In this document: positions 1 to 64,000 of the stretch, piece after piece | Layout of the letters: each line of letters opens with the position of its first letter | How positions within the stretch are numbered: position 1 is the first letter of the stretch | Origin: Vitrella brassicaformis CCMP3155 | Taxonomy: Eukaryota; Protista; Chromerida | NCBI GenBank assembly: GCA_001179505.1 | Contig: CDMY01000259.1 | Coordinates: 1-64,000 of the forward strand | DNA length: 64,000 nt | Direction of reading: 5' to 3' | Program-made: the position numbers and the translations under genes | The notes under the pieces: generated by a model | What the model was told of the DNA's origin: nothing | What the model saw: only the letters and a program-made list of their open reading frames with translations | The model's database searches: none

Positions 1-90
1 GCCACAGCACGCGGGTGTTCCAGATGGCAGCAGGCCGACTGATGCGATTGAAGGCGTTGCTCGCGTCCACCAGCAGGAGCCCCTCGGTCT
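1..90 (-). mobile_element. Fragment of a non-LTR retrotransposon reverse transcriptase (CRE/R2-like); continues beyond the left window edge
   Basis: Reverse complement of 1-88 translates as TEGLLLVDASNAFNRISRPAAIWNTRVLW. This matches the LLxD(A)xNAFNxxxR...W motif of non-LTR RT domains. It is too short to appear in the ORF track. Confidence 0.8.
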
Positions 91-153
91 TACTCACACG
101 CATCAGTGCAGACGGAGAGATACGTACGCATCAATGGCTTTTCCATTGTGCAG

Positions 154-965
154 GGCGTCTGTGAGCACAAGAGGGGCAAGATCATGGCATGCTATGAGCT
201 GGAGAGCGCGCGGTTCAAGGTGGGCGGCAATAAACATGCGCTGTGCACATTCTTCCTTGCCATTGTGTGTGTGCCTTCAGAAGCTGCGCGAGAGCCTGAT
301 GGCCGGTCCGAGCACTACCACTGCCGACTACACAGTACGTCCGTCTGCCCACTTGCATCCATAATCTTAAAGAAAGGCATTGTGGATGGATGTGTATTGG
401 TTGTGTCCTCCTTCAGGCTGTGGCCGTGCCGCCGTCGACGACCTCTGCTGCCATCGACAACCAGCCGACACCCAGCCTCCTGCAGCTCGTGCCCATCGTG
501 GCGCAGAAGGCGGCCTCCCCCCCCTCCCCCTCCCCCTCCCACTCACCCTCTCCCGCCCTCGAGCCGAAGTCGCGCGCCGCTGCCCCTGCTGCTGCAGCCC
601 CGACACACGACGCCACGCCACAGGAGCACAAGAGCACCCCGTACTCGCCCCCGCCACCCATCGCCCCCCATCCTCAGCCTCACCCCATCCGCCACGCACC
701 GACGCACGCAGCAGAGCAGCCGCCCCCGCTGGGCCACTACCGGCTGAAGGCGTCGGTGGCGGACTGGGGGGAGGGCGAGACTGGCTATTACGCCAGCCCG
801 CTGACGCAGTGGGACACCGCGTTTTGGGAGAGGCGGGGGGCCGAGTGGGTCGTGACCTGCAAGCAGCCGGCGGAGGATGTGGGCTGTTGTGTGAGGGCGG
901 CCAGGGGGGTAGCCAGGGGGGTGAGGAGCGCATATGCGCACGTGTTTATGATAGCTAATGGGTAG
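154..965 (+). CDS. Tandem-family protein copy 1 (5' part missing or disrupted): Pro/His-rich linker plus W/Y-rich C-terminal domain
   Basis: Phase-0 exons 154-219 (GVCEHKRGKIMACYELESARFK), 281-334 and 417-965, joined by GT-AG introns. The last exon ends GHYRLKASVADWGEGETGYYASPLTQWDTAFWERRGAEWVVTCKQPAEDVGCCVR...ANG*. Exon layout mirrors copy 2. Confidence 0.65.
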
Positions 966-1324
966 GGGCAAGGGTAGGGGTGTACAGGCGGGACGGTGCC
1001 CGTTGTGCTCGCGCGAGAGGAGGGAGAGGGGAGAGAGAGGGGTGTTGACTGGGAGATCGTCAGTATTTTGGTTTGGTTTGGCCTGGATGGGTGGAGGCGC
1101 GAACCGCACCGACAGTGCCTGTCTGCCTGTCTGCCTGTCTCTGTCTGCCTGTCTGCCTGTCTGCCTGTTTGTCCGTCTGCGTGAGCCTTGATGTCATGTG
1201 CCCTCTTCAACCGCATGGCCCGGTATATGCGGTCTGTTTGCGTAGAAGAAGGACCGTCGACACTCCGATCTGCATCAATGGGAGCCTGGGTCATTGGGAG
1301 AGAGCTTATGCTCATTGTGTGCAG

Positions 1325-2674
1325 GCGCACCCCGACCGGCGTGTCATGGAGGAGCATGACCTGATGGCGGAGGTGAATGCGGCAAAAGATACCCTCCTCG
1401 ACGATGAGGAGAGACACCAGTATGACCGCCGCAAGGTCAGCACACTACAGCCATACAGATGAAGAGATGCGCATTCATCTGCTTCGTGTGTTCCTTCGGC
1501 TGGCTGCTCAATGGTGCAGGGCATCTGTGACGCGAACCGCCATCAGGTCATGAAGTGCTGGACGAAGGAGTGCGGCTGGTTCCAGGTGGGCGGCAGACAG
1601 ATCAACACATCACATATGCACACCACACCCACACATTTTTCCTTTTCGTTGCTCGTTCCTTCAGACGCTGCGTGAGAAACAGACGCTGGTACACAGCAAC
1701 GCTGCCCAGTCGGTACGTAAGCGCTGCACCCGCCTGCACCCATAACTTTCGTGACGATGTGTGTGTTCTTTGTTGTGTTTCTGGATGGATGGATGGATCA
1801 GGCTGTTTCCGTGCCGCCGTCGACCAGTCCGGCCACTCAGCCCAAGATCCCCACACCCAGCCACCTCCAGGTCGTGCCCATCGTACCGCAGAAGGCGGCC
1901 TCCCCCCCATCCCCCTCCCNNNNNNNNNNNNNNNNNNNNNNNNNNNNNNNNNNNNNNNNNNNNNNNNNNNNNNNNNNNNNNNNNNNNNNNNNNNNNNNNN
2001 NNNNNNNNNNNNNNNNNNNNNNNNNNNNNNNNNNNNNNNNNNNNNNNNNNNNNNNNNNNNNNNNNNNNNNNNNNNNNNNNNNNNNNNNNNNNNNNNNNNN
2101 NNNNNNNNNNNNNNNNNNNNNNNNNNNNNNNNNNNNNNNNNNNNNNNNNNNNNNNNNNNNNNNNNNNNNNNNNNNNNNNNNNNNNNNNNNNNNNNNNNNN
2201 NNNNNNNNNNNNNNNNNNNCCCCCTCTCCCGGCCGCTCACCGACGTCGCCCGCCGCTGCCCCAGCCCCCACACACCACGCCACGCCACAGGAGCAGGAGA
2301 AGAGCACCCCATACTCGCCCCCGCCACCCATCGCCGTATCCATCGCCCCCCACCCTCACCCTCACCCCATCCGCCACGCACCGATGCACACAGCAGAGCA
2401 GCTGCCCCCTGCCGGATACTACCGGCTGAAGACGTCTGTGGCGGAGTGGGGGGAGGGAGAGACTGGCTACTACGCCAGCCCGCTGACGCAGTGGGACACC
2501 GCGTTTTGGGAGAGGAGGGGGGCCGAGTGGGTGACCTGCAAGCAGCCAGCGGAGGATGTGTGTTGTTGCGTGAGGGTGGCCAGGGGGGTAGCCAGGGGGG
2601 CGAGGAGCGCGTATGCGCACATAATGGCGATGGCTAGAGAATTCGTCGAGAGCTGCAGCCCCGACACGGCATAG
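1325..2674 (+). CDS. Tandem-family protein copy 2 with a partial J-domain (HPD motif); contains an assembly gap
   Basis: Exons 1325-1435 (AHPDRRVMEEHDLMAEVNAAKDTLLDDEERHQYDRRK, resembling J-domain HPD plus helices III-IV), 1520-1585, 1665-1712 and 1802-2674, all phase 0. The start codon and J helices I-II were not found. Confidence 0.65.
1920..2219. other. Assembly gap (300 N)
   Basis: Run of N inside a C-rich Ser/Pro-coding tract. Confidence 1.
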
Positions 2675-3382
2675 AGCTGCCGTTGTCGGGGTCTGCCAGC
2701 TGCTTCGTCGACGCCATCCCATGGGGCAAGAGATAGATAGAGTGAGCGGTGCGGCGGGTGCGTGAGTGAGGTGTGCGCGTGTGGTGTGGTGGAGGACGGA
2801 TGCAGCGATCTGATAGCTGAGAGAGGCCACACAGACAGACAAGACAGACAGACAGACAGACGACAGACGCGCCACGGCACGCCTAGAGAGCTGCCGTGGC
2901 GTGCCGTGGCGGCTGCCTTCCTTCCGTGGTTGGTCGAGCTGCCTGCTTGCCTTGTTGGACGGGTGGGATGCGTTCATGGGTGCATGTCATGGTGGCTGTC
3001 TCGTCGGTCTCGTTCGTTGGTGCATGGTGGGCGTACCTTACCTGCGGCAGACATGGATGGCGTGGAGGGGGCGACCGAGTGAGTGACACACCGGATTGGC
3101 TGACTGACTGACTAACTGCTGGACGTACTGCTGGCTGGGCGAGGTGGTGTTTGATGACGTGATGTGTGCGCTGTCGTGACGTGAGTGAGGTCGACTGTTT
3201 GGCTGCCAATTTGGCATGGCAGGTGAAGAGCAGAGAGGCGGGCGAACGGGCAGGCGGGCGGGCGATTGGGTGAGCTCTGTGTTGGCGGGAGGCAGGCCAG
3301 ACAGAAGGGGTGGCTGTGATGTTGTGTGGTGGGGTTGGTCGTCGGGCCCGGCCCGACTCGACTCATGAGCGGCGTTCGCGCC

Positions 3383-3862
3383 ACCCACTAGTGTCTGTTC
3401 CTTTCTGTCCTGATTAGAGGTGTTTTAAGCCAGCCATTTTGTGCACTAGCTATATAGATGAGTAGAGAAGTCTCCGGCCCTCTGTCTGTGCTGTGGCCAT
3501 TTCAATCGTATACCCACCGTACTTTCCTTCCTGGACACGACGACACACGGCACACCGGCACATATTCTCTATATCAATCAGGTCAGTCGATCACACACAC
3601 ACGGACGAACGAGTGCATCAGCATCTGGCTATATATGTGCCTATCTCCCCGTGTGTGTGTGTGTGTGTGTGTCTGTGTCATGTGACTTGCAGGTCACTGG
3701 TCAGGTCCTCATTGCCTAACGAAGCCGACGTATTCTGACGCCCTCTTCCTCCATCAACGCTCCACAAGGTACGTATGCCACACACATGCACCGAATATGC
3801 CTTCGCCTTCACGTGTCTCTCTTCGTGTGTGTTTATGCCATTGGTTGCAGATTTCCCTCACA
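3383..3862 (+). repeat. Dispersed repeat module B, copy 1 (exon/intron-like structure)
   Basis: Aligns by eye to 12956-13430 and ~11515-11890. Shared blocks include gccagccattttgtgc, tcag|gtcagtcgatcac, catgtgac(t/a)tgcag|gtcactggtcag and ccgaatatgcc...cttcacgtgtctctc. Confidence 0.85.
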
Positions 3863-3905
3863 GGCCGTCTCCAGCCCCCACGGGCCATGGGAACTAGACG
3901 CGATC

Positions 3906-4053
3906 CGCGGACCCACCGATTTCATCCTCCGTGACCTTGTGGAATGGTTGGCTGTCCTTGGAGCCCACGGTCCCATAACGAGTTGTGGCGAAGCTGAGAT
4001 CTGTTTCCCGCGGGTTGGCAATATCACGCCGATACTGCTGCGCAACGTCCGAG
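3906..4053 (-). pseudogene. Inverted copy of most of DNA-PKcs exon 1 and its donor site
   Basis: Reverse complement aligns with ~46431-46580: SDVAQQYRRDIANPRETDLSFATTRYGTVGSKDSQPFHKVTEDEIG versus SDAAQQYRRYIANPREADLSFATTLHGTVGSKDSQPFHKVTEDEIG. The ATG is absent. Confidence 0.9.
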
Positions 4054-4055
4054 TT

Positions 4056-6652
4056 GAAGGATCATCTATCGAGGGGTCCGCAAGAGGCCTTCCTGACGCC
4101 CCTGAAGGGCCAGATTGTCGAGTGGTATCCGTCACACACCCCCGCCACGTCCCCTGACTCCCTCATGTCTGCCGGCATGGGCGGGCCCTCCTCGCCCAGC
4201 AGCCGGAAGGACAGCTCGCCCAGTGCGGCCATGCAGCAGACACTCACGTCATTCTGCCCGCCAGAGGGGCTGTGGCTCTATCGCGAAGAGCAGGGGTGCC
4301 CCGGACCTGTCTTCTTCTCGACGGTGCTATGGGGACTGTCGCGGCGGGCCTACGTGTGCTGCCTGATGGTGTGGGAGCCGCGGGCATGGCCGTGGGATAT
4401 CGACCATGGCGAGATGCAGAGGAGCGGCTTGATCGACGGCATGGTCGCAGTGACGGAGGACTTGCTCGAGACAGCCCTGCGGGTGCCTCCATCGTCTATG
4501 TGCCGACGTGCCTGTGCTTCATGACCCGGCAGCCGCTGATCAGCTCCCTCAAGAGTGTCCTCTATGAGCTCTACCAGCTGCAGCAGAGGACCGCCAAGGT
4601 GTCCTTCCTGCGGCAGCTGCTCAAGACACCCACCCGGCCAGCCCGTCGAGTGACCACTCTTCTGCTGCTATTGAGAGCACCATCGGCCGTCTCGTCGTCG
4701 ACCTTAGCGGTGCTGGATTGGCCCGGCCGTCAGTCAAGCTGCACATCGGCATCGGTGACACACACCTGCGGGCGATAGATCTGCCGGGCGGTCGCAGCAA
4801 CGGCGGCCGGGAGCTGAGCTATCGGGCGCTCTTCGCGTGTCTGAAGCTGGACCGCATCGTCAACGTCTTCACCCTGCTGCTGCCGGAGAGGAAGGTGTTG
4901 ATGCTCTCGCGGCGGGTCTTTCTTCTGACCTATCTGGCGGAGCCAGTGCCAAGGCCGGACGGCCTTGGCGGTGGCCTTAATGCAGGCGCCGCCATCTCGG
5001 CCCCCACGCCCCGGTGTGGAGCTCGAGGACGCCATTCGTCCCGTCCAGATCATCTCCGGCGTGGCCCGTCGGAGCCGTACCACCGAGTCACCGCAGTTTG
5101 GCCGCTACCCCCTGCCTGCTGCCAAGGGTCCCCGCGCCGGTTCGTTGGTGTCGCTGGGCGAGCGAGACGAGCTGAAGCCGTTGGGAGAGCGCCATTTGTG
5201 GTGATGTCCATGGAGACAGAGGATGGCGACCAGGGCAACGGCGCAAAAGTCGTGCTGGAGGAGGAAGGTACGAGACCTACACACACATACATATGGCGGA
5301 GGTCATATCATCTCTTGTCATGCTCTCATGGCTGTCGTGTGTGTGTGCAGGTGTCGTGGGTTTGTGTCAGGCCGCCAGTGGGCCCTAGTCACTCGGTGAT
5401 CGACGGGCGAGGCCATCCGGCAGACCCATTGGTCACAGCAGCCCACGCACGAAGGCCATTCGAGAGGTACGCACGTATGACCACACGCAAAGGACGTGCT
5501 CATCTCGCGTGTGCACATACTTGTATGTCTCTGTCTGTGTGTGTATCTGTTGGTGTGTGTGTTTGTCTGTGTGTGTAGGTGGAGGCGATTGGCTGTCTGT
5601 CTGGCTGGCTCGGGCAAGTCATTCCTCCGGGAGTGCGTGCCTTCATCGGCAAGTCATTCCTCCGGGAGTGCGTGCCTTTCGGCAGCCCTTCTTCGCCACC
5701 ACTCCATCCCTGGTAAGTGAAACACAGCACGCGCAGACAGACAGAAAGACAGACCTACCTGCATCTTGGATGAATGGACGGGTGCATCTGTCTGTCTGTG
5801 TGTGGGATGTGTTTATGAATGCATTCAGGTGCCGTGAACGGCAAGCCCAGCACCACCGAGCCCCCCTCTGGAGGTGTGAGCGTAACGCCATGCCCGTGTG
5901 CAGACGACCAGTGGGACAAGGGCGCTCGGCTGGTGTCGCCACCACCGCTGCTGCCTCAAGGGCACGACGTGGTTGTGGGCAGTGAGATGGACGACGAGGC
6001 GTTCTTCGACGAGGCAGCGGAAGATATCATGGCGATCCTAGAGGACGCTGTCATGTCTCCACAGGACAAGACCGCAGCCTCCGGCAAGGCCGACAGTGCC
6101 AGCCGGCCGGCGAGTGTGGTCGACAAATGCGTGTCGCTGGACCTGAGTGAGGCGTCGCCCTCTGACCACGCCACACCCACACCTCCCCCAGCCATCCCTT
6201 ATGCGACCATCACCCCGGCCCCTGATGTCGCTGATGTGCCCACAGCCACCCCCTTTGACGACACAAGGAGACTGGCACCGGACGACGTGATTGAGGGAGA
6301 GTCACAGCAGCCATCGGCAGCTGTGCCGGAAGCGCCCAGACCCACACCCGTTTCAACTGTGGATGCTGCCACGAGCGCGGCGCCGGAGCAGGCAACGGTC
6401 TCGACAAGCGCCCTCGCCGAGCCGACAGAGGCGCAATCCATGGCGGTCGAGGGCCCCGACAACAAGCCTGTGCGGGAACTGACTCTTAAAGAGGTCGATC
6501 GGTTGCGTCTCGGGCATGAGGACATCGTTGTATCGAGACTGGGCGGCCTCCGCACCAGCATGTCGTTCTCCCTCCCCCCGTCTTCTTCCCCCCACCCCAC
6601 GGCGCTCCTCTTCATGCCGCGACGCCATGGCCTCTCCCGTGTCGCCATCTGA
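4056..6652 (+). pseudogene. DENN-domain (Rab GEF) pseudogene fragment
   Basis: uDENN-like LKGQIVEWYP...TSFCPPEGLWL...VFFSTVL...AYVCCLMVWE and cDENN-like VYVPTCLCFMTRQPL...LSYRALFACLKLDRIVNVFTLLLPERKVLMLSRRVFLLTYLAE. These lie in three different frames with no intervening introns. There is a 35-nt out-of-frame duplication at 5613-5678, and no start region. Confidence 0.8.
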
Positions 6653-7000
6653 CGAGGGCCAATCTGTGCAAAGGAATTCCTTTGATGATCTCACTGAGGA
6701 GCCCCCTGTGTACCAGCACGCCCCTGCTCCTACCGATCCGCCTGGTGATGACCAAGGGCAGCGGGATGCTGGGGACGGGAGGGCTAGCGGCGAGGAGGGG
6801 AACGACCCGCCAGACGATGTGCCCGCAGCGTCTGTGCCCTCTCCCCCGACGAGAAGCACCCCACCCACCACCCACCACCGACCACCCACCGCCACCACGA
6901 GAAGAGGCCCCCGCGCCGCCATATGTAGACAGACGGGGGAGGATGGCTGTTTTTTGTTTTCCGTCAGCGGCCCTACCCGTTGCCTTTTCCTCTCCTTTCT

Positions 7001-7111
7001 TTTCGTCCCTCCGTATGGTGCGGACACTGTTTTGTCGTATTCTTTTCGTCCCTCCGTAGGGTGCGGACACTGTTTTGTCTTTTTCGTTTCGTCCCTCCGT
7101 AGGGTGCGGAC
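7001..7111. repeat. Three tandem copies of a 43-bp-period hairpin-containing unit
   Basis: tttcgtccctccgta(t/g)ggtgcggacactgttttgtc starting at 7001, 7044 and 7087 (third copy truncated). Confidence 0.9.
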
Positions 7112-8479
7112 GCTCCCTTTTCGTTCGTGTGCGTGGGTGTGGTGTGTCGCTGTCTACTGCCCGTCTGTCTACTTCTTATGTGCGTCGGCGGTGTTCTCGT
7201 TGACCGAAACAATCGGTTGGTGGTGGTGGTGGTGGTGGTGCTTGTCGGGGGCGGGAGGTCGGTTGGTGGAGGGTGGGTGGATGGATGGATGGTGTCGGCC
7301 CGGGGCTGGCCATGGGTGTGGGTGGCCTGACGTCTGTCAGAGTGTCGGTGTAGACATCGGCATTGTCTGGTACTTTCTGGTTGCGTACTTATTTGTGAAT
7401 GACTGGCTGCCAGAATGGATGAATGAGGCCCATGCCTGCCCGTTGACTGACTGTGATGCAGCCAGCGTGTTGTGGGGGTAAGGGACTTGCTGGGGCCTTT
7501 GTCCGCGCAAGTGTCCGCCGTCAGAAGGCCACGGACGGGCCTTGCGGCTGGCTGGTCGACTTACTGGCCTCTCAGGGGCGCGTGTGTGGACGATATACAG
7601 TTAAGCTGTGGTCGCCGCGTGAACCTGGGATGTGCCACTCGAATGAAATGAGTGTGTTTGTTCTGTCTGGCTTGGTGGCTGGCTGCATCGGTCGGTGTGT
7701 GTGTCTGGATAGATGGATGGATGACAGACGAATTCACTATCATGTGGTGACAATCGTGACCCATGCTTCGTGGATGTGCGAGATGCGTGTAGAGGCGTGA
7801 GCGTAACGCCATGCCTGTGTGCATCCATGTCGACTTACTCCTACTGACTGACTGCGTATGTAATGTATTTTGGGTCCACGGCTCATTCGACTTACTCCAC
7901 TCACCCACCATGTGCTGTTTGGATGGATGTATAGGCTTGCCCCACTGCACCCACAGACTCCCTGACCTGACCCGACCTGTTCTCTAGACAGGCGTCCGTC
8001 CACAGGGAGAGGAGAACAGCCGTTTCTTTATCGTGTGCTTTGGCCTGAAACACTTCCTCCTGTTTGTCTGCACCAGCCAGATGTGTTCATGTGCAGAGAG
8101 ACGCAACACACACATACCAACCATCCACTGACTGTGTGAATGGCCACATGCCAGTGGATCCCTTTGTCATCCAGCGGTTTTGCTTAGCGCCCCGCGACAC
8201 GCCCACCCACTCAGGCACACACATGCCGACACGAAGCACAGCCTTCTCCTGCTGCGCAGGAGCACTGCTCTTTCCGCCGCTGTTTTTCGTCGCTGGCCGC
8301 GTTTTTCCAGCCTCCGCCGGACACCACAACTGCGCTTTCGGCCCATCAATCATCCCATCGACAGCTCCTTGTGCAGCCGTACCTGCCCTGACTGACATCA
8401 GGCATCCACATGCATCCTGCAGGGAGGTACCGACTTTACTCCGGGCTCTTTGCCCCCAGTCTATGGGATGGCGGCCCGC

Positions 8480-10142
8480 ATGCATTCGCTGTGCCTGTCT
8501 GGCTGTTTGTCTGTCTGTCTTGGTCTGTCTGTCTGTGCAGCTGCTCTGAAGGAGAGCCTCTTCAAGGAGAGCGACGGCCTGCTTCAGTCCATCCGTCAGC
8601 AGCACACACACGCTCTCACACACGGGTGCTCATCTCATTCACACGCCTTCTTGTTTGTCCACCCGGCCCACCGACGTGCTGCAGGCCAGAGTTGCGCTGA
8701 CAAGAGCAAGCCGCTGCCGGATGCTCGTCTGTACGGCCTCAACACGTGCGCCAAGTTCATATGGCGGTGCGGGAGGGACGCCGGGCTGCAGCACCACATG
8801 CCCGCCATACTGGTGGGCTGGTGGACGGGGCGGTTGACCGGTGCACTTCCAGCAGGCCCTGGCCATCCAGCTCACCTGATGGATTGATGTCCGCTCGTGT
8901 GTGTGTGTGTGTGTGTGTGCAGAGGAGCGGGTTTGGGTTGTTCCAGAAGGACGAGTCGAAGCGCGTCAAGAGGGCGGCGCTGTATCTCATGCTCGAGGTC
9001 ATCAAGTGCAACGCCAGGTGGGTCTGGGGTTCTGTGGGTGAGTGTGGGTGTCCACGCACAGCCAGACAGCAACAGGTACACGTGTCTTGTCTGGACTGGA
9101 TGTGTGTGGTGTTTGGCGGGTGTCAGGTGCGGCAGCCCTCTGAGTGCCCAGGAGATGGAGATCGACAAGCACATCGGCAGACTCATGGAGGAGCTCAAGT
9201 CGTTCAGGACCAAGATGGGCCCACAGGCACAGGGCGCCCTCTACGCTCTCTTCGGTGCGCATGGCACATCACATCCACACACCTCCCTCTCATGGACATT
9301 CAACCTGCCTCTGTGGTGTGTATGTGTGTGTTCAGCTGGCATGATCGACCTGTATGACAATCACTTCTCCCCCCAGCAGCTGAGGGACATCGCCAGCACC
9401 ATCAAGACGGTACGGTACGCACGAACCCACTCAGGGCATGGCTCTTCGTCCACAAGGCGTGCACCATGCATGTGTGTCGGTCGTGTGTGTCTTTCCCTGT
9501 CGCTGTGTGCAGGTTATGGAGTCCTCAATGTCGAATCTCTCCAAGGGCTTCGAGCCGTCGCTTATCGAAGGTGACTCAATGTAATGTCATCCCACAGAGA
9601 TAAGACACACCCACTGCTCGCCTCCTCGTCTGTGTCCATCAGGCGTCATGAAGGGCCTCGAGTCCCTCCTCCACAGGTATGCATGCTGCCTCCCCAGCCC
9701 AACACGCCGCCATGTGCATCCGCACGGACCTCTCCGTCCGTGTGTTTGTCTGGATGGGATGAAGGCATGCCGACGCCTTCTTCCCGGCCGACCAGCCCGA
9801 CCACGAGAGCCGCCAGAGGCTGTACACCTTCATAGAGGGCACGGCCAACTACGTGCAGGGGTCGGGAGGATCACTCGCACCCATGGTCGGCAAGCTAAGC
9901 ACGCCACACACAGATAGAGGCGCGAGGATCAGTCACCCTTCTCTCTGTGTTGGTGTGCAGAAAGCCGCCATGTCAGTGTTGCGTCGACACGCCCAGCTGT
10001 TCCGCGGCCAGCTGCTGGCCGAGCTGAGGGCGGTGCCGGCATACCGCAACAAGCGGCAAGAGGAGAGGCTGGCGGCGCGGGAGGCTGCCAAGCAGGCCAA
10101 TGCGGGTGAGGCTGCTGCGGCGGCCGAGGGACAGCCGGCGGA
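8480..10142 (+). pseudogene. Truncated duplicate of DNA-PKcs exons 2-10, introns included
   Basis: Colinear, high-identity match to ~46644-48300 including introns. All GT/AG sites are retained. Homology stops abruptly after EGQPAD, and the frame runs on to a stop at 10242. Confidence 0.92.
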
Positions 10143-11514
10143 TTGGCAACTGAAACGGCACACCGCCGGCCCTCAGCCGGACACTGACACACAGAGCAAC
10201 AGGCAGGCAGGCAGAAGGACAAGACAGTGTTTGAACACATGAATGGATGGTCTCTTTGCTCGCTTGTGTGCGGGGTGCGCATCGTTGCTGCCATGGTAGC
10301 CCATAGAAGCTATGTGCAATCCCTCCTGCAATGAACGGAAACCACCAGAAGATAAGATGCCACAGAACAAGACGCATCCATCCATCAGCCAGATTCCTTT
10401 CCTCGCCTGCTCTTCTGCGTGGCCGGCACTGCCCGTACCATCCCATCCCTCCACCTGCGTACCATTTGGCCTCCGACAGCCAGGGGGAGGGGGAGGAGGG
10501 GGAGTGTCGTCAGTGGGAGGGCGAGAGGGAGGGTAATTAACTGTGTAGGATGGGACGTACACACCATCCATTTGTGCCTTGCTTTTCAATTGTGCTGTCT
10601 TAGTTCAGCCACTCATGTTTGCTCATTCGATGACAGATGACAGATGACAGATTCATCCATCGTGTCGACGTACTCATACGTACATGGCTCCTGCGTCTCA
10701 CAGCCACAGACGAGCGACATGGCCAGCCTTTTGCAGCCTGGCCACGCGGCCTCATTGTTGGATATCCTCAGCCATCGAGCGGAAATCACTTGTGTTGTGG
10801 TGGCAGCAACGCCGTGGTGGCGCTTCTCCTTGGCGGCAGAGGCAAAGTAGGACGAGGGCACCTCAGACATCTTGCTAATGGGGCTTCAAATGGGGCTGCG
10901 AATGGCGAGAGTATTGATAATCAGATGTGTGGCTGCTGCCGACTCACATACAGGGCGATAGCATCGTGATGGCAAGAACCAGGCGTCCCAAGAAAAGGGG
11001 TGAAGAGAGAAAAATGTGGGCCGGAGTCGAGAATTTCGCGATGGAGGCGAGACGGCGATCCTTCCGAACCATCCCGAACCTCGATCGCCACACAGGTTCC
11101 AAACCTCCTTTCCGCTCATATTAGAGCACAGCTTCAGCCACCACAGCTCAATTCATTTTCTGACCGCAGCACGCGTGCTGGAATCCCAGTTGACGGTGGC
11201 ACTTGACGAAGCGACCGTGGCGGCGGCGTTAAGAGGCAGTTTCGCCAACAGGTACGTCAAGACACCGTTGGCCTTGACGGCTACACCGCATGCCTTGCCT
11301 TGCCCTCAGGCTGATAAGCCACGGTGAGGTCCCAATGAGTCGCACAGTGACGCAAAGGACCTGCAGTGGCCGCCGGTTCAGCTCGATTACGCCAGTTTCG
11401 CCGGCTGCTTTGCGACAAAGAGGAGCGGAGAGGGGAAACACGAGTGAGTCAGACACCATGTAGAATGGGCACTTCTTTGTGCAGTTGTGCTGCCTTGTTT
11501 TGCAGTCGAGAACT

Positions 11515-14500
11515 TCGCGACCAAGAAGTCGCGGCGCTCTGTGCTGCTGGCCATTTCGTCGTATAGTACAGTCCTCACTCATTCTGTACGCACCTGCATT
11601 GCTGCCCACAATGCACCGTCGCCCCCCGGTGGCCATCGTCAGGTCAGTCGATCACTCACACACAAGGCGAGCATGTGATGTGCCCACATCTCCCCGTGTG
11701 TGTGTGTGTCATGTGACATGCAGGTCACTGGTCAGATCCTCACTGCGTAAGGAAGCCGATCTATTCTGACGCCCTCTTCGTCCATCAACGATCCATAAGG
11801 TATGTGTGCCACACACATGCACAGCCGAATATGCCCGCAGCTTCACGTGTCTCTCTTCGTGTGTGTGTACCATGGCTTGCAGATTCCCAGTGCCGGCAAC
11901 GAAGCCAATACACTACTCATTTGTCCGTCCTGCACACACCGCCACCGCCATAAGGTGTGCTCATTTAGACCACGCAGAGAGTACCCACTCACTCACGTCT
12001 CTCTGTGTGCGCGTCATGGCTGCAGTTTTCCTCTGCCGATGCGCTGACCGGTCGGCGATCGTCCGCCCTCACGCGCACACACCACCAAAGCACCGGCGTG
12101 GCATAGAGCCGCCGTTGTCGGGGTCTGCTAGCTGTTTTGCCGCCTCCATGGCCAGAGATAGAGAAGTGGATTGGGTGGTCGTGTCTGTGTGTGTGGGGGG
12201 TGTTTTCTAAGAGAGAGGAGAGCGCGCCATGTGTGTTTGCCTGCATGTCGTTTGTCCGACAGTGCCTGCCTGTCTGCCTGTCTGCCTGCCTATTTATCTG
12301 TCTGTCTGCGTGAGCCGTGATGTTGTGCGTGCAGCCTTTTGCAGAGAAGAGGGAACTGCATTGGGCGGGTCAGTTGGTGGTGCTTAACCAGTGGATGTCT
12401 GTCTGCTTGATGGGTCAGGGTGTCTGTTTGGGGTGCTTTCTAAGGTGTCTGCTGCCTGTTCCGCCGCCGTCCCATGGCAAGAGATAGATAGAGAGGCGGA
12501 TTAGTTGGTGGTGGGCGTGCCTGTGTCTGCCACGGTGTGTGTGTTGGGGTGTTGTCACCAGAGAGGGGAGAGCGCACCTATCGATCTATCTATCTATCGA
12601 TCCATCGTTCGTGGTGCACATTGTCACCCTTGTTTGTCCGGCTGCTCGTCTGTCTGCTTTGTTGGTCTGTGTGTGTGTCGGGGGTGTTTCGTAAGAGAGA
12701 GGGAGAGCTGGCGGCCTGTAATGTGATGCGTACACCGGCTCGGCTGGCAGACAGACAGGCAGACAGACAGACAGGCAGAAAGAGAGTCGGTGGGTCGGAG
12801 GCCACAGAGAGGCCGTGGTTGCGGTTGTTGGGGGGTGGATTGTGGGGGCCCGGCTCGGTTTCATCGAGCGGCCCTTGCAGCCATCCACTATCTCACCACA
12901 ACCACACGCAGCCGTCAGAGATCGGATGGGTGGTGATGTAGTGGCGCCGTTTTGGCCACCAGTGTCTGTTCTTGTCTGTTCTGATTAGCGGTGTTTGAAG
13001 CCAGCCATTTTGTGCTCTAGCTAAAGATGAGTAGCGAAGTCGCGGCCCTCTGTGCTGCTGGCCATTTCGTCCTTATAGTATCGTCCTCATTCATTCTGTA
13101 CGGACCTGCATTGCTGCCCACAATGCACCGTCGCCCCCCGGTGGCCATCGTCAGGTCAGTCGATCACTCACACACGAACGAGTGCCTGAGCATCTGGCTA
13201 TGTATGTGCCTTTCTCCCCGTGTGTGTGTGTGTGTGTGTGTCATGTGACTTGCAGGTCACTGGTCAGTTTGCCATTGCATAAGGAAGCCCATCTATTCTA
13301 ACCGCCCTCTTCCTCCATCAGTACGATCCATAAGGTATGTGTGCCACATACATGCCAAGCCGAATATGCCCTCAGCTTCACGTGTCTCTCCTCGTGTGTG
13401 TTTATGCCGTTGCGTGCAGGTTTCCAATGTCGTTAACGAAGCCAATATGCTACTCGCCGTCCTTTTCGCACTCTGCACACGCCACCGCCACACTAAGGTA
13501 GGTGGGTGTGGGCGTCAGTCACACACACATGCATGCACACCGAAGTACCTGCTCATCTGTCTACGCTGTGTCTGTGTCTCTGTCGCTCAGCAACCCGATC
13601 GCCTGCCTCCTCTTGCCCACAAGTCTCTGCCACACGCCACACAAGCCGAGATCGTTAAGCCGAGGCCGTCTTAAGGGTCACTGTGTCTGCTAGGGGAACT
13701 CATGGTGGATGTCACACTCGTGGTCTTTTGTAAGTGGGTAATCACTGCGTGACGTGACGTGACGTGTCGGGTGGCGTCTGTGTATTTTTTGTACCTACGT
13801 GTGCGTGAGCCGTGATGTCGTGCACGTGTGTGCGGCCTTTTGCGGAGAAGAGGGAACCGTCGATACTCCGATCTGCATCGGGCGAGTCAGTTGGTGGTGT
13901 GGTGGGGGTGGATTGTGGGGGCAGATAGTCGGTGGGGCGGCAAATCGCTGTCTACATTTTATATTTGTTTGGCTGTGTCTCACTTGTGAACGCACCACTA
14001 AGGCCGAGACGAAGGTGAGGCGGCTGGGGGCAGACAGACGAGATCAGAGAGAGAATTCAATGCAATTCAATCTGTGCCCTCCTGTGTATTCCAGACTGCC
14101 ACGACCTGCAGCGTGACGATCCACAACGTACGTGTGCCCACGACACGGACGGCCGAATATACCCTCAGCTTCACGTGTCGCGCCTCCTGTGTATGTGCCA
14201 TTGCTTGCAGGTTTCCTCCCTCCCAGTGCTGTGGTGCCCAACCAGCCGGCCAACCAACCAGTAACGAAGCCAATATACGTACTGCTCATTCTTCCTTCCA
14301 CACTCTCTACACGCCGCCACCACCGTAAGGTACGTGGGTATGGGCGTCAGTCTCATGCACGCCGAAGTGCCTGCTCATCTCTACGTGTGTGTGTGTGTCC
14401 CCGACCCAATCGCCTCCTACTCTTCTGTCTATCACGCCCCCCACACACCCCACACACCACACGCCAAGCCAAGCCAAGCGAGAGAGAGAGAGAGAGACAA

Positions 14501-14960
14501 CTCACGTGGGGGAAACTCAAGCGTATGTGCGTGGGGAATGGCTGTCTGTCGTGTCACATGGGGGGATCTCACGGGAACAGATGACACACACGTGCCCGCG
14601 ATCGATGGATGGATGTCATTCGCTCGTGGCCTCCTGTAAGTGAGTAGTGAGTATGGATGGATGGATGGATGTGTGTGTTTGGTTGTGTCCTCTTTAGGCT
14701 GTGGCCAAGCCGCCATCGACCACCTCGGCCGCCGACCACCGCATCACCACATCCACAGCTAGTGGCGTCCCCCTCCCCCGCCCCCGCAGACACCACACCG
14801 CCCAGGGGAAGGCGTTGGCAGACCGCTGTCTACATTTTATATTTGACTGGCTGTGCGTCACTTCTCAATAAAGTCCCAAGAATGCATGGTGTGTATTTTT
14901 GGCACCTACGCTCCTGCACACTGACTCTGGTACTTACCTTCGGACGGACACACTGGGGAT
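11515..14960 (+). repeat. Degenerate tandem array of modules also found around the J-family genes
   Basis: Module B at ~11515-11990, 12956-13560 and partially ~14100-14400. The 3'-flank of copy 2 (ggcatagagc(t/c)gccgttgtcggggtctg) recurs at ~12100. The upstream module (tgcgtgagcc(t/g)tgatgt...gaaga...ccgtcga(c/t)actccgatctgcatc) occurs at ~1178-1275, ~12307 and ~13802. A relic of the last exon (ag|gctgtggcc..gccgcc(g/a)tcgac) lies at ~14699. Confidence 0.8.
13027..13301 (+). CDS. Candidate 57-aa spliced small hydrophobic protein within module B
   Basis: Exons 13027-13154 and 13256-13301 give MSSEVAALCAAGHFVLIVSSSFILYGPALLPTMHRRPPVAIVRSLVSLPLHKEAHLF*. The stop falls at the same position in the other two copies. 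Confidence 0.3.
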
Positions 14961-16153
14961 CCCACCCAATACAAGACAAAAAATTCACCATCAAGTGCCA
15001 GGTGGCGCATGAGCACACAAACACATCAGTCTCACGAACACACACACACACACACACACACACGGTCCGCACCACAACACATCAGTCTCACGAACACACA
15101 CACAACAGATCAGATCGAAGTTAGGTACACGGAACAGATCGCGTCCATCAACCACATCACTCTACTCAGTCAGTCAGTCAGTCAGTCCACAAACGAGAGG
15201 GACGGGCGAGCAGCATACACACATCGATGCACAGTGATCGAACCAGCGGCTCGAGGAGAATGACTGACAGGGCAGAAAGAAAGAGCCCCTCTATAGAACA
15301 CCCATCCATACCACCTAGCCTCTTCGACACCTTGAACTGCCCACAGCGGTGACCCACCACCCATGACGCGCCTCCTTCCCTTCTGGTGGAGCGTCCAGTC
15401 CACATGCGTCGCCATGCCTTGACCAGAGGGCTCGCCTCTCGAACTTTCAGAGGGTGGTGAGGCATTCTCTTCTGAGAGAACCAAGTATGGGGGACTCCAC
15501 ACAGAGAGCGAAAGAAATGCCTGCCTGCCGCCCCTGTACTCACCGTTGGCCGCGTGACGCGGGGAGGGCGACCCGACCCTGACGTGCCTCGTTTGCCCAA
15601 GCTGGCGGCACCCTCACTCTGCTGAGCGGCAGTCGAATAGCGAGGCCGACCGACATGCGCTCCAGCTTGCGGCAGCGTTGAATGGCACTCTGGACCTTGA
15701 CCTTTCTCTCCAGCATGTTTTCACGTCCGCCTCCTCGCGCGTCGCCCAGCTAGGGAGACCCTCTCCCTCTTGAGCCGGCCAAGCGCTGACAAAAAGAGGC
15801 GAGCAGGCAGGAGAACAGCCGGACGCGGAAGACCGAGGAGGCGATGGAGACGCCGCAAGAGCTCCAGAAGGCATAGGGGGACGGAATCACACGCAACCGC
15901 AACCGACCGAATCGGCTCGTCGAGAGATCTCGACAGATCTTGGAAGCCGAGATCTTTGCTGATACTTGCCAGGTGGGCAGCACGGACAACAGAGAACTCA
16001 GGGCGAGGGACTCAAGTCAAGCTCGCAAAAGATCAGCAGATTTCAGATCCTTGAGTTTCGTGGAAGAAAGCCCTCCAGCACTAGACTTAGGTGCCGATTT
16101 TTCATCGCCAGCAAGCGACAAGGCGTTTCGGGCCTGGCATCTGCAGATTTCAG

Positions 16154-18918
16154 ATGCTGCTGCGTCGGGCATTGAGCCATGGGTGGTCCCCTGGCACAGC
16201 GTGGCTGAGATGCATGAGTGTGGGCAGGAGCCGCCAGCCATTCCAGGAGCTGCTCCTGCCAATCGAGATCAAGACCGAGGTAGGTGTGCAGACAGACAGA
16301 CAGAGCACCACACACACAATTATGCACTCACACAGAGGTTGACAAGTGCTTGCTTGGTCTGTCGATCAGTTCCCAGGTCCAGAGTCAGAGAGGCTCAAGG
16401 CCGAGTATGACCAAATCGGAGGAGGTCAGCACATAAATGCCGCAGAGAGGAGAGAGGGAGGGAGGCATCGTGTGTGTGTGTGTGTGTGTGTTCGTGTGTC
16501 CCGCATGGCTGGCTACTGCTGTAACATCCGTCCATCCACCATGGCTGCAGGCGGAGGTGCGGTGAAGTTCTTTGTTGACTTCGAGTCGAGTCAGGGCAAC
16601 TACCTGGTAGACGCCGATGGGAACAGGATGCTCGACATGTACGGCCACATCGCATCCATACCCCTGGTCAGTCAGTCAGTCACATGAGACGAGAGAGACT
16701 AAAGCTGCTGTCTTGTGTTGTGTTGTGTTGTCTTGTGTTGTCTTGTGTTGTCTTGTGTTGTGTTGTGTTGTGTTGATGTGTCAGGGTTACAACCATCCCC
16801 GTCTGTCTGCGCTGTCTGAGCTGCCGCACATGAAGACGCTGCTCGTCAACAGGGCTGCGCTGGGCCTCATGCCGCCTAAGGACTTTGGAACCAAAGTACA
16901 GCACATAAGACGATATGTGATCGACTTGCCGTGTGTATCAGTGTCTGTGTCTGTGTGTGTGTAGGTGAAGGACATTCTGATGAGTGTTGCGCCGCCTGGC
17001 ATGACCAATGTGCGTGTGAATGCACCGTACCCACCGAACCTGTGTGTGAGTCCTCCCTCTGTCACACACACAGGTGTGCACGATGGCGTGCGGCAGCTGC
17101 GCCAATGAGAATGCATACAAAGCAGGTAGGTCCAGCACGGCAACATGTCTAGGCAGGGCAGTCATCCTTTGCCTTTGGTCTTTTCTCTCCCTGTATGTCA
17201 GCGTGCTTCGTCTACCAGAGCAGGCGGCGCGAGGCTGAGGGCCGCGGCAAATGGGAATACACGGATGAGGACAAAGAATCCACACTGGTAGACGAACGAA
17301 TGGCAGCAAAGAGAGACGGGTGGGTGTAGGCGGCATCCCCTTTTGTGTGCGTCTTCTTCAGGTCGGCGAGCCTCCCGGCTCCCCTCAGCTGAGCATCCTC
17401 TCCTTCAAAGGAGGTCAGTCTTTGCACAAGTCATCTGATGGAAGCTGGCCTCCTTCACGTGTGTGCATGTGTCAGGGTTCCATGGCCGCACGTTTGGCAG
17501 CCTGACGACAACGCACACAAAAGACACCCACAAACTGGACGTCCCCGGTAAGTTTCAAAGGGAAACACTGAGACACTTGGGGTGCGTGTAAAGAATAACA
17601 TGCATCATCCATCTCTTCTTGACTTGCAGCCTTCCCGTGGCCCGTTGCTGACTTCCCGAGACTCAAATACCCACTGGAAGAGGTCAGAAACTGACCGCGC
17701 TGGAGATCATTCGCCGTTCGATGTGTGTGTCTGGCATCGGTCAGAACGTGGAAGCCAACAGAGCGGAGGAGGCACGGTGTCTGCAGACGGTGGAGGACCT
17801 GATTGTCGACAGGGAGAAGCGCAACGACTGGCCTGTCGCTGCCGTGGTCGTCGAGCCCATTCAGGTACCTACCTAGACACAGTTGAATGAAGTGATCTGA
17901 CGGACATACGTTTGTGTGGCTTCCTGGATGCAATGCAGTCTGAGGGCGGGGACCACCATGCGTCTGCTGACTTCTTCCGAGGCCTCAGAGATGTCACCAG
18001 ACGGCATGGAGTGGTAAGACAAGACACACAGGATGAGCCATTGAACGCATCCTCGCTCTGTCTCCGTGTGTGTGCAGGCGTTGATTGTGGATGAGGTCCA
18101 GACGGGCGTGGCAGCCACAGGGCACATGTGGTGAGTGGATAAAGGGATGACAAACACACGACATGAAGAGTGTACACCTGCTTTCTGTGTACAGGGCTCA
18201 CGAATCATGGAATCTGACAGACCCGCCAGATCTCGTCACATTCTCCAAGAAATCACAGGTAGGTTGGTAGGCAGAAACGGTCCCTGGCTATCTGTGTGTG
18301 CGTATGTGTGTGTGTGTGTGTGTGTGTGTCAGATTGCTGGTCTGTACTTCACCGATGCGTTCCGTCCCAATGTCGGATATCGGATCTTCAACACCTGGAT
18401 GGGCGACGCGGTCAGGCTGTACCAGTTCCAAGCCATCCTCCAAACCATCGAGGTAGGTGGGCATGCGAGACGCGCAGCCCGGATCACGTGTGTGCCTTTA
18501 TTGGCGTTGGTCAGAGCGAGAAGTTGCTGGACAACTGCCGCAAGACGGGCGATGCGTTGCTGGCCGTCCTGCAGGAGGCAGCAGCGACCTACCCCTCTTT
18601 GCTCAAGAACCCCCGCGGTCAGGGCACCATCTGCGCCGTCGATGGCGTCGACACCGCCACGAGGGACACCATTGTCGACAAAATGAGGCACAAAGGCGTC
18701 CTGATGGGTGAGTGAGAGAAAGGGCGAGAGGATAGACAACGGCGCTTCTGATGATGAACCTTACGCTTATGTGCATGTGTGTTTGGATGAGTGCAGGTGT
18801 GTGTGGGTCTCATGCGCTTCGTTTCCGGCCGTCGTTGACCTTCTCCCCATTGCACGTGCAGCAGTTCGCCCCTATTTTCATCAAAGTGCTCGAGGAGGTC
18901 GCATCGGCGAAACCGTGA
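16154..18918 (+). CDS. ABAT: 4-aminobutyrate aminotransferase (GABA transaminase), multi-exon, probably mitochondrial
   Basis: Spliced motifs: [129 protein letters not shown] (PLP lysine), [10 protein letters not shown] and [12 protein letters not shown]. The N-terminus [10 protein letters not shown]... is Arg-rich and lacks acidic residues, like a mitochondrial presequence. Confidence 0.96.
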
Positions 18919-19324
18919 CGGTCGTCTTTTTCTCGCGCGTGAGATATTTGTCGATCGGTTCACACATGCCAGCTGGCTGTATTGTAGAAAGTATGAAGCG
19001 TGTTGATGTATGTGATGGCATGGTGCAAGACCAAGACACACAGGCCTTTTGTCCACCCATGCGTACGCACACGAGCGAGAGGCAGGCTGCTCATGTATGT
19101 CATATCACTCAACTCGTCGGAACGTCCCAAATCGATGCATGTCTCGATGACTGCATGCCTTGCTTTGCAAATCACAGGCGAAAAAAGGCAGAACAGACAA
19201 CTCACACAGACACTCACACTCACACACACACTCCCCCTTTCCCGCCTTCTCTTGTCTCCTTCCCTCCCTCCCGCTTCCCTCCTGGTTGGTCGACGGTTGG
19301 TTGTTGCGCGCGCCCCTCACTCAC

Positions 19325-19885
19325 TCAGAGGCCCAGGTCGTGCAGCAGTTTGTCGGTCCACTCGCCCGCTTCCGGGATGAACATGGGGGCCAGCACGACC
19401 ACCAGCACGGCAGCCGACAGCACCACCCCCACGGCAACAAGACACTGGCACCGACAGCTTCTGTACCAGTCCTTCTCCGAGGCCATGTGCGTCGTGATCT
19501 CGTCGACCAGGGCCGCCTGCCTGGCCTCCGCCCCCATCATAGCCCCCGACCGCTCCTTCTCCAGCGCGTCGAGCCGCTTGGGCGTGGCGTCCTCCTCCAG
19601 GCCGCCCCTGCCTCCCCCAGACCACGCCGACGTTGTCTCCTTCCACGCGGCTGCGAAGCCCTCCTTGAAGCCCTCCTTCCACGTCTTCTTACCCCCCTTG
19701 CCAGCCACCGGGGTGCGCTCCCGCAGCGACTTGGAACCTGGGCTTTGGCTCATCGGACTGGCGCTCATGGGGCTGGCCTGCTGGTCTTCGAGAGTGGACT
19801 GGAGAGCCGATGCGCCGCCCGGGGGACCTGGCTTCGGCACAGGCAGGGTTTGGGGGGACTGCTGGTGACGCACGTCGCTCCACAT
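19325..19885 (-). CDS. Hypothetical single-exon membrane protein (Ser/Pro-rich N-terminus, short coiled coil, C-terminal TM helix)
   Basis: 186 aa from MWSDVRHQQ. Contains KRLDALEKERSG...EITTHMASEK, then CRCQC and a hydrophobic LVAVGVVLSAAVLVVVLAPMFI. Divergent from the gene at 20132. Confidence 0.65.
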   Translation of the reverse strand: MWSDVRHQQSPQTLPVPKPGPPGGASALQSTLEDQQASPMSASPMSQSPGSKSLRERTPVAGKGGKKTWKEGFKEGFAAAWKETTSAWSGGGRGGLEEDATPKRLDALEKERSGAMMGAEARQAALVDEITTHMASEKDWYRSCRCQCLVAVGVVLSAAVLVVVLAPMFIPEAGEWTDKLLHDLGL

Positions 19886-20131
19886 CCTCGCTTCAGCTTC
19901 AACTTGGGAGTTCAAGTTGTTCCGGGAAGACTGGGGGCAGGCCCCCACTTCAAAATTCTCGACGATTCTTTCGCTTCGAATTCTAAGCTCGCACGCGAAT
20001 TGGAAAGGAAGAGAGCCGGAAAGTAGAAATAGGTGAAAGTTGAGTTGACGTTGTTGAGTTGACGTTGTCAGAAAACGGAGACCCCCGTAATCTCGTTCGC
20101 TGACTACCGTCGTCGCCAGATCTCTCCCGCG

Positions 20132-21309
20132 ATGGCTGCCCCGCGTTCCCAGGTGCCCACCGAGAGGACGGAGAACTTCCGCGCCGCTGTCCAGAGGCAG
20201 GGTGGCGGTTTCAACAGCGAGCGGCTTGTCCAGCTGCTGAAGCAGTGGGATCAGGACGGGGATGGCAAGTTCGGCTTGGAGGAGGTGGTCAAGGCCGCCA
20301 GGGAGCTGGAGGGGGAGCAGAGGAAGAGCAGGAACCTCACCTGGGTGCTCGCCGCCTTCATCATACTCTACCTCGCCACTCTCGCCATCTTCCTCGGTGG
20401 GAAGGAGGGAGGGAAGGAAGACCACAGAGGGACAGGACAGCAAACGGATGATGTGTGCGTTTCGTGTCGGTGTGTGTGTGATACAGGCATGACTGTAGCT
20501 GCCAATGAGTTGTCCAAGGACTACCGTCCCGATGTGGACGGCCGGCTGACCCCGACCGGCAAGTATGAGCAGACGGTGTCCACCAGGGAGGCCCTCGACT
20601 CCATCCAGATGTTCGACTTCCTCGATGTGAGTCAGTCAGTCGACTGGAAATGGACACAACCCATTCACCCACCCACCAGCCATCGTGAACCTCTCCCCCC
20701 TCTGTCTGTCTGTCTGCGTGCGTGTGTGTGTTCAGATTGACTTCGCTGATCTGTACAAGGCGGAGGCCATCTACCTGGAGTTCAACGCGACTAGCGAGTC
20801 AGGGCGGATCGAGAAGATTGAGAAGTTCTACAAGATCGCAGAGGTGTCTCGCAACCCCGAGGCCCGCCACGTGGAGATCAAGTTCGAGAGCGGCGAGTTC
20901 ATGACCATGTCGGACGCAGGCGCCAACCTGTACGAGGCCGGCGCCACGGAGGAGGGTGACACCATCGCCGTCTTCAAGGGTGAGTAGTCTGGAAGGGAGC
21001 CAAAACACACCGGTCTCACACACTTTGCATCTGGTTCGTCTTCTCCCTGTGTTGTGTCCAGGTCCTGAGTTCAAAGAGGAAGCGAGCAACGAGGAGAACA
21101 AGCTGACCAACGAGACCATCCCGGAGGACCAGCGGCGGCTGCAGGCGCCCACCCGCTTCGGCACGCAGGGCGGCCGGGCCAACAATATCTTCTTCAACAC
21201 CGGACGCCTCTACGACCGCGGCATCGTCGATATCGGTGCGGGCAGGTTCCAGGCGCTCGCCGTGCGCGGCAGGTGCCTCGGCAGCCGATTCCAGTGCCGA
21301 TCTTTTTGA
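20132..21309 (+). CDS. EF-hand plus transmembrane protein (hypothetical family), 4 exons
   Basis: Canonical EF loop DQDGDGKFGLEE, TM helix LTWVLAAFIILYLATLAIFLG, then MTVAANELSKD and a C-terminal EDQRRLQ motif. Exons join in frame across GT-AG introns. Confidence 0.8.
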
Positions 21310-22848
21310 AGCATAGCGGGGCCGGACGGGATGGGGCGGGCTGGCATGTGTGTATCCACCTACTACTGTGTTGAGTGTCTGTCCGTGTATGTGTGTATTG
21401 TCAGGGGGGTGGGGGGCGTATGAGAGTTTTTCTGTGTGGGTCGGAGTGGGGGATGGGTTGTCTCTCAGTGTAATGGGCGGGCGAAGGTAAGTAAAGCTTA
21501 TGGGTTGGTTGGGTGAACGGATGGGTGGATGTCGAAGCGCATCGTGGGGGTCATGCATACAGACCGTCCCTGCCGGCTATGATTTAGTCACACGTAGCTA
21601 TCTGCCTGGCTGGCTGGCCTGGCGGGGGCACAGGCTCTCTCCCGCCTCGCAGAAGCGAGCAGGCACGCAGACCAGCAGCTGTACAGCTAGCTACACAAAG
21701 ACAGACAATACACGACCGCAGCAAAGGGTGGATCGCTTCTCTAGCTGTCTGCGCCTTTGTCGCCTGTGTGCATGTGTGGGTGCAATGATCCTTTTTATGT
21801 GGGGATGTCGTTTGTCCGCCTGTCTGCCTGCCTGCCTGCCTGCCTGCCTGGTTGTCTGTCTGTCTGTCCCTCCCTCCCTCCCTCCACCATCAATTAAGGC
21901 CCCCTGCCTGCCTCCCTGTGTGTCATTTCATCGCGTGCCGTGTCCCATGACCCTATCGTTTCTGTGTGTGCATCGCCGCCTCTACACGGAGGGGATGATG
22001 CAGTGAGCCAGCCAGCCGGCCAGCCAGCCTTGTGAGTCTGTCTGTCTGTATGGATTGAGGTGTGTGTACCCACCGCGTTTCTCAGTTTTCCTGCAGTGCG
22101 TATTTTTGTTGGATGGCGGGTGGGGTGGGGTGGTGGGTGGTGGGTTGGTTGGCCTCTTGTGTGGATAAATACGTAAGCTGTCTGTCTACCTATCAATGCA
22201 TACATACATACATACGTGGTTCGCTCCATACCATACATACGTTCATTCCTGGCTGTCTGTCTGTCTATCGCTGTGAGTGAGTGTTTTATGTGTTCGAAGA
22301 TGCTGCTGCTACAGCTGCCATGCCATACATGGCCTGGCCTGCATACGCGTGGTGTGTTGCTTTCCTGCGGGAGCAGGGTGGGTGGATGGGATGGGCGGTT
22401 CCGGCTCTTTCTTGACGACTGCTGGGGTTTTGTTTCTTTTTACTGTCCCCACTCTTCCTTGGCTGCGGCGCTGTCTCTTTCTTTCTCGCTCGCTCTCTGC
22501 AGATCTATGTCTGCCTGTCTATCTTGTGTCGTGTATGTATGCTGGTGGGTCTGCTCGTGCTCTTGCTCGTGTCGCGCCGCGGCTCTATCTGTCTGTCGGT
22601 GTGTCGCTGCCGTTGCCATATCAGCGAATCCCGCTGAAACAGCCGCGATTCGCTGACGGACCGATGCACAGATAATGTGTCTCTGGATGGGGTGGGGGTC
22701 CTGAAGACAGACGATATGCTGACCGCTGAGTGTATGTATGGCTGCCTGGCTGGCTGACACACTGACTGACACATGGCTGTCTTTTATCGAGATGTCGCCG
22801 TCGTGACTCGATTGCCTGCTCCCGTAATCCTTGATGGAATCCATTCGT

Positions 22849-22946
22849 GACGTTGCCTCCTGGTATCGTGTTGTCCGCAACGTTTGAGCTTTCTCTTGAA
22901 AGAGAAAGGCCCCAAACGTTGCGGGTCGACAGGCACCAGGGACGTC
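22849..22946. other. Intergenic long hairpin
   Basis: Core ccgcaacgtttg..ctttctct[tgaa]agagaaag....caaacgttgcgg, extended by cctggt/accagg and gacgt/acgtc. Confidence 0.8.
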
Positions 22947-23520
22947 CGGGCACGCCAGGAGGTGTTGTCCCTTTCGAGCACTCTCAGCTGCCTGCCTGCC
23001 TGCCTTTTTACATCGTTTTTATGACACCTGGATGGATGGATGGTTGGTTGGTTGGTTGGTTTATCCCTTTGCTGCCTGGACTCGTTCAGCAGCAGACTGA
23101 GTGCGTCCGACAGAGAGAGGGAGATGCGCTTCGTGAGTCGTCGAGTCAACTGTGTGTGTGTGTGTGTTTGCGTGTGTGTGTGTCGTGTCCTGACATCCAT
23201 ACTTGCATGCGTGAATGACGCTGCCGGTCGGTGTTGATCAGATGAGATGTGTGGAATGTGTACGATACGTATACGCAGTAGCATACAGCCACGAGCGCTC
23301 ACATGCCGTGTAGACACAGTGTCCAATCACTCACACATCGATCGCGAATTAATCGGATCTACACTGCGCTGCAGACTAGACACATCTACACACCCCTCTC
23401 CCCATGATTCACCACAGCCAATCATGATACAAATCCATCACAACCAAGTTCGATCGACAAGCTCGCATGGGGCCGAGCGACTTTCATCAGAGGAGTGAAG
23501 CTTAGAGGTCTCTCGACATC

Positions 23521-25530
23521 ATGTCAACCGTTGGCCTGATTCTCACAGGTCTGTTCACCGTGCTGCTCTTTCCCCTGGTCTTGTACATGGGCATCACTGC
23601 CTTCATCCTGATGTGCCTGAGCGACCCACAGCCGGAGGGCCGCCTGGTCCTCGTCGAGTGACCGACCGACAAACCGAGGTAAGAGCGGCTGTCAATTCAT
23701 CAGATCTGACGACATCGTGCCGGTGTTTTGATGCAGCGCTAGCAACGGGTTTCCCCCAAATCACCTTCTCCCCCACGAGCTTGGTGTACGAGGTGGATCA
23801 ACGGTGCGCGCAACTCCACGAGGGCGTCGTTCTCATGCGATGACCCGCAAGCACCGAGCCTGGCGTCCTTCCATCCGTTCCCGCCTCGAGCCCCGGCAGG
23901 AAGGTGGGGATGAGCGATTTGTCACCACCAGTGGATGATATTCACTCGTCTGCCCTTTCTTGCAGCTGGTGGCCATCCATCCGTTGAGGGCGACGATGCC
24001 CGTGGTAGCTCGGCCAGCAACGAAGGAACTGCCGCCGTCTACAAAGTAACAGATGCTTCACGCGCTCGCACCATCAAGAGAATATGTGTTTGTCTTTGTC
24101 CGGCGCATGAATGGCAGGCCATTCGCCTCCAAGGATGGTCAAGGCTGAGGACGAAAGAGAAGGCATCACACTGGGCGATTGGAAGGACGAGCTGCCCCTC
24201 ATCAATTGCCTGATCATGCACTTAGACGGTAGGTGGCAAAGAAACGAAGAGCGCCCACTTGCCGCCATATATGTCTTGTGTCTCGCTGCTTTTAGTGCCG
24301 TCCATGGATGTTGTCGAGCCAGGCGCCTTCATCCTGTCGAGCATCTGGTCGGTCCTCGAGATCGAGTCCATCACCGAGCTGGAGCTAGTCTTGCCTCAGC
24401 TTCTGCAGGGTGCCCTCAAGGCTGCCGTGGACCGACGGTTCGGGCCCAACCAGAACTTCGGCTTCGTGCATCACGGGCGACTTCGTCTCGTCTTGAAGGC
24501 TGATAGTATTGGACGTGTAAGCGATGGAAGCTCGTCTCCTCCCTTGCATCGTCTGTCTGTTCTGCAGTTGCGCAAGGCGGCGTTTGCATTCTCAACAATT
24601 GACGCAGCAGCCGCGCACCAGGGACAGTCTTCGACATTAGAGCGTTATCTGCCCTCCCTCCCACCCAATGACTCAGCCGAGGCGCTCGCCACCGACTTCG
24701 CCAGCCGCATCACTAATGCTGCACCCATGACCGTGGTCGACCCCTCCAATGCCTCCCGACGGCTGAAGGCACCACTCATGGCGGCGATGGAGAGACATGG
24801 CCTGGCGATGGAGCCCATGATGCGGCTGCATGGCGATGGACCATGTCTCCTCGATCCCTCTGTGATCGCATCTGCCAATCAATTGATGGCCATCCTGCAG
24901 AAGACGGGCAAACAAATCACAGGCATCGAACTGCTCTACAAGTAAGAGATACACGAAACATGCCAGCATCTGTCGGGTGCTGCGTGTAATCCTCTCTTGT
25001 TGTTTTCGTCCTCTGTCTGGTGTGGTGGCAGAGCGAGTGTGGACGGGTTTGCGTACACCGACATGCTCAGTCGCGTGGGTGATGCGAGCGGTCTCCTCTT
25101 CCTCACACGCATGAATGCCTTCATTCATGGGTGCTTCATCAACGCCGATCTCCGTCCGCCACCGTCAGTTTCATCTGCAGCCATCTTCAAGCAGTATCCG
25201 GCGGAAGTCCTGATCTTCAAAGCATCCGGCCATTCGCAGCCCACCTTCCAGACATCCTCAGTGACGTCGAAGTGGGTCACTCTGTCGCGAGCAGATTACC
25301 ATCCCCATGGCGTGGAGGCCAAACTGACTGTGGGCAAGGGTGCGAGCGATCCACATATACCAGAGTGGCTGGGGCTGTGGGCGCCGGACACGCTGGGCTG
25401 GTCGGCATCGGAGGGATGCGTCGTGCGAGTGAGCTGGGAGAGGGGGGTGGGAGATGATGAGCAAGACATCAATGCGATTCTTGCCGATGAGATAGAGGTG
25501 TTTCAGCTGCTGGTGCACACAGTGGGGTGA
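23521..25530 (+). CDS. N-terminally hydrophobic protein with a C-terminal TLDc-like domain
   Basis: The spliced ORF starts MSTVGLILTGLFTVLLFPLVLYMGITAFILMC and is continuous if the donor at 23658 is used. The C-terminus ELLYK|ASVDGFAYTDMLSRVGDASGLLFL...HGCFI resembles the TLDc LLYRASRDG motif. Confidence 0.72.
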
Positions 25531-26201
25531 ATGCTTTTGGGCGCAGTGGGGGGGGAGGGGGGGAGGGGTCTATATTGACGGGAATGTTTGAAGGAGAGAC
25601 ATGTAAGACAACACCGTTGGATTGCGCAAAGGACATGAATGATTGAGTGACACAACAATCAAGAGACATGGCACGTCAATAATTCCTTGAGGAAGCATGA
25701 GGTTGCAGGTGGCCCTTGGTCTGTAAGGTAGCCCGTTGCAATGGCTGGTGCCTTTTTTCAGTAGAGAAAGGCTCCAAACAACATACAACAACATCTGACG
25801 CGTGGATGGATGGTGTATCCCTTAGACTGAGTGCGTCCGAAGAGATAGAGAGACAGGGAGACAGGGCTGTCGAGTCGACACCGACTGTGTGTGAGACTTC
25901 CATTCATACATACCCTTCCCCCCCCCCGCCCCCCGTCTGTCGTGCGGCTTAGTGTATGTCTCCATGAATCAGCTGTGTTCCGATACCATTTGGGCCCCCT
26001 CAGTTGTCCTCCCACATTACAAAAAGTCACAGCCCCATTCCCTCAATCCTTTCCACTCCAGCGGTTCGAGACACGAACGCATGGAGTAACAGCAGCAGCC
26101 CTACGGTGAAGACGACCAACCAGATTTGCGTCACTGGTGACATTCTGCAAACACCAATTTGGCAGACACCGTTGTCATCACCTCCTCATTTGTTCGCTTA
26201 C

Positions 26202-26843
26202 TTACTCCTCGAGAATGGCGGCGTCCTTAACCACCAAAACCGTCCAAAAAGCCATCAACACCGCACAGGCCACTGGCAGAAGCGCACATGAGGCCACCAC
26301 CACAAGCAGAGATACCCAATACGCCGCCGCGCTGGGCTTCATGTCAGGCTTCAAGAGGGCGAAATACCGAGGCTTTCCCGTGCCGGGCTTTTTTGTGTAG
26401 AACCCCACGATAGAGAAAAGCCCGAACAAAAGTGGATGTTCTTGTTCAGCCGCCACTCTCAGGTCAGCCCCAGGCGGCAAGTAGACGGTGCCATCGCCCA
26501 AGCGTGTTTTGCCAACCTCCCGCTCTTCCCTCGTGATGTCTCCCCCTCCCATGATGTCGATGCGGTACTTGTTGCACATGGCCTGACGGTGAAAGTACGG
26601 GGCAGAGGACCTACGCCCGTGCGCTTCCTCTCGAACAGCATCCATGAAGTGCCTGTGAGCCTCCCTTGGACGAATCCCAGGCGGCAAGAGAGCGAAGTAG
26701 CGCCGCCCCATCTCGGTCTCGGTGTAGTATTCTTCAGGAGCGTTCGTGTCTTCGTAGACATTGCCATCGCCACGGCGTGTCAGCCCAACCATCCGCTCCG
26801 AGCCGTAATGCATGAACGCGTTGTTGGAGGGTGGGAGTGACAT
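26202..26843 (-). CDS. Hypothetical intronless 213-aa protein with a C-terminal hydrophobic helix
   Basis: ATG-initiated ORF with complex, non-repetitive sequence and a C-terminal YWVSLLVVVASCALLPVACAVLMAFWTVLVV. Head-to-head with the Nudix gene. Confidence 0.6.
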   Translation of the reverse strand: MSLPPSNNAFMHYGSERMVGLTRRGDGNVYEDTNAPEEYYTETEMGRRYFALLPPGIRPREAHRHFMDAVREEAHGRRSSAPYFHRQAMCNKYRIDIMGGGDITREEREVGKTRLGDGTVYLPPGADLRVAAEQEHPLLFGLFSIVGFYTKKPGTGKPRYFALLKPDMKPSAAAYWVSLLVVVASCALLPVACAVLMAFWTVLVVKDAAILEE

Positions 26844-27067
26844 GATGAAGATTTCCTGGTGGAGGGGAAGGGGAAAAGGTTTCGGTGAGGGGAGGGAAGG
26901 AATTCACACTGTGAAAGTCAATTCTGCCCTAAGATTCAATGCAAGCTTTGACTGTGTATGCAGCGCATCTTTCTTATCAGGTAATGTCAGTCACGTCAAA
27001 AGGCGGAGATCTCACTCATGAGTTCCGTTCATGGATCTGCCTGATGTCCTGCTGCTGTCTGTGTTCC

Positions 27068-27802
27068 ATGGTTGGCTGCAGCATGGCACTGCGTGCGGCG
27101 GGCCTTCTCGTGTTCAGGCGGCATCATGCACCAGCTGCAGGGACCATCAAGAATGAGTCGATAGAGTATCTGATGATGCAGACGTCATATGGAGAACTCC
27201 ACTGGACACCGCCCAAAGGTCACACACACAGCACAGATACTGCACACACAGAAGGCAGGCAGCTGCAGTGCAGGGGCGTCTTCTACGTGTGTCTGTGCGT
27301 GTGTCGGCGTAGGTCATGTTGATCCCGGTGAGAGTGATCTGCAGACAGCATTGCGCGAGACCGAGGAAGAGGCCGGGCTGACCAACGGCAGGGACGTCAG
27401 GCTCTATGATTGGAACAAGGTGCGTGTGTGGGGATGGCCTGCATGCATCTCTGATGATTGACCATGTGTGCTGCCTGTGAACGTGCAGGAGCTGAAATAT
27501 GAGGTGCGTGGCCGGCCCAAGTCAGTGATATACTTTCTTGCTGAGCTCGTCAACAGTGACGCCACAGTGCGCCTGTCTGACGAGCACCAGGCATACAGGC
27601 AAGCTTCGCCACCCACCTGACCAATCGCACGACTGTGGAACGAGTGAATGAATGAGTGAAAAGTGATCTTTGCGTGTGTGCGTGCAGGTGGGCTGCGTTG
27701 AGTGAGGCGTGTGAGCTGGCTAAGTATCGTGATATGGTTGAGACGCTGCAACAGGCAGATGCCTTCCTCAGACAAAGGGACGAAAGCAGACCAACGGGGT
27801 GA
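27068..27802 (+). CDS. NUDT2: Bis(5'-nucleosyl)-tetraphosphatase (Ap4A hydrolase, Nudix family), 4 exons
   Basis: MALRAAGLLVFRR...IEYLMMQTSYGELHWTPPK|GHVDPGESDLQTALRETEEEAG (Nudix box)...KSVIYFLAEL...LSDEHQAYR|WAALSEACELAKYRDMVETL. The start may be 27068 or 27083. Confidence 0.92.
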
Positions 27803-28177
27803 ATGAAAATCCTTACACAAAGGGTGGCGGGCGCGGCGCAGCTAGCTTCTCACAGAGAGCAATTAATGCCGTTGATTGACTGGTTGATTGAACAGCGTCC
27901 GACGTCGCATACACACAGACAGGGCGAACACACCGAGTACTGACTGTATACTCTTACACATACACGGGGTCTCCTTTTGGTTTGTCAGAGAGAGGGCAAC
28001 GCCACAGCAAACACCCAACCCACTCCAGCAATCACACACTTGTACAATGAACGAAGCAATACACCCGACCAAGCCCGCCACTGCATTGTACCACACACGC
28101 GCCAAATTGGCCGTTTCTTGTCTTATCCAAAGAAGGAGGGAGGGAATGGTGCGCCGATGTGTGTGGGGGGGGGCTGT

Positions 28178-31100
28178 TCAGCGGCTTGGCATCATGCCGT
28201 ACGGCGCCCCCGCCATGCCCAAAGGGTTGCCCATCCCACCACCCATCCCGCCGCCGCGACTGTCACGCCTGAATGCAGTGGACACATCGGCGATGTGATC
28301 GGTTATCTGTGTGGTGTGTCGGTGCCATGAGCATGGCTGCTCTTACATGGCATGGTGGCTGTGTTGCATCGGCTGGGCACGGTAGGGGTTCAGCTGAATA
28401 CCCTGAAAGGGACGACAAGAAAGATCAATTCAGTGGCGCTCGTTTTCACCATACGCACACACACGTTGCCGCTAGACCTGGTAGGGGTATCCAGCCGGGC
28501 TTGCATTTGCCATGGCGGCCGTGTGGTTCTCGGGGCCGGGGAACTGCCCGCCGCGCTGAGCCGAATGCGAACGACTGACACACCACACATCACACGCAAA
28601 CACACACGCAGGAACGTATCAAGAAGACTCTTGTCTGACGGAAATCATGTCTGTCATATGTCATGCCGACTGACCCGGACGGTTGTGGCGGTGAGTTTGC
28701 CATTGGGTGCTGGCCGTAGTGGGAGCCGTTGCGCGTCCGGCCATACGGCTGGGGCGAAGACGAGGGCGCCATGCGGCCGTAGCCGGCATTCATGCCTACA
28801 CGCACACAAGACACAAGACACACATCTATTGGCGATTCGATGAGTCAATCCCTCAGTGAGGCCATCTGGGGTTACCGTCTGGGGTCTGCTGCATGGGCGG
28901 TGACGCGAACTGGGAGTAGGGCTGGTAGTTGGGATCGGGTGGTGGCGGCTGCTGCTCACCCTTCCGCCTCTTTCTCTTGCTCCCGCCCTCGTCCATCACC
29001 CCACCACCACCCCCACCAGCCATCGCATTCGGAGGCACCTGCGTAGCGAACGGCCCCGCGGTCACGCTGGCGCCGACGGAAGGTGGCAGAGAAGGGCTGG
29101 TGGGGTCACATACCTGCTGCGGCTCAGCCATGCCGTGGTTCAACGCACCTTGGGCAGGCGCGTGGCTGCCGCCCCCACCGCCCTTCGATCCCTTGCTGGA
29201 CCGTCTCTTTCTGCCGTGCGATGACCCGACGCTCTGCCGTGCTGGCGACATCTGGTTCGGGTGGCCGTAGGGCTGCATGTGGCCTATCTGCTGGCTGGGG
29301 GGCGACTGCGGCACCTGCTGCGCCATGTGCTGCTGTTGATAATAGGGGGAGGGAGGGGGGTGGCCGTGCTGCGGGTGGGGGTGGGGGCTGGCCGGGGGAT
29401 GAGCCGCAGGGGGCGGCGCGGCCGACGCACCTCGCTGACCTCTGTGGCTGTGATGGTGCATCTGCTGCCGGTGCTGGTGATGCTGCTGGTGCTGATGCTG
29501 GGCATAGGCATGGTTGCCGTACTGCCCGCCGTGTGTGGGGTGCGTGGCAGGGGAGGGCATCGAGGGCGGGACGCCGCCGTGCATGGCTGCGGGCGGTGGC
29601 GAGAAGGGGGGCGAGTGCTGGTGCCTGTGGTAGGGATTGGCGTGTGAGGGCCTGTGCGTGGCCTGGCGCTGCTGCTGCGCCTGACGCACTTGAATGTAGA
29701 GCTGATCCTGCAGTGGAACCGACCGACCGATGACCTTGTGTGTCTTGTGTTCCGTGTTATATGGTGCGTGCAATGCAACTAAGGTACCGGCACTGTGGGC
29801 TTCTTGGCGTTGTTGGTGCTCTTCAAATAGGCCTGGTTCTGCAGATTCTGATACAATATACAGGACAGCAGCACCACACCATGTTTCGGCATAGTCATGT
29901 CGTCGTCTCGTGTGCCACACATTCACATACGTCTTGTCTGAGCTTCTCGTAGTCGGCAACTCTGGCCGCCACCGCCTCGTACGAACGATCCGATTCACCA
30001 CCTGATGAACGACACAGCCACAGCATAGACGAGAGTGCCACGAGGCAGTTAGCCATGGTCTGTCTCTCCATTCTGCCCTATTCCTACCCTCTTGCGTGGC
30101 ACCGGCGGGATGGTACATCTGCACACAGAGAGAGGGAAAGAGACAATGTGGTGGAAAATGTGGTGGTTGTCAGTGTAGTTGGCCGGCCTTCTGGCGCATC
30201 AATCCACCCACCTGAGATTGGATCTGTGCGGCGTCCCTGAGCTTGTAGTGCGAGGCGTGAATGTCGCAAACGGCGCCCCGCTCCAGGCTGTCGAAGGGCA
30301 ACCCACTCGTCGACACGCCGCCCAGACCCGCTGGACAATCAACCACACCACACAGCAGCCGGGGAGGGATGATGCAGCCCATCCGGGAGTGTGAGTGTAG
30401 TGTCTGTGTGTGTTGGCTGACAGACCTTGTCTGACGAGGTCGTCCACTTTGAAGGCGTCGTGATAGGAGCCTGGTCATCGAGAGAGACACAGCACGGCCC
30501 ATGCAGACAGCGAATAATTAGGCTGTCTGTTCTGTGTGTGTGTCCCGGCTTCGCCATGCCCACCTCTCGCTGAAACCCTCTTCTCCTTTTGGACACTCTT
30601 CATGACCATGGCAGAGTAGTACTTGAGCGTCTTGGCCTGCAGCGTAGTGGAAGCAACCAGCATCTGTGTACGTCTGTGTGCGTGTCTGTCGCGGGTCGGT
30701 AGGTCACCTCGTTCTCCTCGACTTCTCTCGGCTGTGTGTCAGCGTCGCCCATGAGCTTAGACACTCCCTCAGACGAGTGAACCAACCCTGTCAACAAGCC
30801 TGCACACCCACAGCCACCATACCATGCACACCCACATCTCCTCCTCTCCCTCTCTCTCCCTCCCAGGTTCACCACCCACCCACCTCGGATGTATCGCATG
30901 AGCGGCGCCACCTTCCCATCCGACGACGTCGTCGCATCGCCCACAGGAACGATCGCCCCACTATCTCGCCCCCATTTCCTCTTCTCCCTCTCATCGCCCT
31001 TCATGGTCTCGTCGTCACTGGTGGCCGGCACCCCCGTGGACCCCGTCTCGCCGCTCCCGCTCTCCTCCTTCTTGCTCACGTCCATCATCTGGTGGGCATC

Positions 31101-33091
31101 GCTGTCGGGCGGGTGCGACCCATCCAGCCTCCGCTTGCGGGCGCGGCGGGCTGCGCAAAAGGCTCTGGTTGAGTCGAGGGCCGATGTGACGGGGAGGAAT
31201 CGGGGTGAGGGGCGGGCGCGGTGGACGCGGGACAGCGGGGGCAGGGACACGACCTGAGAGAGAAAGCGCGGAGAGAGAGAGGGTGGGTGGGTATGTGGGT
31301 CGTGATGCGTGTTCGGTTGCGTGCCTTTGGTTGGTCTTTGGCGTCTGCGGGCACTCTGGAGGCGTAGGTGGCGCTGGGGGTGGCCCGGGGGGAGCCAGAC
31401 GCGGTCCGCTCGCGAAGCTTCACCCACCTGACACACAACCACCATCAATATCAGCGAGCCATCCATCCAAGTGTCCGGGGGATTGCCTTCCTTGTGCGTG
31501 TGAAGGCTCCGCTCACTGGTCCTGGCACATCTTGCTGTTGCGGCACTTGGACAGTGGCCCCATGGCCGTGTTGACGCTGTCGGCGATCAAGCCCCAGTTG
31601 ACGTACTTGCCGCCTGGTGTGGATCGACACACACACACACACACACACACCCCAGCCCCTCCCGTGTTATCATGAATGCGCTCTGGGTGGCTGAGTGGCT
31701 TACAGAGCGCCTCTGGACTTGACCCATCGTAGATCTCCACCTGACAAACCAAACACACACCCCTTCATGTGTGTGTGTATTGTGGTGGTGTGGATCGATG
31801 GGCGTGTTGTGTTGTGTGTTGCCTGCCATACGAATCGCTCGAGTATTGTGTTTTCGTCTGGGAGCCATTCGCCCTCTATGGGTTTCCTGCCCATCCAGTC
31901 GTCGGAGGGCATGCCGCCTCCGCCCCCGTCGTAGGGGTCTGAGGAGGGGTGGGGCAGGTGGAAGAGGTAAGACGGATCCAGCTGCAGGTGCTTCAGCTGC
32001 ATGCCATGTAGCAAAGCAAACAAAGCAGCCAGCCAACCACATGGATGGATGGATGGATGGATGGAGAAACAGACAGGCGAGTTAGTTAGTGGTGGGCCTG
32101 CAGGTCGGGGTGCCAATTAGGTGCCTACCTTTTTTTGGCTCTTTCTGTTCCTACGGGGAACATTTGGCACCAACTGGATGAAGGGAAGCGGAGCGGCCAG
32201 CACAACAGACGACACACACATGAATGACACGAGGTGGTGTGGTGGCCTTCTGTCCTTGTTTGAGGCTCACTCACCGGCAGGCCCTCTGGTCTCCCTGTGT
32301 CGAGCCCTCTCTGCTTTTTGATGCGGGGGTACTCGTCGTTGTCGGGGTTGCGGTAGGCCATGGCGTAGATCTGCAGCATCAGCGAGTCCTCCTCAGAGTC
32401 ACTCCGACCTGGTCGACACAGACACACACACAGACACAGACACAGACAAGAAGGTGTGGAAGTGGGAGGTGTGTGCCGGTACACCACACACACACACCAC
32501 TGAGCGGAAATTGGAGGACGTCTTTCGACAGGTCGGGCGGGCCCAGCACACCGGGCAAGTGCAGCGCACCCTGACCACACACACACACACGCACACGTAA
32601 TGGTTGGTTCTTGTTTTTTGTGTGTCGATTGTGTGGTGCATCCAGCAAGGCAAGGCAATGCTAGGTGTCCATCCACCTACCTGTTGCTGCATGGCGTGAA
32701 CGTTCTTTTCAAAGTGGTGCTGCCGCGACGTGTAGTAGGCGTCCATGTCCTCCAGGCCACAGCTCTCGCGAGTCGGGTCGCCGATGTCTGCCATCACACA
32801 CACACACACCCACACACCCACACACACGTGTGGATGCAGTCCTTATGCCGTTTGTGTGCGTCTCCTTGACCCCTACTGAGGTAGTAGAGTGGCGTCACGG
32901 GCTGGATGTCGACGAACAGCGGCTCGGCCTTGGTGAAGGCGCCGAAGTCCTCACGCAGAGAATCGTCGTCGTCTGAAGCGACACAAGGAATATGAATGTC
33001 AGTGGGAATGGCGCATCTGTGTCCCCGCCCCTTCTTCGCATTCGGACCGTCGGATGGTGGGGGCTTCATCGCCTCTGTTGGCACAGGCACA

Positions 33092-33127
<36 letters not shown>

Positions 33128-34163
33128 CCCATCCATAGAGCAGATGTGAAAAGAATGGATGACGCATGCCAATGCCATGCGTGTGTGTGTGTGTGGACCT
33201 CCTACCTGCAATGGCGCTGTCCGGCACGGCCACTCCATCCATGGTGGACTCCAACACTGATCGATCACAGATGGGATGAATGCAGTGTTGTGTGAGCGAC
33301 CTAGTGTGTGTGTGTGTGTGTGTCAGTCTCTCACGTCCATGCTGCTTGTAGAGTGCCTTGAGGGTGCGATCGCAGTACTCGAACAGCCCCTGCGTGATGC
33401 GAGCGCTCTTCTCCTTCCGACGGGGATGGTTCTTGTCAGCCTGCATTTCACACACACACACACACACGCTGATGAGTGCATCCATCTCTCCATCCCTCGA
33501 GCCGCCCAGCCATCATTCCGCTTTGACTTATCCCACCCGTGGGCCCGTTCTGAAGACAATCGCAGCCCTCTGCTGCCTGCTTCCAGGCTGCTGCCCGCCC
33601 GCCCCCTCGGCACCCGGCCCCAAGCTCTTGGGCATGGCCTCCCTGTCGTCGAGCTCAATCGCCTCCGTCTTGAGGTCGGCTGGCATGAGATCAGGCGCCA
33701 CTTTGTTGGTCACTCCCAGCCAGAAGGACTGCACGATAGCGGCGCACGTGGCGGCGTGGTGCTCGACCTTCTGCCTCTCGAGCTTGCGGAAGTGGTCCTT
33801 GATCATGTAGGACACGCGGCGGGCGAGATGGACCTTCCACTTTCGCTCCTCGTAGAAATCGATGGCCATCCATTGCATCTCCTGCAAGACGTCGTCCCAG
33901 GGCGTGCGCACCAGACGGGGAGGCTCGCAGGGAGGGAGACAAGCACCGTGCTCTGACAGGCAGCCAGCGATGCACACACCCAGATCACCCCATCTCATCA
34001 CCAGTGAGTGTTTCCACAAGCTTACTGTTCACGTGTCTCGCCACCTCATCCGCGAGCTCCTGCCTCGCCAGCTGACACCATAACCACACACGGCAGCAAA
34101 AGTCGATGCTCAGAGCCAAATGACGGGTTTTCGCAAACTTACGGGCCGTGAGACCGCTCTCAT
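28178..34163 (-). CDS. EAF1-like NuA4/SWR1 scaffold (HSA plus SANT/Myb domain, Gln/His/Pro-rich tail), multi-exon
   Basis: HSA motif EPPRLVRTPWDDVLQEMQWMAIDFYEERKWKVHLARRV (~33.9 kb). SANT-like GEWLPDENTILER...VNWGLIADSVN...RNSKMCQDQW (31.4-31.9 kb). The ends are inferred from splice-consistent exons (MRAVSRP| at 34163; ...YGMMPSR* at 28178). The 3' half could be a separate gene. Confidence 0.75.
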
Positions 34164-34621
34164 GGCTTCTTTCTGATGGAAACGCTCAGCAGAGGTCTTG
34201 TGCGTCGATAAGGCCGCTAAGCAGTCCCCTGCGTTGGCTCCCCTCAGAGAACAAGCCCAACTCGATCCTCGGGGTCATTGATGTCAATCGGCGCCATTTT
34301 CAGCGGCTTTCGCGATCACTGTCCTCCCAGACTCATCCCAGGGGACAGATGAGGCACCGTCAGTGGCTCTCTGGGAGGTTTCAGAAACTGCGAGCTAAGC
34401 TCGCACATGGGCTGAGGGCACTGAATCTAGCGTCGTTTGCAGCTTGTTTGGCGCTCACTGCCTCACTGTGAGCGCTTTGCGATGAGAAATCTCAACTGAG
34501 AGGCCATCCTCACATCTGAATCGGTGAGCATTGAGATAAGAAGGATGGCTGGAGGGATTTGAATGCAGTGTGTGCCTCTGCCCTCTTGTTTCAGGCGTCT
34601 GTGTCTGGCCAGCGCGGCGCC

Positions 34622-35641
34622 ATGGGAGCTGCAGCCTCATCTTCATCTGCTGCCGCAGACCTGCCGCAGCCACAGGTGCGTGTACCCCACTCATTCATCG
34701 GTCGACTGGTTCGTCCGTTTCATCCATCCGTCCGTCCATCCGTATGTTGTCTGGCTGCTCTTTCTGGCTGCACTTTGCCATTGCAGGATGGACCGCAGAC
34801 GCAGACGTACCAGAAGTAAGCAGAGCGGCGTCGTTGCATGCGGCGGCTCAAAACACTTCTTTTCCTGTTGGTGTGTGGTGTGGCGCATTGCCCATGTTAT
34901 GTTGCCTATGCCGATCGCCGGCCCGTTCGGTGGTCCGAGATCTGGGTTTGGCCCGTTCTACCCAGGCCCCTCCATCTCTCGCCAGCTGTACCAGCAATAC
35001 CACGCACCCCCTCCTCACATGACGATGAACCTGCCACCGCACATGACCATACCCCCCCAGATGCTACCACAGCACCCTCTACCTGCCCCCACCGGCCCGC
35101 CGCCGCCTCCACACACCCACATGGGCGAAAACCCTCAGATGGCGACCCTCGTGCTACCGTACCTCATGCCACAGCACATGCTACCGCAGAGCCCTCGCCG
35201 TCCCCCGCACGGCCCCCCGCCCCCACCGCCCCACAGCCACATCAACGACGGGGCGCCAGTGGCGGAAGAAGGGGAGCAGCCAGTTCCCTTTGAGGGGCTG
35301 CTGGGCGGGGAGGGAGAGGTGCACTCCATGCTGGGCCCGGACGATCCGACAACACACCCGATCCTGCCGTCATCCCACGGGCGCTACGAGAACGGCACCC
35401 GTGTGTGGATGGTGACGGCCAAGCGGGACAAGGGCAAGCAGGAGTGGGTCAAGGCCGACGTCTATCACACTGAGGGGACCAGCGGAGGGACGAGAGTGTC
35501 GATGAGGGAGGTAGAGGGGCGAGAGGAGTTCATTATGGTGGTGCCGCACCAGCCCAAGGCATCGCCGCACGGCCTGCAGGTACGTTCTCATGCATGTGCC
35601 CATTGGTCCCGGTGCAGCTGAAAGATCCAACTTGTGTGCGC

Positions 35642-35672
<31 letters not shown>

Positions 35673-37103
35673 TGTGTTCTAGTGTGTGCAGGTGCATGAG
35701 GGCTTCACATTAGTCGAGAGGGCGCCTCGGGATGAGTCCGACAGCAACAAGGTACACTCACAAACAGACAGACAGACAGACACACAGACAACGCACTGTC
35801 AACCTGCCGCTTTTCGCCTCAGCACGGCCAGCACGTTGGCTTGTTCGACCTGCCACCCGACGTCGAGCGTGACGTCGTCTTCGCACTGCTCGGCCCCGGC
35901 GACCTTGCCCGCCTCCGCCGCACCTGCACACTCGGCAGCCGGCGTGTGTCGGAGGACTACGTCAAGACGCGGATCGACGCCCACTTGACCAACAAAGGCA
36001 TCAAGCACATCATCAGCTACCGCATCAAGCACAGGACCGTCGGCCACATGTTGCGGCTCCTGTACTTCATCGAGCAGAGCGGCGATTGGGCCGGCTGGGA
36101 GCCAATAATCAGGGTGGCCAAGCATCAGGGGCGGGGAGGGGGGCAGTTGTCGATAGAGCTGGGGAGTGCTGATGTAGAGGCGGTGGGCAGCCGGGCGGTG
36201 TTTGACGGGCGGTGTGAGGCCATGCGCCAGCTCTCACCCATCGCCCGCCACATCGGTGTGAGGCACGAGAACCATGATGGCGAGGAGCGCTGGCATGGGC
36301 GTCCGCTGACCATCTACACACCGCAGACACTGCTGCTGGTCGACCACCCCTTCCGCAATGGATTCGACCCGGCCAACCCCGTGTGTGAGTATGATGGTGA
36401 GGGAGAAGGGATATCAATGGGATATGGATCACACGAGGGAGGAGGGCATATGGGCAATGGAATGGACCATTTGGTTGGGTGTGTCCGTCTCTTTGCAGGT
36501 TGGGAGTATGCGTCACTTCGCGACGCTGTGTTGGATCAGTGAGAAGAATGAGGAGAAAAATACACATTGGCTGTACCGCTCTGCCGTGATGTGTCTCTTC
36601 AGGATGCGTTATGGAGGGTCGGTTGTCGCGGACGAATCGAGCAGTCGATGGGAGAATGCCACACGATACAACCGACTGGTCACACACACACACACACACT
36701 CACTCGTTGTCATATCTCGTTCTTTCTTCAGCATTCGCTTTCCACTCAGCAGCCGCCCGTGTGGGACCGGCGCACCATCAGCACCAGCCACCGTCCGGCA
36801 CTCCCATCCGATTCAGTATCCGATCTCCCATTCGATCACCCGGGACTTGGACGCTTCGATCGCGTGATAGTGCTGCATGGCGACCAGCCCGGCCACACAT
36901 TCCAGGCCCACCTCATCACCTGCGTCGGCCCGGACTTTGTGCGCGCCCACTTCCGGACGACGGAGCCTCCCGTGGACAGTGAGGTGGGTGCCGCCAGACT
37001 CCCACAGACAGCGAGGGTGGCGCGTGAGGTCATAGGGGCCGACGCAGAGACGGTGTTCGGCAGTTGGTGTTCGGCAACAGTAGGGTGTTCCGCAACAGTC
37101 TAG
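34622..37103 (+). CDS. F-box-like lineage-expanded family protein with a Pro-rich N-terminal extension
   Basis: Exons from MGAAASSSS, then a Pro-rich stretch, a beta-rich segment (YENGTRVWMVTAK...EWVKADVYHTE), an F-box-like GLFDLPPDVERDVVFALLGPGDLARLRRTC, LRLLYFIEQSGDWAGW and RFDRVIVLHGDQPGHTFQAHLI. The latter motifs I recall from a chromerid-expanded family (unsearched). Confidence 0.7.
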
Positions 37104-37592
37104 CTATAGCCGTAGACTAACTCGAGTGTGCAGAGGGCCTTCCTGTCTGTCTGGCCCATTGCCGCAGCAGCGGATGGCAGGCAGGCAGGCAGGCAGGTGT
37201 CTTAGAGAGACTGACTGACTGATGCGGGCGGGACGGGGTGGGGGCGAGCTAGTGGGTTGACAGACTGCCTATGTGTGGGTGGGTGGGTGGGTGGGTGGGT
37301 GGCGGATTCTCGGATTCTCTTCATGGGACGATGTAATGGGGATCCCCCTTCTCGCCACAAACAGAAACATTCACCAACACCCGACACCCACCCTGTAAGT
37401 CACCATTGAACTGAAGAAGGCCGATTGATAGAACATCGCCCTTTGTTTGTACACAAGGCATGTGCACACACACTGGACGCACCCCAGTCCCTTTCTCAAC
37501 GACACAACACGTGCACGGCCCTGCTTACAAAGATCCCGCTCCATCCAGCCTGGTCTCTGTCTCTCTTTCATCATCCCCATCTCTGGCTGCTG

Positions 37593-37982
37593 TCAGCCAG
37601 CTGTCGGCGCGTCGGCATCGGTCAGAGGGGGGGTGTGGGGGCTGGACGAGGGGAAGTTCTCGGACGGCACGCCAGGCCGCTCGTTCGCAAACGTGATAAT
37701 GTTCTCAATGTGCCTGCGAGTAAACAGCACACAGGGAGGGCAATCATGTCGGCCGGCAGAGGAGGGGTGTGTGTGTGAGGCGATCTGGTCAACTTGGTCT
37801 GCGGGAAGATGTCCACAGGCTGGATGTCGTCGATGCGGTAGCCATTGCCCAGGAAGTCTATCGTGTCACGGGCCTGACATGGACAAACGTGGCAGCACCA
37901 CGCAGGCGCATGTGTCGCATTGTCTGTTCACCTGTGTAGCGGGGTTGCACGACACGTACACCACACGGGCGGGGCTCAGCCT

Positions 37983-38016
<34 letters not shown>

Positions 38017-40147
38017 GGAGAGAGAGAGGGGGATGAAGGCGCATGGCAGACGGAGAGGGGGATGACCCACCTGAAGAGTTGTCTGAGAAACGATCGGTCG
38101 CATCCCTTGCGGGGCGGGTCGATGACGACGGCCATCGACGGAGATGGCATGGCGGGCAGCGAGGGGTCACCACTCAACGCCCCTACATACGCCCACACAC
38201 AAAGCACACCGACATCCACGCAGCCGACGAGCGCGTCAGTGCCCATCCTGCGTGCCGACCAAAGATGGCCTGTGCGTTGCCGAGAACGAATCGACAGTTA
38301 TTTGCACCGTTCTCGGCAGCGTTCCTGCGGGCGGCCTGGGCGAAAGAGGCACCACAGACATTAAGGAAGAGGTCGTTTCCGTGACTCTCCCTTGCCTGGC
38401 TCTCTCCTTACTTACTTCGACGCTCTCGCCCTGCACCTCTACACCAACGACCGTCTGACAGAGAGAGAGAGAGAGAGAGACATGCAAGAGAAGAGCCTTG
38501 ATGCGCTGAGAGAGAGATGAGTGCAGTGCGTCATGGGATCCCCCACCCACCTCCAAGTGCGCGTGTCCACAGATGGCGAACAGGCCGACGCCGCAGTAGC
38601 AGTCGAGGAGGAAACGGGGAGGGGCGCCGTCGCTCAGAGGCTCACGCAGCCTCGCATTCACATACTCCACCTGCACACGCCCACACACCCACCCACCCAC
38701 CCTTCCTGAGTGAGGGTGCATGCGGCTGTCCAGGACCCGTTGCTCACCATTCGCGGTAGGACGAATGGGTTGTTTTGGAAGAAGCTGCCAGCCGTGTACC
38801 AGAAGCGATAACGGCCCACCTGCAGGCGCACAGCCACACCAAGCCAACAGTGACAAGAGCCCATCTTCCCTCCTGGTGCAGGTCGGTCTCACCTTCTCTG
38901 AGCACTCCTGTCGTGGGTCGGTGACGACGCCCTGCTCTGAAGGACGACACGAGCATCACCCGATCACTGCATGTCTTCCTCCCACCCACCAACCCATTCC
39001 ACTCGCCTGTTGCCCTCAGCAGGAGAGTGCCGCCTCGCGCCTTCCTGATGCCGTGGCGCTCCGCTTCAACGGCACGCCTGACATGAAAGGATATGGAGGC
39101 ACAAACCACATAGGCAAGGAGGATGCACGTGCCCATCCACACGCCGTACCTCCGTTTCTCCACTACTTCCTGCCTCGTCTGTGGGAGCTGGTCGTTGATA
39201 GCGTCAAGAGCGATAGGACAGTGTGGCACGTCCACTATCTGACACACATCGACACGGGTACACAAGGGTGGTCAATCACCTCCTTCCGTCCCTTCGCACC
39301 TGTCTGCTGAACTTCGAGTTAAATCCGATCGGTCCCCCGCCCTCCTGGTCCCTCCTGGGCCGGTCGTAGTGCGGGGTGAGCTTCGACCGATAGCCAAACG
39401 CATCACCGGTCCCCAGCACTGGGTTGACTTGCACGTCTGGCGGGAGGCCTGCCAGCCGATGAAGCACCTGCTGCACATGGCCCCGCTTCAACTCACGCTG
39501 AGAGAGACCAGGAAACACAGCACCCATCAAGACAGTTTACACATGTGCCCGCAGTCTGCCTTTTCGCGCACCTGTGCCTCGAGCGTCATGTGCTGATACT
39601 GGCAGCCCCCACACGCACCGAAGAGCTTACACTGAGGCTCGATGCGGTTGGGCGATGCCTCAAGTACCTCCGTCAGCACGGCAAACGAGTAGTTCTGGAA
39701 GTTGCGATAGATTTTGACGCGCACGCGCTCGCCGGCGATCACATCACGGACCATCACAACCCAAGTTTTCCCGTGCTGTCCAGGCAGTTCCACCCGCCCG
39801 ATGCCGTGTCCGTCGTTTGTGACGGTCTGGATGTCCATCGTCAGCTCAGTGTGATAGGCGAAGGGCTGATCCTTGAAGCCCGGAGGGCCAGTCGGAGCCA
39901 GCACTGCCCATTTGGCGTCATCAATGGCCTCCCTCGTCGCCGCATGACTCATCAACAGCTGCACTTGCCGCCTTCTGCGTTTCCTTCGACAAGCTAGTGG
40001 CGGCCTGGATGCGGTCAGGAAGGCTTCTCTTCGTCGTTTGCGGCACATGGGGAGCGTTGGAGGGGCCACAGCCGCAAGATCCTCCGTTGGTGATGAGTCA
40101 ATAGCAAAAGTGAGGGCGAGAAGGACAATGAAACGAATCAGCAGCAT
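37593..40147 (-). CDS. TRAM-domain RNA (uracil-5-)-methyltransferase, RlmD/TrmA family, probably organelle-targeted
   Basis: TRAM segment IQTVTNDGHGIGRV...VIAGERVRVKI, Fe-S cysteines CKLFGACGGCQYQH, FGYRSKLTPH, AGSFFQNNP, LDCYCGVGLFA, VIDPPRKGC, and catalytic YVSCNPATQARD...DIFPQTRHIE. Confidence 0.93.
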
Positions 40148-40230
40148 ATCCTCACGCCACGACAGCCTCTCCGCAGCCGAGATCTGCTCGTTTCTGCCGC
40201 GTTCGATCCATTGCAAGCTTGGAAGCTCGC

Positions 40231-40246
40231 AAACCCTAAACCCTAA
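40231..40246 (+). promoter_or_regulatory. Tandem telo-box-like motif (AAACCCTAAACCCTAA) in a 139-bp bidirectional promoter
   Basis: Lies between the divergent ATGs at 40147 and 40287. Similar motifs occur at 46213-46232 and 42586-42594. Confidence 0.5.
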
Positions 40247-40286
40247 GTCCCTTGCCGTTCTCCTCGCCTCTCTGCATTGACTGACG

Positions 40287-40914
40287 ATGGAGGACAGTTC
40301 TGTGGCGATATCGATAGACGAGAACCACCGCATCCGGACGCTCCCTGATGACCAGTACAGGGAGTCCGAACAGCTCGAGATGGAATGCGCCTCATTCATA
40401 CAAAGTATGACGAGCTGAAAAGGGGGGCGGCACGCACCACATCGCCCTCCTGATGCCTGCCTGTCTGTGTGTTGTCTGTTCCATCAGAGGTTCAGAACTT
40501 CAATGGGACGATTCAGAGCCTGGTTGAGATCCTCTCGGCACAGGCAGATGAAATCGAAAAGGCCAAACTGCAGGTAAGACTGTGCGTGGGGAAGGCAGAC
40601 AGCAGCCAGGCCACTGATGTGTTGTGTGTTGTGTGCAGGCGATGGGTCAGAAGCTGCGTGTTGAGATGGAGGCGGAGAACCGCAAGAGGCGCCAGCAGCA
40701 GCTCAAGGCACTCATCGCCGAAAAGACCGCAGAGCTCGAGCGGTACGCATGTCGAGGAGGAATGACTTGTAGCTTGTTGTCGTTCGTTCGTGCAAGGTGC
40801 TTTCTTTCATGTGTGTTTGTATGTGTCAGTTTGAATGTGTATTACGCCTCTCTGGAGAAGGTTGAGAAGGAGCAGAGGGCGCTCATCGACAAGCTGTCCA
40901 ACAACGAGGCATAG
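40287..40914 (+). CDS. IFT20: Intraflagellar transport protein 20, 4 exons
   Basis: MEDSSVAISIDENHRIRTLPDDQYRESEQLEMECASFIQK|VQNFNGTIQSLVEILSAQADEIEKAKLQ|AMGQKLRVEMEAENRKRRQQQLKALIAEKTAELER|LNVYYASLEKVEKEQRALIDKLSNNEA*. This matches the IFT20 pattern (QQQLQALIAEKKMQLER). Confidence 0.93.
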
Positions 40915-41232
40915 AGCAGGGCAAGGCAGGACCTGCCGGTGAAGTGACATGCATCATGGCGATGCTTAGCTCGGGGACTCCACAGGGGTGTTGATAGGGT
41001 GCATACTTTGCTGTCTGACTCTGCTGTCGGGTGACGCATTCATGCACTTAGCTAGTGAGATTGTTCCCTGCCTGACAACGACACGACTAGTCTACAGCCC
41101 TCCACAAAGTCACGAGTACCTACATCCACACACCTCTCGCACTTGCACGTCTGTCTGTCGGGCAGAGCAGCCCCATCCGTTTCCACCCTCCCACCGTAGC
41201 CGCAGCCAGGGAATATACACCCACACACACAT

Positions 41233-42340
41233 TCAATCCATCATGCGTTTCCGCACCTCGAAGCTCGCGACTGCCGAACGCGGCGGGTATTTGTCTACTG
41301 TGTCGGTATTTCTATTGTCGTCAAATAGACCACATTGCAGATATCTCCCCACATCCGTCTGCCATCGGACGTTGTACGACGTCTCGACGCCCATAGAATG
41401 GCAGATCTTGCGCATTGCACAGGCGAAGCCCTCCCCTTCATCCTCTTCATCCTGTCCATCCTCTTCATCCTCCTCCTGAAGACAGACATTCACGAGCACG
41501 CACAGACAGGCATTCACGAAGCTGGCTGGCTGACCTCGCCAGCTTCCTCCTCGTCCTCGTCTTCCTCCTCATCCTCCGCTAGACTCACATAGACTGGAGG
41601 GCTAAGGCCGTACAGCTTGTGCCGCGCTGACACATTCACACATATACACAACAAAGACCCCGTATAGGGAAGCTGTCGACCGGCGTGTGTACTCACGTTT
41701 CGACAGCTCCGTGCACATGTCTTGGTAGAATTGAGTGAAGGAGCGGCCGTCTTGGCAGCACGTCTCATGCGCCTCCTGCATGACAGCCAGCCGCCTGTCG
41801 AGGATCCGATCGGGAGGCCGCTTGTTGAGGATGCGCCCCAGCTCCTCAACCAATGCCTTGCCTCGCTGCACCTCGAGTTCCGACCCCCAGCCCCTCGTCT
41901 CAGGCATACCAGGATAGTACCCCTCAGCTGCCTCAACCGTCCTACCGGGCAGCTGAGCAATGGCTTCAGCCGTCCAGCCATCCCTCCAGCCACTGCCTAC
42001 AGTAGTGAGTGCATCGACGGCCATCGTGACGTGATGGACTGAGTGTGGTTGGTTTGTTGCCGACTTACTGTGAAGCGCTTGCTCGAGGAGCCCCCAGAAC
42101 AGGAGAGGACAGTGAAGCCCGCCGACTTCACCTGCAAGTGAGTTGGTGGATTGACACAATCACAATTCATGTCATGACTCTGCCTGCCGTTGCGCTGTGT
42201 GTTAATGAATCTTCCACCTCACCTGCATAAGCGACGCGCCAGGCGTCAATCAAGGCATCCTTCTCCAGCACTAGTTGGCTGAGGTACTTCTCCGCTACAG
42301 TTACAGTACTAGTGGTCGTCCCTTCGCTGCTCATGGCCAT
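41233..42340 (-). CDS. Hypothetical multi-exon protein with an acidic tract
   Basis: Splice-consistent exons from MAMSSEGTTTS, through ...EAHETCCQDGRSFTQFYQDMC... and a poly-D/E tract, to ...ASFEVRKRMMD*. No family recognised. Confidence 0.6.
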
Positions 42341-42682
42341 TCTGTTCCTCAGACGACGCCGAGGGTTATGGTGAGAGGTCCGCAGTGTGCGAGTGGGAGT
42401 GAAGGCGAGCACTGACGAGGGCAGGGCGAGGACGGGCAAAGTGATGAGGCAGAACACCACTCGGGGGACAGAAATCATGAGTGAAGCGACGAATGACGGG
42501 GACACCATTTCCCACTGCAGCGGGCGAGTGATGAATCTGCCTATAACAGCATTCCCGACTGATTTGGGATTGCGATCGATCAGCAGGTTAGGGTGCAGGG
42601 TTCGGTGTTTGCGAGCTTTTGGGTTCAAAGGGAGGGCGCCTGGCGTGTCAACCACCGAGCATCGAAGATCTCTCATCGCCAG

Positions 42683-45154
42683 ATGCGGAAGGCACGAGGC
42701 GTCAGCTTGAGAGTACTCCTGTTAGTGGCGTCAGCGCTTGTCCTGCTGCTGGCGAGGAGGACAGGAGCACATGACCTTGCAGACGGTAAGAAGGTGCATG
42801 TGGGCTAACCCACAACCGCTGGAAAGGAAAGAGGTACTGACACACATCTGGATCTCCGTGTGCGCGCACAACCAGATGATGAGGAGTTTGAGGCCTCCCC
42901 CGCCTCCCCGCCCGAGCAGCCCAAGAGCACTGTCCCGTCCGCCCCACAACCGTCATCGGCCGGACACACGCACGGCGGTGTGAAGCCCGGTACTGGGCAC
43001 CATCACGAGGACGAAGAGGAGTTCGACCATGCCCCGAGCGATAAGGGAACCCCGTGGGCCAACAGAGGCAAAGGTGCGCACGGACGGAGTGTGACCATCG
43101 TTGCCCGCTTGTATGGACACACACGTGTGCAGGTGCAGGTGGCGGCAAGCAGCGAAGGGACCAACCGCCGTCGAGAACCATGCGGCCCCGCCCTAGGAAA
43201 ACCCCTGAGGACTTCATCCCTGAGCTGTTGGCCGGCATGCTGTTCGTGTTCTATCTGGTGCACATGTACTTCGGCAAAAACTACAACAAGAAAATCGCCA
43301 TCGCCTGGTGAGTGAGTGAGTCAGCTCATAGCCGCACTTACGAATGCAGCCAGCCAGCCACGTGTGTGTGTGTAGGTTTGAGGAGAATGTCGAGACGCTC
43401 GAAAAGAGCTTTGCTATTGTTGGCTTCGGCAAGGACCCTAAGGAGGGGCCGTACATCAGGTCAGTAGCGGCTCGAGCCACCAGACACACAGCCGTCATCC
43501 ACTCACGTCTTCCGTGGTGTGTGGTGTGGTGTGTCAGGCAAGAGTCGTGGGATGAGTATCTGTTCTATGCGAGTGGGCGTCAGGGGTGCAGCCACCTGCT
43601 GGCCCGCCTGCAGCTCGACCGTCGGCAGGACGCCGTCCACTCGTTCATCCTCAAGTACATCACACCCAGACCTGACACATGCATCATCGAGATACCATTC
43701 GACTCTATGGTATAGAGCACACCGAAGCACAGAAACACAGGGAAGTATGTGTGTGTGTGTGTGTGTGTGTCCGTCTGCCGCCAACAGGACACCTATGTGA
43801 TGGCTGTGCTGCGCCGGAAGGACCAGAAGATCATCCACAACAAGTATGAGGACCTGGTGAGCGGCCACCAGCCCCACCCCAAGCCACCCCAAGCCACCTC
43901 ACTTTTTTTCTCTCTCCTCCCTCCGTTCGTTCATCAGAAAGAGTTCGCCAAGGCCCGCAAGTCGGACCTGCCCCAGAGCCTGGTGGTGCTGGCGGACTCG
44001 GGCGACCCCGTGGATCATCTGCTGACTCCCCAGGTGGTCAAGGCCCTCACAGCCTTCGAGTCATCCCTCGTCTGCCTCCACATTTCCGACATCCACGGCG
44101 GCATCAAACTCCCCACCAGTGGTGGCAGTGGCGGAGGGGGCGCCAGTGGGTCGTCGAGCAGCGCCAGTGCTGAGTCGACCACCACAACCGCATCATCGGA
44201 GCCGGAGGGCAAGGACAGCCGATACACACAGCCTGTGTAAGGGAGAGGGGGAGGGAGGGGGGACAGACGTCTTCATTGCACTGACCGACACGTGTGTTCT
44301 GCGCTGCGTGGCGTGTGTATCTGATTCTCAGTCAGCGGGGTTTGCGGCTGGAGTATCGGCTCCCCGATCCCAACAAGATGACCGACTTCGCGTGAGAAAG
44401 AAGGGATCAGATCAGATGATCCACGCACACAACACAAAATGGGAGCGGGTATGTGCTGTTCTTTGCTGTGCTGTGCTGCCTGTCTGCAGCGACCTGCTTC
44501 GCCTCGCCCTGTATCTGATCGAGCCCGCGTCAGCCCTCAGGATATCTGAAAAGGTGAGGTGGGCAGCCGAGCCATGCACCGAACGACCATTCATTCTGTC
44601 ATCCACCCGTGGCGTTGTGTGTGCGTCTCTCTCTGTCTCTGTCAGTCCCGCTCGACTGTCAACGATGCGCGTCGTGAGGTGGAGAGGGCGCAGTTCAAGG
44701 AGAGCGAAGCCGAACGACAGGAGGTCAGCCGGGGGGCATAAGGGGCATACTCACTCACTCTCACACTCATGGCGTTGCGCTTCATGGTGTCCACCCACAG
44801 AAGATCCAGAAGCGCAAGTTGGAGAAGAAGAAACAGGAGGAAGAGGAATTTGAGAAACTCACACCTGTTAGCAGAAATGGATGGATGGATGGAGGGAGGG
44901 ACGCACAAGGCTACCTGTGTGGGGCGTGTGTATATGGATGTGTGTGTGCAGGAGCAGCAGCGCAAGCGAGAGGAGAAGAACCACAAGAAGTCGCTCAAAC
45001 AGAGGCAACCCAAATTTAAGGTGAGCCAGTACTGCGGGCTGAGAGTGCCGAAGACAGAGAGAAGAAGGCACACACCGAACGAAGACAACACTCACGTGTC
45101 CGTGTCTGTCTGTGTGGTGCCTGGCCTGCCTACCTGCAGATGATTCGAATGTAA
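42683..45154 (+). CDS. CCDC47: PAT complex subunit CCDC47 (DUF1682), multi-exon
   Basis: Signal peptide, acidic lumenal stretch, TM plus YFGKNYNKKIAIAW, QESWDEYLFYASGRQGC, LQLDRRQD, TYVMAVLRRK, and a basic coiled-coil C-terminus ...KKSLKQRQPKFK|MIRM*. Confidence 0.9.
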
Positions 45155-45337
45155 TGTGACTTGGCGGACTCCTGTGGTGCCTTTCCTTTCCTGATGCCGC
45201 ATCTGCCTAGCACTCGCTCTTCATCTCCATCTCTCTACATCCACGTCGGTTCATTCCGTACAGCTGCCGTGTGTTGCATTTGGTGGGGGTGCTGTGTGGG
45301 CGGGGTGCATGTCTGTCTGCCTGTCTGCCCGTCTGCC

Positions 45338-45440
45338 TGTGCTGGCTGAGAGTGGCTGAGTTGCTGAGGATCGAGATGAACACGCAGTCGTGCAGTGCTC
45401 ATCTCGATGAAGAGCGACTCAGCCACTGCCAGCCAGCACA
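45338..45440. other. Long imperfect inverted repeat (46-bp arms, 11-nt loop)
   Basis: 45338-45383 is the reverse complement of 45395-45440 at 38 of 46 positions, plus one G-U pair. Confidence 0.85.
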
Positions 45441-46415
45441 AGCGATGGATGACACGGCTGACATTCTCACGACTGTGGACGAGTTCGGTCTTGCTGCATG
45501 TGGTGGTGTACAGTGAACCCACGCGGAATGAATGGGGCGGGCGCCGCTGATCGAGGGAGGGGACGTGTGTGTGTGTCTGGCTGGCGTTTTTGGCTCTCTG
45601 CGGTGCGGACGGATGACTTTTTTGGGACCTCTGTGTGTGTCGTATCAATCAATGGGCTTTAGGGCGTCAGAGAGAGAAAAGGGAGGGAGGACGAGGCGTC
45701 AGTCAGTCAGCCAGACACTCGAGGAAAGAGAATCCAGCCTACCGTCTACCACACCCCACCCAGGGACCGTCTCACCTGCCTACCTGCCTGTCTGCCTGCC
45801 CCCCGCCTTCCTGACTCGCCTGCACCACATATCCAGCGAGTCCATGGGGAGAGAGCTACGGTAACCAACCAGCCAGCCATCCATCCGTCCACCTCTGCCT
45901 CACTCATGGCAAGTCCCGCCACGACCACCGCGAGAGGCGGGGAGGGACGTGGGTGGTGACCTGCCAGCAGCCCGCGGAAGACGTTTGCTGCTGCGTACGC
46001 CCATGGCCATACGTCCGTCATGGTTAAGGGATTGTTGGAGAGCTGCCGCCCCGACGGGGCGTACTGTGGATGCACACATAACATACACACATGGGTGCAT
46101 GACGTGACGTGTCGTGTGGCTGTCTGTGTATTTTTGGTACCTACGCTCTGCACACCGACTGTTACGTTCGGATTGACACACAAGGATCTCAACTATTGAG
46201 GGAAGGGTTGAGAACCCTGAAACCCTAACCCTGCATCCTGCCGCGTGACACAAATCCTGAAACGAAGCGTGCCGATATAGCGATAGTCACTGTGGCTGCA
46301 GCCGAGTACTGCGGTGACGATGGTCATGAATTCGAGCCCCATTTCTCCAGATCTTTGCTGGGCGGGATGCTGGGCGGGATGAGGTGACCATTCTGCTCAC
46401 ACACACACCGGAGCA

Positions 46416-49400
46416 ATGTCGGTGGTAGCCAAGCTCTCGGACGCTGCGCAGCAGTATCGGCGATACATCGCCAACCCGCGGGAGGCAGATCTCAGCTTCG
46501 CCACAACTCTGCATGGGACCGTGGGCAGCAAGGACAGCCAACCATTCCACAAGGTCACCGAGGATGAAATCGGTGAGTCCGCAGCGACAGGAGGAGGGAA
46601 AGGAGAGATCTGCTCGGCCATGGACACACAATGATGAGTGAAATGCATTCGTTGTGCCTCTCTGTCTGTCTGTCTGTCTGTCTGTGTGCGCAGCTGCTCT
46701 CAACGAGAGCCTCTTCAACGAGAGCGACGGCCTGCTTCAGTCCATCCGTGAGCAGCGCACACGCACTCACACACATACGGGTGCTCAGTTCATTCACACG
46801 CTTTCTTGTTTGTCCACCCGGCCCACCGACGTGCCGCAGGCCAGAGTTGCGCTGACAAGAGCAAGCCGCTGCCGGATGCTCGTCTGTATGGCCTCAACAC
46901 GTGCGCCAAGTTCATGTGGCGGTGCGGGAGGGACGCCGGGCTGCAGCACCACATGCCCGCCATACTGGTGGGCTGGTGGACGGGGCGGCTGACCAGTGCA
47001 CTTCCAACAGGCCCTGGCCTGGCCATCCAGCTCACCTGATGGATTGATGTCCGCTCGTGTGTGTGCAGAGGAGCGGGTTTGGGTTGTTCCAGAAGGACGA
47101 GTCGAAGCGCGTCAAGAGGGCGGCGCTGTATCTCATGCTCGAGGCCATCAAGTGCAACGCCAGGTGGGTCTGGGGTTCTGTGGGTGAGTGTGGGTGTCCA
47201 CGCACAGCCAGACAGCAACAGGTACACGTGTCTTGTCTGGACTGGATGTGTGTGGTGTTTGGCGGGTGTCAGGTGCGGCAGCCCTCTGAGTGCCCAGGAG
47301 ATGGAGATCGACAAGCACATCGGCAGACTCATGGAGGAGCTCAAGTCGTTCAGGACCAAGATGGGCCCACAGGCACAGGGCGCCCTCTACGTTCTCTTCG
47401 GTGCGCATGGCACATCACATCCACACACACCTCTCTCTCACGGACATTCAACCTGCCTCTGCGCGTGTGTACGTGTGTGTTCAGCTGGCATGATCGACCT
47501 GTATGACGATCACTTCTCGCCCCAGCAGCTGAGGGACATCGCCAGCACCATCAAGACGGTACGCACGAGCCCACTCATGGCTCTTCGTCCACGGCAGGGC
47601 AGGCACCATCCGTGTGTGTCGGTTGTGTGTGTGTGTGTATCTCTGTGTGTGTGTCTGTGTGTGCAGGTTATGGAGTCCTCCATGTCGACTCTCTCCAAGG
47701 GTTTCGAGCCGTCGCTTATCGAAGGTGACTGAATGTAATGTCATCCCACAGAGACACACCCACTGCTCGCCTCCTCGTCTGTGTTCATCAGGGGTTATGA
47801 AGGGCCTCGAGTCCCTCCTCCACAGGTACCTATGCTGCCCCCCCCCAGCCCAACACACAGCCACGTGCATCCGCGCGCACCTCACCGTTCCGTCCGTGTG
47901 TTTGTCTGGATGGGATGAAGGCACGCCGACGCCTTCTTCCCGGCCGACCAGCCCGACCACAAGGACCGCCAGAGGATGTACACCTTCATAGAGGGCACGG
48001 CCAACTACGTGCAGGGGTCGGGAGGATCACTCGCACCCATGGTCGGCAAGCTAAGCGCGCCACACACAGATGGAGGCGCGAGAATCAATCACCCATCATT
48101 CTGTGTTGGTGTGCAGAAAGCCGCCATGTCAGTGTTGCGTCGACACGCCCAGCTGTTCCGCAGCCAGCTGCTGGCCGAGCTGAGGGCGGTGCCGGCATAC
48201 CGCAAGAAGCGGCGAAAGGAGAGGCTGGCGGCGCGGGAGGCTGCCAAGGAGGCCAGCGGGGGTGAGGCTGCTGCGGCGGCCGAGGGACAGCCGGCGGATG
48301 ATGACGACGAGGACGACGCCAAAGACAGCACCATCATATTCGGTAAGGACCGATGCGATGCGGGAAGAGCGAATGACAGCGCATCCATCCGACCACGCCT
48401 ATCTATCGCTGCTGGCTGTTGCTGTGTGGCAGACAAGCTGCTGACTGGAGCGGCACATAACAATTCGGTAAGCAAGTGACGGACACCCCCATCGCCACCA
48501 GACACGTATACTGTCCTCCGTTCTCCTGTCTGTCTGTCTGCATCAGTTGTATGCCTTCGCATGTCGCGAGTGTCTAGAGGACATTCTCCGCGACATCTCC
48601 CGCTACCTGTCCGACCTCATGGACCACCAGCCCAAACCTGACGACACCGAGATCAAAGACGAGGAGGAGCACGGAGAGGCCGGCGCTGAGCACACGGGGG
48701 GGGCGGGTCGCAAGCGGAGGATCAAGCAGGAGGAAGAGGAGGAGAAGATCGCAGCGCCCACACAGTCACAACTCGCCCTGTAAGCTCGCTCCACCGGCCA
48801 GGGTGCGTATGGCAAGGCGGTCGGTGGGATGGGTTGGCTGTGTGTGCGGGTGATGCAGGTCGGTGAAGGGCGTGAAGGCCTTGGCGCGGGGCTACAGGGG
48901 CCGGCTGACCAGGTGCCACGAGCTGCTCGGCGAACAGGGACAGCTTCTGCCAGGTCAGTCCCTCGGCTTCTCTGCACCAGTGCCTTCCCTGTGTATGTGT
49001 GTCTTGGTGCAGAGAAGCACCTCAAGACGACGTTGAACTCTTGCATGGCGATTGGTCTGCTGGCGCCGGTGCTTGTTCGGGCGGACGGCACCGACTGGGC
49101 CATACAGGCGCTGCACCAAATACTCGACCTCATCCACGCGTAGGCGCGATGAACGGATGGATGGACGAAGTGTCTGTGTACGTGTGTGACATACCGGTGT
49201 GTCTGTCTGTCTGGCTGTTGATGTGTTGTAGGTTGGAGCCCAAGCAGCCAGACACCGTGGCCATGGTGAGACTTGCGCCGCGAACGCGAACACCACAGCA
49301 ATACCTCTGTGTCATCTCTTTCTTGGGTGCAGTACTTGCCTGGGTTCATCAAGGCCATGTCCACTCTCTTGCGGCCACTCACATCAGTACGTTTGGGCCC

Positions 49401-52400
49401 AGCAAGCACCAGTAGTGTCATGCCCAGCCAAGGACATGTGGACACGTGTTGCTGTGTGGCAGGTGATTGAGGGCTCCACGTGGGGCCGCGTTGTGCATGG
49501 GGTGGGCGGCCTCTTCACCTGCTTCCACGCCACTTACACTAAGGCACGGCCACGGTTCGCAGAGGCCGTCATAGAATTCACACACACTCTGGTAGACCGC
49601 CACACACACACACACACACACTCCGTGCATCCATCGTCTCTCTGCCGCTTTGTGTGTGTCAGCTGGATACCGAGGAGCGTTCGCAGCCTGAGTCCCAGTT
49701 CAATGCAGAGGAGTGGCTCGACACACTCATACAGAGAGGTAGGTCACAGCGTGGCAGCAGCAGCAGCAGCAGCAGGAGAGCCGGCGGCACCACATGCGGC
49801 TCATGTCCATATCAGGCGTGATGGCGACTGTCGTGGCTGCTCCCGATGCGCCCAACGAGCTGTCCCCGCTGCTCCGCTTCTGGCAGATCCTCTTCAAGAA
49901 CCTCGACGAGGCCATCGCAAACGAATACAGAAAGCAGCGGGGCGCCGCCAAGGACGACACCGACGTCAAGATGGAGGACGGTGACCATGACGACCATGAC
50001 AACGACATGGACGCCTCCCCCGTCAGCCGCCCACCACCATCCGCACAGCAGCAGCAGCAGCGGCAAGAGGAGGAACAAGAAATCGCCCCTGAGGACCGTG
50101 AAGAGGAGCTGGATCTGGGCCTGGGTGGAGGGGGGGGCACGGGCGAAGCGGGGCAGGACGACGAGGGGCCGCCGAGCGCGGCAGAGGGGGACGGCGAGGG
50201 AGATGGAGGTGAAGATAGGGAGCAGGAGGCCCTGGCTCTCATCCCTTCGGCGTCGGCAGCCGACCTCACCCTCAAGGAGCGGAAAAGAGTTCGGGCGCTG
50301 CTGGCCGAGTCGCTGCTCAAGACCTGCCTGGCGGTGAGCCGTATGAGTTTTACCAACCAGATCGCCTTGGTGGAGGACCGCCGCACGGCCGAGCAGTTCA
50401 TCACCGAGACGTCACGGCGGGGCCGCAGGGTGGCGGAGGGGCGGCAGGAGAGCCCTGATGGTGGGATGACATCTCGGCAGGCGCTTGTGGACATCGGCAT
50501 TCTCAACGAACAGGCAGCCGCCACCTCACTTATGGTGGGCAGAAAGAAGGGGTGACGCGTCTGTCTGTTCTGGCGAGGGGGTGGTGTCTGTGGTGTGGGG
50601 TGTTGTGGTGTAGGTGGGTCATCTGGCCATGTTGATTGAGGGCGTCTTCATTGACAGGACACACTACCTCATCCCGTGGTTCGAAGCCATATCTCCATCC
50701 ATCCATCCATCCGTCCATCCCCATGTGTGCATGTGTGGTTTGTGCGTCTGTGTCAGGGTAGAGCAGTATGTTCGGCTGAGCTATAAGTATCTGGAGGGCA
50801 TTGCATTCACCGACTCCCTCCCGCCACTCGGCCTCTTCACCATGCTGCACTGCCTCATGCGGCCTCTCGCCAACCACATCAACCAGTACCCACCAGAGAA
50901 GGACAAGGTCTTCCCGCTCGCCGTCCGGGCCTACCTGGGGAGCTTCCTGGCGTCGGTGGTCGAGTGGGCGCCCCAGTATGAGAACGAGCTGCTGTGTGAG
51001 GCGCTGCGGATGGTGCTGGCCGCGCCTCTCACTCTGCTGCCCACACAGAAATGGGTCGACCTGGGTGCGCTGGGCAATGGGTGGAGGGACGGAGATGTAT
51101 ATTCCTGGTGCTATTTGTGAGCTGTGGTGTCTGTCGTGATATGGGTCAGTGTGTCGCGCTTTGGAGGAGGGTCTGACGTACCGCCCCCTGGCTGAGCTCG
51201 TCCTCAGCTCCCTGCAGACATGGAAAGACACCAAGTAAGTACGCCGCTCTGGCGGGGAGGGAGAGTCTCATAGATGTGCATTGTATCTGGTGTGCCTGCC
51301 TGCGCGTGTTGTGTTGGTGTCAGGTCGGATTTCCTCAGTCGTGGTGAGCTGCAGGTGATCCTGCCATGCTTCTCCCCTTACCTGCGCGAGGAGACCAGAC
51401 AAGGTCAGCAACCATTGTGTTCTTGGCGACCCTCTCACTCCCTCCCTCCCTCCCTCCCTCTCTCTCTCCGTGTGTGGGTGGGTGGTTTCTTTGATGGCTC
51501 AGATGCTGACTTGGAGGGCCAGGTGACGACAGCCGAGTTCCAGCGCGCCGAGCAGGAGCGCCAGAAACAGCAGGCAAAGAAGAAAGGACGACAAAACGAG
51601 GAAGGTATATAACACGACGCACACCAACACACCAATACACCATCACACACGGGCTCCCTCCCTTGCAAACATGCAGCCTTCGAGTTGCGCCTTGTCCGTT
51701 TCCTGGGGGACCTGGGCGGCGATGCCCACTGGCTGGTGCCGTCGCAGGGGGGCCGGCACACGCTGCCCAAGCTGACCCATCCGTCAGGTCTGGAGGGAGA
51801 CTGCAAGGAGCTGCAGGTGCCACTTCACCTCAAGAGCCACCAGGTCAAGGTCCCCATCGAATACCTTCTCCAGAGGGCTGCAGAGGTCAGTCAGTCAGTC
51901 AGTCAGTCAGTCAGAAGACAGGCAGGCGACTGACTGACCAGCAATGGAATGGACCCAGCCGTCGACTCGACCCTAGCTAGTGTTTGTGTGCAGGTTGCTG
52001 AGGGTGCGAGCGACCGTCAGCTGCGTGCGTCTGCGACTGAGTTGGTGCATGCCCTGACGCACTACTTCATCGGCAAGATGAACCGCGAGCAGGACCAGGA
52101 CAGGCTGGCCAAGCGGGAGGAGGCCATCTACCGAACCATCTTCCCGTGCATACTCAGGTCACACACACAGAAACACACATAGGCAGACAGACAAGCAGCC
52201 GCCCGGCCGACGGCTGCCTGCACTTGTCAGAGCGTGTGTGTTTGGCGTGTGGTGGTGTGCAGGTTGGGATGCTCTGCCGACGCCGCTCCGCGGAATGTGA
52301 TAGGCGACCTGCCCCTGCAGATTGTCCGCCGAATCGTCATGGTGGCATCTACCAGGCACAAAGCGCGGGTGGGCAGCACACACACACCCACACAGAGCAG

Positions 52401-55400
52401 CAGCCGACATGAAGATCGCGGGTGTGACAATCATGGTATGCAGAACTTGGTGGCGCTGCGAGAGTGTCTGACAGAGGTGCTGGGCCACCCGACCAACGCC
52501 GGACTGCGTCGCCTGGGTGCCCGGTGCTACGGGGAGATGGTCAAGTACATGACTCGGCACACCGACGGGGACATCGAGATCCGCCTCAACACTCTCAACG
52601 ACTCCATGCAGCAGCTCATGTCGCTCATGGGTGGGTCGGTCGGTACACAGACATACACACACGACACGGAAGGAGAGAGGCTGGACGGCGGGCCATGTGT
52701 GTGTGTGGGCACTCAGCCCATCCTGATCCGTTTCGTCGTCTCGGTGCGCTTGAAACGCTCGAGTACCTGCTGCCCTCCATTGAGAAGCGAAAAGACATGG
52801 TCAAGACGGCACACACACACATTCACACAGACACAGAGCATCCCTCCCTGAGTTGTCAGTCATGTGTGTCGTCCATCCATCCATCCATCAGATGTTGCTG
52901 TACGGCTTGGAGCTCTTCTACCGTGTGGTCAACTGCCTGGTTCTCGCTCACCAGCCCTTCCACCGAGGCAAGAAGACCCCAGGCGCCACCACCTCCTTCA
53001 CGCTCACCCTCACCGCCCCCAAGGTGGCCGCACTGGGCCGCCGACTGCTCACTCTCAAGAACACCGGCCTGCTGGACATGTCGGAGCACCTCGACCGCGA
53101 CCGCACCGCCAAGGAGCTGATGGAGATCCTCAAGAAGTCCCCGCAGACCTTGCCGTGGCGGGAGGATGTCGTCACTTCGTCGCGGCGGGTGTTCAAGTCG
53201 CTTGGTGAGATGGCAGCATGGCTGTGGCAGCAGTGCATGGCGGCCCCCGAGGCCGTCTCACGCGCATTCTTCTGCCGCACGCTCGAGGACCTCTACGGCA
53301 CTCCCTCTTCCCTCCCGTCCGCCTCGACATCCCTGCTGTCATTCCTCGACTCCAACGCCCTCAAGCGTGCCCTCCAGGAGCACCACGCCACCCTTCTACA
53401 GTGCACGGCAGATTCTGACCAGGACGACCCGGCGGTCGAGCAGGCCCTGCGCGAGCTGACATCGCTGCTGCACGCCTTGGCATGGCTGTGCGACAGGGAT
53501 GTGATTGAGCACTTCGGCATCTCCGGGACGTTCGACCGCGCTGCCGTCATCCCGCAGGTCCGCCACCTGCTGCTGAGTGTGATCCGGCGTGACAGTCGTG
53601 CAGCGATGCCTGGAGGCGGCAAGGGTATGGCGAGTGCTCGCCAGGGGTTCTGGGTGGGTGTGGTGATGCTGATGCGGCAGGACCTGCCACTCGACGGCAG
53701 GTCGCCCATCGCTATCATGCCCTGGACCGGAGAGGGTACGCTGAACACGCCGGCAGACCACGCAGAATGGGCTCATCTGGTGTGTCTGTATTCCTTCCTT
53801 TGTAGCTACGGTGAGTGACGTAGATCGCCTGTTGGGTGTTTTGGTGACGGCCATGATGGCGCCGGCAGAGCTGGGGTTCCCGGCGTAAGGGACGAGAGAG
53901 AGACCACACCGCACCGGTGGACACACCTGTACAGCGCACTGCCGTGTTTCTTTTGTTTTCTCCTGCAGGAGTGGCAGGGAGCGTGACGTCCTCCTGCGTG
54001 TATGCCGCGGTTTCTTCAAGCGGTACCTGGCCGACAAGGATGGCCGCAGCTTCAATGACATCCTGCAGAAATGGTCAGAGCGACGATCGACGCTCACGGG
54101 AGGGAGACAAACAGGCATACATACGACGGACGGTGTGCTGCCATGTGTGTCTTATTGTCTTAAGGTATGCGGATCATCCCTCGTCCGACCTTTTGCGGCT
54201 TGTGCGTCAACAGGGCCTCGACAACACCATGGACGCCGATGCTCCGCCAGACTCACCACTCTTCGACGACTTCCTCAAACAGCTCGCCGCCGCCGGACAG
54301 ACGACGGACACCACAGCCACAGCAGCTGTGCTCTCCTTCGTCGGCCTGGAGGAGTTTGAGCACTACATCGATGCACTCGAGGCCATCCAGCACGCCAAGG
54401 GCCATCTCTACGATTCACAAGAGGACAGGCCCCTCGTGCAGGCGGCCCTGCGGCACGCGTCCAGCACACTGGAGAAGCTGGTCCACCGGAAGGGCGACAC
54501 AAGCACGTCGTCGTCCGCCACAGCCCTGGGTGGCCGCTTCCGCATCGACCGGTACATGGAGTGTCTGTACCGATTCATCCTGCTGTTCATCAAGGACCCG
54601 ACAGAGGCCGACACAATGACGGATGAGGCAGCGTCGAGCGGCGGGTGGGTCGTGGATCGCGACGAGGGCATGGGCATGTTGCTGCAGCTGAGTCAGCTGC
54701 CGTCTGCTCGTGTGCGGTGGGATGCGCGGCGGCGGTGGCTCGAGGAGGTGCGACGCGACCCCAGACGGGCCTTCGATCTCTGGGCCGCCAAGGGCGGACA
54801 GCCACGCGTGAGTCGAGTCAACTCACCGCCACTTCACTTACAGCCCGCAAACAGACAGAGCGTGTGTGTGTGTGTGTTTTCATGTGGACAGGCATTTCTG
54901 AAGGTGTTGCGCGACATGGTCAAGCTGGCGTGCCATGTGACAATCCCTGACGCCAAGATCGCCCCTCCCCCACGTGCCAATGAGGACTTCATCATTCCAT
55001 CGGCCACGAGCCACCCCGACTGGTCGGTGGGCTTGGCCTGGCTGCTCATCGAGGGGCTGCCCGCGCTCAAGCCCTATGTGGAGAGATGCACCAGCGAAGA
55101 TCTGGACAAGCCGCAAGAGGCCACACCGCCGGAGCGCAAACGCATCAAGGTGGGCGAAGCAGAGCGGGTGGTGTGATGGGACCTGCATGACCCGATTTGT
55201 GATATCGTGTGGTTCTGTGCTGTGCTGTGCTGTGCTGTGTTGCGTGTCAGAGGGAAGAAGACGCTGAGGAGCCACCGAGCCAGGCCGAGTCAGCCAAGGA
55301 GAGCCCCCCGTTCCGGCCATGCCGCGACTTCCTCCCGCTCATCGCTGCCATCCTCAATGCGGCTGCCGATTGCCCTGTGCTCTTGACTGCATTCGCCGCC

Positions 55401-58400
55401 AAGTAGGCCAACAGAGACCAGCACAGGCGGACCAAGTGGTGGGTGGGTGACATGTGAATGGTCTGTCCCATGTCTGTCAGTGAGGGTCTGTTGGAGTGGG
55501 TCATATCGTTCATGGATCGTGTGGTCGGCTCGGGCGCACATGTGGGGCTGTCGACGCGCTCCCTCATTGTCAAGGCCATACCCACACTGATATTCCGGTA
55601 GGTGGGATTGTGGGCAGCAACGACACACACACAGAGAGGTGTGTATATGACGCGTTGCGTTATTGCCTTTCTCTCCATTGGTGCTGTGCTTGCAGAATTC
55701 ACCTGGTGGGAATAGAGCTGTCTGAGCGCCTGCCGGCCGATGGCATCGACACCAGCGGCAGTGGGCTGGGTGCATCCCTCCGTCGGTGGGCGTCAGGAGT
55801 GTCATCCGACCGCCTCGCTGATGTCGTGAAATCGATGATCGAGCGGCTGGGCGACCAGCTGCGTTTCCCAATCAGGGTGAGAGATCGAGGCAGCACGACA
55901 CGCCGCGACGAACGATGCACCTTCTCCCTTGCTGTGTCCTCTCAGTCCGACGAGATCCCCACTGTCGAGGAGGATCGTGCCTTCCAGGCCCTCCTGGGCG
56001 CCCTCTTCACGGCCAACAAGCTCTCCCTCCACCTCCCCGCCACCATGTCCTTCGCATTCATCCCCTCCACCCGAGCACCCCCCTCGCCCCCCACCCTCCC
56101 TCCCCGGCTACTGCTCTCTCTCGTGCAGGTCTTTCTCCGCGAGAGGAAGCCGGAAAGGGGCACCAGCAGGGGCGGGAGGCGGTCCAACCGGTCGGCTTAC
56201 TACGAGCGCTTCGATCAGTTCCTGCGGGGGTACATCTTCATGGCCGCGAAGTCTGAGCGGATGGCGAGGGCGGTGTTTGACCACTGCTGGAAGGCGTTCG
56301 AAGCTCAGAGTCCCTACAAGATGGCCAACGGCAGGCCGGAGAGCGTGTGCATTGAGCTGATGGAGAAGATTGCACTGCCGCTGCTCTGGGAGCTGCCGAC
56401 GTCGCTCAACAAGGTGACGTTCTCACAGCATACACACCAACAGATGGATGCACTCTCCGCTCCCTTGGTTGCGACCAGAGTTTGTGGGTGTCGTATTGGC
56501 GGTCGATGGAGCGGTGGCTGCCGATGCAGGACAAGGACGAGAAGCTGCCGGGTGCAATCGAGCCGGAGAAGTACACCATGCACGTCTGGAGCCGATCCGT
56601 GGTGCTCGGCATCATGGAACTACTCTTCTGTCGGATACCACAAGAGGTCAGTCATCGCACCGCGCCAGGCCGCTCGACAGCAACACCACACACACACACA
56701 CAGTGGGTGGGTTGTCCCTCAGAGCATCCGCCGCGACGTGGGCGAAGAGATCGCCAGGAGGACTCAGGGGGCGGTGGACAAGATCCACAAGCACGTCATT
56801 AAGGCCGCCAGCAGGGCCCGCAAGTACCAGCCACCCACGGGGCTCAGAATCGACGAAGAGATACTCCACAGGTAAGTGTGTAAGCAGACCAGACGACACA
56901 CAGACACACGAGGCGCCACACAGAAACACGGGGCGCACCTTGTGTGCTTGTTGTGTGAATCCATATGTATCAATCAGGCTACACATCCGTGCGCAGGGGT
57001 GTCTGACGGCCGCGATATGCGCCACTCAGGACGACGAGAAGACCTACGGCAATATCCTCAAGAATGCGCCGTGGGCCCACCTCATCGGCAGATACGACAT
57101 CAACGACCTGCAGTGGACCAAAGACAGGTCAGCCAACCAACCACACGCACACTCACACACACAGATGGATGGATGGATGGTTCTCCTTCTGCAGGCGTCC
57201 ATTCACTGTCGACACGAACTTCGAGGAGGTGCAGCGACTGGGCTACACCTTCCAGCCCTACCCCGTGGTGGCTAAGGGTAAGGGTGTGTCAGCCAGCCGC
57301 AACAAGGCCGTCAAGTTCATCAGGGGACTCGACGAGGCCGCCATGGGAGCAATGGAACCAGGTAGCACACAGAAAGTGGGGAGGCAAAGGTGGATACTCT
57401 GTCGACAGAGGCTCGTGTCTATGTCGTTCCTTCCTCAGGAGGCGGTAGTGCCCAGTTCTTCCTTGATCAGGAAGCCGGCAGCATTACCCAGTCGTCCATA
57501 TTCGGCGCCCCCACCTCTCTGCGCCCATCGATGGCTTCCCAGCGACCGCCATACCTGGCCTCCCTCCCCGGCAGCCAGAACCTCCTCATGACGGCCGCCC
57601 GACAGACAGCCGAGCAGTCGCTCAAGTCATCGATGCTCTCGCAGGTCAAGTCGTTTGCACAAGACAAGGACAGGACGGCCTCGCAGAAGTCGCTGCTGGC
57701 CTCACTGTCGACCTTGACGAGCGCTGCGGGCGGCGGGGGCCGCGAGGGGCCGGCTGAGAGGGGCGGGGGGGAGGCAGCTGGGCGGGCTTGGGTGCTGCCG
57801 ATGAGTCAGAGTGACGGCGATGCGCGGATGTGGCCTGGGTGGGAGGGGGAGGTGCCCGTCGACCCCAAGACACTGGCGGTGCAGGGGCTGATGCTGGGCA
57901 AGGCCTTCCAGGGCAGCGCCGCATCGCCCGCTGGAGGCGATGCCGAGCACTCCATCGACTGGAGGAAGGTCAGCCAACATCACATCACATCACCAATGGC
58001 CGGACGACATTGATGTGTTGTGTGTGCTGTGTTTGTTCTGTGTGTAGGATTGGATCGACAGGGACTGGCTGTACGAGTGGCCCATTGTGCCCCTGCTCCT
58101 CAAGACCATCGACGTCATGCAGGTGCGCTTCGGAGCACAGTGGGTGCCCCCGCCACCACCGGCACCTCAACAGCTCCCGGCAGCAGCAGCACCTGCGGCA
58201 GCAGCAGCACCTGCGGCAGCAGCAGCAGCCAACCAGGGCAAGAAGGAAGAGCCCATCGAGCCATACAAGGCCGAGCAGCTGCCCAACTCCCTGCGGTCGC
58301 TGATCGATGCCGCCACGAGCCACAACGCTGACTTTGGTCTCAAGCTGGTGCTGCTGCGGCTCATCGTGGCCAGACAAGAGGTGTGAGGAGAGAGACGGGC

Positions 58401-61400
58401 TCGGCTGGGTGGCTGGGTAGGATGTGGCATCGCATCTGTGTATGTGTGTTTGACTGACAGTTCTTCAGGCCGTTTGCCGGCCACCTGGTGTCGTTTATGT
58501 GCCTGACATGCCTCGACGAGAGGTTCGACGCAAAGATGAAATTCCACTACTTCTTCAGGTACACACACACACACACACACACACGTACGTGTGTCAATCA
58601 TCGCGCTCCTCTGTGTGTCGGGTTGTCTCCACTGCCCACAGGGACGTGTGTGAGGTGCTGGTGTCGTGGCGAGGGTACCCCTCCCACCGGCAGCAACAGG
58701 ACCACGCCAATGGCCTGCTGCAGCAGATATGCCGAGTCGCCGCACACCCCAAGCCCTTCTGGATGAGACTCCACATGTGGATCATCCGCTACCTCGTGGA
58801 GCAGTGGCGGTCCTTCATCAAACCCGACAGCGCCACCATCCTCAAGCTCCTGTGGCACACCAAGAGTGTCCCTCTGGAGCACATCGCCGCTTACCGCCTC
58901 GCCGGTCTGCACATCAGTGCCATCTATGTGGAACACGGCAACACGGACCCCACCGAACACCTCGCAGCCTCCGAGGGCGGCAAGAGCAGCAAAACCCTCT
59001 TCTACGAGGCCCTCGTCCGTAGCATGGCCGTCGCCAAGAGGCCCCTGTCGATGAAGGCCGCCGACGTGATCGGCACCGTCCTCAAGCACTTCCCTGACGA
59101 CGAGCTCGAGAGCCTGACGTACACTGCGCTCGAGAAGCTGTACCGCTGCACACCTCCGGTGATCGCCAACAGGGGTGGCAACCAGCCGAAGAACAACATC
59201 ACCTACTGGGCCGGCAACGGCCCGCCCGCCAAGCCGACGCCGACGGAGAAGTCCAGCAGCATGCTGGCGTGGGCATGGTGCCTCGAGTTCATCACGGACA
59301 ACTATCCCCTGCTGCTGGTCGGTCCGCCAGGGTCTCAGGCGCGGAAGCTCTTCAATCGTGTGATGCAGGAGACCACCAACCCCCCTGGCGGGTCGCGTAA
59401 TGGTTCGGGGGTGCAGAAGATGCTGGTGCAGACGTGGGTGCACGTGAGCGAGATGAAGGTGGAGCAGCACGAGGAGGCGGGCAAGCAGATCGCGCGCTTC
59501 AGCAGGGCGGCTGCTGACGAGATGGGCGAGAGGGAGCCGTACGAGCGGATGCAGCAGTGGCTGGAGGAGAGCATGGGCGATCTCATGATACAGCTCAGCT
59601 CGTACCAGGGATGGGCTACCCTTCTGGCCAACAAGTGAGTGGCGCGCCAGCCGACACACTACTGCACTCACGCAGCCCATCCGTCTCTCTCTCCATGTGT
59701 GTGTTCACTCCCTCTCACAGGGAGTGTTCGATAAAGGTGGCGGCCGGGCAGCTGTTCAAGGCGTCGATGGCACGCGTGAGGAAGCGGGACATGGAGAGAG
59801 AGACCGACGCCTTCTCCACGGCACTGGCGGTCATCGCGCAGGAATTCCCAGACCCCAAGACCGCCGACGACGGCTGCCGATCGGCCTGCCGCGGCCTCTT
59901 CATCGACATAGCCACTTTCGCCATACAACACAACCCCATTTACATCGTAAGTGACCACACCACAGCACCAGACCACACGAGACCTATTGATTTGATGGTA
60001 CGGATGCGCCGTTCGTTCGTTCGTCAGGACTCTGATGAGGAGATGGTGAGTCCCGTGGAGCAGAGCATCGTCTACCACTGCATCCGGCTGCTCTCCACTG
60101 GCACGCCCGACGACCGCAAGGCCCTCCTGGGTCTGCTGGACCACCCCCCCTACCTCGACAGCACCATGCGCCCAGACCCCGACGCACGCCACCGGCTCTC
60201 GCGCCTATTCCGTCTCTTCCAGGCCACCACTGGACCAGAAGGCCGGGTGCTGCCGCAAGACCTCCTGCAGACCACCCTCAACCTGCTGCTCTATGACGCC
60301 CAGCAGGAGCCGAGCTACGACGACCCAAAGGGCATCTTTGACTACCCTCTCGACGCCAGCAAGAGGTATCGAGAGCGGCCCGTGACGCCCTACTGGTCGG
60401 CCTCATCCATCGGCACACAGGGGGCGGCCCTTGGCGGGCGGGGCGGCGGGAGCCACAGCTCGTCGTCATTCGTGTCGCCCCTCCTCCTTGCAACACTTGA
60501 GGAGAGCGGCTCTGTCGGGGAGCGGGACGCCACCTCCCAGTGCATAATCGACATCCTCACCGGCAGTCTGGCCGTCTCTGACCAGCCTGAGGTCAAGCGG
60601 GAGGCCCCCAGCTCCCAGGCGTCCCAGGGCGACCGGCACGGCACGCTCTCATTGACCGGCCGGGCGGGATCGGTGGCCACGCCCCCGTATGACATTCAGC
60701 GGCTCATCGGCAGGTCACAGGGGGGCAGCGGCAGCCAGGGAGGGGGGGAAGGTGCGGTGGGTGGTGGTGTGGGCATGACTGTCAAGCATACTCGGCACCA
60801 CACGGGGACGGAGCAGCAGAGTGAGGCGGCTCGTCAATTCGGTGAGCGGCGGAAGCGGCTGGCGTTTGAGCAGGTTGAGAGGCAGAGGGACGTCAAGCAG
60901 AAGAAGGTCAAGATACTCCGCAAGTACCGCGAGGGCGAGCTGCCTGACGTCCAGATTCGCAAGAGGGACCTCATCGAGCCGCTGCTCTCCAGCTGTGCAG
61001 ACCCGCCACTCGCATCCGAACTCATGAAAGGTGCGCAAGGCAGCCGGGGGGGCGCACGTGTACTTCTGCGAGAAGGCTCACCTGTCTGTCTGTTTGCCTG
61101 TGTTTGTTGTGCATAGGCGTGTTTGTGAATCTGTTCAATCAGTCGACGGCCGACAAGGGTATGCTGCTGATCCACGCCTTCCAGTGTCTGCTCAACTCCA
61201 CCGCACGGGCCCTCTCGTCCCCCTCGGCCTCCACCCCATCCCTCACCACGTTCCTGCACCGACTCCTCCTCGCCCTGCCGTCAATGCTCTCGCAATCCCC
61301 AGACCCACACAGCCTGCTCGACACCCTACAAGCGGGCGCCCTGGTCTCGCTCAACTGGATGTCTGCCGCCCTCATCATGGAGCAGCACATCTCACACAAG

Positions 61401-64000
61401 GCCCAACAGGGAGACGTCATCGCGATGGCGCGCGGCGGGCTGCCCATGATGGGCGTGTGTGTGTCGGCGGATGACCGGCCCGTCATGAGGCAGCTGTACT
61501 ACCTCTACGGTCTGCTGCAGGAGCGGTACATGCAGCGGGGGGCGCTGGACCTGCTCAGCATCAACAAGCAGGTGGACGCCAAGCTCATGAAGGGCCTAGA
61601 GCAGGTGGCACGGCAGGAGTACAAGGCCGCCAAGGCCACAATGAGGGAGCTGGACGCGTCGGGGTCACTGGCCGATTGGGAGAGGGGGCTGTGGGAGGAG
61701 GGCAAGGTGCAGGCCCTCACCGGGCTGAGGGAGTGGGGCAACATCGCCACACAACAGCGATTAGAAGCGGGTCTGAGCTTCGAGAATGTCGGCGACATTT
61801 CCCTGCTGTCGGACACAGAGACGGCCGATCTCGCCCTCCGCCTCAGCAACGCGGCCCCCGTCCTGCGGGCCGTCGTGCAGATCACCGTCGAAGAGCCCAA
61901 GTACGCCGACAACGAGTTTTTTGCCGTCACACTGCGGAAGCTCATCGAGTAAGCAAAGGCTGAGGGGTGTCGGGATGGGGCGAGATGAATATTGTCCTGT
62001 GGTATCCCTCCCTGTTTATTTGCTACAGGCAGATGACGGGCTCCTCGTCTGGTGCCACGATGAAGCTGTCGGGTGCGGCTCCGTGTGACATGTTCCACCT
62101 GCTGGCTGCTCACGCCACGCTTCAGGCCGACTACGACAAGGCGCAGCAGGTGCTGCTGCACGGCTACACGACCGTCCAGCAGCTGTGGACACGCCTCTCG
62201 CCGCTCGCACTCCCCGCCCACCACTCGCTGGTCAGCAGCATCGCCCTCCTGCGTGAGCTGGAGCACTTTCTCCACTTCATGACGGGCAAGAGCGTCCCCG
62301 GCACCAAGGTCGTCAAGGTGGACCACCCTGGGCAGGTCGACAGAGGGGTGCAGTGCCTCGAGTGGCTGGAGCAGCGGTGTGACGCCACCAGCCTCTCCTT
62401 CACCTTCGACCCCTTCGTCGCATGGGCCGATATGGGCATGCTCCGCTGCTTGGGGGTGCAATACCACAATGGCGTCGTCACTGGCAAGGGGCTGCCGGAG
62501 GGGCAGAGGGTGGTGGACCTCGACGAGCGGCAGAAAAAGATGACGGCCCGCATCCACTTTAGTGTGGGGTCGGCCGCTCGCAAGCTGGGCAACCTGGAGG
62601 GCGCGAAGGCGCTGATGGCCAAATCGTTAAGCATTCACAAGGACAATAGCAACCCGCTGATGCCCAAGGAGACCATCAAGACCTTGCTCAAGGAGGCAGA
62701 CCTCCAGGAGGACCTCGCCAAAGTGGCACAGGTGAGTGAGTGATGGGAGACTGACCAGCAAGACGCGCAAGCCGCCTGCTCGTCTGTCTCCCCTGCCATG
62801 CATTATGTGTGTGTGCGCTGTGCCCTGTGTTGTTTGTCATCAGTGCCTGACGAAGGTCGCGGGCGGTATCGCCAACAATGACCCCACCACACACCCCGAG
62901 CTCCACACGGCTTTCCGCCTTATCAAGCTGCGCTGCCTGCTCACCCAGAACTCCATCAACATCCGACGGGATTCGATGCCCGAGGACCCCCGACCCCTCT
63001 GGCAAGACCTCGTGGACACGGCCAAATTCCAGCTAATCAGGACAGACGGCGGCCACACCGACACACAGGCCATGATCGACCTCCAGGATGCTGCCAGCCC
63101 AGGTCAGTCCGGTACGAAGCTCCACGGCGCCGCGAGCTGTGCCAAGGCCCTGCTGCAGCTGGCGGACGGAGCGGATCAGCTGCTGCGGCACTATGAAGAG
63201 AGGGAGGTGGTCGAGGGGCCATGGACGGCCGACGCCCGGAAGGCACAGACCTTCTGTGTCCTCAAGCTGCTGCACGGCGGGGAGGGGGTCGGCTCCCGCA
63301 GATTCGAGCGGGCACATGCGCAGCTGCCCCGTCTGCTGGAGATGCTCGCGACGCATGGCAGCGATGTGTCGGACATATGGGCGCATTTCCGTCCCTTGCT
63401 GCCGGTGCATCTCTATCTGGGTTGGCTCAACCAGCTGCTGAGCTGGGTGCCTCGGCTCGAGCGTGTGGGGCAGGGTGAGGCCTGGCGGGAGGTCTTGAGC
63501 AAAATCGCTGAGGCCTACCCGCAGGCACTCTTCTACCCGCTGCAGGTGCGCAGCGCAATACCTACAACAGACAGAGACGACAGAGAAATGCTCACACGTT
63601 CCGTTCCCGGCTGATGTGTGGGTGCAGGTGAGTGCCGAGGCGGCCCCCAAGAGCTCTCTGCTGCAGGAGCTTCTCGCCATGATGAGGCGGCAGCGTCCCC
63701 TCCTCGTGTCCTTCTCACAAGCCATCGAGTGCCTCATGGTGCCCGAACTGCGCGCAGTCGGACTCTTCCTGAATGATATTCTCACACACCTCGCCCTAAT
63801 GACCAAGGCCAAGTCGGGAGATGCCAGGGACAAGGTCAGCCCGGCACACGACAGCCCGACGGCCCATCCTGGTCACACAAGCAGTATTTCTGCCATGTCA
63901 TGGGTTCAGGCAGGTGACGAGGCCCGGAGGAAGGAGCTGTGGGAGGGTTTTGTCAAGTCGTGCGCGATGCCGCAGCAGCACTTCGACCAGATCGCGGGCC
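46416..64000 (+). CDS. PRKDC: DNA-dependent protein kinase catalytic subunit, 5' ~17.5 kb; kinase and FATC domains lie beyond the window
   Basis: Colinear DNA-PKcs motifs: VRFLGDLGG, ASDRQLRASATELVHAL, IFPCILRLGCSAD, LRRLGARCYGEMVKY, HPDPFRRLGAL, FDYPLD, LRKYREGELPDVQIRKRDLIEPL (human [20 protein letters not shown]), and the FAT region with IAEAYPQALFYPLQVS (human YPQAIVYPF). Many in-frame GT-AG introns. Confidence 0.95.

Follow-up and report, generated by a model that had tools for sequence, protein, structure and literature searches.

How fragments of several unrelated genes came to lie side by side within a few kilobases of the Vitrella brassicaformis genome is the question raised by this locus. 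Chromerids, to which this alga belongs, are free-living relatives of apicomplexan parasites. In the window, the 64,000-nucleotide stretch of DNA analyzed here, a preliminary description had delineated a mosaic of about 7.6 kb; its coordinates were reproduced by self-BLAST and a repeat finder, which place the mosaic at 3857-11524 (about 7.7 kb), and every piece was mapped (Table 1). The patchwork is genuine. Its material derives from at least four other genomic places, and its host site is an older local array of units referred to as module B. The pieces were duplicated rather than relocated, and the source loci are all still present.

Table 1. Segments of the mosaic, its flanking units, and the DNA-PKcs-like source segment (window coordinates; C, contig; L, copy of the dispersed repeat family).
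Feature	Position	Strand	Source or basis
Module B, local-array unit, cut 6-9 nt past splice acceptor	3385..3857	+	Homology to B', B'', and B''' stops at gcag/atttcc
Filler F1, ~48 nt	3858..3906	.	No template found
Inverted exon 1 of the DNA-PKcs-like gene, codon 8 onward, with 10 nt of intron 1	3907..4053	-	Source 46436-46582
DENN-N: uDENN and start of core DENN	4048..4942	+	C33:190552-189629, middle of 705-aa exon of DENN-HAD gene
Filler, 25 nt, snap-back inverted copy of adjacent sequence	4943..4967	.	Inverted-repeat scan
Family block a	4968..5458	+	One of its units forms a 44-nt minisatellite elsewhere in the family
Family block b, intron-like, follows truncated HAD exon in other copies	5459..5871	+	Family alignment
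Templated patch, 32 nt	5871..5902	+	100% identical to L007, L008, L011, L012
DENN-C: end of 1175-aa low-complexity exon, same DENN-HAD gene	5899..6820	+	C33:183519-182554
Family blocks c-e	6821..8472	+	Includes 43-nt "hairpin" minisatellite at 6997-7111
Filler, ~8 nt, between family and DNA-PKcs intron 1	8473..8479	.	Alignment
DNA-PKcs-like gene from the final 51 nt of intron 1 into the middle of exon 10	8480..10143	+	Source 46643-48299
Unmatched sequence	10144..10799	.	655 nt, no other copy in genome
Promoter/5' region and first 24 codons of a minus-strand gene	10800..11513	-	Longer paralogue C259:77300-78153
Filler, 11 nt	11514..11524	.	Sequence
Module B', 5' end ~80 nt shorter than in B and B''	11525..11918	+	Sequence homology
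Source segment of the DNA-PKcs-like gene, from codon 8 in exon 1 into the middle of exon 10	46436..48299	+	Sequence match

Two pieces come from a DNA-PKcs-like gene located 38 kb downstream of the mosaic, in agreement with an earlier reading of them as an inverted exon 1 and a copy of exons 2-10 from a locus about 40 kb away. The source gene (46.4-64 kb) is DNA-PKcs-like on the basis of DNA-PKcs-specific and PIKK domains: PF19704 (DNAPKcs_CC5) matches at 59557-61113 with 30.3 bits (cut-off 25) and a FAT domain at 61967-62740 with 25.2 bits (cut-off 24.2). Exons 1-10 are assumed, from strand and position, to be part of the gene that bears these domains. The kinase domain of this gene falls outside the window. 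The source ATG is at 46416 and exon 1 ends at 46572; the exon 1 piece, a reverse complement that matches at 90.5% (14 differences in 147 nt), lacks both the ATG and a promoter. The second piece is a direct copy (91% counting gaps, 5% substitutions) that contains no stops and retains all eight internal introns, with every AG/GT intact. Source positions 46583-46642 are missing from the copies, so that the two pieces break only 60 nt apart, as would be expected if a single DNA-PKcs copy had later been split. In a search of the alga's own genome, the only other match to these pieces was the source itself.

The DENN fragment noted previously was recovered by Pfam uDENN and DENN matches on window ORFs and refined to two pieces of one DENN-HAD gene, the intact source of which had been proposed as a check and was found on contig C33. 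DENN-N differs from that gene by 5.4% (48/895) and carries two frameshifting indels; DENN-C differs by 1.9% (17/921) and carries one frameshift and a 45-nt indel. Across the genome, DENN-N has no match beyond the copies of the DENN gene on C33 and C666. A fourth gene, situated 66 kb downstream, is the source of the promoter-containing piece that precedes the last filler. The breakpoints disregard gene structure, falling mid-exon in DENN and, in the DNA-PKcs-like gene, in the middle of exon 10, within intron 1, and at codon 8 of exon 1.

An unclassified dispersed repeat, itself mosaic and present at 40 or more genomic places, accounts for about 2.6 kb of the patchwork. The pieces at 4968-5871, previously listed as unidentified and exon-like, are real and belong to this family, as does 6821-8472; the hairpin minisatellite reported within the latter was recovered as a 43-nt tandem repeat of 2.7 units. 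The stretch 8383-8479 was rejected as a filler, being mostly a diverged continuation of the family. Family copies share blocks with sharp common boundaries, one of which lies within a GT microsatellite and is joined to three different partners, and they carry gene fragments, namely a HAD piece always truncated at amino acid 139 and a DENN tail exon. The junction between blocks a and b (5458/5459) was seen only in this window. DENN sequence and the repeat family are also associated on C936 and C666, where the junctions differ, and this recurrence suggests that a combined block predates the arrival of the DNA-PKcs copy. About 13 Mb of this genome was assigned to "unclassified repeats" in the genome paper.

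The flanks bear directly on how the mosaic arose. Module B is present in four local copies, starting at 3385 (B), 11525 (B'), 12956 (B''), and 14116 (B'''), which together make up an older tandem array whose gene units are of J-domain type. Module B was rejected as a 20-24-nt gene-boundary signal used across the genome, since two of its conserved motifs are present there only 2 and 4 times. By self-BLAST, B (3385-3856) matches 12956-13425 at 78%, and its final 192 nt match 11696-11888 at 87%. The cut in B, placed by the preliminary description at about 3862 and just after a splice acceptor, is supported by the loss of homology shortly past the acceptor ttgcag. Its reappearance near 11515-11890 also stands, but as one copy of four, not two. 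To call the mosaic bracketed by direct repeats is literally correct and yet misleading. Both B and B' have long been part of the array: the flanking B copies are 12-20% diverged, compared to 2-10% for the inserted pieces, and K2P distances are 0.13-0.22 among array members and 0.02-0.10 for the insertions. Because B and B' are more diverged than the cargo between them, the pair was not created by the insertion and is not its footprint.

Microhomology analysis of the junctions, another check suggested at the outset, revealed overlaps of 0-6 nt or short fillers, including templated and snap-back ones. Five junctions have overlaps of TCCG(A)G (J3), GGC (5458/5459), TGCA (5899-5902), 1-2 nt, and 0 nt, the 6820/6821 join being blunt. 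Because some junctions have little or no microhomology, they do not single out one repair pathway. The 32-nt patch is templated by a position in four family copies that corresponds to window 7793-7824, and the snap-back filler forms a palindrome with 16-nt arms (4942-4957 and 4960-4975, 88% complementary) and a 2-nt loop. For F1, no template of 13 or more nucleotides was found in the window or in the other loci examined, and a genome search that allowed up to three mismatches located its 32-nt core only once. No mosaic junction recurs elsewhere in the genome.

Pack-type or Helitron-like capture had been proposed as one of two mechanisms; with no terminal inverted repeats (TIRs), target-site duplication, or MULE, it is unsupported, whereas the other, template switching or break repair, fits the junctions. 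The reported lack of TIRs and Helitron ends was borne out. An inverted-repeat scan of 3600-11800 yielded only microsatellite-type or chance arms, with none at 3857 or at 10143-11524, and the exon 1 copy accounts for the sole long inverted pair in the window. No target-site duplication of about 8-10 bp is present in the flanks (gcagatttcc upstream, gaagtcgcgg downstream); the only repeat flanking the block is the B/B' pair (about 390 nt, 12-20% diverged). A six-frame search of the whole genome for the MULE transposase (PF10551) gave 0 matches, and the own-genome search found no cargo shared by several transposed copies. The DNA-PKcs copy shows neither intron loss nor a poly(A) tail, and its retained introns point to a DNA-level copy rather than a retrocopy. 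An Rfam scan of the window returned no match. The idea of a subtelomeric duplicon was rejected, since telomere repeats are absent from the window and from all other loci examined.

The patchwork appears to be dead, or pseudogenic, and to have been touched later by gene conversion. The DNA-PKcs copy and its source differ at 9 synonymous and 18 non-synonymous sites (pN/pS 0.59), which gives no evidence of constraint on the copy and is about the value expected for a neutral copy paired with a constrained source. Indels that are not multiples of three likewise indicate neutral decay of the DENN pieces. It is important to note that a splice-intact, truncated gene copy, as this locus illustrates, need not be functional. 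Gene conversion is demonstrable at 8911-9274, where the DNA-PKcs copy has 2 differences in 364 nt, compared to 6.3% elsewhere; the only source-identical stretches, of 87 and 246 nt, lie on either side of a mismatch at 8999, within 8911-9245. Divergence between pieces and sources is heterogeneous (1.9% to about 10%), and conversion blurs these values to the extent that they are unreliable as ages or as a guide to the order of events.

Considering these observations together, we think it reasonably likely that the patchwork consists of non-functional, DNA-level duplicates joined by error-prone double-strand break repair or template switching, probably in several steps. The joining would have combined end joining at 0-6 nt of microhomology with snap-back synthesis and short fillers copied from a template. 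In the shortest history that we infer, a DENN-plus-repeat pseudogene block would already have been in place when a 1.86-kb DNA-PKcs duplicate (46436-48299) became attached to it by way of TCCG microhomology at 4048-4053. The block and exon 1 would then have been inverted, with one break in intron 1 and the loss of 60 nt, followed by neutral decay of the copies and short-tract gene conversion with their sources. Some features argue against this explanation; breakpoint 6820, for one, coincides within 1-2 nt with the DENN/HAD junction on C33 (C33:182553), which random breakage does not predict.

That the mosaic, or its core at 4968-8472, is instead the cargo of a non-autonomous Helitron-type element, with the repeat family as the element and the fragments captured by rolling-circle transposition, appears improbable. 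Helitrons do exist in this genome: Helitron_like_N gives 14 matches (best, 180 bits), DUF6570 and Rep occur on C239, and Woo et al. 2015 (Supplementary file 2) list a Helitron total of 18,147 bp. The wide dispersal of the family, its gene fragments, and its sharp shared boundaries, together with the roughly 2.6 kb that it contributes to the interior of the mosaic, follow the pattern of gene-capturing transposons, and one family copy lies 1.2 kb from the Helitron on C239. C239 is, however, the only contig with a Helitron Rep that also holds a family copy, and apart from that copy no Helitron locus matches the window; the C239/C314 Helitron, which represents one Helitron family, has a 24-nt 3' end with no window match at up to three mismatches. 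Three long family loci (C445, C973, and C936) lack LTRs and TIRs, five aligned family 3' ends are staggered with no common end, and the boundary with three partners is a GT microsatellite. When long ORFs near family copies were searched with Pfam for a transposase or a reverse transcriptase, only DENN and HAD fragments appeared. The DNA-PKcs piece is confined to this locus and DENN-N to it and the C33 and C666 genes, and the mosaic edges have neither 5'-TC nor CTRR-3', nor a terminal hairpin.

Another alternative is the formation of the whole mosaic in one replicative catastrophe, a chromoanasynthesis-like series of MMBIR/FoSTeS template switches at a broken fork in the B array. The segments were copied rather than moved, with one of them inverted; the contig itself carries three of the templates within 66 kb; several junctions have microhomology, and the insertions are short and templated. 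We nevertheless consider a single event unlikely: DENN-N and DENN-C differ in divergence from the same C33 gene (a disparity that gene conversion could mimic), one junction is blunt, and the DENN-plus-family association on C936 and C666 suggests an earlier block. A misassembly, with repeats joined into a chimeric contig, is very unlikely to be the origin. The assembly was built from short reads only (Velvet k=75, SSPACE, Gapfiller, IMAGE), the interior holds multi-copy repeats, and the locus lies 3-12 kb from the scaffold start, near a run of Ns at 1920-2219; but there are no Ns within 3000-12000, and de Bruijn misjoins require about 74 nt or more of shared sequence where these junctions share 0-6 nt. 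Each piece also has private substitutions and indels that set it 2-20% apart from every other assembled copy, and therefore was not built from reads of those copies; the 87- and 246-nt source-identical stretches have copy-specific sequence on either side. Ten ORFs that span junctions had no exact match in a sequence collection, a result uninformative on the junctions.

More generally, the locus provides an example, mapped junction by junction, of gene-fragment duplication and stitching in a chromerid. A bolder and rather doubtful reading is that the approximately 40-copy composite repeat could be the trace, in Vitrella, of a duplicative process of fragment shuffling that has yet to be described, which would recombine with genes at recurrent block boundaries and yield both dead mosaics such as this one and at least one apparently intact fusion gene, DENN-HAD on C33. 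The blocks include one with the HAD exon, always cut off at the same point, and the C33 fusion point corresponds to window 6820. The composite repeat and this shared breakpoint may open exon shuffling through break repair to testing in the lineage.

The mosaic by itself is an ordinary kind of genomic scar, well documented and not a recognizable jumping element. It resembles processed pseudogenes in comprising promoter-less, truncated, decaying copies, but every intron is kept and there is no poly(A). With Helitron and Pack-MULE capture it shares a mosaic of unrelated gene fragments in one block and a related dispersed family that carries fragments; here, in contrast, the main cargo is single-copy and the ends of the family copies are staggered. 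The nearest counterparts are complex segmental duplications assembled through non-homologous or microhomology-mediated repair, as in duplicon patchworks, MMBIR/FoSTeS-type complex rearrangements, and "filler DNA" at repaired breaks. The locus is like such repair-built segmental duplications in its copied fragments from multiple loci, one of them inverted, its disregard of gene structure, its 0-6 nt microhomology, its templated and snap-back insertions, and its later decay and gene conversion; it is unlike them in that it lies in a chromerid alga, within a tandem gene array, and is built in part from a repeat of about 40 copies.

Based on self-BLAST, a repeat finder and searches of the organism's own genome (72,700,666 bp in 1064 scaffolds), the pieces located in the preliminary description were recovered at the same coordinates, and their arrangement fits duplication at the DNA level, with end joining or template switching, followed by neutral decay and gene conversion. 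Apart from one blunt join, the junctions carry microhomology, fillers or a patch, in keeping with break repair or with the template-switching patchwork that had been proposed as one alternative. None of them recurs elsewhere in the genome.

Pieces of the mosaic and flanking module B copies in window order, with matches and the junction to the next piece
Piece	Window	Match	Junction to next piece
Module B	3385-3856	B' 11525-11918; B'' 12956-13425 (78%); B''' 14116-14424	48-nt filler (F1), no template found
Exon 1 copy (DNA-PKcs-like)	3907-4053	reverse complement of 46436-46582, 90.5%	TCCG(A)G common to both parents
DENN-N	4048-4942	C33:190552-189629	25-nt filler with snap-back inverted copy of adjacent bases
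Family a, b	4968-5871	dispersed repeat family	a/b: GGC shared, deletion junction confined to this locus; b/DENN-C: 32-nt patch matching a different family region at 100%, with 1-2 nt at one join and TGCA at the other
DENN-C	5899-6820	C33:183519-182554	blunt
Family c-e	6821-8472	dispersed repeat family	filler of ~8 nt
Direct DNA-PKcs-like copy	8480-10143	46643-48299, direct	
Single-copy stretch	10144-10799	no second copy in genome-wide search	
24-codon gene piece	10800-11513	C259:77300-78153	11-nt filler
Module B'	11525-11918		

Both DNA-PKcs pieces claimed earlier, an inverted exon 1 and exons 2-10, were recovered by self-BLAST. Plus-strand ORFs downstream of the source segment score above the Pfam cut-offs for DNAPKcs_CC5 (30.3 bits against 25) and FAT (25.2 bits against 24.2). 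In the DNA-PKcs-like source gene, the ATG was placed at 46416, with exon 1 ending at 46572, and exons 2-10 were placed from AG/GT signals and frame continuity. The inverted piece runs from codon 8 and includes 10 nt of intron 1, with neither ATG nor promoter, and the direct piece extends from 51 nt upstream of exon 2 to the middle of exon 10; their source breakpoints are just 60 nt apart (46582 and 46643). All acceptors and donors of the direct copy are intact, and its exons carry no indels and no stops in 280 codons. Divergence from the source is 3.2% in exons and 6.9% in introns. Codon differences, counted by script on the exon chain, comprise 9 synonymous and 18 non-synonymous changes (pN/pS 0.59), which would be about the expectation when a neutrally evolving copy is set against a source under constraint. 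Intact splice sites and an open frame do not demonstrate function. A 364-nt tract spanning an intron (8911-9274 versus 47057-47420) holds 2 differences, compared with 6.3% elsewhere, which we read as a tract of ectopic gene conversion with the source 38 kb away.

The DENN gene fragment described earlier comprises two pieces of one gene on contig C33, to which the search for an intact DENN source also led. DENN-N matches the interior of an intact exon of 705 aa that encodes uDENN and DENN domains (own-genome search), and DENN-C matches the end of a 1175-aa exon. Because both window pieces start and stop mid-exon and contain indels that are not multiples of three, they are pseudogenic. Truncated DENN copies on C666 and C936 are each followed by repeat-family pieces, at junctions different from those in the window. 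The C33 gene (182.4-190.7 kb, minus strand; loci L021/L028) is an apparently intact DENN-HAD fusion. Its low-complexity 1175-aa exon ends ...CVCFDW before GTAAGT; together with DGTVVDS at the beginning of the following exon, this yields a complete HAD motif I (FDWDGT) across the splice, and a HAD ORF follows. The DENN-side breakpoint at window position 6820 corresponds, to within 1-2 nt, to C33:182553, where DENN yields to the repeat family's HAD block, and this transition is itself a block boundary of that family. The shared point would mean either that breaks recur at this site or that both sequences descend, by deletions, from a common DENN-HAD-family ancestor. In the former case, the intact fusion gene may owe its origin to the process that made the mosaic.

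The last piece of the mosaic is a copy of the 24 codons that open a minus-strand gene, together with the region upstream of them; a longer paralogue of this gene lies further along C259, the contig whose first 64 kb make up the window. On the minus strand of 10613-10870, the duplicated promoter and 24 codons (MSEVPSSYFASAAKEKR...) are continued by unique sequence, which predicts an 85-aa chimeric ORF.

The preliminary description had the mosaic bracketed by direct repeats. B and B' do flank it, but these repeats predate the insertion. In a four-way alignment, homology of B ends 6-9 nt past the acceptor ttgcag, where the other three copies run on. K2P distances are 0.13 for B and B' (alignable part only), 0.22 for B and B'' and 0.14 for B' and B'', versus 0.02-0.10 between inserted pieces and their sources; the B copies are thus older array members, and an insertion footprint is rejected. 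Positions 1-3400 and 11900-15000 form a local array with units of ~1.5-1.7 kb (modules A and B), within which 1073-1459 gives a weak, sub-threshold DnaJ match, and two further module B copies lie on C314 (32.5 and 45.7 kb). The module B motif AAGCCAGCCATTTTGTGC (3427-3450 and 12998-13021) is similar to the spliced-leader core of dinoflagellates and perkinsids; with just these 2 genome occurrences, the likeness is probably a coincidence.

The shortest history that we infer has three steps. A DENN-plus-family pseudogene block would have been in place beforehand; a contiguous DNA-PKcs duplicate would then have been joined to it via the TCCG microhomology; and the block with exon 1 would have been inverted, with one break inside intron 1. 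Origin of the whole mosaic in one replicative event is less likely: DENN-N differs from C33 by 5.4% and DENN-C by 1.9%, and the DENN-plus-family association has other junctions elsewhere. According to Woo et al. 2015 (PMC4501334), the assembly was built from short reads with Velvet (k=75) and processed further with SSPACE, Gapfiller and IMAGE. An artefact is unlikely, since junction overlaps of 0-6 nt are far below the assembler word length and each piece has differences of its own. The only N run lies at 1920-2219, and 3000-12000 is free of N; G+C across the window is 55-64%, and introns are short and GT-rich.

Transposon capture of the Pack-type or Helitron-like kind, also suggested earlier, was not borne out. 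The mosaic edges have no TIRs, no short target-site duplication and neither TC nor CTRR, and MULE PF10551 has no match in the genome. Helitron_like_N has 14 genome matches, and Helitrons total 18 kb in Vitrella (Woo et al. 2015, PMC4501334). One Helitron of at least 9.6 kb, whose minus strand encodes DUF6570 and Helitron_like_N, is common to C239:16950-26563 (L036/L037) and C314:12414-21999 (L041) at 88.6% identity. Its shared 3' end reads ...CAATAGTTGTC, which differs from the canonical CTRR and was not found in the window. The C239 copy lies 1.2 kb from a repeat-family copy; C314 has no family match, and none of the other contigs with a Rep match carries a family copy.

The repeat family itself occupies at least 40 places on more than 30 contigs (own-genome search), its copies being mosaics of shared blocks. 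It contains two minisatellites, one of 44 nt and one of 43 nt, the latter being the hairpin minisatellite reported earlier. Its fragment of the DENN-HAD gene's HAD region ends in every case at residue 139 of the C33 HAD ORF, which argues that a single truncated composite was amplified. Copies with this fragment include L015 (C456:3-8 kb), L013 (C882) and L027 (C973), and C456 has three in tandem. Identity to the C552 copy is 98% over 6821-6960, then 89% over the next 340 nt. Assignment of the family as a transposon is not supported, since three long copies lack LTRs and TIRs, long ORFs around the copies encode only DENN and HAD fragments and no transposon protein, 3' ends are staggered between copies, and a recurrent block boundary falls within a GT microsatellite, where it is joined to three different partners. 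In these sequences, the family behaves like segmental duplicates that continually recombine.
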